Positions 1 to 64,000 of a DNA stretch of 64,000 nt are shown in pieces. Location: positions 694,157 through 758,156 of the forward strand of contig JBMNIF010000002.1 in NCBI GenBank assembly GCA_050950765.1, given 5' to 3'. The position numbers were made by a program, and so were the translations under genes. How positions within the stretch are numbered: position 1 is the stretch's first letter; every line of letters starts with the position of its first letter. The DNA comes from Bdellovibrionota bacterium (GTDB lineage Bacteria; Bdellovibrionota_C; UBA2361; JAAYZI01). The notes below the pieces were generated by a model. The model did not search any database. It was not told the origin of the DNA and worked only from the letters and a program-made list of their open reading frames with translations.

Positions 1-1081
1 GCGGTTCTATAACAACCTCTCTATCTTTTGCCTCTTCAATCTCACCTGCGATTACACCATTTAAGTTTACTGTTTTTGCAAGTTCCACAGCTTTTTCTGC
101 ACTTGCTTGATCGGGAAGATAAACAGCAAGCCCTGCACCGTAGTTAAATATCTCAACCATGCGTGAAGGTGGTGTGTTGCTGTGTTCTTCGATAAAGGAA
201 AATACTTCTGGAACGGGTAGCATCTTGTTTATAACGTAGCGATACGGTTTCGCCGAACGCATTAACTTTTGCCAACCGTGACCTGTAATGTTTTCAATGT
301 TTGTAGGTTTTATTCCAGCCTTGAGGAGGGTCTGAACGTAAGGGGTATAAAGTTTTGAACCACGATTTATAGCACGCCAGTACTCTTCACCACTTGGCAA
401 AGTTGTGCGATAACCGTGAGGCAAGCGGCTTGCTAATTCGCGCAGTGCTGTAAAACCGTTTTCATGGGGACCAGAGCTTTCGATAAAAACGATCTTGTCT
501 CCAGCTTTAATGGCGTTGCTACTAATCGGGGAGAGTCCCGCTGGCATAAGTCCGAAAAGTGCCCCTGCGATATCGAGTTTGTCTGTAACGATTTTATTCT
601 TAAGTTGTGGTGTTTCTCCCGAAAAATAAACGCACTTTACAAGGCGGCAGCCATCTACGAAACCATCAAGAAAGCCTTTTAAAAACTCTTCATTAAAAAC
701 TATCTCGGGTGAGCTGCTCGGTAGGTAAAGCCCGAGTAGAATAGTTTGTAGCCCTGAAGCAGCAGCATCATTGGTTAGTGCAGACATCATCTTTGTAGCG
801 ATGTTATACCAGAATTCGTATTGTTCAGATTTTGAGAGATCTTCAGGGCGGGCATCATCAGCTGTGCCCAAGCCTTCTGGAAGGAGGGTGATATAGAGAT
901 TTTCCGCGCCTGATCTGATGTATGGCGCAAGGTTTAGGGAAAAGATATTAGCGCTAGCGCCGAGTTTCGTATCAGGCACGAAGCCGAAATCTTCAGCGAA
1001 CGTTAATGTACGTCGTGCTGCTTCAATAAAAGCCTGTTTGGCGCGGTCAAGTACGTTATATTCAACTTGATCTAATGTCAT
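1..1081 (-). CDS. purM: Phosphoribosylformylglycinamidine cyclo-ligase (AIR synthetase); 3' end cut by window edge
   Basis: Not in the ORF track because it runs off the window. Reverse-strand translation from ATG at 1079-1081 (GAGG RBS upstream) gives MTLDQVEYNVLDRAKQAFIEAARR...; contains PurM-like motifs ...IESSGPHENGFTALRE..., ...ENITGHGWQKLM... and C-terminal ...DREVVIE, colinear with E. coli PurM as remembered. No stop reached by position 1. Confidence 0.8.
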   Translation of the reverse strand, partial: MTLDQVEYNVLDRAKQAFIEAARRTLTFAEDFGFVPDTKLGASANIFSLNLAPYIRSGAENLYITLLPEGLGTADDARPEDLSKSEQYEFWYNIATKMMSALTNDAAASGLQTILLGLYLPSSSPEIVFNEEFLKGFLDGFVDGCRLVKCVYFSGETPQLKNKIVTDKLDIAGALFGLMPAGLSPISSNAIKAGDKIVFIESSGPHENGFTALRELASRLPHGYRTTLPSGEEYWRAINRGSKLYTPYVQTLLKAGIKPTNIENITGHGWQKLMRSAKPYRYVINKMLPVPEVFSFIEEHSNTPPSRMVEIFNYGAGLAVYLPDQASAEKAVELAKTVNLNGVIAGEIEEAKDREVVIEP

Positions 1082-1370
1082 GCTAATACCTCACAATAAT
1101 ATAGTAAGAAATATAGTAAGAGCTGTTTTAAAGTAAAAATACACTTTTGTTATTAAGTTTAAAACAGATCCTTGCTTTGATTCAAGGTTGTTAAGAACCA
1201 TTAGGGGGGCTTATGGCTCAAAAATAATGTCACTTTTTGAGGCGATGCGGGGTGTTGTATAAGTTCTGAAGGAATACCATTACAAATTCGGGGGGTAAAA
1301 CGTTATAAAAACAGAGCTACCTGTATAATTTATACTTGAATCATAGAAACGGGAGGGGTAGGTTAAGTTT

Positions 1371-1862
1371 ATGGTATTTAATAAAGTCAAAAAATTTCCA
1401 GGTTTAAAGATGAAGAAACTTGCAGGTGGCAAACATCCTGTAAAGTTAGTAGAGGAGTTTATTACTAAGCGCGGCTTCGATCCGAACGTTTGTCTTAGTG
1501 AAAAAACAGCCGATACTGTGCGTTGGATGCTTAAACTTGGTGATGAAGAAGAGCTTGAAGTTTTAGTCGAAGGTTTAACGAAACCGGCAGAAACTACTAT
1601 TTATATGGGGGTGAATATCGCAACCGTACCTATTCGGGGTGCCCTTGATATGTTGGTTTCGGCGTTAGAGATTGCAGATGGGTTGGTTGGGATAAAAGTT
1701 AGTTTAGTCGGACATTTTCTAGTATTAAGTGCCAGCTTAGGACTCTCCGGAGTTTCAGTAGATGATCTAGAGTATAATTATAACCTAATCGAGGCGCAAC
1801 AAGCTTGGTTTAAAAACGCTCTTTCCGAAGAGTTAGGGTTAGAAAATTTCTCAGAAGAATAA
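1371..1862 (+). CDS. Hypothetical protein (163 aa), function unknown
   Basis: Intact ORF divergent from purM; no motif I recognise. Its last 16 codons plus stop lie inside the 81-bp tandem repeat at 1812-2024. Confidence 0.5.
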   Translation: MVFNKVKKFPGLKMKKLAGGKHPVKLVEEFITKRGFDPNVCLSEKTADTVRWMLKLGDEEELEVLVEGLTKPAETTIYMGVNIATVPIRGALDMLVSALEIADGLVGIKVSLVGHFLVLSASLGLSGVSVDDLEYNYNLIEAQQAWFKNALSEELGLENFSEE

Positions 1863-2024
1863 TTTTACTATGCGCCTTTAAGTGGGAGAGGAAAAAATGC
1901 TCTTTCCGAAGAGTTAGGATTAGAAAATTTCTCAGAAGAATAATTTTACTATGCGCCTTTAAGTGGGAGAGGAAAAAATGCTCTTTCTGAAGAGTTAGGA
2001 TTAGAAAATTTCTCTGAAGAATAA
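1812..2024. repeat. Tandem direct repeat, about 81-bp unit, about 2.5 copies
   Basis: Unit GCTCTTTCCGAAGAGTTAGG(G/A)TTAGAAAATTTCTCAGAAGAATAATTTTACTATGCGCCTTTAAGTGGGAGAGGAAAAAAT repeats at about 1818, 1899 and 1980 (third copy partial, with two substitutions). Each copy carries the in-frame C-terminus ...ALSEELGLENFSEE-stop of the 1371-1862 ORF. Confidence 0.85.
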
Positions 2025-2063
2025 ACTAAACATAGATCCTCAAGGGGGGAAAAAATTTTTACG

Positions 2064-3728
2064 TTATAACCGTGGGCGTGGTAAGATGTATTGAGTTACC
2101 AGTTCTTCATTTTTCGCTTGTAGTTCGAGGTTTTTGATTAAGATTGCTGGTGAGATGGTTGAAACGGGGATGATTCCTGATTCAGCACCGCAGTAGTGAT
2201 TCTCCAGAATCTGTTCATCTCCAACAGCGATGATGCTACTTAATGCTTGTAGAGGGGTTCCGACAAAATTTACTCCGCGCACTACATATTCGCGACCTGT
2301 TTTTGTAACAAGGGTAGCGTAAGAAATTTCACCTGAAAAAGCTTGGAAATCGTATTTTGTCGTATCAGTTTCTCCACCAGCAGTTTCATATACGATCATA
2401 CCAAACGGTTTCTTCTGTGCTCGAATCTCTTCTATTAGTTTCTGCTTCAACTCATCCCACGTGACGGGGTTTTTGCCTTTTACGATCGTTACGGCCATAC
2501 GGCTAATGGGACGTTGATACTTTCGACTGCGTGCGTGTCCGTTTAAGGTGTTATTTGGAACGGGGATGGCAGCGCGTGAGTTTAAAAATCCCGTTAATGC
2601 ACCGTCTTGTACTAACTTTGCTTCGGCAGCAGGAGTGCCTTCATCATCGAAATCATACGCTCCTATACAACCGCGACTTTTAAAGCGTGTAACTGTGGGA
2701 TCGTCCGAGATGTCTAGAGGAACTTCAATAATCTTTTGTCCGACCTTCCCCTTAAAAGTTTGTCCTTCGCCACTGAAGAGAAGGCGATTCCCTTCAAGTC
2801 TGTGTCCGATAGCTTCGTGAAAGAGTAGCCCCGCTGGTTTTTGAGCAAGTAGTACCGGTCCTGAGAAGGAGTGAATTCGTTTTGAATGTATAAGATTTAG
2901 GAGTTGCTTATGTTTTTCAAGGATCAGTTTTTTAAATTGTTTAGCAGTGGGGAGCTCTTTTTGTGTTGTTACATGGAAAACTAAATTTTGCTCGATATTT
3001 ACCCCCTCTTTTGTGAGATTGCGCATTACTGCAAATAGGGAAAAAATTCTAAAGTGACGCACGATGATACGATTTTCTGTACTAACGAAAAGTTTTGTTT
3101 CTTGAGAAGTATCAAACTCAACCCAGCTGGTGGAAACTTTTGGTAGCTCTGCGATCCACTTTGAAGCTGTTTTGCAGAAATTAACCCACTTATTTTCATC
3201 TAAGGTTTCTAGTCGTGAGTATTTAACATCATAACAAGGTGGTAGCTTTGTAAAGGAGGCATATTTACCGTTTTCATCAACCGTAGAAACGCGAGCGGCT
3301 TCTTTTTCACTGTAATCAGTTAAGGCTTCACGAAATTTTGCTTCGGAAAGACGCCATAACGCCAAGCGTAAAGCATCGTGACACTTAGTATCGATCGGTA
3401 ACGTGATGTGATTGATCGATTCCAACTCATCATCGTTATCAAAGAGTCCGCCGTTTGTAGTCTGGTCTCTCTTATAACTATTAACTCTGATATCGGCGTA
3501 AACGTTACGGGTGTGATCAGATCTTTTGCGGTAGACAGAACCGCTACTAGCCCAAGTGTTAAACCATTCAATGTCACGTAATAAAAAAGAGCAGTAGTAT
3601 GGAGACGGAAAACCGCGAACCTTCATCTTTAAGGTTCTTTTGCTGTCTTTACGCAAAATGGGGATTAACATATCTATTGTCGAACGGTCTAACATATTAA
3701 ATCCGATAAAAATCCTAAAAAATAACAC
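2064..3728 (-). CDS. tldD: TldD/PmbA-family metalloprotease (peptidase U62), TldD-like
   Basis: Contains ...LFHEAIGHRLEG... (HExxxH) followed by ...DFDDEGTPAA... and ...LNGHARSRKY..., colinear with E. coli TldD motifs as remembered. Track start is a GTG; the true start may be an internal Met (for example 3695, 3671 or 3626). Confidence 0.8.
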   Translation of the reverse strand: MLFFRIFIGFNMLDRSTIDMLIPILRKDSKRTLKMKVRGFPSPYYCSFLLRDIEWFNTWASSGSVYRKRSDHTRNVYADIRVNSYKRDQTTNGGLFDNDDELESINHITLPIDTKCHDALRLALWRLSEAKFREALTDYSEKEAARVSTVDENGKYASFTKLPPCYDVKYSRLETLDENKWVNFCKTASKWIAELPKVSTSWVEFDTSQETKLFVSTENRIIVRHFRIFSLFAVMRNLTKEGVNIEQNLVFHVTTQKELPTAKQFKKLILEKHKQLLNLIHSKRIHSFSGPVLLAQKPAGLLFHEAIGHRLEGNRLLFSGEGQTFKGKVGQKIIEVPLDISDDPTVTRFKSRGCIGAYDFDDEGTPAAEAKLVQDGALTGFLNSRAAIPVPNNTLNGHARSRKYQRPISRMAVTIVKGKNPVTWDELKQKLIEEIRAQKKPFGMIVYETAGGETDTTKYDFQAFSGEISYATLVTKTGREYVVRGVNFVGTPLQALSSIIAVGDEQILENHYCGAESGIIPVSTISPAILIKNLELQAKNEELVTQYILPRPRL

Positions 3729-4261
3729 TTCGGCAAACGGTTATATCTCCATAGGAAGGTAAAAACATTGCTTCTTTGTTAGTGGTGACGTTCTATTTTG
3801 TCGGCATTCTAGGATAGAAAGTTAAATTTTTAAAGAGATTAAGGGGTTAGTAAAGATAGTGAAAGGTTAAAAAACATGAGAGGGGATGATTGTTGTAAGG
3901 GGGTTAAGTATTATAGCGCAGTTATTCGGCACCCCTGTTTTTACTTTTAATTTACCTATCGAGGTAATGAAAGGCGTTTTATTAAAACCATGTTCCAAAA
4001 GATGTTGTGATATAGAGGTGCATTCAATAGTTATGAAAAAAGCACAAGAGTTTTTATTGAGGAAAAAAGGAAGTCTTAAAAGCAAGAAAGTTCTCGGTGA
4101 GGAAAAAAATCTGTTGTGAATGGCAAAGGGGGTAAGGAAAAAAATCGAGACCCTATATTTTAAATGAGTGAATGGTATAGGAGCCCTCCTTATTGAGATA
4201 ATCCCAGTAAGGAGGGTGTGAGGTGTTTTATCCAGAGTTGTGATGTTGGAATAGTTTTTCT

Positions 4262-5920
4262 TTATTGTGGTGTGCTGGCTTGTAGTTTGCTAGCAGCTAT
4301 AATAGCTTGGTCAGCGCTCCAGAAGATATGATCTGCGCCGATATCTTCTATTAAGCCACCTCTTTGCAACATCTCTTCTACTTTGGGGTTTAAGCCTGCT
4401 AACATCAATCCACCCCCTGCCGCCTGTAAACGATCGTTTAGTTTTTCAAGTACTCTTAGACCTGAAGAATCGATAAAGGGCATGCCGCGTATTGAAAGCA
4501 CCAGATATTTTATGCCGTCAATATTAGCAAAGGCTTCATTGAAATAACTTGTTGCTGCAAAGAAGAGTGGTCCATACAGGTAGGCAACTTTAATATTTTT
4601 ACAACCGTGACAGACTTCAAGACCTTTTTTAATAAGCTTATCACTATCAACATCTTCAATTACAATATCTATTTCAGAAACTTGGTTAAGGAAGATTAAA
4701 GCAGAAAATATAGATCCGACAAGGATAGCTTGTGTAAGATCCAACACGATTGTAGCGAGTAGTGTAATTAAAAAGGCAGCAATTCCAGTTTTAAATTTCT
4801 TAGAAAAATAAAAATGGATAGCATCCCATTCATTCATGCGCCAAGCTGTAACTAATAGCACGCCTGCTAAGGCAGCCATCGGAACTTTTGAAATGATACC
4901 ACTAAGTAAAAACATAGATGCCATTAAAATGATGGCGTGAATGATGCTTGCCATGCGGGTTTGTCCACCGGAAGTAATACCGATAGAGCTACGTGCAATT
5001 GCTGCTGTGGCGGGTATGCCGCCCATAAAAGGAATTAAGATATTTCCGACACCTTGTGCTATTAACTCTTGGTTGGCACGTAATCTGATACCTGTCATAT
5101 TACCGCCGACGGCTCCGCACAGTAAACTTTCAACCGCTCCTAAAGCTGCGATAGCCATAGCGGGAGCGATGAAGACCTGTAGATTATCCCACGGCATCTG
5201 AGAAAATGAAAAATGATCGTCAAGAAAAAGCGATCGCGGGATCTCTCCGATCTTAGCAATGGGGAGACTGAGCCCTTCACTTATTATAGTTGCTAAGATA
5301 ATACCCACTAATGAAGATGGAACTTTAGCATTCCACTTTTTAGGCCAAAAGATCATAAAGGCGATAACAAGGCAACTTATTATCAAAGATGATGGATCAG
5401 GGGTTGGAAGCTCTTTAATATACCACAACACTTTGCCTACGGCGGTGGTTGTTGGTGCACTTTTAACACCAAAAAAATTATCGAGTTGTCCGAATACGAT
5501 GGACAAAGCTATGCCGGAGGTAAACCCTGTAATAACAGGAGCCGGAACAAAAGCGATAAAGCGTCCTAATTTTAAAATACCGATCAGGAGTAAGAAGATA
5601 CCGGCGAGTAGCCCAGCCACCCAGATCCCTTCCATCCCGTATTGTTGAGCAAGTGGAATTAGAATTGGACACATAGCACCGGTGGGACCTGAGATCTGAT
5701 ACGGTGCGCCGGAAAGGGCTCCGATAACTAAGCCTGCAACTATGGCTGTAACTAAACCTGCTGCTGCACTTGCTCCGGAAGCTGTACCAAAAGCCAAAGC
5801 TAAGGGTAGTGCGACAGCTGCTACGGTGCAGGCTGCAAAGAGGTCTTGGACAAATTTCTGTTTTGAATAATTACTAAACTCTCGGCGGTACAGTCCCACC
5901 AAACTGTGATCTTTTATCAT
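4262..5920 (-). CDS. SulP-family anion (sulfate) permease with C-terminal STAS domain
   Basis: 552-aa polytopic protein with many Gly/Ala-rich helices and a C-terminal soluble domain (...VAYLYGPLFFAATSYFNEAF...IRGMPFIDSSGLRVLEKL...) typical of SLC26/SulP STAS domains. Confidence 0.85.
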   Translation of the reverse strand: MIKDHSLVGLYRREFSNYSKQKFVQDLFAACTVAAVALPLALAFGTASGASAAAGLVTAIVAGLVIGALSGAPYQISGPTGAMCPILIPLAQQYGMEGIWVAGLLAGIFLLLIGILKLGRFIAFVPAPVITGFTSGIALSIVFGQLDNFFGVKSAPTTTAVGKVLWYIKELPTPDPSSLIISCLVIAFMIFWPKKWNAKVPSSLVGIILATIISEGLSLPIAKIGEIPRSLFLDDHFSFSQMPWDNLQVFIAPAMAIAALGAVESLLCGAVGGNMTGIRLRANQELIAQGVGNILIPFMGGIPATAAIARSSIGITSGGQTRMASIIHAIILMASMFLLSGIISKVPMAALAGVLLVTAWRMNEWDAIHFYFSKKFKTGIAAFLITLLATIVLDLTQAILVGSIFSALIFLNQVSEIDIVIEDVDSDKLIKKGLEVCHGCKNIKVAYLYGPLFFAATSYFNEAFANIDGIKYLVLSIRGMPFIDSSGLRVLEKLNDRLQAAGGGLMLAGLNPKVEEMLQRGGLIEDIGADHIFWSADQAIIAASKLQASTPQ

Positions 5921-6083
5921 AATTTAACCTGTAAAGTAGTTTTTTGTGTTTTGTCTAAAATTACTGATTCCTGTTCGTACCGATCTTCCTTCTTGTACCG
6001 ATTGTGCCGATTTTTTACCTGTAATCTTGACGCATTGGAAAAATGAACTGCTTTGTGTTTATGCCATCTATGGATAGAAAACT

Positions 6084-6245
6084 CAATATTGTTAGGTAAA
6101 AACTTCAAGGTAGCCGTCTTTAAGCTGAATGTTGTTAGGTAAAAAAACTTTAAGGTGCCTGTCTTTAAGCTCAATGTTGTTAGGTAAAAAAACTTCAAGG
6201 TGCCCGTCTTTAAACTGAATGTTGTTAAGTAAAAACTTCACACTT
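6084..6245. repeat. Intergenic tandem direct repeat, about 46-48-bp unit, about 3.5 copies
   Basis: Unit AATGTTGTTAGGTAAAAA(AA)CTTCAAGGTGCC(C/T)GTCTTTAAGCTG repeats head-to-tail with a few substitutions between the SulP start and the methyltransferase 3' end. The track ORF 5917-6198 (MKFFYLTTLSLKTGTLKFFYLTT...) is simply its translation. Confidence 0.8.
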
Positions 6246-6341
6246 AAAACGGATCGTAACAATTATGAGGATGAGATAAGTGATATCAAGTGTGTTTACA
6301 AGGTTTGATAAAGGTAGCGGAAGGGGCTTCATCTATTTTTT

Positions 6342-7281
6342 TCATATATATCTCGCTAAAATTCCGTCACAGGTCTCAACGGACATATTTCGAACACTGA
6401 TTAGTTCATTTCCCATGTTTTCAATGGATTCCATAGATGGTACGGGCATGGAGTTAATTTCAGTTGAATTTACTTGGGTAGAGCCGTTCAGAATTCTATA
6501 ATACTGATCATACAGGGTGGAGTTAAATATGACATATAATCCAAACACAACACATTCTGATAAATCCTTAAGTCCTGTTATAAAGTTTAATTTGTTTTGA
6601 GTGCTTATTGTATCTAGTTCCGGATACTTTCTTGCGAGGTAAACTGCAGACTGTAAGCGTCTTGGTTCTTCTTTAGAAGTAAATCTCTTTACAAAAAGAT
6701 AGTTGCTGTTATTTTGTAATAGTCTAGGTCGTTTTTTTAATATAAACTCCTCTTCTCGTCCTATCGGAAATTCAACTTTTCCATTTTTTATATGTTGAGG
6801 ATAGAACAAGGGGACAGAATTCTCTTCATAATCGTCTACAAGATAATCTTTGTTCCTATAATTTACGGTAAGCCCCGTTTTCATTTTAAGCCCTAAATCA
6901 GGAAGGGTGTTATCAAATACAGATAGTTTTTCCAGAACTTTTAATTCATCTCGGTTGGTAACTAGATAAACATACTTATCTTCTCCAGATACAATGATAT
7001 TATAAGGAACTTTAAATTCATTAGTTTCAGTAAACGAGTTGCTATCAATTGATGTTGAAATGGTAATTTTTTTCAACTTTTCATTAGTTTTTTTAGCCTT
7101 TAGGATCATAGTTTCTTGCAATACATTTTCTTGAGTGAAGACCCTATCTCGACTTTCAAATAAGTGTATATGTTCCAGAGAAGCTTCTTTTAAGAATTTC
7201 TTTCTGAATTTTGTGAAATAAGCTCCTGATGTCCAAGATCTTGGAATAATATAAACTAACTCACCACCATCTATTAGATTA
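6342..7281 (-). pseudogene. C-terminal fragment (target-recognition region) of an IS-interrupted gamma-class N6-adenine DNA methyltransferase
   Basis: Track ORF 6342-7121 continues in frame upstream to the IS boundary (...GNLIDGGELVYIIPRSWTSGAYFTKFRKKFLKEASLEHIHLF...). This joins in frame to the N-terminal fragment once the IS and one target duplication are removed. Strongly AT-rich coding sequence. Confidence 0.7.
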
Positions 7282-9128
7282 CCTAAATTCCCGTTTTTTT
7301 TATAGTCTACACCTTAGTATTTAATATTTTATCGACAAAAATCTTCTGGTCAATTTCTAATGCTTCTAAAATATCTTTTTGTTTTTTTGTTAATGGCTGT
7401 AGTAGCATGCTCAGATTTTCATTATCTATGCGTCTTATCATTTTAAGCGCTTCTAAAACTCTCTGAATGGTTTTTTCTACTTTTTTGTTATTATTATTTA
7501 TAGTTCTTTGTAAGTCTGACCACATAATTAAGCTAAGAAAGGAGACGAAGCTTTTGCCGTCAGTAGTTTTTTCATTATGTGTTAGCATACGGTCATTATC
7601 CAATTCATTTTTTAAATTATCGAAAGCTTTCTCAATAAAGTCTCGTCGTGAATAGATATGAAGTGCTTCTTGTGGTGTCATTGTTGAGTGGTTACTCAAA
7701 AAAGCAAAAACTCCTAGCATAGATAAGATATCGGTAATTTTTTCATGATCCCTTTCAAAACTTTCTAACTGCACTTCTTTCTTAGTTTTTATTTTGTAGT
7801 ATTTAGAGTAGCGACTCATACTCATAGGCTTTTTCATTTCTTTTAGTTCATCTTCTAATCTGTCAATATGAGAGTAAAGAGTGCTCTCTTCCTCAGATGC
7901 ACTTTTTGTATTTAAGTAAACGTAGAGAGAAAATTTTTCTCCATTTATCACAATATCTTTTCTTACCCCATAACAATTTGTCCCAGATATGTGATTCCTA
8001 GAAGAGCGAAGAGTAACAGATGCTTCCCTCATAGTATCGTTGTAATTTTTCTGAGATTTAGGAACAGCTACGAGAAATTCTATTTGCTCTTTTTTTATAT
8101 ATTCTAAATTTTCTTTTGTAATAAAACCTCTATCCAGAACATAAAATATATCATCAATACCTAAGCTTTTAGAGTATTCCATCATTGTTGTAAGAAAAAC
8201 TTTATCAACAACACTTCCACTGTAAAGAAAAAAACTTATTGGTAAATTGCTGTCGGTAGCGTATAAAAGTCCGACATTTAGTTGTGGTAAATATTCTTTG
8301 TCTCTATTGTATCCATTCTCGGCAAGTGGCAAGTCTGCATAAGTAGAAAGGCTCGTAACATCATAAGCTACAGTCTCATTGTTTTTCATAGCATAGTTTT
8401 TCCACACAGAAAAAAACTTCATTTGATCTTGTTTGGTAATCGATGAAAAAAGCTCACTTGTCTTTTGCGAAGATAGAGATATGTTTTTAGGGGTAAGAGT
8501 ATTTTGCGAAAAATTATCTATATTCATCATTACATTGCCTTCGTAAGCCATGTATAACGCAGTATAAAAGATATCTTCGTATTTATCGGGGAAGATTGTT
8601 TTTAAGCATTTTAATAACCCTATAGCCTCAGCTCTCATCTTTAATGCGACTACGTGACCTGCGTCCCAAACAAAGCGAGAAGAAGCTAGATCAATAACGT
8701 CAGATGGCATTGGATAATATTTTCTAAAGTTCTCATTAGGAATCATTCTTCCTTGTCTATCAGGGTCTATCTTTCCCACAATCACTTCATCACAAGTAGG
8801 TGTGCCGTTTTTATTACGACGATGACCAAGTACGTGATACACATATTTTACGTTTCCTTTGCTATCTTTTTTATACGAAATCTTTTTTTCTGGAATTGGA
8901 ATTGAAATATTTATTAAAGCCATTTTGTCTCCTATTTTTTTACTGTCTCGTAGACTACGGAAGTATAGTCTACAAAGCAAAAGATGTCAATAGTTTTTTT
9001 AAAAAAATTAAAAAAACTTTTATAAAAAAACTTAATTAAATAAGTATGTTGGAGGAAATATAATATTAGAAAATCTAAATATGAAATTAAATTATTGATA
9101 TGGACTACATAAAAAACGGGAATTTAGG
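7282..9128 (-). mobile_element. Insertion sequence, IS4-superfamily (IS1634-like), 1,847 bp, with terminal inverted repeats and 7-bp target-site duplication
   Basis: Left end 7282-7299 CCTAAATTCCCGTTTTTT; right end 9111-9128 is its exact reverse complement (AAAAAACGGGAATTTAGG); the match continues imperfectly to about 30 bp. Direct repeat TAGATTA at 7275-7281 and 9129-9135. Single DDE transposase ORF inside. Confidence 0.8.
7307..8923 (-). CDS. DDE transposase, IS4/IS1634 family
   Basis: About 538 aa from the probable start MALINISIPIPEKK (AGGAG RBS upstream; the track ORF starts 57 nt further up at 8980). Candidate catalytic triad regions: ...VAYDVTSLSTYA..., ...FYVLDRGFITK..., ...HIYSRRDFIEKAFDNLKNEL... 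(Y-x2-R-x3-E-x6-K signature). Confidence 0.85.
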   Translation of the reverse strand: MALINISIPIPEKKISYKKDSKGNVKYVYHVLGHRRNKNGTPTCDEVIVGKIDPDRQGRMIPNENFRKYYPMPSDVIDLASSRFVWDAGHVVALKMRAEAIGLLKCLKTIFPDKYEDIFYTALYMAYEGNVMMNIDNFSQNTLTPKNISLSSQKTSELFSSITKQDQMKFFSVWKNYAMKNNETVAYDVTSLSTYADLPLAENGYNRDKEYLPQLNVGLLYATDSNLPISFFLYSGSVVDKVFLTTMMEYSKSLGIDDIFYVLDRGFITKENLEYIKKEQIEFLVAVPKSQKNYNDTMREASVTLRSSRNHISGTNCYGVRKDIVINGEKFSLYVYLNTKSASEEESTLYSHIDRLEDELKEMKKPMSMSRYSKYYKIKTKKEVQLESFERDHEKITDILSMLGVFAFLSNHSTMTPQEALHIYSRRDFIEKAFDNLKNELDNDRMLTHNEKTTDGKSFVSFLSLIMWSDLQRTINNNNKKVEKTIQRVLEALKMIRRIDNENLSMLLQPLTKKQKDILEALEIDQKIFVDKILNTKV

Positions 9129-9680
9129 TAGATTAAATACGGACATACCCATAAATAGGAAATATAGATTCGGCGCTCCATAGCAGATATCTTGCATAGA
9201 TCGGGCTTCCGATTCATTTTTTCCTATTTTCAAATACGGAGGGTTTCCTATAACCAAATCATATTTTTGAGGATTAGAGCAGGCTCCCAACATTCCATTG
9301 TATTCAAAACTCTGACTATTGATGTAGTTCTTAGTTATTATAGAAAACTTCAACTCTATGTTTATAGTCTCTTTAATCCAAGAAAGATTGTCTTTTAGTA
9401 CAGGAATGACTTCTTTATCGGTTTCATAGCAAGTTAAAATTATTCTTTTCACCTTTGATGATTTACATATTCTTTCTATTAAGGCAGAGCTTAAAATTCC
9501 TGTACCCGCTCCTGGATCTAGGATATGCAATTCTTCTTTTTGTGGTATTTCAAATAAATTTGCCATGAAAACAGCTATTTCTTTGCTGGTAAAGAATTGT
9601 CCATAAGATTTTCTGTTTTCTTTGGATTTAGATTCAACATATACATTTGTTGAATTTTCAACATAATCAACGATCTTCAT
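9129..9680 (-). pseudogene. N-terminal fragment (catalytic domain) of the IS-interrupted gamma-class N6-adenine DNA methyltransferase (Eco57I/TaqI-like)
   Basis: Contains ...GQFFTSKEIAVFMANL... , ...HILDPGAGTGILSSAL... (AdoMet motif I) and ...DLVIGNPPYLKIG... (NPPY motif IV). Track ORF 9105-9680 reads on into the IS terminal repeat before stopping. Confidence 0.75.
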
Positions 9681-9861
9681 TCCTTACCACCTTTATAATA
9701 TCTGAAATGTCACAATTCAAAACGGCACATATTGGCAATAAGAACTCCGTCGTAACATTTTCCGATTTTTTTATTTTATAAAAAGTGCTTCTACTTATAT
9801 ACTCACGTTTCATTAAGTCTTTATTAGTCATATCTTCATCGATTAATCTTTTAAACAACAT
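9667..9861 (-). CDS. Small HTH (XRE-family) transcriptional regulator, possibly a controller (C) protein of a restriction-modification module
   Basis: 64 aa; ...TNKDLMKREYISRSTFYKIKKSENVTTEFLLPICAVLNCDISDI... fits a helix-turn-helix XRE pattern. Its 3' end overlaps the methyltransferase start by 14 nt on the same strand. Confidence 0.6.
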   Translation of the reverse strand: MLFKRLIDEDMTNKDLMKREYISRSTFYKIKKSENVTTEFLLPICAVLNCDISDIIKVVRNEDR

Positions 9862-10270
9862 TCATAGGAAAGATCAATTTTTGAAGACACGCCAGCCCCT
9901 CTAATCTCTTCTTGCTTTATCTGTTAATTATATCACATTCCTCACTTAAGCTATTACAAAGTTACTTTTTTCTTGAACTTTTTCATTGATAAAAAACAGA
10001 TGGTCTGAAGATCCGTCCAATTTTCTATCCTAGCTCCCGTGTGTTGTTTCCATAAATTGCTTTATGCGTAAGCGTTGAACACTTATTGCTACTTGTGTTC
10101 TTAGAAAAAAAGATAAAAATGTTTAGAGTGTTTGTGTTAAAGATAAAGAGGTGCAGATATCTGTTGAGGCTACCTTGAATGACCTTTGGATGATTTGTAA
10201 CTGATTGTAATAATAGTAGTTTTGCTTTTTAGGGATTTACTGGAATATTTATTTTTTATACAGAGAAGGG

Positions 10271-10711
10271 ATGATGAAACGGATAATTATATTAAGTGTA
10301 GCTGTGTTGGCGTTAGGGGCTTGTAACTTAACAACTCCTCGTAACGTTTCAAGACGAGAATTAAGACGTGAAGCTGCTACAAAAGAAAAAAGTTTAGCAC
10401 CCGTTCCGATTGAAGCCTTAGATGTTCAAAACGGTGTGGCTGCAACTGATGTTGAGATCTTATGGATTCCGCCAACGGATCCTGTTGATGGGTTTGTTGT
10501 ACGATACGGTTATTCAAAAGACGATCTAAATGAGACAGTTAAGATTCCGTTAGCAGAGGCTGAAATAATAAACGATCCTAAACACGGAAATGTAATGCAC
10601 TATATTATTCGTGATGTTGCAGCTGATAAAAAACTGTATATCACCCTTTCAATCTTTATCGGAGATACAGTTTTTTTACCTGATGAGATGTTTGTAGCTA
10701 ATCCCTATTGA
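10271..10711 (+). CDS. Hypothetical lipoprotein
   Basis: N-terminal signal with lipobox (...LSVAVLALGAC-NLTT...); no recognisable catalytic motif. Confidence 0.5.
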   Translation: MMKRIIILSVAVLALGACNLTTPRNVSRRELRREAATKEKSLAPVPIEALDVQNGVAATDVEILWIPPTDPVDGFVVRYGYSKDDLNETVKIPLAEAEIINDPKHGNVMHYIIRDVAADKKLYITLSIFIGDTVFLPDEMFVANPY

Positions 10712-10858
10712 TCTTTTATTGAGGATAAAAGTTTTTCAAACGATGCCTTCTGTTTGTACTATTGAGGTTAAAAGCGTGATTTTTTAGTTATGAATTTTAT
10801 TTTAGCAACGTTTTAATTAGTCAATCTCTAAAGGGCTTTTTATTGAGGTTAAAAATTT

Positions 10859-11689
10859 TTAAACTATACCTTTTGCTTGTAGAAAATCGCGCACAGCCTC
10901 CTCTTCTCCTTCTTTAAAGAGACGTGCTTCCAAACCTTGCAAAACGATCCTTTTAGCACGACCTATTTCACGAGCGATATCGGCTTTTTTAGGCGGCTTT
11001 ACTAAAAAGCCACTAGCTCCAGCAGTGAGACACTCTAATAAACAATCAGTGGTGCCGAAAGCAGTAAGAACAATGATCGGAATGTTTTTGATGGCTGGCT
11101 TGCTTCTGATAGAACGTATCAATTCATGACCTGTCATTCTGGGCATCTTGATATCGGTAAAGACGCAATCAAACGGCTGGTCTTCTCCTTCCAATAATTC
11201 CAGCGCTTCTTTGCCGGAGCTGACCCCCTTTGTTTTAATGGAGAATCCGGACTCTTCTAAGTATATGCAGATAATATCACGTGGAGATTCTAAATCATCT
11301 ACAACAAGAATATTAAAGTCAGAGTCTTTTTTAGGACGTTCTTCAAGGTAGTGTGTAAGGATCGTTCTTAATCTCTCTAGAGCGTTATTCCCCTCGATAA
11401 CTTCCGCTCCAGAAAGTCGCATCTCTAAAGCTTTGTCTTTTTTTGAAGTGTTAATAATGAATAAAAGGTTTTCTATGCGCTTTTTCCACAACTCTCCTGC
11501 TAAAATTTGTTGAATATTGAATGGAATATCACTGTCAATAATAAGGATATCGAACTCTCTAAGTGAAAACCATTCCAACGCTGTTTTTGCATTCTGAACG
11601 GAACGGTATCGAAATCCTATTTCAGCAAGGAGAGGCTCTAGCGCAGCGCTTAATCTGTTGTTTGAGGTATATATTAAAACATCCGGCAT
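10859..11689 (-). CDS. Response regulator with two receiver domains (N-terminal one degenerate) and no output domain
   Basis: C-terminal REC is canonical (...ILVVDDLESP..., ...CVFTDIKMPRMTG..., ...IIVLTAFG..., ...GFLVKP). The N-terminal REC-like domain has the acidic pocket replaced (...DVLIYTSNNR...). Confidence 0.75.
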   Translation of the reverse strand: MPDVLIYTSNNRLSAALEPLLAEIGFRYRSVQNAKTALEWFSLREFDILIIDSDIPFNIQQILAGELWKKRIENLLFIINTSKKDKALEMRLSGAEVIEGNNALERLRTILTHYLEERPKKDSDFNILVVDDLESPRDIICIYLEESGFSIKTKGVSSGKEALELLEGEDQPFDCVFTDIKMPRMTGHELIRSIRSKPAIKNIPIIVLTAFGTTDCLLECLTAGASGFLVKPPKKADIAREIGRAKRIVLQGLEARLFKEGEEEAVRDFLQAKGIV

Positions 11690-11734
11690 CGTCTTCTCCT
11701 GATCTTACTCCAACACCTCCTTAAAATTTTTGTC

Positions 11735-12073
11735 CTAAGAGGGTGAGCTCTTTAGATCCTTAATGCTAAGCTCGATCTGTTCTAAAAGAGCTTTTATTTC
11801 AAAGTTGCGTTCTATGGTTTTTATAAGTGGAGCTTCAAAAATCGTTTCTAATTGTGCAGCCAGTTCGGCGATCTGTGATAGCCCAAACATTCCAGCTGCT
11901 CCCTTTATTTTGTGAAACTCTTGGCAAAAATCGGTCTTTAACCAAGTGCTTGGCATCGTATCTGAGCAGGCAGAAAGTAGCTCTCTTACCTTGCTACACT
12001 GTTCTTCCAGCTCTGCCATTAACATTAAAAAAGCCTTTGAGTCTTTTGGCCACGTCTCTTGTATCTCTTTCAT
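11735..12073 (-). CDS. Histidine phosphotransfer (Hpt) domain protein
   Basis: 112 aa; ...FCQEFHKIKGAAGMFGL... matches the Hpt HxxKG phospho-histidine motif. Directly upstream of, and co-oriented with, the response regulator. Confidence 0.7.
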   Translation of the reverse strand: MKEIQETWPKDSKAFLMLMAELEEQCSKVRELLSACSDTMPSTWLKTDFCQEFHKIKGAAGMFGLSQIAELAAQLETIFEAPLIKTIERNFEIKALLEQIELSIKDLKSSPS

Positions 12074-12252
12074 ATTGACACTTTCGGAAGAAAAGAGGGT
12101 AAACTTGATATGAAAATATTTTTTATCCTTCTCATTTGTCGTAGGTATGTAGTTAAAAAAGCAGGGGAATGGGTAAAAAGATCTGTATTGTTGTTTTTAG
12201 CGGCATTGGTTAGTATTGGGGCAATTTGGCATCCTATTTGTGTGTATTTATT

Positions 12253-13332
12253 ATGAAAAAAATACTTTTACCTATAATTCTTATTGCGGTTGTTGTTGCT
12301 GCTTTTTTCCTGACGAAAGATGAGAAGCGTACAGATTCTTCAACTGAGAGCTCCTCTACAACTGTAAAACAGGAAGATGTGACTACTCCTACTGAAGACA
12401 TCGCCACGACGGCAACTCCTACCGCCACTGAAGTTGAAAAAGAAGATGACGCCAAGTTTGTTGAATTGGAGCCCGTTGAAGAGATTCGTCCGGCGACTGA
12501 GTTGTATAACTCGGCTGATGAAGCTTTCAATGCAATTAAAAAAGGTTCTGAAAGTTATGACGATTCAGTACTTGAACAGTTCTCCGACCTTGAAAAAGAT
12601 TGCAGATGGTGTGATGAGCTTTATAACAAAGTTCAAGAGGCGATGCTTAATGCCTCCACTGAAGAGGAGCAGCGTAGCTATTTTGCTGAGATCTTAGCTT
12701 CCAGCGGAAAACCTGAAAATATAGCTGCTCTTATCTCTGCTATGAAGGATGCTAAGAGTGAGGATGATGCTGATACGTATTTGGAAGCGCTAGAGATTAC
12801 GATGGGAGATGATAAGACAGTTGATTATCTTAGTTCTCAACTTGATACGGATAATGAAAAGCTTAAGAGCTCTCTAATCGCCGCTATTACTAATCACGGC
12901 ACTCCGTTAGCTATTGAGACGTTGTATGAACAAACTGTGCAGAGTGGTGATACTGATGGCTATTACTCATTGGGAATCGGTTTAGGAGAGGTTATTCCTG
13001 ATGAGGAGAGTTTGCCGTTCCTTACAGAGCTAGTAAATAAACGGGATCAATATTCGCACCTTGCAGTGAAAGCTTTACTTAATTACGGCGTGGATGGCTT
13101 GCGGGTGGTGTTTGATACATTGGAGCTTTCCTCTGATGCAGAGACCGATCGCAAGATGTTGAAAGATGCTATTGACCATGTCAGTTATGAAGAAGAAACA
13201 GAAGCGTATGCAAAAGAGATCTTGAATAAATCAAAGAATCCCGTAGTGCAGGATTTCGCTCGGGAGATAATTAAAGAGTTTGATGTAGAAGATCTTGAAG
13301 ATGAAGAAGATGAAGATGCGGATGAAGAGTAG
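12253..13332 (+). CDS. Hypothetical membrane-anchored acidic protein
   Basis: N-terminal hydrophobic helix (MKKILLPIILIAVVVAAFFL), Thr/Ser/Glu-rich linker, alpha-helical body and poly-acidic tail (...EDLEDEEDEDADEE). Start taken at the internal ATG; the track ORF begins at 12226. Confidence 0.5.
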   Translation: MKKILLPIILIAVVVAAFFLTKDEKRTDSSTESSSTTVKQEDVTTPTEDIATTATPTATEVEKEDDAKFVELEPVEEIRPATELYNSADEAFNAIKKGSESYDDSVLEQFSDLEKDCRWCDELYNKVQEAMLNASTEEEQRSYFAEILASSGKPENIAALISAMKDAKSEDDADTYLEALEITMGDDKTVDYLSSQLDTDNEKLKSSLIAAITNHGTPLAIETLYEQTVQSGDTDGYYSLGIGLGEVIPDEESLPFLTELVNKRDQYSHLAVKALLNYGVDGLRVVFDTLELSSDAETDRKMLKDAIDHVSYEEETEAYAKEILNKSKNPVVQDFAREIIKEFDVEDLEDEEDEDADEE

Positions 13333-13375
13333 CTTCTAAAACGTAATACCGTAAAAGGTTTCAATAATAAGGTCT

Positions 13376-13412
13376 AAAAAAAAGGGGGAGATATAGTTCT
13401 CTCCTTTTTTTT
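13376..13412. terminator. Probable bidirectional intrinsic terminator
   Basis: A8 run, then a 7-bp stem with one G-U pair (GGGGAGA ... TCTCTCC) around a 6-nt loop, then a T8 run, 44 bp after the stop of the 12253-13332 gene. Confidence 0.55.
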
Positions 13413-13429
13413 GTAGCTAATCAAGTGGG

Positions 13430-13665
13430 AGCAGGTGAGAGCTTAACTTCTTAGCTCTAAAAAGCTTCTGAACTAGAGAGTTAAGATCAAACAGATAAAA
13501 GTGCTATTTTTTTTTGGGGTCTCAAGTGCGAAGTTGGGAAAAAAGCTTCTTAACTAGAAAGTTAAGATCAAGCAGATAAAATTGCTATTTTTTTTTGGGG
13601 GCTCAAGTGCGAAGTTAGGAAAAAAGCTTCTTAACTAGAGAGTTAAGATCAAGCAGGTAAAAATT
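13430..13665. repeat. Intergenic tandem direct repeat, about 78-bp unit, about 3 copies, each with a hairpin and T-run
   Basis: Unit AAAAAGCTTCT(G/T)AACTAGAGAGTTAAGATCAA(A/G)CAGATAAAA(G/T)TGCTATTTTTTTTTGGGG(G)TCTCAAGTGCGAAGTT(G/A)GGA. Each copy contains the perfect 7-bp inverted repeat CTTAACT-agag-AGTTAAG and a T9 run. Confidence 0.8.
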
Positions 13666-13695
13666 ACTACTAATATCTTAACTTTTTACCTTACT

Positions 13696-15918
13696 CTACT
13701 TAATACGGATAAAGTGATTTTCTCCGATAAATAGCGGTAATTTCTCTTTCTCTTTAAAAACGATACGTAGCGGGCGCACGGAGTCTTCTGTTTTTGGAAT
13801 TGGGATCTCAAAGGTGTGCCATGATCCGTTAGCAGGGAAAGTAAGAGTATAAAAGGGAGAATCTTCTATCCGTTTTTTTGCAAAGAGTTCAACACTACAT
13901 ATTTTGTTATCATTTTTTAGAGTTCTTAAAGATATCTGAAGTTTACCTTGCGGGTATGAAGGAACTTGAAGAAAGTAGTCGTCAGTAACAGGGATGTTAG
14001 GAATTAACTCAAAGAGCTTCCAGCCGAAGCTATCTTGTCCGTGATCGATAAGTTGCGTTTGAAACTCTTTTAAACGTGCTGCAAAAGCGTTTTCTTCAAA
14101 GGTAGATTCTGAAGTTGTATCAAAAAGGATAAAGCGTAGCCCTGAAATGGTGGTGAGAGCGATTAAAGAGCGGTTATCTGGAAAGTTTGCCATCTTACGG
14201 GGATAGTCGCGCATCAGTTTTGTTATCATGCCGCTATAGCCGTTAAAGATCTTTAATTCGAGAGGAGCAGCCATATTCATATAGGCGGTGTTTTGCACGG
14301 CGTAATCTTGCCAACTCTTTACAGTCCCGTCTCTATTTAAGGTTGTAGTAAGGGGGAGAACCATAGTGACGTCTTGTGGTCTAGCCATAGTGGCAACTTT
14401 TTTAAAGATGGGAGGAGTTTGTGTTAAAGGTTCAACGGGGAAGATAGGGTAATAATTTTCAAAAATAATTAGGGAACAGAGGATAGTAGTTAATAAAAGT
14501 CGACTCCGCTTTTTAGTTGTAAGATTCATAATAGCAAACGGGATTAGAAGCGCTACGCAGAAGGTAACAACAACACAGAAGCGACTGATGTCGCGAACGC
14601 TATTCATACCTGGGATAAGATAGAACGCTGAACTAAAAACTCCGAAGGCTAACTCTTTATGTTTTGGTCCCGTATTACCGAGAGGGCCTAAGGAGAAGAT
14701 AAAAAAGATATAAGCACAAAAGGCGAAAATTATAATAATGTCGCGGTTAGTCAGGTATGAACAATTTGCAGAACGTTCAAATTTACCGAATTTGTAGATA
14801 AAAACAGTTAAGATAATTATAGAAAACCAACTAGAAAAAGCTGTTATAAATCTGAGCAGGTCTCTACTTTGTGTTGCGTCTTTAAAGTTAAAAGCAGATG
14901 AGATAACGGTAAGTAAGACTAAAGCGCTACAAACGGCTAACAACTTTTTATGAGGAGAAATTTTTAAACGTAAAATAGCATAAAACGCTAATACCGTTAC
15001 GGTTACACCGGAAGAGAGAAAACGTGCCATCTCACTAGAAAATAAAAATGTGCCTGTAAGGTTTCTCCAAAAATTGGAGCCTAAGTAAGAGAGTGTAGTA
15101 GCGGCAAAGGCGTACGGCTCGGAGAGGTCTCTAACACCGAAAGTTTCTTTAACGGCTAAGTACGGTAACAAAAACGGGATGATCGGAAGTGTTCCGAGTA
15201 GGCAACTAATAGCGAGTGTGGTAAAGTCTTTAAGTGTAAATTGAGAAGGACGTAGTAGAAAAACGGTGCCGCAGATAATAAAGAGGAGAGGCGGAATAAA
15301 AACGGCATAATAAACGGTAGATAAAAAAGCAGCTACCTCTGTCAGTCCGAGAAGGATTCCGAAATAGAACTTTTTACCTGAAAAAAAAGAGATCAAAAAA
15401 TAGACGCTTAGTGGGATAAAAAAAGCGAATTGAAGTTGAGGGTGTCCGATATTTGCGCAAAAGAAGCCGTAAGCCATAAAGGCTACTCCAGCTGCTAACG
15501 CTGGAAGAGACCTTCCGGAAAGTTTTGCTGCAACAAGAAAGGTGCAAAATCCGTTTAAGAAGGTAGCTGCTAAAAAAACGAGGTTGTATGAAATAATTTG
15601 AGAGATGCCGAGTTTCGTTAAGATTAGGCCGATAAAGGAGGGGAGTAAGAAATTATCACTCCACGCTAATGTTTTGGTGTATGGATAAAAAGCGGCGGTG
15701 TTAAACCAACCTTCTGAGAGCATCTGCTTTATATTAGAGTTAAAAAGCCAGACGTATAATCCAGCATCGCCACTTGCGCCACCTAAGTATTGTGAAGAGA
15801 GGGTGCTAAGACCGTGATATCTTATAATGACCGTTACAAGTGCGTAAATTATAACGGAAAGTAAGATCTCTTTTGTCGTTAATCTTTTGTCTTGAATAAA
15901 TGGTATCTGAATATTCAT
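13696..15918 (-). CDS. Large polytopic integral membrane protein (740 aa), function unknown
   Basis: Many predicted transmembrane helices across the first ~480 residues, then a soluble C-terminal domain. Possibly a GT-C-like glycosyltransferase or YfhO-like protein, but no diagnostic motif recognised. Confidence 0.6.
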   Translation of the reverse strand: MNIQIPFIQDKRLTTKEILLSVIIYALVTVIIRYHGLSTLSSQYLGGASGDAGLYVWLFNSNIKQMLSEGWFNTAAFYPYTKTLAWSDNFLLPSFIGLILTKLGISQIISYNLVFLAATFLNGFCTFLVAAKLSGRSLPALAAGVAFMAYGFFCANIGHPQLQFAFFIPLSVYFLISFFSGKKFYFGILLGLTEVAAFLSTVYYAVFIPPLLFIICGTVFLLRPSQFTLKDFTTLAISCLLGTLPIIPFLLPYLAVKETFGVRDLSEPYAFAATTLSYLGSNFWRNLTGTFLFSSEMARFLSSGVTVTVLAFYAILRLKISPHKKLLAVCSALVLLTVISSAFNFKDATQSRDLLRFITAFSSWFSIIILTVFIYKFGKFERSANCSYLTNRDIIIIFAFCAYIFFIFSLGPLGNTGPKHKELAFGVFSSAFYLIPGMNSVRDISRFCVVVTFCVALLIPFAIMNLTTKKRSRLLLTTILCSLIIFENYYPIFPVEPLTQTPPIFKKVATMARPQDVTMVLPLTTTLNRDGTVKSWQDYAVQNTAYMNMAAPLELKIFNGYSGMITKLMRDYPRKMANFPDNRSLIALTTISGLRFILFDTTSESTFEENAFAARLKEFQTQLIDHGQDSFGWKLFELIPNIPVTDDYFLQVPSYPQGKLQISLRTLKNDNKICSVELFAKKRIEDSPFYTLTFPANGSWHTFEIPIPKTEDSVRPLRIVFKEKEKLPLFIGENHFIRIK

Positions 15919-16278
15919 ATAACTGAAGAAGTTTATAAGCTATCACTATTTTTTATAATAACGACTAATAAAGGTTCCGCCAATAGTAACACTTACTACT
16001 AGGAAGGTGTATTTGAAAAAGCGCTCTGTTTTTGTTGCGCTCTCTGTTTATTATCTTGAGGGGCTTAGCTTAATATTTTATATCTTATGACGGTTTCTCT
16101 TGGATGATTGCAAGGTGTTTTTTATGGCTAGCACCGTAATTACAATGCAATATTTAGGAGGTGTTTAGTGTCTCTTTCTTTAGTTTTATAAATAAGTATC
16201 GTTTTGGTAGCAGGATAGCGAGAGCACTAAGAGATCGGAGGTTTTAACTGATTTAATTAAAAACAATCGGAAATAAAG

Positions 16279-17187
16279 ATGAAGGTGCAAAATATACTTG
16301 AGACGATCGGAGATACTCCACATGTTAAGATCAATAAACTCTTCGGAGATGAGATTAACGTTTGGATGAAGATTGAAAAACTTAACCCTGGGGGAAGTGT
16401 TAAAGATCGGGTGGCGCAAGGTATGATTGAAGACGCTGAAGCGCGGGGGCTCTTACAACGTGGTGGAACTATTGTAGAGCCTACTTCAGGTAACACCGGC
16501 ATCGGGTTGGCAGTGGTGGCTGCTGTTAAAGGATATAACCTTATCCTTGTTATGCCGGAATCAATGTCACTTGAAAGGCGGTGTTGTTTGGAGGCGTTGG
16601 GAGCTAAGATTGTATTAACTCCGGCAGAAGAGGGGATGGCAGGCTCAATTAAAAAAGCAGATGAGATAGCGGCGGAGGAAAGCGCTTGGATGCCGCAGCA
16701 GTTTAACAATCCTGTTAATTCTAAAGTGCATTATGAAACAACGGCGCAGGAGATCTTAGCTGATTTTAGTTGTGGCGTAGACTTTTTTTTCAGTGCCGTT
16801 GGTACGGGTGGACAGATCTCTGGTATCGGAAAAGCGTTAAAAGAGAGAAATAAACGAACAAAGGTTATCGCTATCGAACCGGACACTTCAGCTGTTTTAA
16901 GTGGTGGGCAGGCAGGATCGCACGCCATACAAGGGATCGGTGCTGGTTTTATTCCGAAGGTGTTGGATACTACGATTATCGATGAGGTTGTTTGTATTTC
17001 AAAAGAAGAAGCGTATGAGTATACGCACCGTTCTGCTAAAGAAGAGGGGATCCTTGTTGGTATTAGTAGCGGTGCCACCCTCGCTGCTATCGCTAAGAAA
17101 AGGAGCTCTATTCCAGATGGCAGTACAGTTATTCTTATCGCCTATGATACAGGGGATAGGTACCTCTCTGTGGATGGTTTATTTTAA
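16279..17187 (+). CDS. cysK: Cysteine synthase (O-acetylserine sulfhydrylase)
   Basis: PLP-enzyme motifs ...[16 protein letters not shown]... (Lys of the internal aldimine), ...[10 protein letters not shown]..., ...[10 protein letters not shown]... ; about 300 aa. Confidence 0.9.
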
Positions 17188-17286
17188 AAGAGATCTTCTT
17201 AACGGAGTAAGGGTTAATACTATAAATCTTTAAATAAAATACACTTACTTAAGTAGTGGTTTGAATAATATTATCGGATTTTAAGT

Positions 17287-17343
17287 AAATAGGGAGTAAA
17301 AGAATATAGAGTATTCATCTTCTGCTTTTTGCTACTCCCTATT
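17287..17343. terminator. Long imperfect hairpin between convergent genes (candidate terminator)
   Basis: AAATAGGGAGTAAAAG ... CTTTTTGCTACTCCCTATT; arms are near-perfect reverse complements with a ~22-nt loop. Lies between the cysK stop and the PepSY-gene stop. Confidence 0.45.
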
Positions 17344-17381
17344 ATTAGAATTATTAGGGTAAGTGTTGTGCTTTTTAGGCA

Positions 17382-17729
17382 TCAATCATCGCGCTCTTCT
17401 TTTACCTTTAGAACTGTGCCTTTTATACCGTCAATTAACACTTCAAAAACTTTCCCATCTTTTACAACTTCAACTTCAAAAGTTGGTGTGGCGGAGTCAT
17501 CTTCAATAGAGGCAGAGATAGCTTTGCCTGAAGTGTGTTTTTCTGCAATTTGAATGGCATCAATTAATGTAATTTTTGCCTGTTTTAGTTGTTGCACCTC
17601 TTCTTTGTCGTCTAAATGTGAAGTTGCCCCTGCTACGGCATTAACCTCTTGAGCAGTTACGTTAGAGCTGAAAAGAGATAATGTTAATAACGCACTTAAA
17701 AATAGAGGAAACAGTCTTCTTCGTATCAT
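17382..17729 (-). CDS. Secreted PepSY-domain protein
   Basis: Signal peptide (MIRRRLFPLFLSALLTLSLFSSNVTA) and a C-terminal PepSY-like segment (...LIDAIQIAEKHTSGKAISASIEDD...FEVEVVKDGKVFEVLIDG...). Confidence 0.6.
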   Translation of the reverse strand: MIRRRLFPLFLSALLTLSLFSSNVTAQEVNAVAGATSHLDDKEEVQQLKQAKITLIDAIQIAEKHTSGKAISASIEDDSATPTFEVEVVKDGKVFEVLIDGIKGTVLKVKEERDD

Positions 17730-18039
17730 AGGAACCTCCTTAAATAAATTTTAAGGGAGTCTGACACAACTCTAAAAAGAGCACCAGATAAGATAAGGTC
17801 AAGGTAGAGCCTGAAAATATAACAATATCTCCGGTGGTGTTGTTTGAATATTAGGAGTGTTTCCAAAAGCTAATGATGTTTTTTGAAGAGAAGCTTAAAG
17901 TTATTTCTATCCGCTAAAGTGTTGAAAAACTCTTAAAACTACTTAAACTTACTAGCTGTTTTTACTGAATACCGCTATGCTGTACCATGTAAGTACTCTT
18001 TCCTATATTTTATCTGTAAATTAACGACGGTAATTTTTA

Positions 18040-18765
18040 ATGATAGAAGCGATCGGATTATATAAACGATTTGGTGAGGTCTTAGCTGTTCGGGATGCCA
18101 CTTTTTCAGCGGCAAAAGGGGAGGTGGTAGGATTTCTTGGACCTAACGGTGCCGGAAAGACAACGACTTTACGGATGCTTACTACCTTTCTCGCTCCTAC
18201 GGGGGGGACAGCTAAAATTGCAGGTTTCGATATCGCACAGAACAGCGCAGAGGTGCGTAAGCAGATCGGGTATCTGCCGGAGACACCGCCACTTTATAAT
18301 GAGTTAACGGTGCAGGAGTATCTGACCTTTGCTGCTAAGGTGCGTGGAGTGCAAAAGAAGCTCCTTAAAGGTGCTGTGGAAAACGTTATTGAGAGGTGCT
18401 CTCTTACGGAGATGCGGAAACGTTTATGCGGAAGCCTTTCAAAAGGTTATCGTCAACGGGTCGGGTTGGCACAAGCTTTAGTACATAGCCCCCGTGTGGT
18501 GATCCTTGATGAGCCGACAAGTGCTTTGGATCCGCAACAGATAATACAGGTGCGGGAGTTGATCGCTTCCTTAAAAGAAAATCATACCGTTATCTTAAGC
18601 ACCCATATTTTACCGGAAGTTGTAGCGACCTGCACTAAAGTAGTTTTAATCAATGATGGTAAGGTTGTTCTCTCTGAATCTTTGGATACTCTTTTACAAC
18701 GAAGTTCCTTAGAAGAGGTCTTTCTTCATTATGTAGCCGGAGAGAGCGGCGATCAGGAGGAGTAA
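18040..18765 (+). CDS. ABC transporter ATP-binding protein (GldA-like, ABC-2 type)
   Basis: Walker A GPNGAGKTTTLRML, signature LSKGYRQRVGLAQAL, Walker B VVILDEPTSALD. Confidence 0.85.
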   Translation: MIEAIGLYKRFGEVLAVRDATFSAAKGEVVGFLGPNGAGKTTTLRMLTTFLAPTGGTAKIAGFDIAQNSAEVRKQIGYLPETPPLYNELTVQEYLTFAAKVRGVQKKLLKGAVENVIERCSLTEMRKRLCGSLSKGYRQRVGLAQALVHSPRVVILDEPTSALDPQQIIQVRELIASLKENHTVILSTHILPEVVATCTKVVLINDGKVVLSESLDTLLQRSSLEEVFLHYVAGESGDQEE

Positions 18766-19535
18766 TGGCAGCAACGATGACCGTATTTAAAAAAGAGTTG
18801 TGGAGTTTTTTTGTTTCCCCGATAGCTTATTGTGTTGTGACGGGGTTTTTGTTGATAAGCGGATACCTCTTTTTTGCATATCTGGGCAGTTATAATATGG
18901 CGATTGTAAAACTACTTGAGTCAAACGGCTTAAGTAATGCACCTGTGACTTTGAATGAATGGGTGATAGGGAGATATTTCCACACGTTGGTATTTGTTTT
19001 AATCTTTGTAATACCACTTTTAACGATGCGCCTTTTTGCAGAGGAGCGTCGTCGTGGTACCTTTGAGATGTTGCTAACCTCCCCTATTTCAGTGACGCAG
19101 ATTGTTGTCGGAAAATATTTAGCAGTAACATCTATAACGCTCCTGATGCTTTTTTTAGCAGGAGTTTTCCCCGCTCTACTCTGTTTTAAAATGGATCCTG
19201 AAGTAGCGCCGCTAGCGGTTGGTTTTTTAGGAGTTCTTTTTTGCGGAGTTTCTTTTGTTGCGCTCTCAATGGCGGCAGCGTGCTTTTCAGAAAATCAGAT
19301 CATTGCTGGCATCTTGGGTTCAACGGTACTCCTTTTATTGTATGTAATCTTTTCACCTGCACCGTCACTCGGAGCGACGGCAGAGTTGATCTTAAAATAT
19401 ATCTCTCCAGGTTGGCAGGTTGATGCTTTTATAAAGGGAATTCTTTCGATAAAGGGGTGTGTCTATTTTATAACGCTGACTTTATTCGGACTAATTATTA
19501 CAAAACGTATCCTTGATACGGAACGGTGGCGTTAA
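18765..19535 (+). CDS. ABC-2 family permease (GldF-like)
   Basis: 256-aa hydrophobic protein with about 6 predicted helices; start overlaps the ATPase stop (ATGA). Confidence 0.75.
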   Translation: MAATMTVFKKELWSFFVSPIAYCVVTGFLLISGYLFFAYLGSYNMAIVKLLESNGLSNAPVTLNEWVIGRYFHTLVFVLIFVIPLLTMRLFAEERRRGTFEMLLTSPISVTQIVVGKYLAVTSITLLMLFLAGVFPALLCFKMDPEVAPLAVGFLGVLFCGVSFVALSMAAACFSENQIIAGILGSTVLLLLYVIFSPAPSLGATAELILKYISPGWQVDAFIKGILSIKGCVYFITLTLFGLIITKRILDTERWR

Positions 19536-19555
19536 AGGGGGAGATAGGAAAAGCT

Positions 19556-21148
19556 ATGTCAAAAGAGAAAAGATCAACTTTTGCTGCTGTCTTAGGATCT
19601 GTTCTGATTGGATACGGTTTATTTGTTGCGATTATAAAGGGAAGCTTTTCTGGGGCTTTCGTGTGGCTGCACGTTGGATGTGGCGTTCTTTCCCTTCTTT
19701 TGTGGTTTTTAAAGGGGGGAGCTTATGCTGTAAAAGAGAGCAAGTCTGTTACAGCTTTAAAAAGGAGAGTAAGGGGTGCTTTACACGTCTGTTTTGATGT
19801 ATTGGTGGTACTACTCATCCTTGTATGTATAAATATCATAGCGAATCGTTATGATAGACGTCTTGATACAACAGAAGCTAAAGTTAATAGCCTTGTGCCG
19901 GAAACAGTGCAGGTAATCGATCAAATTCGTCATCCCGTCCATATCACAGCTGTAATAGGTCCGAACGATCGTGCGGAGAGAGAGAGCACAGGAAATTTGC
20001 TTGAGCTGTACAGGCGGCAAAAACGGGACTTTATTACTTATGAGATAATAGATCCTAGAAAAAATCCGCACCGTGTGGAGAAAGAGCTTAAGCTTAAAGC
20101 AGGAGAGACTCTTGCCATAGAGTATAGAAGAGATGGACAGACAGATATTGCGCGGGCTACGGGAGCTTCAGAGAATGTCATTACAAATGCTTTGGTGAAG
20201 CTTATTAGTGGCGAAGCAAAGAAGCTCTATTATGTAGTTGGACACGGAGAGCCACGTCTTGATAAGAGCACGCCTGAAGGGATGAAAGGAGTTTATGAAG
20301 CTCTTACAGAGCTTGGTTATAATGTTAGCACGATAGTGTTAGCAGAACATTCTGAGATTCCGAAAGATGGTGTGGGGGTGCTATTTGTAGCTCCGCAATA
20401 TCCGATCTTGCCTAATGAAACTGAGATATTAAAGCGTTATTTGGAGGATGGCGGTGGAGTAGTTGTCTTAGCAGATCCAGATGTTTCAGAGGAGTTGAGA
20501 TCTTTTACTACTGAGTTCGGAATAGAGATCGGACGAGATGTTATCTTAGATAAGATGCAAGGTCTGCAAGGTGCACCGGAAGTTGGCTGGCAGATCGTTG
20601 CTCGTGAATACGGTTATCATCCGATTACGCAGCATCTCGGTAATGGAGATTATACCGTTTATCTTACTGCTTCTACCGTCTCTTTAATGGAGCCTGAAAA
20701 ACGTAAGCCAACTTCGGAATACACTCCATTAGTTTTAACTAAAAGTATCACTGCTTGGGCGGAAACAGATTTAGCACTCCTCTTTAGTGAAAAACCGCAA
20801 GCGTTATTAGATCCGCAAAGTGATAAGTTGCCGCCACTGGCAATAGCTGTTGCTTATGAACACAGGATCTCTGAAAAAAGAGGTTCTCGCATGGTGGTTT
20901 TCGGTGATAGTAATTGGGTGCGTAACGCTAATTTAAATATTTACGGGAATAAAAACCTCTTTTTAAATACAGTAAATTGGGTGACGCAAGAGAAGAATAC
21001 TCTTGTGATACCAACGCGTGAGATGCGTCAAAACAATCAATTAATATCTCAAGGTGATTTTAATAAGATGGTGGTGATGGGGCTCCTTTTATCAGAGGTG
21101 ATTTTAATAATGGGGCTAGCGATCTGTAGAAGACGAAAGAGATTTTAA
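19556..21148 (+). CDS. GldG-like ABC-transporter auxiliary protein
   Basis: N- and C-terminal membrane anchors flanking a large soluble domain (...YYVVGHGEPRLDKSTPEGMKGVYEAL...VVVLADPD...). The gene order ATPase-permease-GldG-like matches gldA/gldF/gldG-type loci. Start placed at the ATG with a GGGGGAG RBS; the track ORF begins at a GTG at 19526. Confidence 0.6.
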   Translation: MSKEKRSTFAAVLGSVLIGYGLFVAIIKGSFSGAFVWLHVGCGVLSLLLWFLKGGAYAVKESKSVTALKRRVRGALHVCFDVLVVLLILVCINIIANRYDRRLDTTEAKVNSLVPETVQVIDQIRHPVHITAVIGPNDRAERESTGNLLELYRRQKRDFITYEIIDPRKNPHRVEKELKLKAGETLAIEYRRDGQTDIARATGASENVITNALVKLISGEAKKLYYVVGHGEPRLDKSTPEGMKGVYEALTELGYNVSTIVLAEHSEIPKDGVGVLFVAPQYPILPNETEILKRYLEDGGGVVVLADPDVSEELRSFTTEFGIEIGRDVILDKMQGLQGAPEVGWQIVAREYGYHPITQHLGNGDYTVYLTASTVSLMEPEKRKPTSEYTPLVLTKSITAWAETDLALLFSEKPQALLDPQSDKLPPLAIAVAYEHRISEKRGSRMVVFGDSNWVRNANLNIYGNKNLFLNTVNWVTQEKNTLVIPTREMRQNNQLISQGDFNKMVVMGLLLSEVILIMGLAICRRRKRF

Positions 21149-21150
21149 CG

Positions 21151-22554
21151 ATGAATACGGCTACAAAAAAAAGTTTTCTTTTAGGGGTGTGCGCTGCTGC
21201 GCTGCTGGGGTATGTAGCATTTTTTGTCTTAAGTCCTGAACCGATGTCAGATGAAGGATTTATATTTGCAGGAGTGGATCGGGAGGAGATTGAGAAGATC
21301 TCTATTGAAAGTGAGTTCGGTGCATATACATTTGTTAATCCATATCCGAAAGAATTACCTGATCGTGGGACGCAAGATATGGAGCTTGATCCAGAAATCT
21401 TATTAACGTGGCAATTAGAAGATGTACCAACTGCGCGTTTAAATACCACCGAGTTAAACTCTCTTATTATAAATGTTTTACAAACGCGTGTACTAAATCC
21501 ACTTACTCCGCAGGAAGACCTTTCGATGTATGGTTTAGATATACCTGGTGTAAGAATAGCTGTAAAATATCTGGGAGGTAGCCACGTTATTGAGATCGGC
21601 GATAGGTCGGAATTTGTTGGGACGTATTTTGCATTACTGGACGGTAAGGCTCTCTTTATGGTGGAAGATAGGTTGATTAAGGCAGCTCTTAAACCTGTTA
21701 CTGAATTTAGAGACCTTGAAATCTTACAGAAAAGAGAGGGCGAGGTACGTGAAATAAAGATCGTTAGAGATTTAACGCATCAGATCGTATTAAGACGTGA
21801 TGCCGATGGTTGGAATATCTACGAGCCTGATTTTTATCCTTGTGATCAAGGTGCTGTTCAAACGCTTTTAAAATCCCTGTTTTTATTAACAACGAAGAGT
21901 TTTTTTGAGATAGAACACAACCCACTGGATAGTGCTGGATTGGAAAACCCTGCGATTAAGTTTGTAGTGAATGATGGTCTAGGACGACGTATCTTAATGC
22001 TTTCTGATGTGCCTTCAGATACCCTTAGATACAATCTTTTTGCTTATATTGAGGGAGAGCCTTCTCTCTCTCTAGTAGATAAAGGTAGTATCGGAACATT
22101 TCCTCTTTCACTTTTTGCTTTAAGAAAAAAACGGTTTGTTTCTTTTAATCCAGAAGATATCTCTACTGTCTCCCTTGAAATGGTGGGACGAATGCCGCTT
22201 AGTCTTGAAAGATCTACTGAAGGGTGGAAGGTTAACGGCTTTGAAGGGGATACGCCCTTTATTGAAAAGTTTTTAAAAGACCTTAGTCAGATGGAAGCTG
22301 CAGAGTTCCCTGATTATGGTGAGATGGTTAGCTTTGAGCATCCCCGTTTACGCTTAGTGCTTAAGAAAAAAGACGGCAGGGAGTTGATTGTGCTTGTTGC
22401 TAAACAATTGAAAGTTCTTTCTCCGCAAGAAACGCAATATTTTGTGATGGGTGCAGATGTAAGTGAGCCTTATTTAATAGATGCGCGAACTTTTCGTGCT
22501 ATTAGCCCTTCTGCTGAAATGCTTTCTGTAGTTATTCCGATTCAAGAGGAGTAG
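21151..22554 (+). CDS. Hypothetical protein, probably the DUF4340-type partner often found after gldG-like genes
   Basis: N-terminal membrane anchor (LLGVCAAALLGYVAFFVL) and a 440-aa soluble domain. Assignment rests on position and architecture, not on a motif. Confidence 0.45.
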   Translation: MNTATKKSFLLGVCAAALLGYVAFFVLSPEPMSDEGFIFAGVDREEIEKISIESEFGAYTFVNPYPKELPDRGTQDMELDPEILLTWQLEDVPTARLNTTELNSLIINVLQTRVLNPLTPQEDLSMYGLDIPGVRIAVKYLGGSHVIEIGDRSEFVGTYFALLDGKALFMVEDRLIKAALKPVTEFRDLEILQKREGEVREIKIVRDLTHQIVLRRDADGWNIYEPDFYPCDQGAVQTLLKSLFLLTTKSFFEIEHNPLDSAGLENPAIKFVVNDGLGRRILMLSDVPSDTLRYNLFAYIEGEPSLSLVDKGSIGTFPLSLFALRKKRFVSFNPEDISTVSLEMVGRMPLSLERSTEGWKVNGFEGDTPFIEKFLKDLSQMEAAEFPDYGEMVSFEHPRLRLVLKKKDGRELIVLVAKQLKVLSPQETQYFVMGADVSEPYLIDARTFRAISPSAEMLSVVIPIQEE

Positions 22555-22559
22555 TTCTT

Positions 22560-25016
22560 ATGTTGAAAAAGATCTTTGTAGTGTTAGTTATCCTCGGAGT
22601 GTTGGGAAGTGTTGTGCTCGGAATCGGTCTTGTTTGGGGGTATCACTATTTTACGAGAGACCTGCCGAAGTTTACCAGTATGGAAGATTATAAACCTGCT
22701 GCTGCTTCCTTAATGTATTCGAATGACGGCACCTTAGTTGGTGAGTTTTATCTACCATCTGAAAGACGGTATCCTGTACCGCTTTCTGAAATCCCATTAT
22801 TTGTTAGACAAGCTTTTCTTGGAGCTGAAGACGCTTCTTTCTATAAACATCCAGGCATTGATCCCGTTAGTATTTTACGTGCTTTTATTAAAAACGTTAA
22901 AACAGGTTCTTCAAAGCAGGGGGGAAGTACAATTACACAACAGGTCGTGAAAAACCTTCTTTTAACTCGTGAGAAAAGTTTAGAAAGAAAGATTAAGGAG
23001 GCGATTTTAGCTTATAGAATTGAACACCGCTTAAGCAAAGATCAGATCTTGGAGATCTACTTAAATCAGATCACCTTTGGACATAACACCTTTGGTGTAA
23101 AAGCTGCTGCGAAAGTTTACTTTCGAAAAGAGTTAAATGAATTAACTTTAGCAGAAGCTGCTATCTTAGCCGGATTGCCAAAGGCTCCTTCAAAATACTC
23201 TCCACTTAGAAATTTTGCTGCTGCTAAGAGAAGGCAGAAGTATGTTTTAGGTCAGATGCTTAAAGCCGGATTTGTTACTGATCCGAAAGAGATAGAAGAT
23301 GCTTATAAGCAGGAGTTGAAGGTTTATTCAGATTCGAAGAGTCGCTTAATGCGGGCGCCGTATTACATTGATGCTATTCAAAAAGTTTTTGCAGAAGAGT
23401 GGAAGGAGCTTGATCTGGAGCGGGATGGGTTAAAGGTTTATACGGCATTAGATCTAGATGCGTATGATTCCTCTGTGCGCGCTATGCAGAGAGGGCTTAA
23501 AGAAGTTGATAAGAGGCGTGGCTGGCGTGGTCCTCTAGAATATCTTTCTGAAGATGCAGAAGCTACCTTTGCTAAAAAATATGCGAGTCGCATTCCTACT
23601 GTATTAAAGCAGGATACGGTTTATCCCGCTTTAGTTGTCTCTGCTGCAAATAAAAACGGCAGATTACACCTTAAGCTTGGTACAGTTAATGGTGTTGTTG
23701 ATATTAAGAAAGCCACTTGGGCGAGGGTTATGATCGATAAAAACGATCGCACAAAGGGTATTAGACCTGAAAACTCTTTACGTGCTGGAGATGTGATAGA
23801 GGTTTCATTTCTAGCAGATGACTTAAAAAAATATTACGATAATAAAAATCCGACGGCGTTATTAGAAGCAGCTCTTGATCAAACGCCTGATATTGAAGGC
23901 GCTTTGGTGGCTTTAGATCCGCATAGTGGCAAGGTTGTAACGGTAGTTGGTGGGTATGATTATGATTATCAACGTAGCGTTTTTAATCGAGCCATTCAGG
24001 CACATCGGCAACCTGGTTCTGTTTTTAAACCGATCGTATATTTTACTGCGATTGATCGTCACGGCTATACTCCTGCTACAATAGTTTATGATACTCCTAA
24101 AACTTTTCAGATTGGGGATCAGGTTTGGACACCTGGAAATTATGAAAAGAACTTCCTCGGACCCATTACATTACGAACTGCTTTGCAAAAATCGAGGAAC
24201 CTTGTCTCTGCTGATATCGTTTACAAAATTGGGGTTGATGATGTGATTAGAACGGCTAAACAGTTGGGGATTACCAGTCCGATCGGTCGTAATTTATCAA
24301 TCTCTTTAGGGAGTAGTGAAGTTTCTGTTCTTGAACTAACACGTGCCTACGGTGTTTTTGCTGCTGGTGGAGTGCTTTTCCCAAGTGTGTTTGTAACGCG
24401 TATTGAAGATAGAAACGGCAAAGTTATCTTTGATTATAATGCCGAGCGCTTAAAGTTGGCAAAACGTGTTATCGATGAAAATAGCGCTTTTATTATGGCG
24501 CATATGATGAAGGGTGTCGTTGAAAACGGTACGGGTTACCGTGTTAAAGCTTTGGGGCGTCCGACAGCGGGAAAGACAGGAACTACTAACCATTTTATGG
24601 ATGCTTGGTTTGTCGGGTATACTCCTGATTGGGCTTGTGGAGTTTGGGCAGGATTTGATGAAAAGAAAACGATTAAAGCAGGGGAGACGGGTGGACGTGT
24701 TTCAGCACCGATCTGGTTGTACTTTATGACGGACTTTTTGGCAAAACAGGATGCTTTGGCTTATGAAAAGTTAGTGGAGGAGTCAAAACAGGAAGCTGCT
24801 CGTTTAGGAGTGGAGTATGATAAGCCGGAGCCTTTAAAGCCGCGTGATTTTGATGTACCGGACGGAGTAGATCCGTATTGGGTTACAAAGGATGGCGAAT
24901 TAACAACTCCTTCTACTCCAGGGGCTATCCTTGAGTATTTTAGAAAAGATGCACCACCACAGCGACGTGAACAGAAGCAGCAAGAGGCTGATTATTGGAA
25001 CTCTCCGGAATTGTAA
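22560..25016 (+). CDS. mrcA: Class A penicillin-binding protein 1A (bifunctional transglycosylase/transpeptidase)
   Basis: Glycosyltransferase motifs ...FLGAEDASFYKHPGIDP... and ...GGSTITQQVVKN...; transpeptidase motifs ...SVFKPIVY... (SxxK), ...SRN..., ...KTGTT.... Confidence 0.9.
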   Translation: MLKKIFVVLVILGVLGSVVLGIGLVWGYHYFTRDLPKFTSMEDYKPAAASLMYSNDGTLVGEFYLPSERRYPVPLSEIPLFVRQAFLGAEDASFYKHPGIDPVSILRAFIKNVKTGSSKQGGSTITQQVVKNLLLTREKSLERKIKEAILAYRIEHRLSKDQILEIYLNQITFGHNTFGVKAAAKVYFRKELNELTLAEAAILAGLPKAPSKYSPLRNFAAAKRRQKYVLGQMLKAGFVTDPKEIEDAYKQELKVYSDSKSRLMRAPYYIDAIQKVFAEEWKELDLERDGLKVYTALDLDAYDSSVRAMQRGLKEVDKRRGWRGPLEYLSEDAEATFAKKYASRIPTVLKQDTVYPALVVSAANKNGRLHLKLGTVNGVVDIKKATWARVMIDKNDRTKGIRPENSLRAGDVIEVSFLADDLKKYYDNKNPTALLEAALDQTPDIEGALVALDPHSGKVVTVVGGYDYDYQRSVFNRAIQAHRQPGSVFKPIVYFTAIDRHGYTPATIVYDTPKTFQIGDQVWTPGNYEKNFLGPITLRTALQKSRNLVSADIVYKIGVDDVIRTAKQLGITSPIGRNLSISLGSSEVSVLELTRAYGVFAAGGVLFPSVFVTRIEDRNGKVIFDYNAERLKLAKRVIDENSAFIMAHMMKGVVENGTGYRVKALGRPTAGKTGTTNHFMDAWFVGYTPDWACGVWAGFDEKKTIKAGETGGRVSAPIWLYFMTDFLAKQDALAYEKLVEESKQEAARLGVEYDKPEPLKPRDFDVPDGVDPYWVTKDGELTTPSTPGAILEYFRKDAPPQRREQKQQEADYWNSPEL

Positions 25017-25033
25017 GAGCCTCTTCTTTTATA

Positions 25034-25163
25034 AAGGGTTGAGGTAGTGATTTTAAGTAGTGATCTAAAAAAAGGGTAAAGGCTTGAAATACTGACTTTA
25101 AGTAGTATTTTGAGAAAGGGTAAAGGTTTGAGGTAATGACTTTAAGTAGTGATCTGGAAAAAA
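25034..25163. repeat. Tandem direct repeat, about 43-47-bp unit, 3 copies, third copy containing the gatC start codon
   Basis: AGGGT(T/A)(G/A)AGG..TGA(T/C)TTTAAGTAGT(G/A)(A/T)T(C/T)T...AAAAA occurs three times; copies 1 and 2 carry start-less versions of the gatC 5' end (GTGATTTTAAGTAGTGATCT / CTGACTTTAAGTAGTATTTT versus ATGACTTTAAGTAGTGATCT). Confidence 0.7.
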
Positions 25164-25426
25164 GCGCACGTTCGGCACGACTAGGTGTTAATGAAGCGGA
25201 ACTGAAGGCATTGAAAGAGGATGTTGCTAAGATCCTTGAATACGTTAAAGAGCTTGAAGAGTACGACCTCTCTGAAGTAGAGCCGCTTTATTATGTGCAT
25301 GAACAGTGTAATGTTTTACGTGAAGATGTTGCCGCTACTCCGCTCTCGAGAGAGGATGTTTTAAAAAATGCCCCTGATACAGACACCGTTTATTTTCGTG
25401 TGCCATTAATTATGGAACAGAAGTAA
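25136..25426 (+). CDS. gatC: Asp-tRNA(Asn)/Glu-tRNA(Gln) amidotransferase subunit C
   Basis: 96 aa; ...ARLGVNEAELKALKEDVAKILEYVKELEEYDLSEVEPLYY... is typical of GatC; immediately followed by gatA and gatB. Confidence 0.85.
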   Translation: MTLSSDLEKSARSARLGVNEAELKALKEDVAKILEYVKELEEYDLSEVEPLYYVHEQCNVLREDVAATPLSREDVLKNAPDTDTVYFRVPLIMEQK

Positions 25427-25431
25427 GTGCT

Positions 25432-26886
25432 ATGCTGAAACTTACGCAGTTAACATTAAAACAGTTACGTAACGGCTTAGATAAAAGAGAGTTTTCTGCA
25501 AAAGATCTTATTCAAGTAACGCTAGCTGCGATCTCTGAGAAGAGTGATTTAAATGCGTTTATTACCGTTTGTGATGATGAGGCTTTAGCTGCAGCAGCAG
25601 AGGCTGATAGAAAAATTAAAAGGGGAGAGTCTACTCCGTTACTTGGAATTCCTGTGGGGGTAGAAGATCGGATTATGACTAAAGGTATCAGAACTACCTG
25701 CGGTAGTAAGTTACTACGATCTTTTATCCCTCCTTATGATGCTACGGTGGTGCGGAGGCTTTTGGAGGCGGGTGCCATAATAATAGGTAAGAGTAATTTA
25801 GATGAATTCTCAATGGGGTCTTCTGGAGAAAACAGTGCTTTCGGTGTTGTAAAAAATCCGTGGAATAAAAGTTGTGTAGCGGGAGGAAGTAGTGGTGGCG
25901 CTGCAGTAGCAGCACAACTTGTGCCTGCGGTAGTAGCTACTGATACGGGAGGGGGGCTTAGGCAAGCGGCGGCGTTTTGTGGAGTGTACGGTTTGAGACC
26001 GACTTACGGTAGAATTAGTCGTTATGGTGTTGCAGCTTTTGCCTCGTCATTAGATCAGGTCGGTGTTTTATCAAAAAGAGTAGAAGATTTAGGAATAATA
26101 ACTACCTTAATAGCGGGTTATGATAGCCGTGATGCTACATCTATGGATGTAAAAGTTCCTGAGTTCTCACCTCCCTTTGATTGTGGTTTAGACGGCGTTA
26201 CTATCGGTGTGCCGCAGGAATATTTTTCTTCTCTTGTGGAGAGTGAAGTTTTAGAAAAAGTTAAAGTTGCGATCAATCGTTTTGAAGAGTTGGGCGCAAA
26301 GGTTGTTTATTTAAAATTAGAACATACTACATCTGCTCTTTCTGCATATTACGTGATCTCTTCCGCAGAAGGTGCTTCAAACCTAAGTCGTTTTGATGGA
26401 GTGCGTTATGGGGAGCGTGTAGCGGGATCTGATTTAGAAGAGATGTATTTGAAAACTCGTTCTGAAGGTTTTGGATCGGAAGTTAAACGGAGGATCTTAT
26501 TTGGGACTTATGTTTTATCTAAAGAGTGTCGCTCGCGTTATTATTTACAAGCGCAGAAGATGCGACGTTTAGTGTTAGATGATTTTAAAAAAGCTTTTAC
26601 TCAGTGTGATCTCCTTATTACGCCTGTTACTCCGAGTGGTGTTTTTAAAATAGGTCAAAAAACATCAGATCCTTTAAGTATGTATCTGAATGATGCTTTT
26701 ACTGCGCCTGTAAGTTTGGCAGGTTTACCGGCTTTAGGTATTCCGTGTGGAGTTGATAGTGCAAAGCTACCTATTGGGATGCAGTTGATCGCAGATTATT
26801 GGTGTGAAGAGTTGTTGCTTAAGGTAGCAGCTACTTATCAGAAGGTAATGGATGTGTGGGGAGGTGGAGGTAAAGGTACTAAATAA
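25432..26886 (+). CDS. gatA: Asp-tRNA(Asn)/Glu-tRNA(Gln) amidotransferase subunit A
   Basis: Amidase-signature protein (...GGSSGGAAVAAQLVPAVVATDTGGG...; ...GIPVGVEDRIMTKGIRTTCGSKLL...), 484 aa. Confidence 0.9.
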   Translation: MLKLTQLTLKQLRNGLDKREFSAKDLIQVTLAAISEKSDLNAFITVCDDEALAAAAEADRKIKRGESTPLLGIPVGVEDRIMTKGIRTTCGSKLLRSFIPPYDATVVRRLLEAGAIIIGKSNLDEFSMGSSGENSAFGVVKNPWNKSCVAGGSSGGAAVAAQLVPAVVATDTGGGLRQAAAFCGVYGLRPTYGRISRYGVAAFASSLDQVGVLSKRVEDLGIITTLIAGYDSRDATSMDVKVPEFSPPFDCGLDGVTIGVPQEYFSSLVESEVLEKVKVAINRFEELGAKVVYLKLEHTTSALSAYYVISSAEGASNLSRFDGVRYGERVAGSDLEEMYLKTRSEGFGSEVKRRILFGTYVLSKECRSRYYLQAQKMRRLVLDDFKKAFTQCDLLITPVTPSGVFKIGQKTSDPLSMYLNDAFTAPVSLAGLPALGIPCGVDSAKLPIGMQLIADYWCEELLLKVAATYQKVMDVWGGGGKGTK

Positions 26887-26969
26887 AAAAGTATTGTTAT
26901 TATGGCGGCTACTTTATTAGAAGATAGTGTGGTGCTAAAGGAGGCAAAAAATTTGGGTAGTGACTGTAA

Positions 26970-28397
26970 ATGGAATATGAAACAGTTATAGGTTTAGAGG
27001 TTCATATACAACTTTTAACGCAAAGTAAGGCTTTTAGTGCAGCTGCAGCGAGTTTTTGTATAAAACCGAATACGGAGGTTGATGAAGCTTCGTTAGGGTT
27101 AGCGGGGGCGCTCCCTGTTATAAACTCTAAGGTGTTACGTTATGCTATTATGTTGGGACTTGCTACGAAGTGTAGTATTAGAGAGGTGAGTCGTTTTGCT
27201 AGGAAACACTACTTTTATCCGGACCTCCCGAAGGGTTATCAGATCTCGCAATTTGAGGAGCCTATCTGTGAAAATGGAGATCTTGTAATTAGATATAATG
27301 GAGAGGAGCGGGCGATCGGCATTCGTCGTATTCATATAGAGGAGGATGCTGGTAAGAATATTCATGATAAGGAGGGGGGAGTTTCACTCCTTGATTTTAA
27401 TCGTGTTGGAGTACCACTCTTGGAGGTTGTTTCAGAACCTGACCTCTCAACCCCTGCAGAAGCTGCTGAATATTTAAGAACGCTTAGGCAGCTAGTGCGT
27501 TATCTTGCTATCAGTGACGGCAATATGGAGGAGGGGAGTTTACGGTGTGATGCCAATATCTCTCTTCGTCCTAAAGGTGAAAAAAAATTCGGAGTAAGAA
27601 CCGAGATAAAAAACGTTAATTCATTCCGTTTTGTTGAAAAGGCTTTGGAGTATGAAGTTTTAAGGCAGAGAGGTATCCTTGAAAAGGGTGGTGTTGTAAA
27701 GCAGGAGACACGTTGGTTTGATAGTGTCACCTCTAAAACTTATCCGTTACGGAGTAAGGAGGAGGCTGCTGATTATCGTTATATGATAGACCCTGATCTA
27801 CCACCATTAAAGGTTTCAGAAGAGTTTATTTCTCAAGTCCTTGCTGAATTACCACAACTGCCGCAGGAGTATCTGGAGTTATTAACTAAAGAGCACGGCT
27901 TAAGTGAGTATGATGCCGCTTTACTTACGAGTGAGAAGGGGATCGTTCGTTATTATCAAGATGTTGTGGCAAGTTGTCATAATCCGAAAGTAGCTTGTAA
28001 CTGGATTACGGGAGAGCTTTTTGCGTTACTTAAGAAAAACGGTTTGGAGATAGAGGGTTCTCCTATCTCTGCAGCGCACTTAGGAGAGTTAATCTTATTA
28101 GTGGAGAGGGGGGAGATTAGTGGAAAAACGGCTAAGTTTGTTTTTGAAGAGATGGCGCAAAGTGGAGAATCTCCAGAAAGTATCGTTACAAAAAAAGGTT
28201 TGCGGCAGATCACTAACACACTTGAACTGCAAGAGATCGTGCAGGGAGTTTTAGAGGAGAATCCTCGTCAATGGGCAGAGTATAGAGCAGGTAGTGAGAA
28301 GCTTCTTACGTTTTTTATTGGACTTGTTTTGCGTGCCTGTAAAGGGCGTGCCAATCCAGAGGTGGTGAAAAAAATGTTGCAAGATTTGGCTAAATAA
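26970..28397 (+). CDS. gatB: Asp-tRNA(Asn)/Glu-tRNA(Gln) amidotransferase subunit B
   Basis: N-terminus MEYETVIGLEVHIQLLTQSKAFS... and ...RCDANISLRPKGEKKFGVRTEIKNVNSFRF... are typical of GatB; 475 aa. Confidence 0.9.
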   Translation: MEYETVIGLEVHIQLLTQSKAFSAAAASFCIKPNTEVDEASLGLAGALPVINSKVLRYAIMLGLATKCSIREVSRFARKHYFYPDLPKGYQISQFEEPICENGDLVIRYNGEERAIGIRRIHIEEDAGKNIHDKEGGVSLLDFNRVGVPLLEVVSEPDLSTPAEAAEYLRTLRQLVRYLAISDGNMEEGSLRCDANISLRPKGEKKFGVRTEIKNVNSFRFVEKALEYEVLRQRGILEKGGVVKQETRWFDSVTSKTYPLRSKEEAADYRYMIDPDLPPLKVSEEFISQVLAELPQLPQEYLELLTKEHGLSEYDAALLTSEKGIVRYYQDVVASCHNPKVACNWITGELFALLKKNGLEIEGSPISAAHLGELILLVERGEISGKTAKFVFEEMAQSGESPESIVTKKGLRQITNTLELQEIVQGVLEENPRQWAEYRAGSEKLLTFFIGLVLRACKGRANPEVVKKMLQDLAK

Positions 28398-28634
28398 ACA
28401 CGTATCTTCTATTATTTCACGTTGAGAAAAACGCTTCCAGACTTGTTTTTAGTAGATTAAATAGGTAGATACGTCTTAGGAAAAGAGAGTTTTTACTCAA
28501 ACTTACGAGCTTTTTGGAGTTTTTAGCTAAAAGCTTTTAAAAACTGCCTTAACTTGGAAGTAGGAAAAAGGAGTTTTACTCCTCTTATTATTCTTTAAGA
28601 AAGCCTGTCTCTATGGGGGAGGTGGGTAGATAGC

Positions 28635-28952
28635 TTGGAAGAGCCTTACACGATGCCGCTTGATGTTGTGGAAATAACCGCTGTTGATGATGAAACTTCT
28701 GTTATATGTTTAGAGTTACCACCGTCTAAGGTGGTTATCTTACAAGGGGCTTTTGAGCTATTGGAGGGGATCGGCATATTAAGGACTCTCGATACTGAGA
28801 GAGCTTTAATCTGTGTGATTACCACACCGAGTCTTGTGCGGGAGTGCGTGGATGTGCTTAATGCGTTACAAGAGGCGGTGTTATGGCGCGTTGCAGAGGT
28901 GCCGCCAGATGTAACATTTCTAGGTGATTTTGAGAAGGATTGTTATGATTAA
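28635..28952 (+). CDS. Hypothetical small protein (105 aa)
   Basis: ORF with a GGAGGTG RBS about 10 nt upstream of a TTG start; no recognisable motif. Its 3' end overlaps the PpiD-like gene start. Confidence 0.4.
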   Translation: MEEPYTMPLDVVEITAVDDETSVICLELPPSKVVILQGAFELLEGIGILRTLDTERALICVITTPSLVRECVDVLNALQEAVLWRVAEVPPDVTFLGDFEKDCYD

Positions 28953-30849
28953 GCTTATTCGTAAGCATATGAAGTCTGTTGCTTTTACTACTATTTCATT
29001 AGTGATCGCTTTTTCTATGACGGGGTTCGGTGTTGGTCTTTATAGGGGTGCCAACCGTGATTATGTTGCTCGTATTGATGGTCATGACATCTCCAGAGAA
29101 GACCTGCGGAAGTTGAGAAATGATCTGGAAGAGCGGTATCGCGCAGCTTGGGGTAACTATTACGATCAGTTAGCTGAATTAACCAAGTTAGATCTTGAAA
29201 AAGAGGCACGAGAAAATATTGTGCCGATCTATCTTGTAAATCGAGCTGCTACTGATATGGGGCTAGCCATCGGAAGGTACGGTCTAAACAAAAAAATCAA
29301 TGAGATGTTCGGTGGAAAACTTAATAGTGAACTTTATAGGAGCTTCTTACAGCAAAGACGACAGACCGCACCGATGTTTGAGGCAGAGGTGCGACAGAAG
29401 GCAGTTTCAGAGCAGTTGCGTGATATCATTGCAGAGCTCAGTTTTGCTTCAAAGGCGGAAGCGTTGGCGTTACTTGCGCAGGAAGAAACAACTTTTCAAG
29501 TTAAATATCTTGAATTTGATCCAGAAGCTTTTGTCTCAAAGGTGACTGAACCTTCAGAGGAAGAGCTTAAGGAGTATTATGATAATAATGCCGCCGAATA
29601 TGAGAAAGAGGAGCAAAGCGCTTATAAATTTATACCTTTTGAACCTAACAAGATGCTCGATCTTGTTGAAATTGCACCTGAAGATGTTGAGATGTATTAC
29701 ACTGATAATGAAGGTGAATTTACCATTCAAGATAGCGCTAAGATTCACCTGATAAAGTTGGAATCTTCTAAGGATGATGATCCTGAAAAAGCTGCTGCCA
29801 ATAAAGATGAAACAAGGCTGAAAGCAGAAAAAATTTATGGTGCTGCAACAGGTGGAGAAGATTTTGCGAAGTTAGTTAAGTTATACTCCACTGATGAAGC
29901 GACTAAAGAAAAAGGCGGAGAGGTTGGTTTAGTTACGCAAGGCGATCAAAGTTTGCCGAAGCAGTTAATGAAAGTAATATTTAATTTTGCTGCTGATGGT
30001 ATCGCAGATGTGGTTGAAGTTGGAGATGCTTTTTATATTGTAAAAATTTCAGAGTTTAAAAAAGGTGGTTTAACGCCTTTAGAAGAGGTTCAAGAGCAGA
30101 TCGTTACATTCTTAAAGAAAAGGGAAGCTCCAGCTTGGATTAATGAACACGCTTATGCTCTCTTTGATGCTTGGAGAGCGAGTAAAAAAACATTAGAAGA
30201 GTTTGCTACTGAAAAATCTTTAGTTGTAAAAGATAGTGGTGGATTGTTAATTAAAGATAAAGATCCTGAAGGAGCATTTTCGGGGCTAACAGCAGCAGTG
30301 CTAAAACTAAAAGATCAAGAGAAAGTTGCTGTGGTTGAAGTTGGTAACAACCTTGCTTTAGTTGAGGTCTCTGAGTTTAAAGATGCCTACATTCAAGATT
30401 ATGCTGAGGTGGCGGAGGTTGTTAAAGGTGGTGTTATAAAACAGAAGAGCATTAAACTTGCAGAGGAAGCGGCAAAGGGGGTTATCTCCTCTTTTGCTGA
30501 AGAAAAGGTTACTGATTTAGCACAAGCAGCTACTCCGTATGGGGTAAAGGTTAAAGAGGAAAAAGATTTAAAGCGGGGATCTTTAAAAGCTCCGTTTACA
30601 GATACTGCTATGCAGGAAGCTCTTTTAAACACCTATCAAGCGCTTAAAGCACCGCAGACCTTTTATGTAGCTTCTGGGAAGTATTATATTTTTCAAGTAA
30701 GCGCAATTCAGAAGCCTGATCTATCTACTGTAACTCCTGAAAAACTTGCAGAGTATCGTGAGAAAGCTACCGAGAGAAACGGTGAAGAGGTGATGAATGT
30801 TATGGTAAAAAAATTGAAACTCTCTTCTGAAATAGATGAGAGGATGTAG
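28945..30849 (+). CDS. Periplasmic chaperone / peptidyl-prolyl isomerase, PpiD-like
   Basis: N-terminal membrane anchor (VAFTTISLVIAFSMTGFGVGLY), SurA-like N-domain, and a parvulin-like segment (...GGEDFAKLVKLYSTDEATKEKGGEVGLV...). Architecture is colinear with E. coli PpiD as remembered. Start chosen at an internal Met; track start is 28924. Confidence 0.65.
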   Translation: MIKLIRKHMKSVAFTTISLVIAFSMTGFGVGLYRGANRDYVARIDGHDISREDLRKLRNDLEERYRAAWGNYYDQLAELTKLDLEKEARENIVPIYLVNRAATDMGLAIGRYGLNKKINEMFGGKLNSELYRSFLQQRRQTAPMFEAEVRQKAVSEQLRDIIAELSFASKAEALALLAQEETTFQVKYLEFDPEAFVSKVTEPSEEELKEYYDNNAAEYEKEEQSAYKFIPFEPNKMLDLVEIAPEDVEMYYTDNEGEFTIQDSAKIHLIKLESSKDDDPEKAAANKDETRLKAEKIYGAATGGEDFAKLVKLYSTDEATKEKGGEVGLVTQGDQSLPKQLMKVIFNFAADGIADVVEVGDAFYIVKISEFKKGGLTPLEEVQEQIVTFLKKREAPAWINEHAYALFDAWRASKKTLEEFATEKSLVVKDSGGLLIKDKDPEGAFSGLTAAVLKLKDQEKVAVVEVGNNLALVEVSEFKDAYIQDYAEVAEVVKGGVIKQKSIKLAEEAAKGVISSFAEEKVTDLAQAATPYGVKVKEEKDLKRGSLKAPFTDTAMQEALLNTYQALKAPQTFYVASGKYYIFQVSAIQKPDLSTVTPEKLAEYREKATERNGEEVMNVMVKKLKLSSEIDERM

Positions 30850-30875
30850 TCTATTTACCCTTTTAAAATAAGGAA

Positions 30876-32537
30876 ATGATGAGAAGCGATCGTATTACAA
30901 AGGGAGTTGAAGCAGCTCCGCACAGAAGTCTTTTAAGAGCTGTTGGATTAAAAGATGAAGATTTTGGGAAGCCACTAATAGGGGTTTGTAATTCCTTTAA
31001 TCAAGTGATTCCAGGTCATGTGCACCTTAATAAAGTTGGAGAGTATATACGTTCGTGCATCATTAAAGCAGGTGGTGTGCCGTTTGAGTTTAACACAATC
31101 GGGATCTGTGATGGTGTGGCGATGGGGCATATCGGTATGAAATATTCCCTGCCCAGTCGAGAGATTATAGCTGATAGTGTTGAGGCCGTAGTGGAAGCAC
31201 ACTGTTTTGATGGTTTAATCTGTATTCCCAACTGTGACAAGATCGTGCCAGGTATGTTGATGGGAGCTTTGAGGGTTAATATCCCGACCATCTTTGTCAG
31301 TGGTGGTCCGATGGAAGCTGGTAAAAAACGTGATGGGAGCGCCGCAGATCTGATCACGATGTTTGAAGGGGTGGCAGCTTGTACGAGAGGTCAGATCTCG
31401 GAAGCTGAATTAGAAGAGTTGGAAAAATGTGCCTGTCCAGGAGCGGGATCGTGTTCAGGTCTTTTTACTGCTAACTCCATGAACAGTTTGTGTGAAGCGA
31501 TCGGGATTGCACTTCCAGGAAACGGCACTGTGCTTGCTACGACATCTCAGAGAAGGAAACTGTATAGACAAGCGGCGCAGATTATCGTGAAGATGGCACA
31601 AGAGGGCGCTCCGTTACCGAAAGATCTTGTAACGCAAGATTCTTTGGATAACGCTTTTGTGCTTGATATGGCGATGGGAGGAAGTAGTAATACGGTTTTG
31701 CATGCTCTTGCTATCGCTAGAGAAGCAGGGGTTGAGTATGATATCGACAGGATTGATGCTATCTCAAAAAAGACCCCAAATATCGCAAAAATCTCCCCTT
31801 CTTCTAAGTTTCATATGCAAGATGTAGAGGCAGCAGGTGGTATCAGTGCTATCTTAAAAGAGGTCGGAAAACTTCTACATAAAGATTGTATTACCGTTAC
31901 TGGCAAGACGCTTTGGGAGAATGTAAGGCGTGCTAAAAATAAAAATCAGGAAGTGATTCGTCCTTTAAGTAATCCGTATTCTCCTGACGGTGGATTAACT
32001 ATCTTACGTGGTAACTTGGCTGAAGAGGGGGCTTGCGTAAAGAAAGCCGGAGTTTCCGAAGTTATGTTAAAGTTTGAAGGGAAGGCGATTATCTTCAATT
32101 CTCAAGAAGAGGCGTGCGAAGGGATCTTAAAAGGACGTGTACAGGCAGGTCACGTTGTGGTCATCCGTTATGAAGGTCCAAAAGGTGGGCCAGGTATGCA
32201 AGAGATGTTGGCTCCAACCTCTTATATTATGGGGCAGGGGCTGGGAGATAGTGTGGCGTTAATTACAGATGGACGTTTTTCAGGTGGCACGCACGGTGCC
32301 TGTATCGGACACGTTTCACCAGAAGCTGCAGAAGGCGGTTTGATTGGATTGTTGCAAGACGGTGATGTGATTAGGATCGATATTCCTAACAGACGGCTTG
32401 AAGCGGTATTAAGCCCTGAAGAGATTGCGGCACGTAGATCTGCTGCAAAACCGTTTACCCCTAAAATTCTTTCCGGATATCTAAAGAGGTATTCTGAAAG
32501 TGTACAGAACGCTTCAGCTGGTGCTGTTCTTAAATGA
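30876..32537 (+). CDS. ilvD: Dihydroxy-acid dehydratase
   Basis: IlvD/EDD motifs ...[14 protein letters not shown]..., ...CDGVAMGH..., ...[14 protein letters not shown]..., ...[20 protein letters not shown]...; 553 aa. Confidence 0.95.
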
Positions 32538-33082
32538 TGTATCTCGTAACAATCTTTGGAATTGCATTTGCACTAGCTTGTGATGCTTTTTCTGTCGGAT
32601 TAGCTATCGGTACAAAATCACCGACGGCGCGGGGTATTTTTAGGTTGTGGTTTCACTTCGGATTATTTCAATTTTTAATGCCGTTATTAGGTTGGTATCT
32701 CGGGAGTGCGCTAGCTGATACTATCGGAGCGGCGGGGCAGTGGGTAGCAAGCGTGCTACTCTTTTTTATCGCTTTTAAAATGTGGTGTGAAAGTAGAGAG
32801 TGTTGTGATGCTACGGAAGAGAGAGATCAGACACGGGGTTTATCTTTACTTATTCTCTCTTTTGCTACCAGTATTGATGCTTTAGGTGTCGGTGTCGGGA
32901 TGGGTATTGCTGGAGAAAGTATCTTGTATCCGGCTTTTATTATCGGTGTAGTTGCTGCTGTAATGACTTACGCTGGGGTGCGTTTAGGGTATAAATTATC
33001 AACTGTTTTCGGAAAGCGGGTGGAGGTGTTGGGTGCTACGGTGTTGTTTATAATTGCACTTAAGCTACTACCTATTTGGTAA
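32534..33082 (+). CDS. mntP: Manganese efflux pump MntP family protein
   Basis: 182-aa membrane protein with duplicated halves each bearing a conserved acidic membrane motif (...[13 protein letters not shown]... and ...[12 protein letters not shown]...). Confidence 0.75.
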
Positions 33083-33145
33083 GAAATAAGGGCTTTTCCC
33101 CTGAAATAGAAAATACACAAAATTTGTTACACCCTCTAATTAAAG

Positions 33146-36100
33146 TCAATCTCTTATCAACCTTCGTAGTAGAGCTTCAATCTGTATATAGAGCATATCA
33201 AAAGGAGGAGGTGCTTGTTCTTCTCCTACTATTGAGAGGGTTAAGTTTTTACCGAACTTGTAAGTTTTCGGTGCATTTTTTTCTAAGAGTAACAGTTTTT
33301 GAATATCAACTTTAGCATTTGGACTAAACGAGAGGTATAGTTTGCCTCTACTCCATTCCGCTTTTGTTACGCCGAACACCCTTAATAAACTACGTAGTCG
33401 CATCATCTCAACGAGATTGCGTACTTCAGGTGTCAGGGGACCGAAGCGATCTTCCAACTCTAAAGTTAATTCCTGTGCCTCTTCCGATGATCTGATAGAT
33501 GCTAAACGTTGATACAACACTAACCTTTCAGAGATGTCTGGCACGTAATATTCAGGGATAAAGGCGTTTACAGGTAGTTTAACTTCAGGATCAATTAAAC
33601 TCTCCAACTCCAACTCTTCTCCTTTGATATGACTGATAGCTTCGTGCAAGATCTTTGTATAAAGCTCATACCCGACCGAGACAACGTTTCCAGATTGCTC
33701 TTTCCCTAGTAAATTACCAGCACCACGAATTTCAAGATCTCGAACTGCTAGATTGAAGCCGAGACCTAAGTCATCCAGAGATTGTAAAACTTTTAATCGT
33801 TGCTGTGCTTCTGCACCGAGACGCTTTGTATTAGGGATTAGAAAATATGCGTAAGCCTGTTTTGTGCTACGTCCGACTCTGCCCCGTAATTGATAGAGTT
33901 GTGCTAAGCCGAACATATCGGCTCTATCTATGATTATGGTATTAGCATTAGGGATATCTAAGCCAGATTCAATAATGGTGGTACTGACTAAAACATCTAT
34001 CTCATGATTGACAAAGCGTCGCATAATATTTTCAATCTGAATTTCCGACATCTGACCATGTGCGCATTCAACCCGCATTTCAGGCACGAGCTCACTTAAA
34101 GCGGCGCTAACTCCTAAGATACTCTGTACCCGATTGTGTACAAAGAAAGCCTGTCCTCCACGTTGATGTTCTCTAATAAGGGCATCTCTAATAAGGATTT
34201 CGTTCCGTGTGGCGATATAAGTTTTTATCACTCTACGATCTACGGGAGGTGTGGTGATAACAGTGATATCCCTGATATTTAAAAGAGACATCTGTAAAGT
34301 TCGTGGAATCGGTGTGGCTGTTAAGGTTAAAACATCGACCTGTTTTTTTAACTGCTTCAGTCGCTCTTTCTGTTGCACTCCGAAGCGGTGCTCTTCATCA
34401 ATAATAAGTAGACCCAGATCTTTAAAGGCAATATCTCTCTGTAAGAGCTTATGTGTGCCGATAACGATATCGATCTTGTGGTTAGCTAAGCCTTCGATAG
34501 TTTTTTTATTATCTGCTGTTGAGTAGAAGCGGCTAAGTGCTGCAACCGTAACGGGATAGTCTGCAAAGCGACGTATAAAACTCTGCTTATGTTGCTCGAC
34601 CAGTACCGTTGTTGGAACGAGGATACAAACTTGAAGTCCTGCTTGAATACATTTAAAAGCAGCGCGTAGGGCGACCTCTGTTTTACCAAAACCGACATCT
34701 CCGCAAATTAACCTATCCATCGGCTTTTCTGAAGCCATATCATTTAAAACGGCTTTGATAGCTTGTAATTGGTCAGGTGTTTCATCGAACTCAAAATAGT
34801 CGGCAAAGACCTCGTCGTCTGGACCGTGCGGTTCAAAACAGAATCCTTTAGAGATGCTGCGTGCAGCATAAAGACGGATTAAATCTCCTGCTAAAGCGAG
34901 AACGGCTTCTCTGACTTTTAATTTTGTTTTCGCCCAACGTTGAGAGCTTAGTTTATCAAGCTTGGGAGATTGCCCTTCAATTCCAACATATTTTTGAACT
35001 CTTGAGATGTTTTGAATCGGTATGTAGAGCTTACTATCGGCATATTCAAGGTGTAAAAAATCACCTTGAATATTTTCAACTGTTAAATGTACTAAACCGT
35101 GATAGAGACCGACTCCATAATCTTCATGTACTACAAAGTCATTATCTTTCAGTTGTGCTAGAGAGTTTAGTAGCCGCTTTATAGTACGTTCACTGGCTAT
35201 CTTCCTTGTGCGTTGAGAGCGTCGTGAAAAGATCTCATTTTCAGAGATAAAGACAAGTTTTTTATCAGGCAGCTGGAAACCATTTGATAAGTTGCCTATT
35301 AGTACTGCTAGCGGATAACGATCTTTTAAACGAAACCAGTTTTTGAGAGAGCCGTTAAAAAATTTTAGTTCGCTGCCAAGATCCAGTAATAGTTTTTGTA
35401 GCCGTTCTACACGAGTTTCAGAACCGACCACGAATATGATCTTATTACCGTGTTTTCTCCATGTTTTTAGTGCAGTTGAGAGAGGTTTCCAAGCCTCTTC
35501 TTGTCCTACTTTTGCTTGTAGCTGTGTAGATAATTGTGTGTTGGGAATGGAGCGGATATTGATATAATCTCTCTCTTCTGTAAGAGAGGTTGCAATATGA
35601 AGAGAGTCTATTTCTAGCTGCTTTTTAGTCGAGAGTATAGCGAAGAGCTCTTCTTCTAACAGGTATTGCTCACTCTGTTTTGGGATTAGGTAGTGATCTT
35701 CTGCTAAACGGGTGTGCCGTTCCGATATTAAAGTAGAAGCTGCTTCAAGCTCTGAGAGAAGTACCTGCTTGTCTATGTTAACGAAGAGAGTATCTTTAGC
35801 GGCATAATCGAAGATGGTTGCTAACGAGCCAAGCGCAGATATGTTTGCCAGTTCGATACTGGGGAATCTGCTACCATCACGTAAAGCGCTAAGCACTTTG
35901 GCAGTTTCTCGAAGAGGAGTTTCTAGCTCTCTACTCCGTTGTTTTATGTTTGTGATAGCAGATGAAAGTTTTTCTCCAAAGTAATCATTAGAATGAAAAG
36001 GGATAATTTCGCGTAACGGTAAAACTTGTAAGGTTTTTATCTGTGTTATTGAACGCTGCGTTGCTACGGAAAATAACTTAATCTTTTCAATAGTGTCTCC

Positions 36101-36610
36101 AAAAAACTCCAAGCGAACTGCCGTATCACTTCCGAAAGGAAAAAGATCAATTACTCCGCCACGCACGGCGCAATCTCCGATCTTTTCCACTAAAGAGACG
36201 CGTTGATATCCGGCGTTATCAATTTTAGTGAGTAATTCTTGACGTGCAATGGTATCGCCGAGAGAGAGTTGAAAGCTCAACTGCTTTAAAAACTCTTTCG
36301 GTAAGACACGTTGTAGAGCTCCTTCAGGTGGCACCACGCAGATATAACTTTTTTCAGTCATTAAGGTGTGTAGTGTATGTAAGCGTTGTGCAGTGACCTC
36401 GATCTGCGGAGAAACGTTTTCAAAAGGGAGGGTGTCCCACGGCGGTAGTTGTACGATCGGAGAGTCTGGGATAAAAAAATGGAGATCCTGAAAAAGCTCT
36501 TCTGCTGCTTTCCGTTTAGCAGAGAATATTATAATTTTTCGGTGTTTTTCATGAAGTTGCGAGATTAGCCAAGCTCCTGCTGCACCGTATACTCCGATAT
36601 ATCGTTTCAT
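33146..36610 (-). CDS. mfd: Transcription-repair coupling factor
   Basis: 1154 aa; superfamily-2 helicase motifs ...LICGDVGFGKTEVA... (Walker A) and ...LLIIDEEHRFG... (DExH); domain order is typical of Mfd. Confidence 0.95.
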   Translation of the reverse strand: MKRYIGVYGAAGAWLISQLHEKHRKIIIFSAKRKAAEELFQDLHFFIPDSPIVQLPPWDTLPFENVSPQIEVTAQRLHTLHTLMTEKSYICVVPPEGALQRVLPKEFLKQLSFQLSLGDTIARQELLTKIDNAGYQRVSLVEKIGDCAVRGGVIDLFPFGSDTAVRLEFFGDTIEKIKLFSVATQRSITQIKTLQVLPLREIIPFHSNDYFGEKLSSAITNIKQRSRELETPLRETAKVLSALRDGSRFPSIELANISALGSLATIFDYAAKDTLFVNIDKQVLLSELEAASTLISERHTRLAEDHYLIPKQSEQYLLEEELFAILSTKKQLEIDSLHIATSLTEERDYINIRSIPNTQLSTQLQAKVGQEEAWKPLSTALKTWRKHGNKIIFVVGSETRVERLQKLLLDLGSELKFFNGSLKNWFRLKDRYPLAVLIGNLSNGFQLPDKKLVFISENEIFSRRSQRTRKIASERTIKRLLNSLAQLKDNDFVVHEDYGVGLYHGLVHLTVENIQGDFLHLEYADSKLYIPIQNISRVQKYVGIEGQSPKLDKLSSQRWAKTKLKVREAVLALAGDLIRLYAARSISKGFCFEPHGPDDEVFADYFEFDETPDQLQAIKAVLNDMASEKPMDRLICGDVGFGKTEVALRAAFKCIQAGLQVCILVPTTVLVEQHKQSFIRRFADYPVTVAALSRFYSTADNKKTIEGLANHKIDIVIGTHKLLQRDIAFKDLGLLIIDEEHRFGVQQKERLKQLKKQVDVLTLTATPIPRTLQMSLLNIRDITVITTPPVDRRVIKTYIATRNEILIRDALIREHQRGGQAFFVHNRVQSILGVSAALSELVPEMRVECAHGQMSEIQIENIMRRFVNHEIDVLVSTTIIESGLDIPNANTIIIDRADMFGLAQLYQLRGRVGRSTKQAYAYFLIPNTKRLGAEAQQRLKVLQSLDDLGLGFNLAVRDLEIRGAGNLLGKEQSGNVVSVGYELYTKILHEAISHIKGEELELESLIDPEVKLPVNAFIPEYYVPDISERLVLYQRLASIRSSEEAQELTLELEDRFGPLTPEVRNLVEMMRLRSLLRVFGVTKAEWSRGKLYLSFSPNAKVDIQKLLLLEKNAPKTYKFGKNLTLSIVGEEQAPPPFDMLYIQIEALLRRLIRD

Positions 36611-36888
36611 TATAGTTGTAGTCTTTAAGATTAAATCTTTAGTTAGTTATTTTAAGTAAAATAGAGCGATTTTTAAAGCGCCTCCTTTTTAATACCTTAG
36701 GGCGGGTAATGAAACAGTAAAATATAATTCAATAAATTAAAAAAGTTAGTCGAATTTAAAAGCACTCTTTATATATTTTAAGCTTTTGTCGATAGAAGTT
36801 AGAGGGAGCTTTTCTTACTTAATGATGAAAGGGGTCTGAACGTTATAAGGCTTTTAAGGGGTAGTACTATTTTAAAGGGAAGTGGGGC

Positions 36889-37950
36889 ATGGATATTACG
36901 CAACTTTTAAAATTTGCTTATCAACAAGATGCATCAGATCTGCACATCAGTGCGGGAGAGTCTCCTATGGTGCGTCTTAACGGTGATATGAAAAAATTGA
37001 AAGTTCCCGAGCTTACTCCAGAAGTGACACACGCCATGATTTACGACATTCTTGGTGATTCGCAAAGAAAAACTTTTGAAGAGTTTAATGATGTTGATTT
37101 CGCCATGCAGATCGGAGATATCGCACGTTTTCGTGTTAATGTTTTTAGGCAACAACGTGGTGTAGCAGCGGTATTTAGAAGGATTCCGACTAAAATTTTA
37201 ACATTGCAGGAACTTGGTATGCCGGAGATCCTTTCTGAAATTACGAGACGCGAGAAAGGCTTAATCTTAGTAACAGGTCCAACAGGGAGTGGTAAATCTA
37301 CAACTTTGGCAGCTATGCTCGATCAGGTGAATAATGAGAGAGAAGGGCATATTTTAACGGTAGAAGACCCGATTGAGTTCGTTCATCATTCAAAGAAGTG
37401 TCTTGTAAATCAACGTGAAGTTGGTGCTCATGCCAACGGTTTTGCGCGAGCTTTGCGCGCAGCATTGCGTGAAGACCCTGATTATATCCTCGTTGGAGAG
37501 TTAAGAGACTTGGAAACGATTCAGTTGGCGTTAACTGCAGCTGAAACAGGACACTTGGTTTTTGGTACGTTACACACTTCGAGTGCTCCGAAAACAGTTG
37601 ATCGTGTTATTGATGTTTTTCCGCCGGAGCAACAAGCACAAGTTAGGGCGATGTTTGCAGAATCAATTCAAGGTGTAATTACACAAACTTTGTGTAAAAA
37701 AATTGGAGGCGGGCGTGTGGCGGCTTTAGAGATATTACTTGGTACAACAGCTATTAGAAACTTGATCAGAGAGGCAAAGATTCATCAGATCCCTAGTATG
37801 ATGCAAACCTCACAAGGGATCGGGATGCAGACTTTGGAGATGCACCTTCTAGATCTGGTAAGTGAGGGAATTATCAGTAAGGAAACTGCTATTGAAAAGA
37901 CAGGTAATGCGCAGATGTTTAAAGAGTTTGAAGATAACGGGATGTTGTAA
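36889..37950 (+). CDS. pilT: Type IV pilus retraction ATPase PilT
   Basis: 353 aa; Walker A GPTGSGKSTT, ...VGELRDLETI..., and the PilT-specific ...GTTAIRNLIREAKIHQIPSMMQT... motif. Confidence 0.9.
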   Translation: MDITQLLKFAYQQDASDLHISAGESPMVRLNGDMKKLKVPELTPEVTHAMIYDILGDSQRKTFEEFNDVDFAMQIGDIARFRVNVFRQQRGVAAVFRRIPTKILTLQELGMPEILSEITRREKGLILVTGPTGSGKSTTLAAMLDQVNNEREGHILTVEDPIEFVHHSKKCLVNQREVGAHANGFARALRAALREDPDYILVGELRDLETIQLALTAAETGHLVFGTLHTSSAPKTVDRVIDVFPPEQQAQVRAMFAESIQGVITQTLCKKIGGGRVAALEILLGTTAIRNLIREAKIHQIPSMMQTSQGIGMQTLEMHLLDLVSEGIISKETAIEKTGNAQMFKEFEDNGML

Positions 37951-38026
37951 AAGTAAATTTGTTAAAAATATAAGATAGGAAAATTATTTTTAATTCAAGA
38001 CGCCGTTTTTTGTAGGAGTTGATCTT

Positions 38027-39190
38027 ATGTTGGATGCAACAAAGTTATTAAGTGTAATGGTTGAGCACGATGCTTCGGATCTCTATCTGACCGTTGATAG
38101 TGCGCCGATGTATCGGATCAATGGGGTGGTGCGTCCCGCAGGTAGTCAGAAGCTTACTGCGTTGGATACAGAAGCGATCGCTAATAGTATTATGAACGAT
38201 AAACAACAGGCGCAGTTTGAAGGGGAAAATGAACAGAATCTCGCACTATATTATTCAACACTTGGACGTTTTAGGGTGAATATCTTTAAGCAGCGTGGGG
38301 TGGTTGGTATAGTTTTTAGGCAGATTAGATCAAACATCCTTTCAATTGATGACTTGGCGTTACCGCAAGTTTTAAAAGATGTGGCGTTAAGTAAACGTGG
38401 CTTAGTTTTGGTAGTTGGAGCAACGGGAAGTGGTAAATCAACGACATTAGCTGCAATTATCGATTATAGGAATGCCAATACCTCAGGGCATATCGTAACG
38501 ATTGAAGATCCGATTGAGTTTGTGCATGAACATAAAAAATGTATCGTTACGCAACGTGAGATCGGGATGGACACCGAAAGTTATTCCGTAGCTTTAAAGA
38601 ATGCCTTACGGCAAGCACCAGATGTGATTCTGATAGGTGAGATTCGAGATCTGGAAACTATGGAAGCAGCGATCGCCTTTGCGGAGACGGGGCACCTCTG
38701 TTTAGCGACGTTGCACAGTAATAACGCTAATCAGGCTATGGAGAGGATTATGAATTTCTTTCCGGCAGAACGGCATAAACAGATCTATTTACAATTAAGT
38801 TTAAACTTACGTGGTATCGTCAGCCAGAGACTCATTCCGACGGTAAATGAAGGACGTGTGGCAGCAGTAGAGATCTTACTGGATAGCCCCCGCGTAAAAG
38901 ATCTAATTCACAAAGAGAAGATTGATGAGATTAAAGATGCTATGGAAAAATCAACTAATCTCGGGATGCAGACCTTTGATCAACACCTTTTTGAATTATA
39001 TAGTGCAGGGCAGATTACACACGAGGCAGCTCTTAGAAATGCAGATTCTGCTAACAACTTACGTTTAAAAATCAAACTTGCTGAAAAGGGTGGCTTCGAA
39101 AAAGAGGAGCCGCAAGCATTTAACACCTCTGAAAAGATGACCACTCCTCTTAGTGACGATGAGGAAGAGCCGTTACAGATAGAATTTTAA
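38027..39190 (+). CDS. pilU: PilT-family ATPase, PilU-like
   Basis: 387 aa paralog directly after pilT; Walker A GATGSGKSTT, ...IGEIRDLETM...; extended acidic C-terminus. Confidence 0.8.
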   Translation: MLDATKLLSVMVEHDASDLYLTVDSAPMYRINGVVRPAGSQKLTALDTEAIANSIMNDKQQAQFEGENEQNLALYYSTLGRFRVNIFKQRGVVGIVFRQIRSNILSIDDLALPQVLKDVALSKRGLVLVVGATGSGKSTTLAAIIDYRNANTSGHIVTIEDPIEFVHEHKKCIVTQREIGMDTESYSVALKNALRQAPDVILIGEIRDLETMEAAIAFAETGHLCLATLHSNNANQAMERIMNFFPAERHKQIYLQLSLNLRGIVSQRLIPTVNEGRVAAVEILLDSPRVKDLIHKEKIDEIKDAMEKSTNLGMQTFDQHLFELYSAGQITHEAALRNADSANNLRLKIKLAEKGGFEKEEPQAFNTSEKMTTPLSDDEEEPLQIEF

Positions 39191-39408
39191 TGTAGAAAGG
39201 CGAGCCGGATCTTATAACCAACAAAAGCTATACTCTTAGAGTGAGTGGTTCGCCAGAAGATGGCGGAGGTGAAAAAACCTTTTCAAGATATATTTAACGC
39301 CTCTTAAAATATCTCAATGTAATTAAAATCTAGTGTAAATAAATTCAGTATGTTAAAGGAAGGTATCCTTTTCTTTTTTGTTTTGAATCTGTTTTTTATT
39401 GAGCAAAG

Positions 39409-40215
39409 ATGAACGGTGTTGAACACGCTACTGCCGGTATTTTAATATTGATGGTTCTGTTTGTTGCACCCCTTCTGGTTTATATCAGAAAAGCGCGACA
39501 AGGAAAAAAGTTCTATGTGCGCAGGGTGGCAGGCATTGATGCTGTTGATGAGGCTGTGGGGCGTGCCGCAGAATTGGGCAGACCCATCTCTTTTTGTTCC
39601 GGTATAACTACAGTTAGCCCCGTGCTTTATGCCTGTTTAGGTGTGCTATTTCATATCGGGCGTAAGGCAGCACAATATAAGTCAAAGTTACTCCTTCCGC
39701 AGATATATCCTGATGTAATGGCTATCGCTGAAGATACCGTTAGAGATGCTTATCGTGAAGAAGGTAGGTTAAGCATCTTTGATCCGTCAAATATACAATT
39801 CCTTTCGGATGAACAGTTTGCTTTTGCCGCTGGTTATAGCGGTATCGTACAGAGAGAAAAAGTTGCAGCAGCTTTTTTGTTTGGAGAGTTTGCTGCTGAA
39901 TCTCTTGTCTTAGCGGAAGCGGGGCAGGCTGTTGGTGCTATGCAGGTAGCAGCTAGTGTCAGCCCTGAACAGGTGCCGTTTTTTATCTGTACCTGTGACT
40001 ATACCTTGATAGGTGAAGAGCTTTATGCAGCATCTGCTTATTTAACACGTGAGCCGGTGCAGGTCGGTAGTCTACTTGGGCAAGATAAAGCCAAGTTGCT
40101 CTTTTTTATTTTAATTATTATCGGTGTTGTGTTGGCAACACTCTCTTCTATCTATCCGCACCTTCAGATTAAAAATATTGATCACTATATCTTGTTAAAT
40201 TGGGGTGAGTTGTAA
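39409..40215 (+). CDS. Hypothetical membrane protein (operon gene 1 of 6)
   Basis: 268 aa; hydrophobic helices at both termini around a soluble middle domain; no recognisable motif. 218 bp downstream of pilU. Confidence 0.5.
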   Translation: MNGVEHATAGILILMVLFVAPLLVYIRKARQGKKFYVRRVAGIDAVDEAVGRAAELGRPISFCSGITTVSPVLYACLGVLFHIGRKAAQYKSKLLLPQIYPDVMAIAEDTVRDAYREEGRLSIFDPSNIQFLSDEQFAFAAGYSGIVQREKVAAAFLFGEFAAESLVLAEAGQAVGAMQVAASVSPEQVPFFICTCDYTLIGEELYAASAYLTREPVQVGSLLGQDKAKLLFFILIIIGVVLATLSSIYPHLQIKNIDHYILLNWGEL

Positions 40216-41251
40216 CGTGAATTACCGTAAGACACTGATAAAAATCGTAACATTTTTAGGTGGAATTTATTTCTTTTTAGAGTTCGTTCTGCCTGAAAAG
40301 ATAGGGGGTGTTTCAATAAACGTTTATCACGATCAGATTTCATTAGGATTCGTGGCTGTGGGGGTGATGGCACTGGGACTGGGCTTGATTAACCTTCTAG
40401 CAGTGCACGGTTCAAAGCTACTCTTTAAAAAGAAAGGGTGGCTTTATAGCGCCGCTTTATTAGGCGGACTCTTTTCAATGACAATTATTATGATTTTTGA
40501 TTGGGCAAGAAGTGCTGAAAACGCTAGCTATACAGAGAAGGTGCTTAATCTACGTGATTTTACCAATGTTATCGTAAGTGATGCAGCTTCAAATAAAGAA
40601 GGTGTGCCGCCAAAAGAAGTTCGGACTGAGGCTTTAGTTGGCGCTGTAAAAGAGGTGCTGCTAGAAGTAGAGGCTTCACTGCTGCAAGTAGAGGACTTAA
40701 AACTTCACTCTGCTGAAGTTTATAAGAAGTCTCGTCCAACTGTTAAATCTACACGGGAAACGATCGTTGCAATTCATCATCTTTTGGAAGGTGCGCAAGA
40801 TCGTAGCGATGTTTGGTATACGACTATGGCAACAACTCTTGGAGAATTGGCAGCGAGTTGGGGTGATCTCCTTAATATGGAGTATGAAGTTTCTGCACCT
40901 AAACAATGGTACAACCTGTTATATGAAGGACTCTTCTTTCCACTCGGTGCCGCCATGTTTTCTTTACTCGGTTTCTATATTGCAGCTGCTGCTTATCGAG
41001 CTTTTAGGGTGCGTTCTGCCGAATCTGCTTTAATGATGTTAGCTGCTGTAATCGTGATGCTCGGGCAGATCCCGTTCGGGATCTGGATTTGGGAAGAGTT
41101 GCCGGAGGTGCGCTCTTGGTTGCTAAGTGTTCCTAGTACGGCAGCATTTAGAGCTATTGAGATAGGAGCTTCTGTTGGTGGCTTAGTGATGGCATTTAGA
41201 ATGTGGCTTTCTATTGAGTCTGAATCCTTTAGTAAGGGAAAGGAGAGGTAG
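40205..41251 (+). CDS. Hypothetical polytopic membrane protein (operon gene 2 of 6)
   Basis: 348 aa; GTG start overlapping the stop of gene 1; several predicted helices plus a soluble insert. Confidence 0.5.
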   Translation: MSCNVNYRKTLIKIVTFLGGIYFFLEFVLPEKIGGVSINVYHDQISLGFVAVGVMALGLGLINLLAVHGSKLLFKKKGWLYSAALLGGLFSMTIIMIFDWARSAENASYTEKVLNLRDFTNVIVSDAASNKEGVPPKEVRTEALVGAVKEVLLEVEASLLQVEDLKLHSAEVYKKSRPTVKSTRETIVAIHHLLEGAQDRSDVWYTTMATTLGELAASWGDLLNMEYEVSAPKQWYNLLYEGLFFPLGAAMFSLLGFYIAAAAYRAFRVRSAESALMMLAAVIVMLGQIPFGIWIWEELPEVRSWLLSVPSTAAFRAIEIGASVGGLVMAFRMWLSIESESFSKGKER

Positions 41252-41257
41252 AAGATC

Positions 41258-42118
41258 ATGTTACTGCAACGACGTCTCATATATATCTTTGTTTTGCTTG
41301 CACTCTCTCTACCTTTAATTTTTGAATACAGTAGTCCGCCTGCACGTATGCCTGCGGCAGAGGCTGCTTTTAAAAGTGTGGAGGATTTAAAAGTTGCAAC
41401 GGGAGAGATCGCTTTTGTAGCTCTTGATTTTGGACCATCAACAAAAGCTGAAAACGAATCACAGGCGTTAGTTTTAATTGAGCATTTAATGCGTAAAAGG
41501 ATCCCGTTCGCCCTTTTTTCTTATTACTTTCAGGCAGAACCGTTTTTAACTTCTATCCCTGAACAGGTCGTAAATAAACTTGAAAAAGAGTATCCCGATC
41601 AGGTTTGGCGTTATGGTCATGATTGGGTCAATCTCGGATATCGACCAGGTGCGGGAATGTTAATTCAAGCCATTCCGAAAAGTGAAAACTTGGTTCAGCT
41701 TTTTAAAAAGGATGCGCGTGGTAATAGCTTAGAACATATCCCTGCTTTTTCAAAAGTGCGCACAATTAAAGATATTAAGTTACTACTGGAGATCACAAGT
41801 TTAACCGGTGTTTTTGATGTTTATATACAGTATTTTCAAGCAGGAAAATATAAGCCTCCCTTTATTCATGGTGCTACCTCTATCAGTGTTCCAGGGGTTT
41901 TTATTTACCTAGATTCCGGTCAACTTAATGGACTTTTAGAGGGCATCTCCGGAGCTGCTTGGTATTCGGAGCTACTTTCAAAAAAATATAAGGATAGAGC
42001 TGTTGATTCAGCGCAGGTGCTTAATACCTCCTTAGGAATTGCACATCTGGTGATAATCTTTTTAATTCTACTCGGCAACGTTGTTGCATTCGTTGAATTG
42101 TATAGGAGGCGTCAATGA
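41258..42118 (+). CDS. Hypothetical bitopic protein with a probable periplasmic domain (operon gene 3 of 6)
   Basis: 286 aa; strong RBS AAGGAGAGG inside the end of gene 2; N-terminal signal/anchor and C-terminal helix. Confidence 0.55.
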   Translation: MLLQRRLIYIFVLLALSLPLIFEYSSPPARMPAAEAAFKSVEDLKVATGEIAFVALDFGPSTKAENESQALVLIEHLMRKRIPFALFSYYFQAEPFLTSIPEQVVNKLEKEYPDQVWRYGHDWVNLGYRPGAGMLIQAIPKSENLVQLFKKDARGNSLEHIPAFSKVRTIKDIKLLLEITSLTGVFDVYIQYFQAGKYKPPFIHGATSISVPGVFIYLDSGQLNGLLEGISGAAWYSELLSKKYKDRAVDSAQVLNTSLGIAHLVIIFLILLGNVVAFVELYRRRQ

Positions 42119-42831
42119 TTGCTGTCGATTATTGGAATGTGTTGGTGGTGATAGTGGCAGGTTTTGCCACCTTAGCTATCTTTAGCTTGCTGATTAAAGA
42201 AAATCCCGTTTATAGGTTTGTTGAACACCTTTATATCGGTATCGCTGCGGGGTTGGGGATTATTTTAAGTATTAAAACTTTTTTGTGGCGGCAACTATTA
42301 CAGCCGATGCTGGGGCTTGATATTGTGCAGTATCCTGACGGAACTTTTTCAAAAGAATATAATTCGTTGTTGCTGTTATATATATTACCGATGCTCTTTG
42401 GGCTTCTGTATTACTTTATCTATTCAAAAAAATATTCATGGTTAGCTAAAATAGTAATCGGTTTTTCTCTCGGTATGAGTGGTGGATTGGCGTTCAAAGG
42501 CTTTTTTAATAAAATTATGCCGCAAATCAGTAGTAGTTTTAAGCCGCTCGTGGTGCTAAAAGATGGCGCTTTAGATTATTGGCAGAGTTTAGAAAACTGC
42601 ATCTTCGTTTTTACCCTTTTGATAGTGATGTATTATTTCTTTTTCTCTTTTAAACATCGTAAGTTGGGAAGGGGAGTTTCAATCTCAGGACGGTGGCTTT
42701 TAATGATCTGTTTTGGAGCTTTCTTCGGTTCTACGGTAATGGCACGTTTATCGTTGTTAGTTGAACGTTTGCAATTTTTATTAGGACCGTGGGCTAGTGT
42801 TTTAAAAGATGCAGTCGGGGTGTGGTTCTAA
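42115..42831 (+). CDS. Hypothetical polytopic membrane protein (operon gene 4 of 6)
   Basis: 238 aa; ATGA start/stop overlap with gene 3; about 6 predicted helices. Confidence 0.5.
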   Translation: MIAVDYWNVLVVIVAGFATLAIFSLLIKENPVYRFVEHLYIGIAAGLGIILSIKTFLWRQLLQPMLGLDIVQYPDGTFSKEYNSLLLLYILPMLFGLLYYFIYSKKYSWLAKIVIGFSLGMSGGLAFKGFFNKIMPQISSSFKPLVVLKDGALDYWQSLENCIFVFTLLIVMYYFFFSFKHRKLGRGVSISGRWLLMICFGAFFGSTVMARLSLLVERLQFLLGPWASVLKDAVGVWF

Positions 42832-42848
42832 AAAATTATTATTAAAAT

Positions 42849-44705
42849 ATGAAGACTAAAGCCGATGAAATAAAGGTAGTGTTAGTAACTGATTGTGGTT
42901 CTACCACTACAAAAGCACTTCTCTTTGAGGATATTGACGGAGTTTGGCAACAAACTTTTCGTGGTGAAGCTCCTACAACAGTAGAAGACCCCGTAGCGGA
43001 TGTAACAGTTGGTGCAAGAAATGCTTTTAAGGAGATCGAAGAATTAAGTGGTAGAAAAATTTTATCTGAGACTTCTTCTGATTCTCCTTTCCTTGAAAAT
43101 AACGGTTATGGTGATGGCATAGACCTCTATCTTTCGACTAGCTCTGCTGGTGGGGGCTTGCAAATGATAGTGGCAGGTGTCGTGCAATACATGACGACAG
43201 AATCTGCAGAGAGGGCGGCTTTAGGTGCAGGCGCTATCGTGATGGATACTATATCGGCAGATGACGGACGTGAAGATCATGAAAAGATAGAGAAGATTCG
43301 TCATTTACGTCCTGATATTGTGCTTCTAACAGGTGGAGTTGATTCAGGATCAAAGGTACACGTTATTGAAACTGCTGAAATATTGAGAGCGGCACAGCCG
43401 CGCCCCCGTTTTGGAAAAACTTTAAAACTTCCCGTTATTTTTGCAGGTAATAAAGATGCAGCAGTAGAGGTTAAAGAGATCTTAGCTCAGATTGCCGATG
43501 TTTCATGCGTAGAAAATGTGCGTCCGACTTTGGAAATGGAGAACTTAGCTCCTGCTCGCGCTGCTATTCATGAATATTTTTTATCGCATGTAATGAGTCA
43601 TTCTCCAGGCTATGACAAATTATTGCGCTGGACTCCCGTTCCGATTATGCCGACCCCTGCTGCAGTCGGAAATATGATTCAGAGCTACGCAGAAAGTGAA
43701 GACTTACAGGTGCTGTGCGTTGATATCGGTGGTGCTACAACTGATGTTTTTAGCGTTTTTAAAGATCTAAGTGGTGTGCCTGTTTTTAATCGTACCGTTT
43801 CTGCCAATTTAGGGATGAGTTATTCGATAGCAAATGTTTTGATCGAGGCTGGCGGAAAAAATATCGGGCGGTGGTTGTGTTCTGAGGTGAGTGAAACAGA
43901 GATTCACGATCGTCTAAGAAATAAGATGATTCGTCCGACCACTATTCCTCAAACGTTGGAGGATCTGTGGTTGGAGCAGGCAGTTTGTAGGGAAGCGTTA
44001 CGACTTTCTTTGCGACATCATAGGTCTCTAGCAGTGGGGTTAAGTGGTTTAAAAAAACAGAAGGGGATCGCAGATATCTTTTTGCAACATGAAAACCGTT
44101 ATGAATTAGTGAATATGATGAAGCTGGATCTGATAATAGGTTCAGGCGGAGTCTTAAGCCATGCTCCGAATCGGATGGAAGCTGCTCTGATGTTGCTGGA
44201 TGGCTTTAAGCCGGAAGGGCTGACGGAGATAGCGGTTGATTCCATCTTTATGATGCCGCATCTGGGAGTGTTTGCTACGTTACATCCGCAAGCAGCGCGA
44301 GAGATCTTTGTAAATAATTGTTTAGTGCGGATCTGTCATGCGGTTGTGCCGGTTTATTCAGGCAAGAGAGTAAAGGGTAGTTCTTTAGCACGAATTTTTT
44401 GGAACTCCGAGCCGGTAGCTGAAGTAAAAGTTGGAGAGGTGACGTGCCTTACTATGAATCAAGAAAAAGGGGTATTGCGGATTGAGCCTTTTGATAGGCG
44501 TGTTGATGTAGGAAGTGGTACGGGAAAAATTTTAGAAAGAGAGATTACACTTAATCCTCATGGATTACTTCTTGATGGTAGAAATCGTCCGTTAATAATG
44601 CCTGAAGATCCTGCGGAAGCGTTAAGATTTGAGCAAGATATCTACCGAAATCTCGGACTTCTTAAAGGGGATCTTCCTGAAGAATTAGTAACAGAGGAGG
44701 TTTGA
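42849..44705 (+). CDS. Actin-fold (ASKHA) ATPase-like protein, hydantoinase-A/GlmL-like (operon gene 5 of 6)
   Basis: 618 aa; phosphate-1-like ...VVLVTDCGSTTTKALLFED... at the N-terminus and phosphate-2-like ...LCVDIGGATTDVFSVF... near residue 290, the order and spacing expected for actin-fold ATPases. Confidence 0.6.
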   Translation: MKTKADEIKVVLVTDCGSTTTKALLFEDIDGVWQQTFRGEAPTTVEDPVADVTVGARNAFKEIEELSGRKILSETSSDSPFLENNGYGDGIDLYLSTSSAGGGLQMIVAGVVQYMTTESAERAALGAGAIVMDTISADDGREDHEKIEKIRHLRPDIVLLTGGVDSGSKVHVIETAEILRAAQPRPRFGKTLKLPVIFAGNKDAAVEVKEILAQIADVSCVENVRPTLEMENLAPARAAIHEYFLSHVMSHSPGYDKLLRWTPVPIMPTPAAVGNMIQSYAESEDLQVLCVDIGGATTDVFSVFKDLSGVPVFNRTVSANLGMSYSIANVLIEAGGKNIGRWLCSEVSETEIHDRLRNKMIRPTTIPQTLEDLWLEQAVCREALRLSLRHHRSLAVGLSGLKKQKGIADIFLQHENRYELVNMMKLDLIIGSGGVLSHAPNRMEAALMLLDGFKPEGLTEIAVDSIFMMPHLGVFATLHPQAAREIFVNNCLVRICHAVVPVYSGKRVKGSSLARIFWNSEPVAEVKVGEVTCLTMNQEKGVLRIEPFDRRVDVGSGTGKILEREITLNPHGLLLDGRNRPLIMPEDPAEALRFEQDIYRNLGLLKGDLPEELVTEEV

Positions 44706-44706
44706 A

Positions 44707-45831
44707 ATGACACGAGCGTTTGCTCCTGGTTTGCAGATAAAGAGAAAAACAGTTGTCAGACGGTTGCGTGAATTGCCTGTAACGGGCGAGGTCTTGGTTG
44801 AAGTAGGACAATATGTAGAAGCAGATCAAGTTGTGGCACGTGCTTCTTTAGAAGGTGAGCTTTTTATTTTTAGAATTGCTGAACAACTTGGCATTGAAAC
44901 GTTTGAAGTTGTTAATGGTCTTAAGGTTGCAGAAGGTGAAAAGATTAAGAAGGGACAACTTATCTGTGAACATCGAGGACTTTTCGGATTGTTTAACAGT
45001 AGATACTTTGCACCAGAAGATGGTGTTGTAGAGTTTATCTCTAAGCGGACTGGACATCTCGGTGTGCGTGCGCCTAGCGAGATGTTGGATATTGAGGCGT
45101 ATATTTCAGGGAGTGTGGTGGAGGTAGATGTAGGAAAATCTGTTTTGATAGAAACAGAAGCCTCCTTTATTCAAGGTATTTTCGGAGTTGGTGGAGAAAG
45201 ACGGGGTGTTCTGAAATGTTTGTCCGTTCCGTTAGATCATGAATTAACAGATCTTGATATTCCTGATGATTGCGCAGGAAGTGTGCTTGTTGGTGGCACC
45301 AAACCGCAGATCTCAGCCATTACTAAAGCAGCAGAACTTGGAGCTTGTGGTATCGTTACAGGCTCTATCGATGATCAAACTTTAAAAGCTTATTTAGGAT
45401 ACGATCTCGGCATTGCATTAACGGGAGATGAGCAGGTTCCTTTAACGTTAATAGTAACGGAAGGTTTTGGTTTTATTCCGTTAGCTAAGCGCATTATGGA
45501 GATGTGCCGAGAGTTAGAAGGTAGTGCTGTTTCAATAAACGGAGCAACACAGGTTCGGGCGGGTGCTATGCGACCGGAGATAATTATACCGCGTGCAGGT
45601 AATGTTTGTAATTTTGAAGATCTTGATAGTCAGGATCTGGAGAAGGGGCTTACAGAGGGGGCGCGGGTGCGTTTGTTGCGAGTACCGTATTTTGGAAAAC
45701 TTGCCACAGTTTTGGAGTTGCCGCAACAGAAGGAGAGGATTGAAACGGGTGCTTATGCCCGTGTTTTAAGGGTAAAGATCGACCACGCTAGTGTGGTGAC
45801 GATACCGCGAGCTAATGTAGAGTTGCTTTAG
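44707..45831 (+). CDS. Hypothetical beta-rich soluble protein (operon gene 6 of 6)
   Basis: 374 aa; AGGAGG RBS overlapping the stop of gene 5; Gly/Val-rich segments (...VVARASLEGELFIFRI..., ...GARVRLLRVPYFGKLATVLELP...) suggest barrel-type folds; no catalytic motif recognised. Confidence 0.55.
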   Translation: MTRAFAPGLQIKRKTVVRRLRELPVTGEVLVEVGQYVEADQVVARASLEGELFIFRIAEQLGIETFEVVNGLKVAEGEKIKKGQLICEHRGLFGLFNSRYFAPEDGVVEFISKRTGHLGVRAPSEMLDIEAYISGSVVEVDVGKSVLIETEASFIQGIFGVGGERRGVLKCLSVPLDHELTDLDIPDDCAGSVLVGGTKPQISAITKAAELGACGIVTGSIDDQTLKAYLGYDLGIALTGDEQVPLTLIVTEGFGFIPLAKRIMEMCRELEGSAVSINGATQVRAGAMRPEIIIPRAGNVCNFEDLDSQDLEKGLTEGARVRLLRVPYFGKLATVLELPQQKERIETGAYARVLRVKIDHASVVTIPRANVELL

Positions 45832-45971
45832 TTTTTTAGTGTGCACCTGCATATTTTTCTGAATGAATGGTGAATTGTGCAAGTAGTCGTTCTCAAGGCG
45901 ATCGACTATTAACAAATATCTTTTTTCATGGTAGAGATACTTTAAAATATTACTTATTTTATGAGGGAATA

Positions 45972-46997
45972 ATGAATTTAACGGACTCAAAATACAATCA
46001 GTTTAATTTAGTCAAAGAGATGTTGGAAGTTTGTGATATTATTGCAAACTTTAATTTTGAACAAACTGCACAAGTTGCGGCTGAAATAGCAAGTGTTGGT
46101 AAACTTATCTTGACAGGGGAGGGGTCGAGTCGCATTTTTCCTGCAAAAAGTGCGATTTATAAAGCATTAAAAAAAGCTCTTGATGTTACCATCATAACGG
46201 ACGGCAGCTATCAAGCTATGGAGTATGATTTAAGTAAGTACGTTGTCTTTGGTGCTAGTAATAGTGGTCAAACAAAAGAATTGATCACCCTCTTTTCTGC
46301 TTTAGTGGAGAAAGGGCACAACAGACGTTATGGTTTGACTTCACATCACGATTCAAAGTTGGAAACTGTTTCAAATAAGTGCTTTGTGCTCTCTTGCGGA
46401 TCTGAAAATGCGGTTGCTGCAACAAAGAGTGTCTTTGAACAAGCTCTTTTCTATCACAGTTTGCTTTTTAGTGGCTCTCATTGTGATGCAAAGTGTAATA
46501 ATATGCTTAAAAATAGAGAAGCAGCAGTGGCTGCTGCTAGAGCTGTTTTGACGATGCAGATAGATCCTGAAATTATTTCTGCTTTGGCTGAAGCTCCGAT
46601 GGTATATTTTGCAGGTAGGAATGATGGTGTTGCTGAAGAGCTCACCCTTAAAAATAATGAAATAACCCGTAAAAAGAGTGATTTTCTTGAAGGAACCTAT
46701 GCGCTGCACGGCGTAGAAGAGGTTATGCGTAAGGGAGAGGCTGTAATCTTTGTTAATCCGTTTCCGACAGAGTATCAGAAGATGAAAGAGATCTTTGAAG
46801 ATGCAGTGGGGGCTAAGGTTATTGTAATCTCTACTGAAGATACGCCATTTGCAACAATTAAAATTCCTCAAGTGGAAGGGTATCAACACTTCTTACAACT
46901 TTTAGCTGGATGGAATATCTTGGTTGATGTTGGTGTAGCAACAGATATCAACTTGGATAAACCACAACGTGCCAGAAAGGTTGGTAATGCTATGTAA
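45972..46997 (+). CDS. SIS-domain sugar-phosphate isomerase/deaminase (AgaS/GlmS-C-like)
   Basis: Two SIS-like repeats (...LILTGEGSSRIFPAKSA... and ...VVFGASNSGQTKELI...). Start set at the ATG with a GAGGGA RBS; track ORF begins at 45867. Confidence 0.75.
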   Translation: MNLTDSKYNQFNLVKEMLEVCDIIANFNFEQTAQVAAEIASVGKLILTGEGSSRIFPAKSAIYKALKKALDVTIITDGSYQAMEYDLSKYVVFGASNSGQTKELITLFSALVEKGHNRRYGLTSHHDSKLETVSNKCFVLSCGSENAVAATKSVFEQALFYHSLLFSGSHCDAKCNNMLKNREAAVAAARAVLTMQIDPEIISALAEAPMVYFAGRNDGVAEELTLKNNEITRKKSDFLEGTYALHGVEEVMRKGEAVIFVNPFPTEYQKMKEIFEDAVGAKVIVISTEDTPFATIKIPQVEGYQHFLQLLAGWNILVDVGVATDINLDKPQRARKVGNAM

Positions 46998-47030
46998 ATG
47001 TTGTGCAATTACCGTTTAGTGGTTGTTTTT

Positions 47031-47062
47031 AGCGGTGTTTTTTCAGCACCGCTCTTGTTTTA
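47031..47062 (+). terminator. Intrinsic terminator after the SIS-domain gene
   Basis: AGCGGTG-ttttttcag-CACCGCT (perfect 7-bp stem) followed by a T-rich tract (CTTGTTTTA), 34 bp past the stop codon. Confidence 0.55.
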
Positions 47063-47329
47063 AGTAAAAGTTATTAAAATTTGCTAGGGATCGTTTTTAG
47101 GTTTAAAATACCTCTGTTCTCGTAATAGCTTCATTTTAGTCCGTTCTTTTTTAGTAGAGGTGGTTGGTAGTCAAGAAAAAAAGTTTGTTTCTTCTTAAAA
47201 GTAAAGTTATCTCTTTTTAGTAGAGATTGAAAAACTTTTGAGAAGGAACAGCTGTGTAACGGTTGTTTCTTGTTTTAACGGTTTCTTTACAGAGAGAATA
47301 AAACATACAAAACGAAAGAGAGGCTTATT

Positions 47330-48145
47330 ATGGCGATCTATCGTAAGAGATCTTCCGACGGTACTGTTCTTCGAACGTCGCAGATCTCAAAATTTTTCCC
47401 TAACTGGCAAGGGGAAGAAGAGGCTTGGCTTTTCATTGCTCCACATGACGATGATATCGTTCTTGGAGCAGGAAAAACTTTGTTGGCGGCTCTTGAAGAA
47501 GGAGTCGATGTTCACTGCGCTATTACAACTGATGGCGCAATGGGGTATTGCTCTCTGGAGGTGCGGGATACCATTTCCGAAGTTCGTGAAAAAGAGTGCT
47601 TTAACTCTTTTAGGGAGCTGGGGGTGGAAGATAAAAATATCTATTTCCTGCACTTCCCAGATTGCAACTTGGTTCCGTTTCAAGGACGTTTCCGTGACGT
47701 AACAGGACACCCTTCCGAGATTGCGGGAGCAGGAGGTTTGCAGAACGCTTATACGCATCTTCTGCGAAAAGTGCGACCGACCCGTGTTTTTATCCCGACG
47801 AGTACGGATTTACACCCTGATCATAGGATCGTAAACAGTGAGGTGCAGATCTCTCTCTTCCATGCAGAAGGTGGTATCTGGCCGGAGCTTGGAGCTGCTA
47901 CAAACGTTCCGTCTCTTTATGAATACGCTACCTATTGCGACTTTCCAGAGGCTCCGCAATTGTGTATCGAGATTCCCGCCGAGATTTTGGAGAAGAAGTG
48001 GCGTGCTTTACGGTGTTATGAGAGTCAAACTCAGATTGAAAGTCTGATTGAATCTCAGAAGCAAAGTGGCTCTCTTGAATATATTCGAGAGGTGCCTTTT
48101 AACCTCTATTCGCCGCAACAATACGCTCCCCTGTTTAAGTCATAA
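47330..48145 (+). CDS. PIG-L/LmbE-family N-acetylglucosaminyl deacetylase
   Basis: ...LFIAPHDDDIVLGAG... (metal-binding HxDD motif) and ...STDLHPDHRIV... (HPDH) are characteristic of LmbE-like deacetylases. Confidence 0.8.
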   Translation: MAIYRKRSSDGTVLRTSQISKFFPNWQGEEEAWLFIAPHDDDIVLGAGKTLLAALEEGVDVHCAITTDGAMGYCSLEVRDTISEVREKECFNSFRELGVEDKNIYFLHFPDCNLVPFQGRFRDVTGHPSEIAGAGGLQNAYTHLLRKVRPTRVFIPTSTDLHPDHRIVNSEVQISLFHAEGGIWPELGAATNVPSLYEYATYCDFPEAPQLCIEIPAEILEKKWRALRCYESQTQIESLIESQKQSGSLEYIREVPFNLYSPQQYAPLFKS

Positions 48146-48348
48146 CGTTACAGCTATGGCAAATACTGTTTTTTTAAAAGTAGGGGCTTATAGTTTTTTA
48201 ATTATAAGCCCCTGCTTAGACACGGCTTTTCCTTTTTCCATTTCGCGTTGCCTAAACTTCCTTTATTGAGGTTCATTTCCCTGTTGTGATTTTTTCCTGT
48301 TTCAGTAAGATCTGTATGTATCAAAAAATCGGGAAATAAGGATTAAAT

Positions 48349-49149
48349 ATGAATAAGGTAAATACTGTCACAGAGCATAAAAGAGGCTTTTTAATTGATA
48401 TGGATGGGGTAATTTATCGTGGATCGACGATGATTCCAGGTGCAGATGTCTTTATTAATACCTTAAAGGAAAAAAATATCCCCTTTCTCTTTTTAACTAA
48501 TAACAGTCGTTCGACCAGAAGAGATCTAGCAAATCGCTTAAATGAGTTGGGTATTAAGGTTTCAGAGCAACATATCTTTACTAGTGCTATGGCCACAGCG
48601 CAGTTTCTTGCAAAACAGAAGCCGAACGGAACAGCATATTTAATCGGAGAAGGTGGTTTAATTTTAGCTCTACATGAAAACGGTTACAGCATCGTTGATA
48701 GAAATCCGGATTACGTGGTGGTAGGCGAGGGCAGAACTTTAACTTTAGAGATAGTAGAGAAGGCGATAGATTTTATTATCGACGGATCAAAGTTAATTGC
48801 TACCAATATGGATCCAGCACCACAGTCAAAGGGTTGGATGAAGCCTGGTGTCGGAGCTATTACGGCGATGCTTGAGGAAGCAACGCATAAGAAGGCGTTT
48901 TGTGTCGGAAAGCCAAGCCCGATTATGTTACGAGCGGCAAGAAAGAGGTTAGGGTTGCAGACTGCTGAAACAGTAATGATTGGTGACACCATGTCTACTG
49001 ATATTTTAGGTGGTGTCCAGATGGGGTGCACAACGGTGCTGGTCTTAAGTGGTATTACTTCACGTGCTGATATGGCGAACTATGCTTATAGACCTGATAT
49101 CGTCGTTGACTCCATCGCCGATCCGGAAATTATGGCTATGGTTGAGTAG
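48349..49149 (+). CDS. HAD-superfamily subfamily IIA hydrolase (NagD-like sugar phosphatase)
   Basis: HAD motif I ...FLIDMDGVIYRG..., motif II ...FLTNNS..., C-terminal ...MIGDTMSTDILGG.... Confidence 0.85.
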   Translation: MNKVNTVTEHKRGFLIDMDGVIYRGSTMIPGADVFINTLKEKNIPFLFLTNNSRSTRRDLANRLNELGIKVSEQHIFTSAMATAQFLAKQKPNGTAYLIGEGGLILALHENGYSIVDRNPDYVVVGEGRTLTLEIVEKAIDFIIDGSKLIATNMDPAPQSKGWMKPGVGAITAMLEEATHKKAFCVGKPSPIMLRAARKRLGLQTAETVMIGDTMSTDILGGVQMGCTTVLVLSGITSRADMANYAYRPDIVVDSIADPEIMAMVE

Positions 49150-49159
49150 TAATCTTGAT

Positions 49160-51244
49160 TCAGCGGAGCATCTTTGCTGCGAGAGTTCTAAAGTGAGCGA
49201 CTGTTTCCTCTGTATCTTCAAATTCAGACTTTACCTTTGCTATTAAGGAAAAAGCATGAGCTAGATTTTCGCCATTACCATTAAAAGGATTTTTTTCCGT
49301 GAGCCCTGTTTTAACAAAATCAGCTTGCTTATTTTCATCGTTAGGGACTCCAAGTAGAAGAGCGATATTAAAACCGCAACAATATGCTTCGTTAAGAAGC
49401 TCCTCTTTTTGGGTAGTATCTTCTTTGTCAATCTCTTGTGTAGCTTTTGTATATAATAACTCTCCAAGGTTATATAAACATCTTCTATAATCAGTGGTTA
49501 CTTTTGTATGTTTAACCATACCAGGAAGGCGCTCTGGAAATTGGTTATCTATGGTTCGTGTGGTGTCTGTTCCGAAAGTGTTGTGTAACACCGTGCGTAA
49601 AATTCCAATAGCAAGATTGTGTTGTCTTCTAGCTTCTTCTTCAGGATTTTCAAGAGGCAGTTTTTTCCCTCCTTTGCTGTTTCTGTATGTATCCAAAAGT
49701 TCCGGAGTTGTCTTTAAACAGGTAGTAGTTAGATCTAAGATCGTTTTCAGATCATTTTTATTGCAGTAATAAGCACATTCTAAATATTTTTGAGCCAGCA
49801 ATTTATCCTTGGATACTAAGCCTATCCAACGAAAAGCTTTCGAGACGAATGCTCCAAGATTTTTCGGTACCTTTTGGGCGAATTCCTCAGGTGTGCTTGT
49901 TATAAGTTGTTTGTAACTCTTAAAGCCTACACTTTCTAGGATTTTCCAAGCAGAAGCATTGGCTTGTTTAAAATATTCCCTTTTTTTTGGATCGGTCTCC
50001 TCGGCATTACGATACGCCTCTCCGAAACCGATCAGGTTTTTAAATTCATTTTGCAACTCCTCTTCCAGTTTTTGCATTCTAAATATTTTGATCCGGTTTG
50101 CAAGGTCGTTAAAGAAAACGGCAGTTTCTTCTGTGTCTTTAAATACAGACCTTATTTCTGCTATTAAGGAAAGAGCGTAAGCAAGATGCTTGCTTTTACC
50201 ATTAAAAGGGTTTTCTTTTCCTAGTTCTTCCGTAATGAAATCATTTAGTTTGCTAGAGTCGTTAGGAGCTCCAAGTAGAAGAGCAGTATTAACACCGCAG
50301 CAATATGCTTCATCAAGGAGAGACCTTCTTATTTCCAAGTAGTCTTGTTGAATTTCTTTTTGTGCTTTGTTAAGTAATAATTTTCCAAGATTGTTTAAAC
50401 ATTGTCTACAATACGCGTTTATTTTCATATCACCAAATATGTCTGGATCTATCTTTTCTATATCTGAAAATTGTTTATCTATGGTTTGTGTGGTGTCTAT
50501 TTTGAAGGTATCGTTCAATGTTGTGCGTAAAATGTTAATAGCAAGTCTATGTTGCCTCCTGATTTCCTCTCCAATATCTCTAACATTTTTAAAACGTGGG
50601 TCTGTTTTGCCACGTTTTTTATATTCATCAAATTGATTTTTTGTTGTATTTGCATAGAGATCAGTTAGATTTAAGATCGTTTTTAAGTCATTTTTATTAC
50701 AATAATAAGCGCATTCTAAAAATCTTGCAGCGTCCAGATAATAGTGTTGCCCCTGTGAGTTCTTGTAGGATAAGCCTATCCGATAGAAAGCTTCTGCAGC
50801 GAACTTCTTAAAATCATCCGGTATCTTTCTAGCGATTTTTTGAGGTCTGCTTTTTTTAATCTGTTGATAGTTTTTTATATCTAAAATCCTCAAAATTTTC
50901 CAAGCACAATCACTAGCTTGTTTAAAGCTTTTCTCCTTCATGAAACTTGCCATGCGGGCAGATTCCTTTTTTAACTTCTTCAGTATCTGCTCTCTTGATT
51001 TTTTAGTAAGTTTTTCTTGTGACTTTTGTTGTTTTAGATCGTCTAGAATTCCTCGTAGTGGAGCAGCAGGAGCAGAAGATCCTTGTGATGTAGCAGAGCC
51101 AGAAGTAAAAAATGGTGTGTCTAAGTTTGAATCTCTTTTTGCGCTTGGATCTCTGTTTGTTTTTGGGGCAGTGGAAGAGTCGTTTTGCGGTGTTGCTCCT
51201 TTTGCGCTCGGATTTGTACCTTTTTCTAAGCTTTCGTACGTCAT
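49160..51244 (-). CDS. Hypothetical protein with two tandem ~290-aa Cys-containing repeats and a low-complexity N-terminus
   Basis: 694 aa. Residues ~95-390 and ~400-694 are clearly homologous (LECAYYCNKNDLKTIL, RRQH(R/N)LAI(N/G)ILRT, LDEAYCCGVNTALLLGAPND / LNEAYCCGFNIALLLGVPND, EKNPFNG, FKDTEETA / FEDTEETV). The first ~90 residues are Ser/Thr/Pro/Lys-rich with no signal peptide. The stop lies 10 bp from the convergent NagD-like stop. Confidence 0.6.
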   Translation of the reverse strand: MTYESLEKGTNPSAKGATPQNDSSTAPKTNRDPSAKRDSNLDTPFFTSGSATSQGSSAPAAPLRGILDDLKQQKSQEKLTKKSREQILKKLKKESARMASFMKEKSFKQASDCAWKILRILDIKNYQQIKKSRPQKIARKIPDDFKKFAAEAFYRIGLSYKNSQGQHYYLDAARFLECAYYCNKNDLKTILNLTDLYANTTKNQFDEYKKRGKTDPRFKNVRDIGEEIRRQHRLAINILRTTLNDTFKIDTTQTIDKQFSDIEKIDPDIFGDMKINAYCRQCLNNLGKLLLNKAQKEIQQDYLEIRRSLLDEAYCCGVNTALLLGAPNDSSKLNDFITEELGKENPFNGKSKHLAYALSLIAEIRSVFKDTEETAVFFNDLANRIKIFRMQKLEEELQNEFKNLIGFGEAYRNAEETDPKKREYFKQANASAWKILESVGFKSYKQLITSTPEEFAQKVPKNLGAFVSKAFRWIGLVSKDKLLAQKYLECAYYCNKNDLKTILDLTTTCLKTTPELLDTYRNSKGGKKLPLENPEEEARRQHNLAIGILRTVLHNTFGTDTTRTIDNQFPERLPGMVKHTKVTTDYRRCLYNLGELLYTKATQEIDKEDTTQKEELLNEAYCCGFNIALLLGVPNDENKQADFVKTGLTEKNPFNGNGENLAHAFSLIAKVKSEFEDTEETVAHFRTLAAKMLR

Positions 51245-51518
51245 GGCGCATAATTATATCTCTGCTTTAATCCTTAATCAAAACTTGTAAACATCCCTAC
51301 CCTCTCCCATATAGATAGTTTCTTTAAAGAACCAATATACCTTAAAACTTCAAAAAACTGGGGGGCAGGAAAACTTCTACAAGATATCTCCGTAATGTTT
51401 TAGCGTGGTTAGATTGCCGACCGTATTTTATGGTATAAGGGCGAAGCTTTCTTGTGTGTAATTTATGTGTAGAGACGCAAGTCTAGTTATTTTTAGAGAT
51501 TAGTGGTGTGTAAAAGGT

Positions 51519-52352
51519 ATGGAAATCGATTATGATCTGTTAGATTCTGGGAACGGTTTAAAACTGGAGAGGTTCTCTGAAAAAATTTTAATCCGCCCGA
51601 GCTCCTTAGCTATCTGGGATAAAAGTGACGAAAAGCTTTGGAAAAAAGCCGACGCTGTTTATGATCTAGATAAAGGGTGGTGCTACCTCTCTCCGCGTTT
51701 TGATGAATGGTCTTTAAAGGTTGGTTCTGATTTACAACTAATTTTACGTTTGCAAGATAACGGACAGGTCGGACTTTTTCCTGAACATCATCTATATCTT
51801 GATCAGATGATTGACGCTATCTCAGATTGTAAAAAAGATAAGGTGGAGGTCTTAAATCTGTTCGCCTATACAGGTATGGCATCAATACTGTGTGCTAAGG
51901 CTGGTGCTTTCGTTACACACTTAGACCTCTCCAGAAAAGCTTTAAAGTGGGCTAGGCAGAATGTTGATAAAAACGGTTTAAAGGGGGTTCGTTTTATTGA
52001 AGATGATGCAGTTACTTTTGTGCAACGTGAAATAAAACGGGGCAAAAAATACGATCTTATTATTGTAGATCCCCCCAACTTCAGCCGCACCGATAAACGT
52101 AAAAGTTGGAATATCGAAAATATCTTGCCGCAACTGCTGGGAGATTTAGCTACTTTATCGAATGAGCGTGTTCATATCTTTGCTACAAGTCATTATTTGA
52201 CCTACGGTGCAAAAGAGATGATGTCAAATATCTTGAGACAGAAGTTACAACCAAATGAAATCTTTACCCAAGATTTAATCTTAAAAGAGCTTCATTCGGA
52301 AAATACTCTTCCTGCTGGAACGTTAGTCTATTGCAAACGAATCCCCGCTTAA
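51519..52352 (+). CDS. Class I SAM-dependent methyltransferase (RlmI/RlmK-like rRNA methyltransferase catalytic domain)
   Basis: ...LNLFAYTGMASILCAKAGA... (AdoMet-binding motif I) and ...DLIIVDPPNFSRT... (DPPxF motif) as in the RlmI family. Confidence 0.65.
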   Translation: MEIDYDLLDSGNGLKLERFSEKILIRPSSLAIWDKSDEKLWKKADAVYDLDKGWCYLSPRFDEWSLKVGSDLQLILRLQDNGQVGLFPEHHLYLDQMIDAISDCKKDKVEVLNLFAYTGMASILCAKAGAFVTHLDLSRKALKWARQNVDKNGLKGVRFIEDDAVTFVQREIKRGKKYDLIIVDPPNFSRTDKRKSWNIENILPQLLGDLATLSNERVHIFATSHYLTYGAKEMMSNILRQKLQPNEIFTQDLILKELHSENTLPAGTLVYCKRIPA

Positions 52353-52367
52353 AGGTTCGACTAGTTA

Positions 52368-52997
52368 TTATTCTACGCTAACGGCGATAATCCGTTCCCA
52401 AAGGTGTTGAACAGGTGTTTTTTCTCCGCTAGCTATAAGGTCGGAAGTCGTCAAGTTATAACACTCTGCAATCGCTTTCGGACGGGCGTGCTTCTCTTTT
52501 TGATTAAGCTTATCCATCTTCGTCAGAACGACTAAAAGATGAACATTAGCTGCAAAGGCGATATCTCGAATAGCTAACTCATCATCTTCTGGATCTCGTC
52601 GACAATCGTTAAGTAAACAGATCGTAGTAAGATGCGGGCGATTTCGGATGTACTCTACTGTTAATTGACTTAGCTTCTCACGTTGAGTCTTGGCAAACTT
52701 TGAATAACCGAATCCTGGTAAGTCAGCTAAAATAAGTTGCAACTCTTTCTCTTCAGCGGAGTCCTGTTCAAGTGCTAGAAGGAGGCTGAAAAGGTTAATC
52801 TCGGTGGTACGTCCTGGTGTCTGACTGGTGCGCGCTAATTTGTGCCGCCCTGTTAATCGATTCACGAGAGTAGATTTTCCGACATTAGACCTGCCGATAA
52901 TGGCGACCTCTGGAATGCTACATTGCGGTAAGGCTGAAAAAGATTGTGCCCCTCCTAAAAAGTCAATATTTTTTATCTTGATAAACATTTTTTCCAC
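52368..52997 (-). CDS. engB: Ribosome biogenesis GTPase YihA/EngB
   Basis: G1 GRSNVGKSTLVN, G3 ...LADLPGFGYS..., G4 ...VLTKMDKL...; about 200 aa. Confidence 0.85.
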   Translation of the reverse strand: MEKMFIKIKNIDFLGGAQSFSALPQCSIPEVAIIGRSNVGKSTLVNRLTGRHKLARTSQTPGRTTEINLFSLLLALEQDSAEEKELQLILADLPGFGYSKFAKTQREKLSQLTVEYIRNRPHLTTICLLNDCRRDPEDDELAIRDIAFAANVHLLVVLTKMDKLNQKEKHARPKAIAECYNLTTSDLIASGEKTPVQHLWERIIAVSVE

Positions 52998-53092
52998 TAT
53001 ATTAAAACAGTCGTGCCGTATTTGCAGTGCCTAAGTTTTTCATTGCGTTAAAATAGCTTATCCGTATGTGTAATATCTAAGCTTCTACTGTG

Positions 53093-54616
53093 TTAAAATT
53101 GTTGTACAGTACTTGCAATACCTAAGGCACTTTTTACGGCGCTAATCTTATCGATAACGTGCGCCTTATACCACGTTGGATCCCACCACTCTCTTGGATT
53201 TGCCGGAATATTATTAACCCAAAGCTCAACCGTAAAGCCGTTTGTTAAAGCAAAACCGGAATCTCCGATAGTGCCGATAGTTTGCCCCGCTTGTACTGTA
53301 TCTCCTAGCTTAACGACATAGTTTCTTAAGTTGCTATAAAGTGAGAAGAGACCTAAGCCGTGATCAATTACCACAACATTTCCGTAAGTCCCAATATTCC
53401 CCGTAAAATGCACAATTCCGGAGTTAATGGTACGAACTTCACCGTTTTGAGCATCCGATAAAAAGTTAAACCCTAATTGTTTAACGGTGCCGATGTTGGA
53501 TCCGTTATAGATATAATTAAGGGTGTGACCGAACTCTGTCCTTGCTGGACCTAACGGTTTAACAAAAGCACCTTGCCAAAGCTTTTCAGATCGTCCACCT
53601 GTCCTTAGTTGAGAGAGTATTTCTTCCCTATCGAGGCGGCGTAATTCCTTATTAACCAATTCAAAGTTCTGAATTTTCTGTGTAGTGGAGTTAGAAGGAT
53701 CGTTCCAAGTGTCTTCATCACGTAGAGTAGGAGAGAGGGGTTCAAGTTTGTTTAAACCTTTTTTGATTAAATCTGGAATGGTTTTTTGTAAAAACTGCTC
53801 TGGAACTTGGTTTCTTAAAGAGGCGTATCTGATGGGAGCGATTTTATTGTAGAAGTTCATGCTCTTAACGTTACCGACACGGTCTTCAGCAAAAAGTGTT
53901 GGAGTTTGTTTACTGATCTCAGTAGTCAGATCTATGGCGTAGATACAGACATAAAGGTTGGGAGATTGTTCAAAATCTAAATCTAAAAAACTTGCATTAA
54001 ACCCATTAAAGATACGATCCCCTACCTTTACGCCGGAGAGTGCGAGGTTCTCATCTGTCGCTGTATAGAAGATTAGTTGAGAGCCGCCGTGCACGGCGTT
54101 GTGTTGTGTTGAAACAACGGCGAGTTTAGGTTTCTTATAATCAACGATTAGGTCGTAGCTCTGCTCCGCCGAATTAAACCAGAGACTCTTATCAAAAGCT
54201 TTGATTACTAATTGAACACTTCCTTCATTAAGCTCACTTTCTTGAGCATTGAAAGTAACTTCAATATTTTTACTATGAAGTTTTTTAGAGCCTACACTTA
54301 AGGTGCCGTTAAAAATGTCACGTTTTGAACCTTTTTGTATTAAAGAGATCTTCGCTTCAAAGAGACCAGCGCCCTCATCCGAAATATTCCACCGAAAAGT
54401 AACGGGTCTTGCGCCGATTCCGTGAGGTATCTCCCCTATGACTTTAATAGTCGGAGGTGTTACCTCTAGGAAGGTAGTGTAGAGCCATTTCCATCCAAAA
54501 AAAGCAGGGACGCTGAGTAGCCCGAAGCAGATTAAAACTATAATTAGGATGCGTAGAGGACGACGCCTACTTTTTTGAGGACGCTCGTTTGTTTGTGAAT
54601 TATCAACGCTAGTCAT
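53093..54616 (-). CDS. LytM/M23-domain protein, probably non-catalytic
   Basis: N-terminal anchor and a C-terminal M23-like core (...GNVVVIDHGLGLFSLYSNL...). The canonical HxxxD is HTLNY and the HxH position is ...TNGFTVE..., so the zinc ligands appear to be absent. Confidence 0.7.
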   Translation of the reverse strand: MTSVDNSQTNERPQKSRRRPLRILIIVLICFGLLSVPAFFGWKWLYTTFLEVTPPTIKVIGEIPHGIGARPVTFRWNISDEGAGLFEAKISLIQKGSKRDIFNGTLSVGSKKLHSKNIEVTFNAQESELNEGSVQLVIKAFDKSLWFNSAEQSYDLIVDYKKPKLAVVSTQHNAVHGGSQLIFYTATDENLALSGVKVGDRIFNGFNASFLDLDFEQSPNLYVCIYAIDLTTEISKQTPTLFAEDRVGNVKSMNFYNKIAPIRYASLRNQVPEQFLQKTIPDLIKKGLNKLEPLSPTLRDEDTWNDPSNSTTQKIQNFELVNKELRRLDREEILSQLRTGGRSEKLWQGAFVKPLGPARTEFGHTLNYIYNGSNIGTVKQLGFNFLSDAQNGEVRTINSGIVHFTGNIGTYGNVVVIDHGLGLFSLYSNLRNYVVKLGDTVQAGQTIGTIGDSGFALTNGFTVELWVNNIPANPREWWDPTWYKAHVIDKISAVKSALGIASTVQQF

Positions 54617-54633
54617 GGCAATTTTGCAAAAAA

Positions 54634-55635
54634 TTAAAATTCAAAAGCTTCTAGATTATCTCCGAAACGCTCTAAGATAAAAACCTTTAACTTCTCCTTA
54701 ATACGATTTTCAATTTGACGTACCCTCTCACGACTTAAAGATAGCTTCTCTGAGAGATCCTGCAAAGTCGCTTTCTCTTCAGAGAGGAGTCGTTCCTGAT
54801 AAATGATGGCTTCATTGGGGTTTAAAGTGTCAAGAAAATCTTTTAAAGCGAGAGAGATCTGTGCCTTTAACTGTACGTTAGAGAGGATCTCTTCAGCTGT
54901 CTCTGTTTCTGAAGGAAAGAGAGAGAGTAACGGAGTGTCTGGATCATTTTGTAAGGGAGCATCAACGCTGAGATCTGGTGTGCTCAAACGTTGCTCCATC
55001 TCTATTACTTCACTCTCTTTGACGTTAAGTTTTTCCGCTAACAACTTCGGCTCTGGGGAAAAACCCTCACGCTCTAGCCTCTCTTTCTCTTTTTTTAAAT
55101 TAAAAAAAAGTCTACGTTGCGCTTGTGTAGTGCCGATCTTCACCATACGCCAGTTGGCGATAATATAACGAACAAGATAAGCTCTGATCCACCAAACTGC
55201 ATACGATGGAAGTCTTACGCCGCGATACGGGTCAAAATTTTTAACAGCCTCCATTAGACCGATATTCCCTTCCTGAATCAGATCTAAGATGCTTCGTGCG
55301 GCTTTTTCATAATCACGTGTAATTTTAACAACAAGCCATAAATTACTCGTGATAAGTTTATAGACAGCATCTAAGTCATTATGCTCTTTATATCTGACAG
55401 CAAGCTCATGTTCCTCTTCTCTACTTAGTGGCGGATAACGACGTATTTCACGTAGGTACGCTCGTAAAGGATCGTACGGAACTACCTCCTGAAGACGTGG
55501 GGGTGGCAGCAGCTCCTTTTTTGTACAATCCAAGAGTCCTGCAACTTTAGCAGTTTTGTCAGGTAGGAGCTCTATTGTAGCAGAATCTTCCTTAAGAGGT
55601 GGCTTATCTGTGGTTTGCGTCAAGTCTTTTGTCAT
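54634..55635 (-). CDS. rpoH: RNA polymerase sigma-32 (heat-shock sigma factor), with N-terminal extension
   Basis: Region 2 ...LIQEGNIGLMEAVKNFDPYRGVRLPSYAVWWIRA... and the RpoH box ...WRMVKIGTTQAQRRLFFNLKK..., plus region 4 ...LSLSRERVRQIENRIKEKLK.... Confidence 0.8.
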   Translation of the reverse strand: MTKDLTQTTDKPPLKEDSATIELLPDKTAKVAGLLDCTKKELLPPPRLQEVVPYDPLRAYLREIRRYPPLSREEEHELAVRYKEHNDLDAVYKLITSNLWLVVKITRDYEKAARSILDLIQEGNIGLMEAVKNFDPYRGVRLPSYAVWWIRAYLVRYIIANWRMVKIGTTQAQRRLFFNLKKEKERLEREGFSPEPKLLAEKLNVKESEVIEMEQRLSTPDLSVDAPLQNDPDTPLLSLFPSETETAEEILSNVQLKAQISLALKDFLDTLNPNEAIIYQERLLSEEKATLQDLSEKLSLSRERVRQIENRIKEKLKVFILERFGDNLEAFEF

Positions 55636-55981
55636 TGTTCGGCGAATCCTAACAGAAAGAGAGGAAATGCTACAAGCGGTTACGCAAATAAAACAAACCT
55701 TGTTTTATTTTTTTACTATACAAAATCTTCACCCCTTCGGAAAGGCGTTAAGTTGGAAAGCGCATCTGTCGATCTCTTAAGACAGTTCTTGTAGTGCCCT
55801 GAGTTTAAAGACTCAATTAGGGGATTTCTGTGTAAGAACCGAGATAGAAGGCAAAACGGAACTTTAGGCTACGTTAAAGCATAGTTGTGCAGAGTGTCCC
55901 TGTTTTAAGTCCGTTTTTTAAGTATCTACTTTAAAGCGGGAGCAATCTGCGGCTGTTCAGTTTTTGTTAAGGAGCGTGAAT

Positions 55982-57676
55982 ATGCAATCACGAGTTGGTG
56001 ATCTGCTGGTTCGTGCGGGGTTGTTGACCGAAGATCAGTTAAATAAAGCCAAAGAGTCACAAGCAGCTACGGGTGGGTTATTGGCTAGCGCCATCATTGC
56101 GCTTGGTGCGATCACTGAACAAGATTTCGCAGATCTTCTGAGTGAACATTATGCTGTGCCTATCGTTACCCTTGACGATTATCAGATTGAAGATAGTGCC
56201 GTAAACCTGATTCCGCAAAACCTTGCTACAAAGTACGGTTTAATGCCAGTTTTAAAGGAACAGAGCACTTTAACCATAGCCATGATTGATCCGTCAAATG
56301 TTGTGGCATTAAACGATATAAAATTTATTACAGGCTTAGATGTTCGTGCAGTTATTGCACTTGAAAGTGATATCAAAGCAAAACAGGAAAAATATTACGA
56401 AGACCATATTTCATACAGCAGTATCATTGATGATATTGAAAGTGAAGACTTTGAAGTCGTTGCTAACAATGAAGAGCTTGATTTAAGAGAGCTTGAAAAG
56501 GCAACGGAGGATGCGCCTGTTGTAAAACTTGTTAACGCTATCTTGATGGATGCCATTAAGAAAGGTGCTTCCGATATTCATCTGGAGCCTTATGAAAAGG
56601 TATTTAGAGTTAGATTCCGTATCGATGGTGTGTTGTATGAAATTATGAAACCTCCGATGAAGTTGAAGAATGCTATTACTTCACGCCTAAAAATTATGGC
56701 TGATCTCGACATTGCAGAACGGAGGTTACCACAAGATGGACGTATTAAATTAAAGATCGGTTCTAATAAAGAGATGGATTTCCGTGTAAACGTTCTACCT
56801 ACTTTATTTGGGGAGAAGGTAGTTTTACGTTTACTTGATAAGTCTAATTTGCAACTTGATATGACGAAGTTGGGCTTCTTTCCAGAACAGCTGGAGCATT
56901 TTAAAGATGCCATCAGTAAACCACACGGCATGGTGCTTGTAACGGGACCAACGGGTTCAGGTAAGACTACAACACTTTATTCGGCGCTAGCGGATCTAAA
57001 TAAAGTAGGCACCAATATTAGTACAGCAGAAGATCCTGTTGAATTTAATCTAACAGGTATTAATCAAGCTCAGATGCACGATGAGATCGGATTTAATTTT
57101 GCTTCAGCACTACGTGCATTTTTGCGACAAGATCCTGATGTAGTTATGGTTGGTGAGATTAGAGATTATGAAACTGCTGAAATAGGCATTAAAGCTTCCT
57201 TAACGGGTCACTTGGTGCTCTCAACGTTACATACTAATGACGCACCATCGACTATTAGCCGTCTGTTAAATATGGGTGTGGAACCGTTTTTGGTAGCATC
57301 TTCCGTTAATCTAATTGTGGCGCAACGTTTAGCGCGACGTGTTTGTAGTCAGTGTGCACAGGAAGTGCACTTAAATCCTGAATTGTTGGTAAATATCGGT
57401 ATCCCTGCGGAAGAGGCTAGGCATATTAAGGTAATGCAAGGGAGTGGTTGTGAAGCGTGTTCAGGGACGGGGTATAAAGGGCGTGTTGCTTTATACGAAG
57501 TGATGCCGATGATGGAGAGTATTAGAGAGTTAATCCTTAATGGTGCTTCTACAACAGAGCTAAAAAGGGAGTGTATCAAACAAGGTATGCTGACTTTAAG
57601 AGCTTCCGCTTTATTAAGATTAAAAGAAGGTATGACAAGTTTGGAGGAGGTTCTCCGTGTTACAGCAGCTGATTAA
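55982..57676 (+). CDS. pilB: Type IV pilus assembly ATPase PilB (GspE family)
   Basis: N-terminal GspE-N/MshEN-like domain (...VGDLLVRAGLLTEDQLNKAKESQ...), Walker A GPTGSGKTTT, and a tetracysteine motif (CSQC...CEAC). Start set at the ATG with AGGAG RBS; the track ORF begins 18 nt upstream at a non-ATG codon. Confidence 0.9.
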   Translation: MQSRVGDLLVRAGLLTEDQLNKAKESQAATGGLLASAIIALGAITEQDFADLLSEHYAVPIVTLDDYQIEDSAVNLIPQNLATKYGLMPVLKEQSTLTIAMIDPSNVVALNDIKFITGLDVRAVIALESDIKAKQEKYYEDHISYSSIIDDIESEDFEVVANNEELDLRELEKATEDAPVVKLVNAILMDAIKKGASDIHLEPYEKVFRVRFRIDGVLYEIMKPPMKLKNAITSRLKIMADLDIAERRLPQDGRIKLKIGSNKEMDFRVNVLPTLFGEKVVLRLLDKSNLQLDMTKLGFFPEQLEHFKDAISKPHGMVLVTGPTGSGKTTTLYSALADLNKVGTNISTAEDPVEFNLTGINQAQMHDEIGFNFASALRAFLRQDPDVVMVGEIRDYETAEIGIKASLTGHLVLSTLHTNDAPSTISRLLNMGVEPFLVASSVNLIVAQRLARRVCSQCAQEVHLNPELLVNIGIPAEEARHIKVMQGSGCEACSGTGYKGRVALYEVMPMMESIRELILNGASTTELKRECIKQGMLTLRASALLRLKEGMTSLEEVLRVTAAD

Positions 57677-57713
57677 GGCAGATTGTTTTTGTGTGAATTT
57701 GGAGAGGTAAAAA

Positions 57714-58931
57714 ATGGCACTTTATGTTTGGGAGGGAAAAAACAGCGCTGGTGTTACTGTTAAAGGTGAGATTGAAGCGAAAACACCGCAAGCTGTTTTT
57801 AATGCTTTGCGTGCGCAGCAGATTACCCCAATAGCTAGTAAGATTAAGGAAAAGGGGAAGGGGCTTGATATGGAGATCAAGCTTCCTGGCATGGGACCGA
57901 AGGTGCGCGATAAAGATGTCGTTGTTTTTACAAGACAGTTTGCAACCATGATTGATGCGGGACTTCCTCTGGTGCAGGCTTTGCACATATTAGGTGCAAA
58001 TCATGAGAATAAAGCTTTTAAAAAAGTTTTACTGGGGGTTAAAGATAGTGTAGAAGCTGGCGGAACTTTAGCTGAAGGACTGAGTAAATATCCGAAGGCG
58101 TTTGATGAGCTTTTTGTAAATATGGTTAAAGCTGGTGAAAGTGGTGGTATCTTGGATATCATCCTTGAAAGACTCTCAGTGCAACTTGAAAAAAGTATGA
58201 AGTTAAAGCGTGAAGTTAAGACAGCTATGATCTATCCTTCTGTTATTGTTGCCACTGCTATTATCGTAACTGTTGTCTTGTTAGTCTTCGTTATTCCGAC
58301 CTTTGCTGAGATGTTTGAAGACTTCGGATCTGCCCTACCGTTACCAACACGAATAGTGATGATGATCTCTGATTTCTTTATAAATAACGCTCTTATTATC
58401 TTCCCTGGAGCGATAGCGCTTTTTTTCCTATTTATGTTTTTTGCAAAAACGCCACGTGGAAAGGAAGTGCTTCATCCTGTCGCCTTAAAGTCACCTGTTT
58501 TTGGTGAGTTGATTAGAAAAGTTTCTGTGGCGCGTTTTAGTAGAACGTTAAGTACTATGCTCAGTTCAGGTGTGCCGATTTTAGATGCACTTAGTATCTG
58601 TGCCAAAACTGCAGGGAATATCGTGGTGGAGCGTGATATCAAGACAGCTCGTGTTGCGATCTCTGAAGGAAAAACAATGGGAGAGCCGCTTTCAAAATCT
58701 GCTGTTTTTCCACCGATGGTTACTTCAATGATAATGGTTGGAGAGTCGACGGGTGCTGTCGATGCTATGTTAGCAAAGATTGCAGACTTTTATGAAGATG
58801 AAGTTGATACAGCTGTTACAGGCTTAAAACAGTTGATAGAGCCTATAATTATCCTCGTCTTAGGTGTGATTATCGGTGGTTTGGTTGTGGCGATGTATCT
58901 ACCGATCTTCAAACTGGGTAGCGTTGTGTAA
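57714..58931 (+). CDS. pilC: Type IV pilus inner-membrane platform protein PilC (GspF family)
   Basis: 405 aa with two GspF-type repeats and three hydrophobic segments; directly follows pilB. Confidence 0.9.
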   Translation: MALYVWEGKNSAGVTVKGEIEAKTPQAVFNALRAQQITPIASKIKEKGKGLDMEIKLPGMGPKVRDKDVVVFTRQFATMIDAGLPLVQALHILGANHENKAFKKVLLGVKDSVEAGGTLAEGLSKYPKAFDELFVNMVKAGESGGILDIILERLSVQLEKSMKLKREVKTAMIYPSVIVATAIIVTVVLLVFVIPTFAEMFEDFGSALPLPTRIVMMISDFFINNALIIFPGAIALFFLFMFFAKTPRGKEVLHPVALKSPVFGELIRKVSVARFSRTLSTMLSSGVPILDALSICAKTAGNIVVERDIKTARVAISEGKTMGEPLSKSAVFPPMVTSMIMVGESTGAVDAMLAKIADFYEDEVDTAVTGLKQLIEPIIILVLGVIIGGLVVAMYLPIFKLGSVV

Positions 58932-58976
58932 AAGATATTATTTGAAAGATATGAGTTTATAAAAGTTGTAGTTGAG

Positions 58977-60965
58977 ATGAATGATCTGATACGGGCAGAA
59001 ACCGTTAAAATAAAGGAAAAGACATTAGTCAGCGTTAGGTTATGTCTGCTGGCAGGAGCTTTGATCTCTGCTTCATTCTTTCAATTTACGGTTTATAAAA
59101 AATTTCCAGAATTGAGCGATCTCTTCTCACGTAGTGTCCTGTGTCTTGTTACCTTTATGATATTTTCGTTAATCTGGATCTCTTTAAAAAAGACAAGCAC
59201 TACTTGGATCCTCCTTGCAACAGTGATCGATATTTTTATTGTGACGGTAGCTGTTTATTTAACAGGTGCTTCTATCAGTCCGTTACTTGTTTTGTATCTT
59301 CCGCTCTTAATGGGGTGTGTAATATTAACTTCAAGAAGATGCGGTTTTATTGCCGCAGGAGTGGCACTTGGCGTATATGCTTTATTACTGATAGCGATCT
59401 CTTATAACCTTTTACCGAATGATGGAGGGTCTGAAATTGCTTTAACAACGGGGCTGCTTTTACAGTTTTTAGGGCTTGCTTTTGCTATGGTGTTAGTTGT
59501 GTATGCAACTGATTTTTTACGCAAAGCACTTTATGCCGGAACTGAACTGGTTGCGCAGCACCAAAAAAATTTAATTGAGCTTAATGCCGCTCAAGAGATT
59601 CTGATCGAAGGAATTCCTGATAGTGTTATTGTTGTAGATAATGGTGGGCTTATCGTAAGGATAAATCAACCAGCTGCTGACCTGTTTTGTGTTGATAAAA
59701 AAGATGCACTTGGTAAAGAGTTTAAAGAATTTTTTACCAAGTGTTTTCCGGATCACGATGATTTTCAATTTGAACTTGGGCAACATGAAGTAAATCTGAT
59801 TGATCTTACAGGAAGAGAGTTTCGTTTTGAGTATTCATTTCAAGCGATATCGAATACAGAGGGAGAAAAGACGGGGGCATTTTATGTTTTACAAGATATT
59901 ACAAAATTAAGATCAGCAGAGGATTTGCTTTCTTTGCAGGAGCGTATGGCGGAGCTTCTTTCAGAGCAGAGAGCTTCAGTAGTAACACATCTGAAACTTA
60001 ATAAGTTTGTCGGAGAAAGTAAGGCCATGCGAGATGTCTTTGAATTGATCGCCCGTGTAGCACCGTCTGAAGCAAATGTGTTGATTAGTGGAGAGTCGGG
60101 AACAGGTAAAGAGCTTGTTGCAAAAGCTATTCATTTAAACGGCAGTCGTGCTACCAAACCGTTTGTAGCGTTAAACTGTGGCGCTGTACCGGAAACGTTA
60201 CTTGAATCTGAACTGTTCGGATATAAAAAAGGTGCTTTTACCGGTGCTGATTCAGATCAGATCGGGATGTTCCAACAAGCAGATGGGGGTACACTTTTTC
60301 TCGATGAAATAGGCGAAATGCCGCTACACCTCCAAGCAAAACTACTACGAGTAGTGCAAGAAAAGAAAGTGCGCATGCTTGGTGCTGAGCAGGAGAAGGC
60401 AGTCGATGTGCGGATCCTTTCCGCTACGAACCGTAATTTGGAAGAAGAGGTTGCAAACGGTCAATTTAGACAAGATCTTTTCTATCGTTTAAATGTGGTG
60501 GCGATAAAAATCCCGCCATTAAGGGAGCGCAAAGAAGACCTGCCGCTTCTAGTTAATTCTATCCTTTCATCTTTAGCTCGTGATGGAGTGATGCCCGTTG
60601 TTACACCTGAAGCGATGAAGTGTTTACTTCATTATGATTATCCTGGGAATGTGCGAGAGTTGGAAAATGCTCTTGAGCGTGCAGTGGTGTTTGGCGGGGA
60701 GGTGATCTTGCCTGCGCATCTGACAGAGTGCATCAGAGAGGCGGCTGCCTATAATAAAAAAAGTGAAGTAGCTGCACTTGAAGAGATCGTTAATGCTGCT
60801 GATGCGATAAAGTTACCTGTTAATCTTGAGGAAGTTTTAGGAGATCTTGAGAAACAGTATTTAGAATCGGCTTTAAAGGCTAGTGCTGGCGTTAAAGGTA
60901 AGGCTGCTGCGTTACTCGGACTTACGCCCAGATCTTTTAGGTACAGGTTGCAAAAATTTGAATAA
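58977..60965 (+). CDS. Membrane-anchored sigma-54-dependent transcriptional activator (TM sensor - PAS - AAA+ - HTH), PilR-like output without receiver domain
   Basis: N-terminal ~190 aa with 5-6 predicted helices; PAS-like region (...EGIPDSVIVVDNGGLIVRINQ...); sigma-54 AAA+ core (GESGTGKELVAKAIH, ...GAFTGA..., ...GGTLFLDEIGEMP..., ...RLNVVAIKIPPLRERKEDL...); C-terminal Fis-type HTH. No REC, HisKA or HATPase motifs seen. Confidence 0.85.
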   Translation: MNDLIRAETVKIKEKTLVSVRLCLLAGALISASFFQFTVYKKFPELSDLFSRSVLCLVTFMIFSLIWISLKKTSTTWILLATVIDIFIVTVAVYLTGASISPLLVLYLPLLMGCVILTSRRCGFIAAGVALGVYALLLIAISYNLLPNDGGSEIALTTGLLLQFLGLAFAMVLVVYATDFLRKALYAGTELVAQHQKNLIELNAAQEILIEGIPDSVIVVDNGGLIVRINQPAADLFCVDKKDALGKEFKEFFTKCFPDHDDFQFELGQHEVNLIDLTGREFRFEYSFQAISNTEGEKTGAFYVLQDITKLRSAEDLLSLQERMAELLSEQRASVVTHLKLNKFVGESKAMRDVFELIARVAPSEANVLISGESGTGKELVAKAIHLNGSRATKPFVALNCGAVPETLLESELFGYKKGAFTGADSDQIGMFQQADGGTLFLDEIGEMPLHLQAKLLRVVQEKKVRMLGAEQEKAVDVRILSATNRNLEEEVANGQFRQDLFYRLNVVAIKIPPLRERKEDLPLLVNSILSSLARDGVMPVVTPEAMKCLLHYDYPGNVRELENALERAVVFGGEVILPAHLTECIREAAAYNKKSEVAALEEIVNAADAIKLPVNLEEVLGDLEKQYLESALKASAGVKGKAAALLGLTPRSFRYRLQKFE

Positions 60966-61091
60966 CTTCAGATAGTATTTTTTAGGTAGTAACGCCGCCT
61001 TTTAAAGCTTGATCGGCGTAACTCTCTTTTTTTAAAGTGAAACACTTTCTTAGATCAAGCTCTTTTACAAAGAAAGAGAACGCTCTCGTAC

Positions 61092-62465
61092 TTATAAAAA
61101 CTTCTTCTTCGGTATTGCACGTAATAACGCCAACATACTTTGTGCTTGATGTGCTTGGTTAATATCCGCTAAGGCTGCTCTTAAAACTTGTTGCGGTATC
61201 TTTTCATCTGAGGTGGAAAGGTTTGGCAGATCTACCTTTAAAGGATCAACGTAGACACCGTTTACAGCAAGACGGAAATCCAGATGAGGTCCTGTTGACA
61301 TTCCTGAAGAGCCGACATAGCCGATCACCTCTCCACGTTCAACGGTATCCCTCTTTTTCAAACCTTTCTTTATCGCTGAAAGGTGCAGATACGCTGTGGA
61401 ATATTTAGCGTTATGCTGAATCTTAATCATACGTCCGGCAGCTCCAGAAAATCCTGCAAAGGTTACCCTTCCTGCTCCGATAGATCTAACAGGGGTACCG
61501 ACAGGTGCTGCAAAATCAATCCCTAAATGCGGACGACGTATCTTTAAAACAGGATGTAGACGAGAATTAGAAAACACTGATGAGATACGGGTGTATTGTA
61601 ACGGATAGCGTAAAAAATAATCTCCGATAGCGTTGCCGTTTTCGTCATAGTAACGTCTTTTTTTATCCTTCCCGATGTAGCTGATGGCAGCGTGTAGCTT
61701 GCCCTTGACGATAATCGAAGCAGCTTGAATAGGACCGACGCTTATGATCTCACCATCTTCCGTTTGTTGGAGTGTGTATGAAACAGAATAGGTGTCTCCC
61801 CGTTGTAAGTCACGTCTAAAATCGATGTCATTAGCGAGTAGGTCTACGAAAGAGTCGATCACCTCATGAGGCACTCCGCGATCAAGTGCATCTTTCGCTA
61901 GAGAGCTTGAGATAGAGCCCGTCACCACTTTTTCTTCTTCTGTATAAACAGGCTCAATGATATTAGGTTTGTACCCGTTAAAAGAATCACCGTCCAGAAG
62001 TAGGACGCGTCCTTTTTCAAGCTTTTTCCGTAACGCTGTAATATCGCCATCAGTAGAGAGTTGTAACTCAATATCATCTCCCGCTTTTACGCAAGAGAGG
62101 GGAAGGTTAACCTCCTTTAAAGCGTTGGCAGCATGAATGGCGCCAGAGGTGTTAACGGTATAACGGGACCAGATGCTAGAGAGGGTGTCTCCTGCTTTAA
62201 CAGGATGGATAATTATTTTCGGTTCTGATGGCAGTGCAGGTGTTAATTCCTCACAAGTGTCCGTTTGAAAAGGTTCAGAGGTATCGTTAAGATCTTCCGG
62301 ATCTTCAGAATCGATCAATAAGTGATCTTGAATGAGATCTTGATTAATCTCCGCGACAATTTTTAGAGGGCTGGCAGGGGCTATATCAAATAGTGACTTT
62401 ACCAAAACCGTCAAAAGAACCACTGCCGCGAGTGAGTTTGTTATAGTTGTCTTTAAATAATGCAT
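61092..62465 (-). CDS. M23/LytM-family peptidase-domain protein with N-terminal OapA/LysM-like segment
   Basis: ...RRPHLGIDFAAPVGTPV... (HxxxD), ...IQHNAKYSTAYLHL..., ...GSSGMSTGPHLDFR... (HLD in place of the usual HxH). Confidence 0.75.
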   Translation of the reverse strand: MHYLKTTITNSLAAVVLLTVLVKSLFDIAPASPLKIVAEINQDLIQDHLLIDSEDPEDLNDTSEPFQTDTCEELTPALPSEPKIIIHPVKAGDTLSSIWSRYTVNTSGAIHAANALKEVNLPLSCVKAGDDIELQLSTDGDITALRKKLEKGRVLLLDGDSFNGYKPNIIEPVYTEEEKVVTGSISSSLAKDALDRGVPHEVIDSFVDLLANDIDFRRDLQRGDTYSVSYTLQQTEDGEIISVGPIQAASIIVKGKLHAAISYIGKDKKRRYYDENGNAIGDYFLRYPLQYTRISSVFSNSRLHPVLKIRRPHLGIDFAAPVGTPVRSIGAGRVTFAGFSGAAGRMIKIQHNAKYSTAYLHLSAIKKGLKKRDTVERGEVIGYVGSSGMSTGPHLDFRLAVNGVYVDPLKVDLPNLSTSDEKIPQQVLRAALADINQAHQAQSMLALLRAIPKKKFL

Positions 62466-62597
62466 AACGACGATGGACTATAACGCAGAGTGAATAAGAG
62501 GACAAGGTGCAATGCAACAAGTTAAAACATCGTTTTGTCGAGATGCTCTAAGTATTGTTATTGTTAGTTTTTATTCTATGGCTAATAATACTTTTTC

Positions 62598-63026
62598 ATG
62601 AGTGGGCGTATAATGGGGATTGATGTTGGAAGGGTGCGGGTTGGCGTTGCTTTTTGTGATCCGTTGGGAATAAGTTGTGCTCCTTTTGATGTATTTCCAA
62701 AGGCGCAAGGGCGGGCAGAGCGATCAATATTGAAACTTATTGATGAAAATAGCGTCAAACTTGTAGTAGTCGGAATGCCTTATAATCAGAGTGGAGAGAA
62801 GACGGTACAGTGTGAAATGGTTCAACATTTCATCTCTAGGTTAGAGCGCCGAGTTCCCTCAGATGTAAAGATTGTTTGTCAGGACGAGTACCTATCCTCA
62901 GAAGAGGCTATTCAGCGGATGGTGGAGCGGGGCATTGATGTGCAGAAACATCCAGTTGATGCTGTCGCCGCCTTAGTTATCTTAGAGGACTATCTCAAAG
63001 AGAATAAGGTGGAAACGAATTTGTAA
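62598..63026 (+). CDS. ruvX: Holliday-junction resolvase-like pre-16S rRNA nuclease YqgF/RuvX
   Basis: ...IMGIDVGRVRVGVAFCD... (RNase H-like fold N-terminus) and ...LVVVGMPYNQSGE...; about 140 aa. Confidence 0.8.
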   Translation: MSGRIMGIDVGRVRVGVAFCDPLGISCAPFDVFPKAQGRAERSILKLIDENSVKLVVVGMPYNQSGEKTVQCEMVQHFISRLERRVPSDVKIVCQDEYLSSEEAIQRMVERGIDVQKHPVDAVAALVILEDYLKENKVETNL

Positions 63027-63083
63027 ATTATCGTCCTTAATATCTTTGATGGTTAGTTTTGTGTTTTTTATGCTCTGTTAACT

Positions 63084-64000
63084 ATGAGAAAAATTGAATT
63101 TGGAATTAAAATTTCGATTGTATTACTGGTTCCCCTTATCGTAGCACTGATCGTCTTTGTGCAGATGCGGCAGATCTTTATCCTTCCTGCGAATGTAAAC
63201 GATAAAGAGGTCGTTCTAGTGAAGGTGAAAAGTGGTAGAGACCTGAAAGAGGTCGGTTCAGAGCTGGTTGAAAAAGGTGTCTTAAAGTGGGCAGGAGTTT
63301 TAAATGTCCTTAAAAAATTCGCCGTTAAGGATAAGACAAAGGTGATAATGGAGGGTGAATATGCCTTCTCCCCAAGCATGACACCGAAACAGATCTTAAA
63401 CAAAATGTTAAATGGAGAAGTTACCTTAAGAAAGGTAAGTATTAAAGCGGGTCTTTCTATCTGGGAGTTGGGAGAGATCTTTGAAGAAGCGGGGATCTGT
63501 TCTAAAAGTGATTTTGAAGCAGCTTTGGGGGACGGTGCCCTTCTGAAGCAATACAATCTCCCTGTGGAATCGTTTGAGGGGTACTTCTATCCAAAAACTT
63601 ATGAGTTTTCATCTTTAGATTCTCCGCAACGTATTATCGGCGTGATGTTGGCAGAAGCAGAAAAACATTGGCCTAAAGAAAATACAGAATCTGCTGATAG
63701 GTTGGAGTTGTCACGCCATGAAGTCTTAACGTTAGCTTCTATTATTCAAAAAGAGGCGAAAGATCCGGATGATTACGGTAATTTAGCATCAGCGCTTTAC
63801 AATCGTAGTACTTACGGCATGAAGTTTGAGTCTGATGAGACTGTTATCTACGGATTGAAAGATTTTGATGGAAACTTTACTCCGGAAGATAGAGAAGAAG
63901 AGCATCCGTATAATACTTGGATCATTCCAGGTTTTCCCCCTGGACCGATCTGTAATCCGAGTGATGTAGCGATCGATGCAGTCTTGACGTTACCGAAGAC
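63084..64000 (+). CDS. mltG: Endolytic murein transglycosylase MltG (YceG-like); 3' end cut by window edge
   Basis: Not in the ORF track (runs off the window). ATG at 63084; N-terminal membrane helix (ISIVLLVPLIVALIVFV) and a YceG-like domain (...FEGYFYPKTYEF..., ...SIIQKEA..., ...HPYNTWIIPGFPPGPICNPS...). Confidence 0.8.
   Translation, partial: MRKIEFGIKISIVLLVPLIVALIVFVQMRQIFILPANVNDKEVVLVKVKSGRDLKEVGSELVEKGVLKWAGVLNVLKKFAVKDKTKVIMEGEYAFSPSMTPKQILNKMLNGEVTLRKVSIKAGLSIWELGEIFEEAGICSKSDFEAALGDGALLKQYNLPVESFEGYFYPKTYEFSSLDSPQRIIGVMLAEAEKHWPKENTESADRLELSRHEVLTLASIIQKEAKDPDDYGNLASALYNRSTYGMKFESDETVIYGLKDFDGNFTPEDREEEHPYNTWIIPGFPPGPICNPSDVAIDAVLTLPK

What the first reader, a model, noticed from the sequence alone, without database searches (positions are those of the whole stretch)
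7275..9135. Precisely delimited, apparently recent IS insertion splitting a DNA methyltransferase gene
An 1,847-bp element (7282-9128) has 18-bp perfect terminal inverted repeats (CCTAAATTCCCGTTTTTT and its reverse complement; similarity continues imperfectly to about 30 bp) and is flanked by a 7-bp direct duplication TAGATTA (7275-7281 and 9129-9135). Deleting the element plus one duplication fuses the two flanking ORF fragments in frame (...GAPNLYFLFMGMSVFN|LIDGGELVYIIPRSWTSG...) into a roughly 494-codon gene. The internal ORF is a DDE transposase with an IS4/IS1634-type Y-x2-R-x3-E-x6-K signature. Intact repeats, an intact duplication and an undamaged target gene all point to a recent event.
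Basis: seen in the sequence. Interest (0 to 1): 0.55.

Follow-up and report, generated by a model that had tools for sequence, protein, structure and literature searches.

The report
IS insertion in an orphaned methylase gene
A 1.8-kb jumping gene (an IS1634-family insertion sequence) has landed cleanly inside the DNA methylase gene of a PstI/BsuBI-type restriction-modification cassette that had already lost its restriction enzyme; this is an ordinary stage in the decay of a defence system.

Summary
The element spans 7282-9128 (1,847 bp). It has 18-bp perfect terminal inverted repeats and a 7-bp target duplication, TAGATTA. It carries one intact 538-aa transposase, which scores 231 bits against the NCBIfam IS1634 model (cut-off 100) and has its DDE residues and a full Y-2-R-3-E-6-K motif.

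Removing the element plus one duplication restores a 494-aa Eco57I-domain N6-adenine methylase. That protein aligns without gaps across the junction to 120 homologues of 488-517 aa.

Three points are new.
- In 6 of 6 homologue loci the methylase sits in a (C)-M-R cassette with a BsuBI/PstI-family endonuclease. Here only the first 7 codons of R survive, so M was probably already an orphan and losing it was probably harmless.
- The source is a Bdellovibrionota MAG whose annotated proteins indicate at least six copies of this IS. A separately assembled contig carries a copy that differs by 1 nt in 1,847.
- Both junctions recur at 100% identity in independent metagenome assemblies, and no empty site was found.

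"Recent" is therefore plausible but only relative. This is a previously unnamed IS of a known family doing a known thing, so interest is low.

The parts
7282..9128 (-). Insertion sequence, 1,847 bp, IS1634 family, 31% G+C. It lies in the same orientation as the interrupted gene.
   Evidence: There is no other copy or fragment in the window.
9111..9128 (.). Left terminal inverted repeat (on the transposase-upstream side), CCTAAATTCCCGTTTTTT read inward. It fits the family end consensus C-----YT.
   Evidence: consensus from PMC2266710.
7282..7299 (.). Right terminal inverted repeat, a perfect 18-bp match to the left one. The similarity continues imperfectly to about 26-28 bp.
7275..7281 (.). Target-site duplication TAGATTA, copy 1.
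9129..9135 (.). Target-site duplication TAGATTA, copy 2.
7307..8923 (-). Transposase, 538 aa, intact. Catalytic residues are D188, D264 and E431, with Y424-R427-E431-K438. A GGAG motif lies a few bases upstream of the ATG.
   Evidence: NCBIfam NF033559 IS1634, 231 bits against a cut-off of 100. Pfam DDE_Tnp_1. Conserved columns across 116 relatives. Relatives are 534-538 aa long. The identical protein is annotated 'IS1634 family transposase [Bdellovibrionota bacterium]'.
8962..8990 (-). Promoter-like site, TTGACA-17-TATACT (11 of 12 matches), about 40 bp upstream of the transposase ATG. This is a consensus match only.
   Evidence: The total number of such sites in the region is not above the shuffles.
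9136..9680 (-). 5' part of the methyltransferase gene (residues 1-184 together with the duplicated heptamer). It holds motif I (LDPGAGTG) and motif IV (NPPY). As it stands, the frame runs 7 codons into the IS and stops at 9105, giving a 191-aa product.
   Evidence: The 191-aa product is annotated as 'N-6 DNA methylase' in the MAG.
6342..7281 (-). 3' part of the methyltransferase gene (residues 185-494). It holds the rest of the Eco57I catalytic domain and the target-recognition region.
9667..9861 (-). Small HTH_26 (Cro/C1-type) gene, 64 aa, overlapping the methylase start by 14 nt. It is the controller-like first gene of the cassette.
   Evidence: Pfam HTH_26, 48 bits. The same gene sits in the same position in 4 of 6 homologue loci.
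6325..6345 (-). Vestige of the restriction endonuclease gene. An ATG overlaps the methylase stop (ATGA), followed by MKKIDEA; homologues read MSKLDEA or MPKLEEA. Similarity stops after codon 7.
   Evidence: the DNA alignment with L065 ends at GAAGC. A regex for the R N-terminus hits once in six frames of 64 kb, against 0.05 expected. No other trace of R is found in the window.
6085..6235 (.). 45-bp tandem repeat, 3.4 copies, lying in the space where R would be. It is probably a genome-specific intergenic repeat and not part of the IS.
   Evidence: Its motif is shared with the flank of the second IS copy, L003.

Best explanation
A horizontally acquired, low-G+C (about 30-33%) type II restriction-modification cassette of the PstI/BsuBI kind sits in a roughly 40% G+C chromosome of an uncultured Bdellovibrionota bacterium. 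The cassette order is HTH controller, then a gamma-class N6-adenine methylase, then the endonuclease.

The endonuclease gene was deleted, leaving only its first 7 codons. The methylase, by then an orphan and dispensable, was hit by a cut-and-paste DDE insertion sequence of the IS1634 family that is multi-copy in this genome. The transposase made staggered cuts 7 bp apart at TAGATTA, inside the catalytic domain 35 residues after NPPY. Repair of those cuts produced the 7-bp duplication.

The gene is now split into a 191-aa N-terminal product and a C-terminal part with no start codon, so the methylase should be inactive.

Shown here: the element, its ends, the duplication, the family of the transposase, the restoration of the gene, the loss of R, the multiple copies, and the recurrence of both junctions in independent assemblies.

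Inferred: the order of events (R lost first), CTGCAG as the original specificity, the transposition chemistry, and recency.
For: - Element and reconstruction.
- Transposase family and catalytic residues. The size (1,847 bp) and the ends (CCTAAATT against C-----YT) fit the published family description (PMC2266710).
- Cassette context: 6 of 6 distinct homologue loci have a 305-306-aa BsuBI_PstI_RE gene overlapping the methylase stop, and 4 of 6 have HTH_26 upstream.
- Loss of R: the window has no R apart from a 7-codon vestige at the exact ATGA overlap.
- Link to characterised enzymes: the methylase is 30% identical over 96% of its length to the Stx2a-prophage methylase. Enzymes of that type methylate CTGCAG (PMC3893438).
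- Foreign origin: the island is 28-35% G+C against 40% for the window.
- The insertion is not an assembly artefact: the right junction is 100% identical in L004 and L006, and the left junction in L055-L057.
- Multi-copy and active: a second copy, L003, has 1 mismatch in 1,847 nt and different flanks. Six transposase entries from one MAG are on record: 2 identical, 2 with 4 aa changes and 2 truncated. Short-read contigs break at the IS.
Against: - The target duplication is 7 bp, whereas the family norm is 5-6 bp (PMC2266710). Only this one copy has both flanks readable. The second copy (L003) shows no duplication at all, but its right flank is only 33 bp and the contig may be chimeric.
- The order 'R lost first' is inferred from the known lethality of losing M while R is active. 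It was not observed.
- CTGCAG is not clearly avoided in the window: 13 sites, observed/expected 0.59 by a third-order Markov model, rank 22 of 64 palindromes. There is therefore no independent sign that an active PstI-like system was ever resident for long.
- Recency is not demonstrated, because no empty site or intact allele was found anywhere.
Confidence: 0.92

Rival explanations
1. Assembly artefact: the IS was placed inside the methylase gene because a repeated element was mis-joined, and the real genome carries an intact gene.
For: The IS is multi-copy, and short-read contigs break in it. One related contig (L003) may itself be chimeric.
Against: Both junctions, including the duplicated heptamer, are reproduced at 100% identity in several independent assemblies from JGI and Logan samples. 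No junction-spanning intact protein or empty-site 30-mer exists in the collections searched. A chance 7-bp duplication that also restores the frame and a gapless alignment is very unlikely.
Confidence: 0.02
2. An old, fixed insertion rather than a recent one. The IS has sat in a dead gene for a long time, and its neat appearance only reflects a slow mutation rate or gene conversion among copies.
For: The insertion is present in every assembly of the locus across several samples, with no empty allele. R is already gone. The nearest relative of this cassette (L065) is a pseudogene pair, so decay is common in this lineage.
Against: Neither half of the methylase has a stop or a frameshift over 494 codons. 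Its unusual residues are shared with, or also variable in, its nearest relative, so they are not private damage. Both copies of the duplication and the 18-bp ends are perfect. The transposase is identical to another copy in the MAG, and the DNA of a separately assembled copy (L003) differs by 1 nt in 1,847. Other copies differ by 4 aa or are truncated.
Confidence: 0.25
3. The IS insertion came first and inactivated M while R was still active. R was then lost under selection, so the order of events is reversed.
For: Nothing in the sequence gives the order. Both lesions are present.
Against: Established knowledge of type II R-M systems (post-segregational killing, Kobayashi and colleagues; from my own knowledge) says that losing M while R is active causes chromosome cleavage. 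A lineage would survive only if R was already weak or another methylase covered the site. The R deletion lies about 940 bp from the IS end, so it is not an IS-adjacent deletion.
Confidence: 0.1

Closest known systems
IS1634 family insertion sequences (ISfinder family; IS1634 of Mycoplasma mycoides, IS1549 of Mycobacterium smegmatis; described in De Palmenaer et al. 2008, PMC2266710)
   Same: It has a single long DDE transposase that scores well above the family cut-off. Its length lies within 1,500-2,000 bp. Its terminal inverted repeats start with C and have YT at positions 7-8. It has an A+T-rich target duplication and is multi-copy in its host.
   Different: The duplication is 7 bp rather than 5-6 bp. 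The full Y-2-R-3-E-6-K motif is present, whereas the R is found in only 5 of 32 family members. The closest source-named relative in the protein search is 49% identical (Proteiniclasticum). Annotated plasmid copies are at most 27% identical over the full length. By sequence it is therefore an unnamed IS.
PstI/BsuBI-type type II restriction-modification systems (CTGCAG; for example M.EcoGIII/R.EcoGIII of Stx2a prophages, PMC3893438)
   Same: The methylase has the same architecture (Eco57I/N6_Mtase catalytic domain followed by a C-terminal recognition region, about 495 aa). It is 60-63% identical to methylases that are directly followed by BsuBI_PstI_RE endonucleases, and 30% identical to the Stx2a-phage enzyme.
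   Different: Here the endonuclease is reduced to 7 codons and the methylase is split by the IS, so nothing functional is left except perhaps the small HTH gene. The specificity was not tested.
IS-disrupted or decayed R-M systems in general, and orphan methylases derived from them
   Same: The pattern is loss of R followed by loss of M. The nearest relative (L065) shows the same fate through stops and frameshifts in both genes.
   Different: Nothing of principle. This locus simply preserves both lesions in a very clean state.

Membership tests
IS1634 family (insertion sequence) | The transposase matches the family profile above the curated cut-off, and better than it matches sister families. 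| tested here: met
   NF033559 scores 231 bits against a cut-off of 100. IS4_1 scores 45 against 115, and IS1380, IS982 and IS1182 are all far below their cut-offs.
IS1634 family (insertion sequence) | DDE catalytic triad with a long spacer between the second D and the E. | tested here: met
   D188, D264 and E431 are at least 97% conserved across 116 relatives. The D-to-E spacer is 167 residues.
IS1634 family (insertion sequence) | Element of 1,500-2,000 bp with terminal inverted repeats of consensus C-----YT. | tested here: met
   The element is 1,847 bp with ends CCTAAATT... and an 18-bp perfect repeat. The criteria come from PMC2266710.
IS1634 family (insertion sequence) | Target duplication of 5-6 bp, A+T-rich. 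This is typical of the family but not universal: IS1634 and IS1549 give 8-514 bp. | tested here: inconclusive
   The duplication is 7 bp (TAGATTA, 6 of 7 A/T) at the only copy with both flanks. L003 shows none. Ambiguity at the ends (TA on both sides) was considered and rejected, because the right flanks of L001, L002 and L003 do not start with TA.
IS1634 family (insertion sequence) | Incomplete YREK motif (the R is usually absent), the feature used to separate this family from IS4. | tested here: not met
   The full motif Y424-x2-R427-x3-E431-x6-K438 is present. R427 does not reach 97% conservation among relatives. 5 of 32 described members also have the R, so this places the element in a minority of the family rather than outside it.
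IS4 family (sensu stricto) | Profile match above cut-off and target duplications of about 8-13 bp. | tested here: not met
   The IS4 profiles score 45 and 18 bits against cut-offs of 115 and 152. The duplication is 7 bp.
PstI/BsuBI-type type II R-M system | Gamma-class N6-adenine methylase with an Eco57I/N6_Mtase domain, motif I and NPPY. | tested here: met
   After reconstruction, Pfam Eco57I scores 68 bits and N6_Mtase 39 bits. LDPGAGTG and NPPY are invariant in the alignment.
PstI/BsuBI-type type II R-M system | An adjacent endonuclease gene with the BsuBI_PstI_RE domain. | tested here: not met
   It is absent from all 64 kb. Only a 7-codon vestige remains at 6345-6325. It is present in 6 of 6 homologue loci. 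The locus is a remnant of such a system, not a working member.
PstI/BsuBI-type type II R-M system | Recognition and methylation of CTGCAG. | not testable with these tools
   This is inferred only from the partner endonuclease family of the homologues and from 30% identity to the Stx2a-phage enzyme. Site counts in the window are uninformative.

The most novel reading that the evidence does not exclude
This element and its few relatives could form a distinct branch of the IS1634 family. The relatives seen here are a handful of metagenome copies at 89-99% identity, then nothing closer than 61%. The branch would keep the complete IS4-type YREK motif and make 7-bp rather than 5-6-bp duplications. 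That would make it an intermediate between IS4 and the 'emerging' IS1634 family in how the target is attacked. Separately, the locus may be a polymorphic, very young insertion whose empty allele still exists in the population but was not assembled.
Probability: 0.12. Interest if true: 0.3.

Novelty: new member of a known kind. Interest (0 to 1): 0.15.

Why it matters
It matters little beyond annotation. The locus documents an unnamed, apparently active IS1634-family element in an uncultured Bdellovibrionota genome. It is also a tidy example of how a restriction-modification cassette dies: R is deleted first, then the orphan M is hit by an IS. For anyone annotating this MAG, the two 'methylase' fragments, the 93-aa repeat ORF and the 7-codon R stub should be marked as remnants, and no CTGCAG methylation should be expected. 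The 7-bp duplication and the complete YREK motif are small data points for IS4/IS1634 classification.

Tried and rejected
- A scan of GTDB representative genomes for the transposase found nothing. The source genome and this IS are not in that set.
- Mfd was used to place the organism. The best hit was only 54% identical, to an Oligoflexia MAG. The organism name finally came from the cluster look-up.
- An exact 30-mer for the empty site found nothing in the JGI metagenome contigs.
- An exact 18-mer for the inverted repeat gave 37 loci. Of these, 35 are chance matches and 2 (L027, L043) are distant relatives at 77% over about 100 nt. No further insertion sites were gained.
- A tblastn search for the endonuclease in the window found nothing. 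The 7-codon vestige was found by reading the frame after the methylase stop, then tested.
- CTGCAG avoidance as a footprint of past restriction gave no clear signal.
- The methylase has 15 deviant residues at 217 conserved columns, against at most 8 in each of its homologues. I considered this as evidence of relaxed selection and rejected it. Seven of the 15 are shared with the nearest relative L065, and 6 more also vary there.
- I looked for a long, variable duplication of the IS1634/IS1549 type in L003 and found none.
- I considered shifting the IS boundaries by the palindromic TA and rejected it.
- A sequence search of the PDB with the methylase gave no hit. An Rfam scan of the whole window gave no hit.
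Their flanks could therefore not be read.
Full report
OBSERVATION

CCTAAATTCCCGTTTTTT occurs at 7282-7299 on the plus strand and at 9111-9128 on the minus strand. These are the only perfect matches in 64 kb, and none of 100 shuffles reached the observed 3 matches at up to 3 mismatches. The inverted similarity continues imperfectly to about 28 nt. TAGATTA flanks the element at 7275-7281 and 9129-9135.

The window holds no other copy or fragment of the element.

THE ELEMENT

The element is 1,847 bp long and 31% G+C.

Its one long ORF is best read from the ATG at 8923, which has a GGAG motif a few bases upstream. This gives 538 aa, matching relatives of 534-538 aa. The protein hits Pfam DDE_Tnp_1. 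It scores 231 bits against the NCBIfam IS1634 equivalog, whose cut-off is 100. The IS4, IS1380, IS982 and IS1182 models all fall far below their cut-offs.

In an alignment with 116 relatives, D188, D264 and E431 are conserved, as are Y424 and K438. The motif YSRRDFIEKAFDNLK gives a complete Y-2-R-3-E-6-K.

The published family description (De Palmenaer et al. 2008, PMC2266710) lists these features for IS1634:
- length 1,500-2,000 bp;
- ends of consensus C-----YT;
- A+T-rich duplications of 5-6 bp, with IS1634 and IS1549 as exceptions that produce long, variable ones;
- the R of YREK present in only 5 of 32 members.

This element fits on size and on ends (CCTAAATT). Its duplication is one base longer than usual, and it belongs to the minority that keeps the R.

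The closest source-named relative in the protein search is 49% identical (Proteiniclasticum). Annotated plasmid copies are at most 27% identical over the full length. By sequence it is an unnamed member of a known family.

A strong promoter-like site (TTGACA-17-TATACT) lies about 40 bp upstream of the start codon. It is only a consensus match.

THE INTERRUPTED GENE

Joining 9680..9136 to 7281..6342 on the minus strand gives a 494-codon open frame.

The two fragments match Pfam Eco57I positions 41-117 and 127-171 separately. The fused protein matches positions 44-171 in one stretch, at 68 bits.

The 120 best hits in the 5.8-billion-protein set are 488-517 aa long, 59-63% identical and cover 99-100% of the query. 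In a 121-sequence alignment no sequence has a gap within 10 residues of the junction. F182, N183, L184, G188 and E189 are invariant in the 10-sequence alignment.

The insertion lies 35 residues after NPPY, inside the catalytic domain. What remains is a 191-aa product (184 residues of the methylase plus 7 IS-encoded residues) and a 310-codon tail with no start codon.

CONTEXT: A REMNANT R-M CASSETTE

I looked at six distinct homologues in their contigs: L048, L051, L053, L059, L061 and L063. In all six, a 305-306-aa gene with the BsuBI_PstI_RE domains follows the methylase. It overlaps the methylase stop by 4-8 nt in five loci and by 68 nt in one. Four of the six also have a small HTH_26 gene overlapping the methylase start.

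The window has the HTH_26 gene (9667-9861, overlapping the methylase start by 14 nt). It has no endonuclease anywhere in its 64 kb.

Reading on from the methylase stop, an ATG at 6345 overlaps that stop as ATGA, exactly as in L048 and L063. It encodes MKKIDEA, against MSKLEDA, MPKLEEA, MSKLEEA and MSKLDDA in the homologues. After that the sequence diverges. A permissive pattern for this N-terminus matches once in all six frames of the window, where 0.05 matches are expected.

The DNA of the nearest relative (L065) aligns with the window from the methylase start through GAAGC of R codon 7 and no further. The endonuclease gene was therefore deleted from codon 8 onward.

The space between the stub and the next gene holds a 45-bp tandem repeat.

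The whole island (about 6000-10000) is 28-35% G+C, against 40% for the window.

The methylase is 30% identical over 96% of its length to the methylase of Stx2a prophages. Enzymes of that type have been shown to methylate CTGCAG within a BsuBI/PstI system (PMC3893438). CTGCAG specificity here is inferred, not tested. Site counts in the window show no clear avoidance.

IS THE INSERTION REAL, AND HOW YOUNG IS IT?

- Right junction. It is 100% identical in a 99-kb JGI contig that begins inside the IS (L004), and in a Logan contig seen in four samples (L006).
- Left junction. Its 191-aa product needs IS sequence to terminate. That product is on seven contigs, and three of the four contigs read are 100% identical to the window over 10-11 kb.
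- Variant contig. A fourth contig (L058) differs from the window only inside the IS. This indicates that several IS variants co-exist in that community.

The insertion is therefore not an assembly artefact.

An exact cluster look-up names the source as an NCBI MAG, 'Bdellovibrionota bacterium', with contigs of 1.25, 0.71 and 0.54 Mb. It lists six transposase entries. Two are identical to this one, two have 4 amino-acid changes, and two are truncated (466 and 307 aa). That all six belong to one assembly is inferred from their close accession numbers.

A JGI contig (L003) carries a copy with 1 mismatch in 1,847 nt, located downstream of a proA gene. Its flank has 41% G+C and contains the same rare repeat motif as the window. 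Two other contigs carry copies at 98.5% identity (L001) and at 89% identity, the latter truncated beside an ISL3 transposase (L002).

All of this fits an IS that has been moving recently, with this copy among the youngest.

Against a strong claim of recency, no empty site exists in the JGI contig collection. No intact orthologue is among the full-length hits, where the best is 63% identical. In a search with a 145-aa junction-spanning peptide, the only 100% match is the truncated N-fragment.

'Recent' is thus plausible but relative. In the populations sampled the insertion looks fixed.

IS THE TARGET GENE UNDAMAGED?

At the level of the reading frame it is: there are no stops or frameshifts in 494 codons.

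The gene shows 15 departures at 217 columns that are at least 95% conserved, against at most 8 in any of the 120 homologues. I first took this as a sign of relaxed selection. However, 7 of the 15 are shared with the nearest relative (L065, 69% identical), and 6 more also vary there. They are traits of this sub-lineage, not private decay.

L065 comes from a 31% G+C organism in the same sample series and is itself a dead cassette. Its methylase has four stops and a frameshift, and its endonuclease has an internal stop.

MECHANISM

A DDE transposase of this superfamily excises or copies the element and joins its 3'-OH ends to staggered positions in the target. Repair of the 7-nt stagger gives the duplication. 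This rests on established knowledge of IS4-related transposases, and the 7-nt stagger is read from the sequence.

Losing a methylase while its endonuclease is active is normally lethal (post-segregational killing; my own knowledge). The most economical order of events is therefore acquisition of the cassette, then deletion of R, then IS insertion into the now dispensable M. The order is inferred. The reverse order is not excluded, and I give it about 0.1.

VERDICT

Both the observation and the interpretation hold. The added findings make the locus more ordinary, not less. It is an active, unnamed IS1634-family element inserted in the orphaned methylase of a decaying PstI/BsuBI-type cassette in an uncultured Bdellovibrionota genome.

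Only two features are slightly unusual: the 7-bp duplication and the complete YREK motif.

Novelty: new member of a known kind. Interest: about 0.15.

Noticed in passing
window 6085-6235: A 45-bp tandem repeat (3.4 copies, 88% matches) fills the gap where the endonuclease gene should be. JGI gene calls place a probably spurious 93-aa ORF on it. Its core motif, GGCACC..AGTTTTTTWACCT, recurs in the repeats next to the second IS copy (L003 853-991) and in no other fetched locus.
   Followed up: partly
window 1812-2024: An 81-bp tandem repeat (2.6 copies, 96% matches) lies overlapping the 3' end of a 163-aa ORF, upstream of a PmbA/TldD-like gene. Its function is unknown.
   Followed up: no
L065 2253-4626 (Logan SRR31061295, 12-kb contig, 31% G+C): This is the nearest relative of the window's methylase (69% aa identity). 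It belongs to a dead M-R pair in a different organism from the same sample series. M has 4 stops and a frameshift, and R has an internal stop. The pair sits next to a flagellar hook gene.
   Followed up: partly
L003 1017-2863 (JGI 3300049644): A second copy of the IS (1 mismatch in 1,847 nt) has no target duplication. Its left flank reads ...GATCCGTTA and its right flank ATGCTGCTG.... The right flank is only 33 bp long. This may reflect a chimeric assembly or recombination between copies.
   Followed up: partly
L002 442-3222 (NCBI GCA_046128275.1): An 89%-identical relative of the IS lacks its first roughly 315 bp and abuts an ISL3-family transposase gene. This is likely one IS inserted into another.
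   Followed up: no
L059-L062, about 5400-7340: In two homologue contexts, the C-M-R cassette is followed directly by Thoeris-like genes (SIR2_2/STALD plus ThsB_TIR). These cassettes therefore travel in defence islands.
   Followed up: no
window 6000-10000: A low-G+C island (28-35%, against about 40% for the window) coincides with the C-M remnant plus the IS. The IS (31%) and the cassette (32.5%) are both more A+T-rich than the host.
   Followed up: partly
window 7326-7353 (minus strand): A promoter-like site (TTGACC-16-TAAAAT, 10 of 12 matches) near the 3' end of the IS points outward into the methylase tail. It is a consensus match only, and no in-frame start follows closely.
   Followed up: no

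What the first reader, a model, noticed from the sequence alone, without database searches (positions are those of the whole stretch)
42849..45831. Actin-fold ATPase with hydantoinase/GlmL-like phosphate motifs, paired with a beta-rich partner
Gene 5 carries two motifs in the order and spacing expected for an actin/Hsp70/sugar-kinase-fold ATPase: DCGSTTTKA near the N-terminus and DIGGATTDVF around residue 290. These resemble the phosphate-1/phosphate-2 loops of the hydantoinase-A / GlmL (MutL) branch rather than PilM, FtsA or MreB. At 618 aa it is longer than typical members, with a C-terminal extension. Such proteins usually act as reactivases, chaperones or nucleotide-dependent switches; here one is embedded among membrane proteins. 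Gene 6 has no motif I can name.
Basis: partly seen in the sequence, partly recalled or inferred. Interest (0 to 1): 0.5.

Follow-up and report, generated by a model that had tools for sequence, protein, structure and literature searches.

The report
Actin-fold ATPase on unknown membrane machine
Genes 5 and 6 encode a genuine actin/Hsp70-fold ATPase of the GlmL ("glutamate mutase L") family and a partner protein that is fused to it in some bacteria; with four neighbouring membrane proteins they form a strongly conserved, widespread gene set that I found described in no paper I could search.

Summary
Gene 5 (42849-44705) matches Pfam MutL/GlmL (PF13941, 414 bits). Its phosphate-1, phosphate-2 and adenosine motifs are essentially invariant in homologues down to 45% identity. 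Its AlphaFold model is an actin/Hsp70/sugar-kinase (ASKHA) fold. It is not a canonical GlmL: it falls below the NCBIfam cut-offs, is 30% identical to a real GlmL, has no B12-mutase genes nearby, and carries a 128-residue C-terminal beta domain. Gene 6 models as three domains, read as a barrel-sandwich-hybrid (biotinyl/NqrA-like) domain, a "swivelling" beta/beta/alpha domain and a KOW/SH3-like domain. It has no invariant His, Cys or Lys. The two genes sit 1 nt apart, are adjacent in 42 of 85 related loci, and are one 995-1003 aa protein in two lineages. They belong to a conserved operon with DUF6754 and three membrane proteins that have no Pfam family. The gene order varies between phyla (Bdellovibrionota, Dadabacteria, a T9SS-bearing lineage). 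A small seventh protein, common elsewhere, is missing from this window. Best reading: the ATP-driven cytoplasmic module of an undescribed inner-membrane complex, substrate unknown. The public name "glutamate mutase L" is misleading.

The parts
39409..40215 (+). g1: DUF6754 membrane protein (268 aa). One TM helix at each end, with a highly conserved acidic domain of about 200 aa between them. The positive-inside rule places that domain in the cytoplasm.
   Evidence: Pfam PF20539, 301 bits. Hydropathy. Alignment A6, 64% mean column identity. A homologue in L086 carries an N-terminal fn3-like extension, which fits an outside N-terminus. No PDB relative by profile search.
40205..41251 (+). g2: about 6-TM membrane protein (348 aa from GTG 40205; the public gene call starts at GTG 40217, 344 aa). 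It has a variable helical insert (about residues 100-240, inferred periplasmic) and a conserved cytoplasmic C-tail, RMWLSIESESF.
   Evidence: No Pfam or NCBIfam family. Alignment A3. The insert is absent in the 232-aa L086 orthologue. No PDB relative. Gene call.
41258..42118 (+). g3: protein with one TM helix at each end and a domain of about 230 aa between them (286 aa). Positive-inside rule suggests N-in and C-in, so the domain would be periplasmic.
   Evidence: No Pfam family. Hydropathy. Alignment A4. Orthologue in L086 at 320 bits. No PDB relative.
42115..42831 (+). g4: 5-6-TM membrane protein (238 aa).
   Evidence: No Pfam family. Alignment A5, 59% mean column identity. Orthologue in L086 at 275 bits. 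No PDB relative. Not a paralogue of g2.
42888..42917 (+). g5 phosphate-1 loop, TDCGSTTTKA (residues 14-23).
   Evidence: D15, G17, S18, T19-T21, K22 present in 37 of 37 aligned homologues. Matches DFGSTYTK in canonical GlmL.
43134..43166 (+). g5 invariant glycine-rich loop, STSSAGGGLQM (residues 96-106).
   Evidence: Invariant in 38 of 38 sequences apart from one S/T change at residue 96. Shared with canonical GlmL as SSAAGGL. A role in the active site is inference only.
43719..43751 (+). g5 phosphate-2 loop, VDIGGATTDVF (residues 291-301).
   Evidence: G294-T298 in 38 of 38 sequences; D292 and D299 in 37 of 38.
44136..44162 (+). g5 adenosine motif, IGSGGVLSH (residues 430-438).
   Evidence: G433, G434, L436, S437, H438 in 38 of 38 sequences.
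44319..44705 (+). g5 C-terminal extension (residues 491-618): a beta-rich domain, a helix at 588-601 and a disordered tail. It holds the invariant D576-x-R578-x-R580-P motif (nt 44568-44594).
   Evidence: Lies beyond the Pfam MutL model and beyond canonical GlmL. pLDDT about 91-96 for residues 511-600. Motif conservation.
It starts 1 nt after the g5 stop codon.
   Evidence: AF2 pLDDT 88.4. Family of 930 50%-identity clusters at E<=1e-30. Fused to g5 in P0427/P0532 (995 aa) and P0501/P0542 (1003 aa).
44734..45099 (+). g6 N-terminal domain, barrel-sandwich-hybrid (biotinyl/lipoyl-like), about residues 10-131.
45109..45594 (+). g6 middle domain, 'swivelling' beta/beta/alpha fold, about residues 135-296. 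Carries the invariant loops QGIFGxGGE and GATQVRAGAxRPE.
45652..45831 (+). g6 C-terminal KOW/SH3-like domain, about residues 316-374.

Best explanation
Gene 5 is a catalytically competent ASKHA (actin/Hsp70/sugar-kinase fold) ATPase. It belongs to a distinct long subfamily of the GlmL/MutL family. Gene 6 is its obligate partner, built from a barrel-sandwich-hybrid domain, a swivelling beta/beta/alpha domain and a KOW-like domain. I propose that the two form the cytoplasmic nucleotide-driven module of a multi-subunit inner-membrane complex. The membrane part would be the four upstream genes: g1 (DUF6754, large cytoplasmic domain), g2 and g4 (polytopic) and g3 (large periplasmic domain). In most other genomes a small 85-140 aa protein is also present. 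Proposed mechanism, by analogy with other ASKHA proteins (Hsp70, diol-dehydratase reactivase, hydantoinase-type enzymes): ATP binding and hydrolysis closes and opens the two ASKHA lobes. That movement passes through the subfamily-specific C-terminal beta domain and the g6 modules to the cytoplasmic domain of g1 and the loops and tail of g2/g4. The result would be conformational work across the membrane, meaning transport or assembly of an envelope component. What is shown: family membership, fold, motif conservation, g5-g6 fusion, and conserved co-location with the membrane genes. What is inferred: physical docking on the membrane subunits, the direction of energy flow, and the envelope-related substrate.
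Against: There is no direct evidence that g5/g6 bind the membrane subunits. In at least 24 loci with 2 kb or more of upstream sequence, gene 6 stands without gene 5 or the membrane genes, for example in Armatimonadota next to tatC and a two-component pair. The unit is therefore not always an operon, and I could not confirm the other parts exist elsewhere in those genomes. The small subunit seen in 17 loci is absent from all 64 kb of this window. No substrate clue was found: no riboswitch, no transporter-family signature in g1-g4, and no clearly membrane-embedded charged residues. ATPase activity is inferred from motifs only.
Confidence: 0.55

Rival explanations
1. Gene 5 is a true GlmL/MutL, that is, a chaperone that reactivates a coenzyme-B12-dependent mutase (glutamate mutase, ornithine or lysine aminomutase), as its public name 'glutamate mutase L' implies.
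For: Same Pfam family. About 30% identity to Peptoclostridium GlmL, with all nucleotide-binding loops shared. PMC4682846 describes MutL/GlmL as a chaperone involved in reactivating glutamate mutase.
Against: NCBIfam GlmL scores 222 bits against a cut-off of 475; Or-4 scores 220 against 600; glmL_fam scores 180 against 204. No glmS, glmE, methylaspartase or cobalamin genes lie in the 64-kb window. None recurs among the neighbours in 85 loci. The canonical gene sits in a glmS-glmL-glmE-mal operon. Gene 5 also has an extra 128-aa C-terminal domain and a conserved partner and membrane genes that canonical GlmL lacks.
Confidence: 0.03
2. g5/g6 is a soluble ATP-dependent enzyme of the hydantoinase, oxoprolinase or acetone-carboxylase type that activates a small molecule. 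The four membrane proteins are merely its dedicated importer or exporter.
For: The best Foldseek matches are acetone carboxylase beta, N-methylhydantoinase and acetophenone carboxylase. Fused homologues give weak Hydantoinase_A and Hydant_A_N hits. g6 contains a swivelling domain of the kind that shuttles phosphoryl groups in PEP-utilising enzymes, and a biotinyl-like domain.
Against: No hydantoinase-B/HyuB-type catalytic partner is present in any locus. g6 has no invariant His, Cys, Lys or Ser that could carry phosphate, biotin or lipoate. g1-g4 match no transporter family. Two of the four are single-domain proteins anchored by a TM helix at each end, which is unlike a simple permease.
Confidence: 0.17
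3. Gene 5 is a PilM/FtsA-like membrane-associated scaffold, or an actin-like polymer, belonging to the type IV pilus apparatus whose genes surround it in this window.
Against: Linkage to PilT appears in only 4 of about 86 loci. No pilN, pilO, pilP, pilQ or pilin genes are in the operon. The sequence family is MutL, not PilM or FtsA. The system also occurs amid unrelated housekeeping genes in other phyla.
Confidence: 0.07
4. The gene linkage is only conserved synteny of unrelated housekeeping genes. On this view g5/g6 and g1-g4 do different jobs.
For: Gene 6 is often unlinked from the rest and sits in varied housekeeping arrays: next to tatC, prfA/prmC, lpxB, era or GT-C glycosyltransferases.
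Against: The same set of families stays together through at least three different gene orders, through a gene fusion, and across distant phyla, with overlapping or near-abutting reading frames. Chance synteny does not survive that.
Confidence: 0.08

Closest known systems
GlmL / MutL, methylaspartate (glutamate) mutase accessory protein (Pfam PF13941, NCBIfam NF040745, TIGR01319)
   Same: Same Pfam family and same ASKHA core with its internal alpha/beta region. Shared loops: DxGST.TK, SSAxGGL, GG.DGG, D.GGATTDV and GGxL.
   Different: Only 30% identical. Below all three NCBIfam cut-offs. 618 aa against about 460 aa, because of an added C-terminal beta domain. Not next to glmS/glmE. Always accompanied by gene 6 and usually by four membrane proteins.
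Hydantoinase A / acetone carboxylase beta / acetophenone carboxylase / N-methylhydantoinase (ATP-dependent ASKHA enzymes)
   Same: Best Foldseek structural matches (E 6e-10 to 2e-8). Weak Hydantoinase_A profile hits at the phosphate-2 region in fused homologues.
   Different: The window protein has no significant Pfam Hydantoinase_A hit. There is no HyuB-type partner. TM-scores are low (about 0.3) because only the ASKHA core superposes.
Diol-dehydratase reactivase DdrA, EutA, RACo (ASKHA chaperones and activators)
   Different: No sequence-family membership. No B12 enzyme or corrinoid protein nearby. Here the swivelling domain is in a separate protein together with BSH and KOW domains.
PilM / FtsA (membrane-tethered ASKHA proteins of envelope machines)
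   Different: Different sequence family. No PilNOPQ genes and no divisome genes. g5 keeps fully conserved catalytic loops and is twice the size.
NqrA / RnfC N-terminal domain; biotinyl/lipoyl carrier domains
   Same: The N-terminal domain of g6 is a barrel-sandwich hybrid, as in NqrA, RnfC and BCCP. Like NqrA, it would be a cofactor-less peripheral subunit of a six-subunit membrane complex. That is an architectural parallel only.
   Different: All Pfam hits are below threshold. There is no conserved biotin or lipoyl lysine. g1-g4 show no similarity to Nqr or Rnf membrane subunits. No flavin or Fe-S motifs are present.
Swivelling beta/beta/alpha domains (PEP-utilising enzyme phosphohistidine domain, RraA, pyruvate kinase C-domain)
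   Different: No invariant histidine, so it is not a phospho-carrier.

Membership tests
ASKHA (actin/Hsp70/sugar kinase) superfamily | Two RNase-H-like lobes with phosphate-1 (DxGxT/S), phosphate-2 (DxGGxT) and adenosine (GxG) motifs in that order | tested here: met
   Motifs at residues 15-22, 292-299 and 431-434 are conserved. The AF2 model matches FtsA, PilM, Hsp70, sugar kinases and acetone carboxylase.
Pfam MutL / GlmL family (PF13941) | Score above the Pfam gathering threshold (27 bits) over the full model | tested here: met
   414.1 bits, model positions 1-449 of 450, residues 11-490.
GlmL, methylaspartate mutase accessory protein (NF040745 equivalog) | Score at or above the curated equivalog cut-off (475 bits) | tested here: not met
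   222.5 bits. The related models also fail: Or-4 220 bits against 600, and TIGR01319 180 bits against 204.
GlmL, methylaspartate mutase accessory protein | Encoded with glmS/glmE (B12-dependent glutamate mutase) or another aminomutase | tested here: not met
   The canonical operon is glmS-glmL-glmE-mal. No such genes are in the window or recurrent in 85 loci.
GlmL, methylaspartate mutase accessory protein | Reactivates or chaperones the mutase | not testable with these tools
   This is a biochemical property, described for canonical MutL/GlmL in PMC4682846.
Hydantoinase A / oxoprolinase (PF01968, PF05378) | Pfam match above threshold, plus a hydantoinase-B-type partner | tested here: not met
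   No hit for the window protein at E<=0.01. Only hits of 20-24 bits, about at the Pfam cut-offs (22.9/25.2 bits) and with no matched stretch passing on its own, in fused homologues. No HyuB gene in any locus.
PilM / FtsA | Sequence-family membership and pilNOPQ or divisome neighbours | tested here: not met
   No PilM or FtsA Pfam or NCBIfam hit. The operon holds none of those genes. The similarity is fold-level only.
NqrA / RnfC | NQRA_N or RnfC_N domain above threshold, plus Nqr or Rnf membrane subunits | tested here: not met
   RnfC_N 19.4 bits against 25.6; NQRA_N 12.6 bits against 25. g1-g4 have no Rnf or Nqr hits.
Biotinyl/lipoyl carrier proteins | Conserved modifiable lysine in the hairpin of the barrel-sandwich hybrid | tested here: not met
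   No invariant or near-invariant Lys among 63 homologues. Biotin_lipoyl scores 21.2 bits against 22.1.
PEP-utilising enzyme mobile domain | Conserved phospho-accepting histidine | tested here: not met
   No invariant His in gene 6. H89 and H117 are 90% or more conserved, but they lie in the N-terminal domain.
Anti-phage defence systems (PADLOC) | Match to a defence-system model | tested here: not met
   No significant hit for g1-g6.

The most novel reading that the evidence does not exclude
The six genes here, plus a small seventh protein found elsewhere, encode a previously undescribed class of bacterial inner-membrane machine. Its energy source would be an actin-fold (ASKHA) ATPase rather than an ABC, P-type, AAA+ or rotary ATPase. 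It would act in envelope biogenesis or trans-membrane transport in many largely uncultured diderm lineages. If so, the database name 'glutamate mutase L' carried by public homologues (more than 8000 90%-identity clusters match gene 5) is a systematic mis-annotation.
Probability: 0.4. Interest if true: 0.8.

Novelty: new variant of a known kind. Interest (0 to 1): 0.6.

Why it matters
ASKHA ATPases are known as kinases, chaperones, reactivases, electron-transfer activators and cytoskeletal or scaffold proteins. I know of none that acts as the motor of a dedicated multi-subunit membrane complex, and I found none in the searchable literature. This system is abundant: 930 gene-6 clusters at 50% identity, and more than 8000 90%-identity clusters matching each of genes 5 and 6. 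It is unusually conserved, at 64-74% identity among the top gene-5 homologues, which are named from Bdellovibrionota, Oligoflexia and Dadabacteria. Three of its four membrane subunits are not in Pfam, and none of the four has a solved relative. Working out its role could reveal a new energy-coupling principle at the bacterial inner membrane. It would also correct a widespread annotation error. The natural g5-g6 fusion and the compact seven-gene locus give ready constructs for expression and cryo-EM.

Tried and rejected
1. Canonical GlmL reactivase. Rejected: fails the NCBIfam cut-offs, has no mutase neighbours, and has a different architecture.
2. Defence system. Rejected: no PADLOC hits and a housekeeping context.
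3. Riboswitch or leader clue to the substrate. None found in the window region or in eight related loci.
4. Relatives of the membrane subunits. Relaxed Pfam scans and PDB profile searches for g1-g4 found nothing. hhalign found no paralogy between g1 and g3 or between g2 and g4.
5. The small subunit and the two coiled-coil genes seen in other Bdellovibrionota-type loci. Not in the window by tblastn or HMM search.
6. Literature. There were no papers for DUF6754, PF13941, TIGR01319, or GlmL+ASKHA, and one unrelated paper for 'glutamate mutase L'. A whole-word 'GlmL' search returned noise.
7. AFDB Foldseek. Unavailable.
8. The genome-contig scan. It returned only one locus because a single-sequence query was used.
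9. Recurrent neighbours of unlinked gene 6: an OmpR-type response regulator (12 loci, with a histidine kinase beside it in 8 of them), lpxB, GT-C glycosyltransferases, tatC. These were noted but are too lineage-restricted and too varied to assign a function.
10. Link to the flanking type IV pilus genes. Judged incidental: about 4 of 86 loci.
Full report
**Observation.** The window holds two abutting + strand ORFs, 42849-44705 (618 aa) and 44707-45831 (374 aa). The gene 5 stop codon (TGA) and the gene 6 ATG are separated by one base. They are not chance matches. The protein gives a full-length hit to Pfam PF13941 'MutL protein', the glutamate-mutase-L family, with E 8.9e-124 and 414 bits over residues 11-490.

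In an alignment of 51 homologues of 64-74% identity, T14, D15, C16, G17, S18, T20, T21, K22 and D292 through D299 are invariant. In 37 further full-length homologues from metagenomic loci (45-68% identity), the phosphate-1 loop, the phosphate-2 loop, the adenosine motif IGSGGVLSH (430-438) and a glycine-rich loop STSSAGGGLQM (96-106) are invariant or nearly so.

**Fold of gene 5.** An AlphaFold2 model built on that alignment is confident (mean pLDDT 84.5, pTM 0.83). Foldseek against the PDB returns only actin/Hsp70/sugar-kinase-fold proteins. The top hits are acetone carboxylase beta (5svc_B, 5m45_B), an N-methylhydantoinase (9h03) and acetophenone carboxylase (5l9w), followed by Hsp70s, PilM, FtsA and sugar kinases.

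The Pfam model ends at residue 490. Residues 491-618 are predicted with pLDDT above 90 as a beta-rich domain followed by a helix. They contain an invariant D576-x-R578-x-R580-P motif.

**Not a canonical GlmL.** The NCBIfam equivalog for GlmL scores 222 bits against a cut-off of 475. The Or-4 model scores 220 against 600, and TIGR01319 scores 180 against 204. A tblastn search of plasmids and chromids found canonical glmL genes at 29-33% identity, and none of the matches reaches beyond residue 494 of gene 5.

The Peptoclostridium acidaminophilum gene is 461 aa and sits in a glmS-glmL-glmE-methylaspartase-adenosyltransferase operon. It is 30% identical to gene 5 over residues 8-487, with all nucleotide-binding loops shared. 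PMC4682846 describes canonical MutL/GlmL as a chaperone for reactivating glutamate mutase. PMC5597319 lists glutamate mutase among actin-superfamily families.

No mutase, methylaspartase or cobalamin gene is present among the window's ORFs of 180 aa or more. None recurs among the neighbours of 85 related loci. The window protein is 100% identical to MGI6524693.1, annotated 'glutamate mutase L [Bdellovibrionota bacterium]'. That name should not be read as a function.

- The 'swivelling' beta/beta/alpha fold: RraA 9.1, rifampin phosphotransferase 8.6, PTS Enzyme I 8.1, pyruvate kinase C-domain 7.9.
- KOW/SH3-like domains: Spt5 8.3, NusG, eL27, PsaE, NdhS.

From the order of secondary-structure elements I assign these to residues of about 10-131, 135-296 and 316-374. 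That assignment is inference. Among 63 homologues the invariant residues are mostly Gly, Arg, Glu, Pro and Thr. No His, Cys, Lys or Ser is invariant. A phosphohistidine carrier or a biotin or lipoyl carrier is therefore unlikely.

**Partnership of genes 5 and 6.** In 85 related loci, gene 5 lies immediately upstream of gene 6 in 42. The reading frames usually overlap or are less than 20 nt apart. An exhaustive profile search with the gene 6 family found 3259 representatives of 50%-identity clusters at E<=1e-3, and 930 at E<=1e-30. Two of these are 995 and 1003 aa long with the gene 6 match at their C-terminal end.

Both carry a full MutL domain at the N-terminus, and P0427 is 52% identical to gene 5. 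These fusions are not assembly artefacts. The first cluster has at least eight 995-aa members on independent contigs. The second has four 1003-aa members, including HNW34126.1 from a Ca. Ozemobacteraceae MAG. This Rosetta-stone evidence supports a physical g5-g6 complex.

**The wider system.** Upstream on the same strand, with spacings of -11, 6, -4 and 17 nt, lie four membrane-protein genes:
- g1: DUF6754 (PF20539, 301 bits).
- g2: 348 aa, about 6 TM helices.
- g3: 286 aa, one TM helix at each end.
- g4: 238 aa, 5-6 TM helices.

g2, g3 and g4 have no Pfam or NCBIfam family. None of the four has a PDB relative by profile search.

The same six genes are colinear in a 704-kb contig (L002), a Dadabacteria contig (L003), two roughly 4-Mb assemblies (L004, L005) and several metagenome contigs. 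Other lineages carry them in the order g5-g6-g1-g2-g3-g4 (L053, L066, L072, L078). In a lineage that carries a Por_Secre_tail (T9SS) protein, the order is small protein, g5g6 fusion, g1, g2, g3, g4 (L086). In L086, g2 lacks the variable helical insert, and g1 has an N-terminal fn3-like extension.

A small 85-140 aa protein with the motif PAIFFLEMxKPL accompanies the system in 17 loci. It is absent from all 64 kb of this window. Two coiled-coil genes are added in Bdellovibrionota- and Dadabacteria-type loci but are not present here.

In at least 24 loci with enough upstream sequence, gene 6 is unlinked from the rest. An example is the Armatimonadota/Fimbriimonadales group, where it sits next to tatC and a response-regulator/histidine-kinase pair. 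Elsewhere it lies next to lpxB, era, GT-C glycosyltransferases, sufBD or prfA/prmC. I could not check whether the other components exist elsewhere in those genomes.

**Mechanism.** The positive-inside rule puts the conserved, acidic domain of g1 (about 200 aa) in the cytoplasm and the domain of g3 (about 230 aa) in the periplasm. The gene set therefore has the layout of a trans-membrane device with a cytoplasmic ATPase.

By analogy with other ASKHA proteins, I propose that ATP-driven lobe closure in g5 is transmitted through its subfamily-specific C-terminal domain and the g6 modules to g1, g2 and g4. This analogy rests on established knowledge of Hsp70, DdrA/EutA reactivases and hydantoinase-type enzymes. 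The output would be conformational work on an envelope-related substrate. The envelope flavour of occasional neighbours (PpiD/SurA-like, LpxB, GT-C transferases, CdsA/YegS, TatC) is only a weak hint.

Family, fold, motif conservation, fusion and conserved linkage are shown. Docking, energy coupling and substrate are inferred.

**Rivals.**
- A true B12-mutase reactivase is essentially excluded.
- A soluble hydantoinase- or carboxylase-like enzyme with its own transporter is possible. It lacks a HyuB-type partner and any carrier residue in g6, and g1-g4 do not look like a permease.
- Coincidental synteny is contradicted by linkage persisting through three gene orders and a fusion.
- Defence is excluded. 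No riboswitch was found.

**Novelty and verdict.** Full-text searches for DUF6754, PF13941, TIGR01319 and GlmL+ASKHA found no paper, and 'glutamate mutase L' found a single unrelated one. The library is incomplete, so prior description elsewhere cannot be ruled out.

The ATPase is a new, long, membrane-system-associated variant of a known family. The complex as a whole matches no known kind of system that I could test. Interest is 0.6. I give about a 40% chance that this is a categorically new ASKHA-powered membrane machine.

Noticed in passing
P0427/P0532 (995 aa), P0501/P0542 (1003 aa); locus L086 10001-12988: Natural single-chain fusions of gene 5 and gene 6 occur in two separate lineages. 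One is Ca. Ozemobacteraceae. The other carries a T9SS-type Por_Secre_tail protein nearby.
   Followed up: yes
L002 6283-6561, L004 4326-4628, L065 7657-8046, L086 9642-9971 (17 loci in all): A small 85-140 aa protein family with the motif PAIFFLEMxKPL, often with a charged tail and with no Pfam family, accompanies the system in most genomes. It is absent from the whole 64-kb window.
   Followed up: partly
L002 4398-6280; also L001, L003, L006, L008, L023: Two coiled-coil genes (about 317 aa with an N-terminal TM helix; about 310 aa with a signal peptide) precede the system in Bdellovibrionota- and Dadabacteria-type loci. They are missing in the window, where pilT and a pilU-like gene occupy that position.
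   Followed up: partly
P0472, P0484, P0486, P0495, P0511, P0530 (about 450-475 aa): Gene 6 variants about 80 aa longer than usual match the profile in two stretches. This suggests a duplicated N-terminal barrel-sandwich region.
   Followed up: no
L014, L015, L016, L018, L021, L025, L039, L044, L050, L076, L079, L084: Where gene 6 is unlinked from gene 5, an OmpR-type response regulator lies directly downstream in these 12 loci. A PAS-containing histidine kinase follows it in 8 of them. tatC lies upstream in the Armatimonadota group. lpxB or a GT-C (PMT/TMEM260-like) glycosyltransferase lies directly upstream in other clades (L031, L037, L051; L058, L062, L082).
   Followed up: partly
window 36889-39190 and 55964-60965: Type IV pilus genes flank the region: pilT, a pilU-like gene, pilB (T2SSE+MshEN), pilC (T2SSF), and a fused protein combining a PilS-like 6TM domain, a PAS domain and a sigma-54 activator.
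   Followed up: partly
window 6001-10000: A low-GC stretch (31-32% against about 41%) contains a DDE transposase (7307-8980, -) and a truncated N6-adenine methylase fragment (9105-9680, -). This is probably an insertion element or a remnant island.
   Followed up: no
window 18040-22554: A four-gene set: ABC ATPase, ABC-2 permease, ABC_transp_aux (GldG-like), and a DUF4340 protein. It resembles the gliding-associated GldA/F/G type transporter.
   Followed up: no
window 49160-51244 (-): A 694-aa protein with no Pfam hit is built from two tandem copies of about 300 aa. The repeated blocks (for example KYLECAYYCNKNDLKTIL and NEAYCCG.N.ALLLG.PND) are visible directly in the sequence.
   Followed up: no
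window 45867-49149: Directly downstream of gene 6 lie a SIS-domain protein (GlmS C-terminal-like), a PIG-L family deacetylase (BshB-like) and a NagD-type HAD phosphatase. They look like an amino-sugar-related trio. The linkage to the system is not conserved in other loci.
   Followed up: partly
window 40205 vs 40217: The start of g2 is ambiguous. The longest ORF starts at GTG 40205 (348 aa, overlapping g1 by 11 nt). The public gene call on identical contigs starts at GTG 40217 (344 aa, 1 nt after the g1 stop).
   Followed up: partly
[not shown]
   Followed up: no

Follow-up and report, generated by a model that had tools for sequence, protein, structure and literature searches.

TPR superhelices are not catalysts: in their groove they bind peptides in extended form or other proteins. 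The TPR sensors of antiphage and signaling systems typically evolve fast. The RRNPP receptors (Rap, NprR, PlcR, and AimR) are one such group, of cytoplasmic peptide receptors. In Legionella, the virulence factors LpnE and EnhC are Sel1/TPR-repeat proteins that carry Sec signal peptides as well as Sel1-type repeats. Bd2492 of Bdellovibrio bacteriovorus is a 353-aa polar TPR hub that binds MglA, RomR, and CdgA and whose gene is co-transcribed with tamAB-like genes (PMC3983030).

The gene described here encodes a protein identical to NCBI MGI6524698.1 (P0011), a “hypothetical protein ACOX2O_05315” from a Bdellovibrionota MAG. The protein is best read as a bivalent TPR adaptor, one half of which is constant while the other diversifies, and this reading, taken as a whole, can be given a probability of about 0.6.

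The gene and its duplicated modules

The window, that is, the whole 64-kb stretch of DNA that was analyzed, holds the gene on its minus strand, and the exact 694-aa protein is present on 7 contigs. The features of the gene, in window coordinates, are listed below.

49160-51244, minus strand: complete open reading frame of 694 aa with an ATG start; stop codon at 49160-49162
51253-51281, minus strand: putative sigma-70-like promoter, TTGATT-17-TATAAT, with 10/12 consensus matches
51059-51244, minus strand: disordered Ser/Thr/Ala/Pro-rich tail, residues 1-62, hypervariable among strains, with in-frame indels of 24 nt and 27 nt
50954-51058, minus strand: Lys/Glu/Gln-rich segment, residues 63-97, a predicted helix assigned from sequence only
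50075-50953, minus strand: module A, the first TPR-like copy of ~290 aa, residues 98-390, fast-evolving
50687-50800, minus strand: candidate TPR motif of module A, residues 149-186 (AAEAFYRIGLSY...LECAYYCNKND), aligned to the TPR_2 match of relative P0008 (residues 110-142)
50321-50656, minus strand: most variable core of module A, residues 197-308
50618-50656, minus strand: hypervariable patch, residues 197-209, in which 10/13 residues differ between strains
49985-50074, minus strand: inter-module helix and linker, residues 391-420, with an in-frame 21-nt indel between strains
49163-49984, minus strand: module B, the second copy, residues 421-694, conserved between strains
49751-49852, minus strand: module B equivalent of the TPR motif, residues 465-498
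49754-49762, minus strand: AAT AAA AAT (N495-K496-N497) in module B, the site of an A5-to-A4 frameshift in the L009/L010 allele

As the initial annotation had it, the gene stands alone on the minus strand amid plus-strand genes. Its neighbors are a HAD-IIA/NagD-like gene (48349-49149), whose convergent stop lies 10 bp away (49150-49159 intervene), and a class I SAM methyltransferase gene (51519-52352). The AT-richness it had noticed is there as well and is mild, with a GC content of 36.6% and a GC3 of 29.2% compared to 40.3% GC for the window and a GC3 of about 35% in most genes. The putative -10 hexamer ends 9 nt ahead of the ATG, which suggests that the mRNA may be leaderless or have a very short leader. 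No obvious Shine-Dalgarno sequence is seen upstream of the ATG, and no tRNA or Rfam features were found within the window.

Residues ~103-385 and ~421-692 are 47% identical, with 64% positives, over 285 aa (E 3e-84), and the duplication reported earlier can indeed still be seen in the DNA, where the units are 65.9% identical over 827 bp (E 1.5e-56). The motifs LECAYYCNKNDLKTIL, RRQHxLAIxILRT, EAYCCGxNxALLLGxPND, NPFNG, and DTEETA each occur in both units, again as first described. Between modules A and B, dS is ~0.86 and dN/dS is 0.44, which points to long-term constraint. Judged by these alignments, the two-module layout is the product of an old internal duplication.

The N-terminus had been called disordered, and residues 1-62 are 71% S/T/P/A/G/N/Q. 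A tail ahead of the module is common to most relatives, with 40-66% of the same residues. The protein had also been said to lack a signal peptide, and no hydrophobic stretch is present anywhere in its 694 residues: averaged over 19 residues, Kyte-Doolittle hydropathy peaks at 0.19 in the first 60 windows and at 1.31 over the full length, and by this crude measure there is no Sec signal or transmembrane segment. This is a real gene, and its product is soluble and signal-less.

A disordered N-terminus rich in S/T/P is compatible with a T3SS, T4SS, or T6SS secretion signal, yet it is not specific to such a signal.

Relatives and the TPR assignment

An exhaustive HMM search with a window-derived profile against 1.84e9 representative proteins found few relatives, and the view of the protein as lineage-specific is correct. 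The matches were P0003 (3.5e-22, positions 6-283), P0004 (7e-8), and P0005 (4.5e-7), followed by the weaker P0006 (5e-5), P0007 (5.8e-4), and P0008 (8.8e-4); beyond these, the search returned only a fragment of the target protein. In the reciprocal direction, an HMM made from alignment A6 detects both window modules. Word-index searches of 5.8e9 proteins with the protein and with alignments A3 and A5 gave only an 89% ortholog or members of the query and did not enlarge the family. Scans of genome contigs and of metagenome contigs with the target protein gave no matches, and a genome-contig scan with alignment A5 hit only two genomes, both already known.

The full-length relatives P0003, P0005, P0007, and P0008 are 500-540 aa long and consist of one module and a C-terminal extension; P0004 (337 aa) is the module only, and P0006 is short (203 aa). 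The target protein is an architectural variant of this family, since it has two modules and is without the ~200-aa extension seen in the single-module relatives. The genomic contexts of the relatives are unrelated, with no conserved neighborhood and no shared partner gene.

A reading of the extension as a third module copy, now degenerate, was also considered and rejected (hhalign probability 0.1%). In the lineage of the target, the second module occupies the place of this unrelated extension.

The earlier statement that no family matches is true of the protein alone, for which Pfam, NCBIfam, PADLOC, and PDB sequences were searched, and falls once the distant relatives are used. For the window protein by itself, no TPR family is found in Pfam at E<=1, the window-only profile A2 has no match among PDB sequences, and a PHROGs search with the whole protein gives nothing meaningful. 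Among the relatives, two exceed the gathering threshold of Pfam TPR_2: P0008 with 33.1 bits (best stretch 110-142) and P0004 with 31.9 bits (best stretch 293-324). These matches fall at the two ends of the module and are homologous to the window motifs. The family profile A6 matches TPR proteins of the PDB with E values of 9e-27 to 1e-8, among them designed consensus TPR proteins (9e-27), the OGT TPR domain (1.5e-16), SPINDLY, and Cdc27.

The predicted model of module B together with residues 396-420, which precede it, has a pLDDT of 86.8; the alignment behind this model contains the same distant relatives. An earlier AF2 run limited to four window-type units reached 50.7 and was set aside. 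The prediction has the tandem antiparallel helix pairs in a superhelix that are a feature of the TPR superfamily (CL0020). In the PDB, Foldseek found no more than weak matches to helical repeats of a generic kind (best E 9e-3, TM 0.39), and comparison to a viral library gave nothing beyond such matches. Through relatives with 18-24% identity to the target and through the predicted fold, the modules are probably all-helical TPR superhelices of a very diverged type. No match to a known cytoplasmic enzyme family comes with this assignment, since TPRs form a fold for binding, not an enzyme.

The initial annotation had drawn attention to the cysteines of the repeats and to a possible metal site. 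A metal-binding or redox protein could be imagined from the repeated motifs CxxxC, CC, CxxC, and RRQH, because 5 Cys and 1 His are kept between both modules and across three alleles. In no distant family member, however, are these columns conserved: the 9-sequence A6 alignment has no conserved Cys or His column, its invariant columns being only L, G, E, L, E, and R, and A3 has none either. The invariant E...R motif is that of EExxRRQH. For example, LECAYYC stands opposite LE[DRHL]A[VIA]xL/F, and AYCCG stands opposite AAECA, SIQHS, SENAA, and AEANA. The “Cys motifs” sit within predicted TPR helices, aligned with the TPR_2 matches of P0008 and P0004; CxxC (C279/C282) is confined to module A and absent from module B; and the target matches no metal-binding family. 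A metal or redox role is thus very improbable. Once the apparent Cys-rich orphan is read as a TPR scaffold that has diverged extremely far, the idea of a metal site can be given up, and the result is mainly this clarification.

What remains is a small, unannotated family of ~290-residue TPR modules, almost confined to uncultured Bdellovibrionota of reactor-type habitats. It opens a way into the biology of predatory lineages that so far resist cultivation.

Strain divergence and possible function

The proteins of nine neighboring genes are 98.5-100% identical between two strains (pooled pN/pS 0.12), compared to 91.7% identity and a dN/dS of 1.7 for the target, whose dN is ~12 times that of the neighbors. 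The dS values can be taken as equal (0.023 for the target and 0.0285 for the neighbors), and because of this the import of a divergent allele by recombination was rejected. Most of the replacement lies in front: between the two strains, dN/dS is 3.5 in module A and 0.45 in module B, and over residues 1-395 the nonsynonymous rate (pN) is 2.2 times the local synonymous rate (pS), with a Fisher P of 1.5e-5, or of 1.3e-3 without the hypervariable patch. For residues 196-310, comparison of the window to L001 gives a dN/dS of 6.5. The segment of residues 63-97 has many K/E/R/Q substitutions between strains, several of them charge-swapping. Four indels separate the strains, each a multiple of 3.

Gene conversion from B to A was considered as the source of the clustered differences and rejected: the patch is identical to B at 22/39 nt in either allele, and matches to B are no more frequent among singleton alleles than among majority ones.

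By simple Nei-Gojobori counting on three alleles only, the front half of the protein is apparently under diversifying evolution, and the rear half, module B, is conserved. Across allele pairs, pN/pS is 0.64-3.5 for module A, 0.43-0.61 for module B, and 0.7-1.7 overall, and given the range in module A, a relaxation of constraint could account for part of the signal. Against the genomic background, the target shows accelerated or diversifying evolution, a feature that is not exclusive to effectors. The intergenic DNA upstream of the gene is 98% identical to that of the second strain (~2% divergence), and both putative promoter hexamers are unchanged. The contrast between near-identical flanks and promoter on one side, and a fast front half with a fixed rear on the other, singles the protein out as a candidate for a conflict-driven interaction, be it with prey, host, or phage. 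This strain contrast is unusually clean, and the conflict hypothesis can be tested at the population level in public metagenomes.

The third-strain allele (ENA contigs L009/L010) has a frameshift in module B, where a run of five A is cut to four, suggesting that the gene can be lost. One could go further and consider the gene dispensable and drifting toward a pseudogene, its elevated dN, indels, and frameshift being signs of lost constraint and not of adaptation; an overall pN/pS near 1, the frameshifted allele, and a family that is tiny and patchy would fit. Against such decay, the 694-codon reading frame is intact in two strains despite its AT-richness, the exact protein recurs on several contigs, and every indel keeps the frame. 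Module B is under purifying selection, as the paralogous modules have been over their long divergence, the putative promoter is conserved, and the front-half nonsynonymous rate is above the neutral rate and not merely equal to it. Decay is therefore an improbable account of the whole.

Since TPR superhelices bind and do not catalyze, a bivalent adaptor or scaffold is the most likely mechanism. We infer the binding function, the division of labor between the modules, and the nature of the partner as follows. The conserved C-terminal module B would hold a constant partner, and module A with the tail, changing quickly through replacements and in-frame indels, would contact a variable one. This contact would be antagonistic or rapidly coevolving, and given the predatory phylum, the variable partner could be a component of prey, host, or phage. 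A functional clue from a partner, an operon, or a conserved neighborhood of the gene was not found.

The initial annotation had seen in the protein the profile of a translocated effector or toxin. As an exported effector, the protein would use its disordered N-terminus as a non-Sec signal; once delivered, it would bind prey or host proteins with its TPR modules, and the diversifying selection would come from the side of the target. The absence of a Sec signal, the S/T/P-rich tail and its counterpart in relatives, and nonsynonymous change above the neutral rate in the front half all fit this, as do a solitary gene, its own putative promoter, and slight AT-richness. The Bdellovibrionota are also a largely predatory phylum. 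On the other hand, the 64-kb window, cut from a contig no shorter than 1.25 Mb, has no T3SS, T4SS, T6SS, or T1SS genes, only those of a type IV pilus (pilB, pilC, and two copies of pilT). Family searches find no toxin or enzymatic domain in the protein, one strain has a frameshifted allele, and signal-less TPR scaffolds are usually cytoplasmic, as with Bd2492 (PMC3983030). An effector role is possible but unsupported, and we consider it unlikely; the evidence comes nearer to the alternative offered at the same time, a structural protein specific to the lineage.

A bolder version, less likely again, is that of a new family of TPR effectors, leaderless and diversifying, to be met in uncultured Bdellovibrionota alone. 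The tail would then be a nonclassical export signal, module A would recognize a polymorphic prey or host protein, and module B would dock on the delivery or anchoring machinery of the predator; it is this combination that we hold to be doubtful. If it were true, the strain alleles, the null allele included, would mark variation in prey range.

Comparison with known systems

The adaptor reading can be set beside several known systems. The fast evolution of the protein could recall an intracellular TPR sensor of an antiphage or signaling system, either an RRNPP-like peptide receptor or the sensor arm of a defense system. However, RRNPP receptors score below generic TPR proteins against the target family, there is no PADLOC match, and HTH, phosphatase, NTPase, and protease domains are all absent. 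Unlike an RRNPP receptor, the gene has no adjacent propeptide gene, for which there is no space downstream because the stop of the convergent gene lies only 10 bp away; the phylum is different as well, and the neighbors of the relatives include no conserved partner gene. A sensor of this kind is hence a most unlikely identity for the protein.

LpnE and EnhC resemble the target in that they are lineage-specific, helical-repeat binding proteins at the host interface. The target differs in being without a Sec signal peptide and without Sel1-type repeats.

The likeness to Bd2492 is one of functional analogy only: both are signal-less TPR proteins of the same phylum with a “hypothetical” annotation, and an interaction hub is the role they would share. 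The type IV pilus genes of the window may be counted with this likeness. The exhaustive HMM search returned no named B. bacteriovorus protein. In contrast to Bd2492, the target gene is monocistronic, lying between methyltransferase and HAD hydrolase genes on the opposite strand and not in a tamA/tamB-like operon.

By fold, the nearest kin are the canonical TPR scaffolds, with sNASP, LGN/Pins, MamA, YrrB, kinesin light chain, and the OGT TPR domain as structural neighbors. The window protein is too diverged for detection by any TPR model, and Foldseek finds no close solved structure. Its conserved unit is not a run of 34-residue repeats but a ~290-residue module with a noncanonical variable center (~197-308 in A), and in the target this entire module is tandemly duplicated.

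A predicted TPR fold in two modules

The gene stands alone on the minus strand between plus-strand genes, and its stop codon lies 10 bp from that of the NagD-like gene:

48349-49149, plus strand: HAD-IIA/NagD-like hydrolase gene
49160-51244, minus strand: target gene, ATG start, 694 aa
51519-52352, plus strand: class I SAM methyltransferase gene

What the initial annotation had observed in this sequence was confirmed in every detail. The internal duplication is evident in the protein (residues 91-395 against 396-694, 47% identity over 285 aa, BLASTP E 3e-84) and in the DNA (65.9% identity over 827 bp), and every motif it quoted is found in both units. The N-terminal tail is of low complexity (71% S/T/P/A/G/N/Q in residues 1-62) and is followed by a Lys/Glu/Gln-rich segment at residues 63-97. 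By hydropathy, neither a signal peptide nor a membrane helix is predicted: over 19-residue stretches the mean peaks at 0.19 near the N-terminus and at 1.31 in the whole protein, too low for either. The gene is mildly AT-rich, with a GC of 36.6% (GC3 29%) compared to 40.3% for the window. An exact-sequence look-up identified the protein as NCBI MGI6524698.1, encoded on a 1.25-Mb contig, with both neighbour genes annotated in the same MAG; the identical protein is present on seven public contigs.

Searches of Pfam, NCBIfam, PADLOC and PDB sequences with the whole protein found no match, and PHROGs gave a single sub-threshold match of unknown function (E 0.0088). Among 5.8 billion proteins in a word-index search, the sole match was an ortholog, P0001, 89-92% identical. 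An exhaustive HMMER search of 1.84 billion cluster representatives with a repeat-unit profile returned seven proteins, one of them a fragment of the target itself.

Distant relatives from the repeat-unit HMMER search
P0003: 504 aa, E 3.5e-22
P0004: 337 aa, E 7e-8
P0005: 512 aa, E 4.5e-7
P0006, P0007 and P0008: E 5e-5 to 9e-4

P0003, P0005, P0007 and P0008 (500-540 aa) have one module and then a ~200-aa extension unrelated to it (hhalign probability 0.1%), while P0004 is the module alone. With module A at residues 98-390 and module B at 421-694, the window protein is the only known two-module variant in a small unannotated family. Where named, the hosts are Bdellovibrionota/Bdellovibrionales MAGs (among them CP129486.1, a complete 2.28-Mb anammox-reactor genome), one Thermoguttaceae MAG whose source is an anaerobic membrane bioreactor, and one MAG labelled Altiarchaeota.

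Pfam TPR_2 scores above gathering in two relatives: in P0008 (residues 110-142) the counterpart in the window protein is "AAEAFYRIGLSY...LECAYYCNKND", and in P0004 (293-324) it is "LAYALSLIAE...DTEETAVFF". A profile of nine module sequences matches consensus TPR designs (9e-27), the OGT TPR domain (1.5e-16), SPINDLY and Cdc27 in the PDB, through positions 61-110 and 184-299. A profile built from the window protein alone detected no TPR protein among PDB sequences, so the assignment depends on homology to relatives that share 18-24% identity, and on a model built with their help. On this predicted fold and family-level evidence, reached through distant relatives, the protein is placed in the TPR superfamily.

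The initial annotation had proposed a possible Cys/His metal site. None of the Cys/His columns common to both units is kept in the wider family, and CxxC is present in unit A only, which makes a metal site unlikely. The counterparts of LECAYYC are LEDAVLF, LERSIYL, LEHAVGL, LELAARL and LERAVAL, those of AYCCG are AAECA, SIQHS, SENAA, AEANA and TRDAT, and the invariant columns are L, G, E, L, E and R. The cysteines are read from the alignment as lineage-specific substitutions within putative TPR helices. Metal-binding, RRNPP-like and defence-sensor readings each failed specific tests.

At all three Bdellovibrionota loci (L004:7848-9476, L005:10001-11539 and window 49160-51244) the family gene stands by itself, with a divergently oriented gene on its upstream side and a convergent one downstream. 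The neighbourhoods are otherwise unrelated, and the gene's behaviour is that of a single-gene unit placed independently. P0003, the nearest distant relative (L002:7684-9515, Thermoguttaceae MAG JAXGMN010000083.1), lies directly 3' of csrA in the same orientation, 128 bp away, and a second csrA is found 4 kb beyond, amid sulfatase and fucosidase genes; the csrA link is absent from the Bdellovibrionota loci. P0004 (MBU0761730.1), whose C-terminal TPR is the most canonical in the family, comes from a 6.4-kb contig under the label 'Candidatus Altiarchaeota archaeon', which could reflect a mis-binned bacterial contig or horizontal transfer.

Asymmetric evolution between strains

Window 42210-56512 has a collinear counterpart in contig L001 (Logan SRR24902083), with a DNA identity of 98.2%. 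Nine neighbour proteins are 98.5-100% identical between the two (pooled pN/pS 0.12), compared to 91.7% and a dN/dS of 1.70 for the target, whose dS (0.023) is the same as that of the neighbours (0.0285). Along the protein, dN/dS goes from 1.5 for the tail to 3.6 (or about 3.5) for module A, where residues 196-310 reach 6.5, and falls to 0.45 for module B. A third allele, on two ENA contigs identical to each other (L009 and L010, 100% over 1620 bp, one strain), has a pN/pS of 1.3-2.9 in the tail, 0.64-1.12 in module A and 0.43-0.61 in module B. In residues 1-395, nonsynonymous change amounts to 0.062 per site, which is 2.2 times the synonymous rate pooled over the neighbour genes (Fisher P 1.5e-5, and 1.3e-3 without the hypervariable patch 197-209). 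The rear half is constrained, and the front half is changing faster than the neutral expectation. Over the long term, modules A and B differ with a dN/dS of 0.44 at a dS of ~0.86.

Relaxed constraint alone could be proposed for this fast change, but it is less likely because all indels are in frame (24, 27, 21 and 9 nt), module B is conserved and the nonsynonymous rate is above neutral. Gene conversion from module B fails to explain the differences between strains. Upstream of the gene, the 274 bp of intergenic DNA show only ~2% divergence, and the promoter-like hexamers are identical in both strains. The gene is maintained as coding sequence.

The third allele carries a 1-nt deletion in module B (A5 run to A4 inside 'CNKND'), a frameshift that splits the ORF into pieces of 475+ aa and 178 aa:

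L009:1412-1434 and L010:527-549, corresponding to window 49754-49762: frameshift site

Either a genuine null allele or an assembly error common to both contigs could explain it. The two assemblies may share reads. The gene may be lost in some strains.

Other genes in the window

The window also holds two pilT genes, pilB, pilC, Mfd and a class A PBP.

7307-8980, minus strand: 557-aa ORF with a DDE_Tnp_1 transposase domain
13696-15918, minus strand: large, uncharacterised 740-aa ORF
42849-45831, plus strand: PF13941 'MutL' protein (618 aa), then a 374-aa protein, 1-nt gap
45867-46997, plus strand: SIS-domain gene (counterpart L001:9495-10520)
55964-57676: pilB, adjoining the region of the 662-aa activator gene
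57714-58931: pilC, adjoining the activator gene
58977-60965, plus strand: 662-aa protein with a PilS-like 6-TM domain, PAS, sigma-54 AAA+ activator and Fis-type HTH

Lacking a receiver domain, the 662-aa protein resembles a PilS/PilR fusion of the one-component type, anchored in the membrane. The transposase ORF has the lowest GC of the window, 32.5% (GC3 27.6%), and is probably an insertion sequence. No Pfam domain was found in the 740-aa ORF at E<=1e-5, and no confident domain in the 374-aa protein; the pair to which the latter belongs is >99% conserved between strains. The SIS-domain gene encodes 376 aa from its first ATG in the window and 341 aa as called on the Logan contig. Since the common 341 residues are 100% identical, the downstream start is probably the true one.

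A candidate adaptor

The analysis shows the evolutionary asymmetry and, by prediction, the fold; binding, partners and cellular location we infer. The protein would be a bivalent TPR adaptor with two superhelices, each with one binding groove. A constant partner would be held by the conserved C-terminal module, and a variable one by the N-terminal module and tail, the latter in an interaction that is antagonistic or co-evolves rapidly. The initial annotation had instead suggested a translocated effector or toxin. That reading is possible but less probable. In its favour are the disordered tail found in most relatives, the fast evolution and the solitary position of the gene, but no secretion system or partner gene in the 64-kb window supports it, and the protein shows no toxin domain. 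The part of the finding worth pursuing is the strain-level signature of diversifying selection. Bd2492 of B. bacteriovorus, a signal-less polar TPR hub encoded in a tamAB operon (PMC3983030), compares with it as a functional analogue only.
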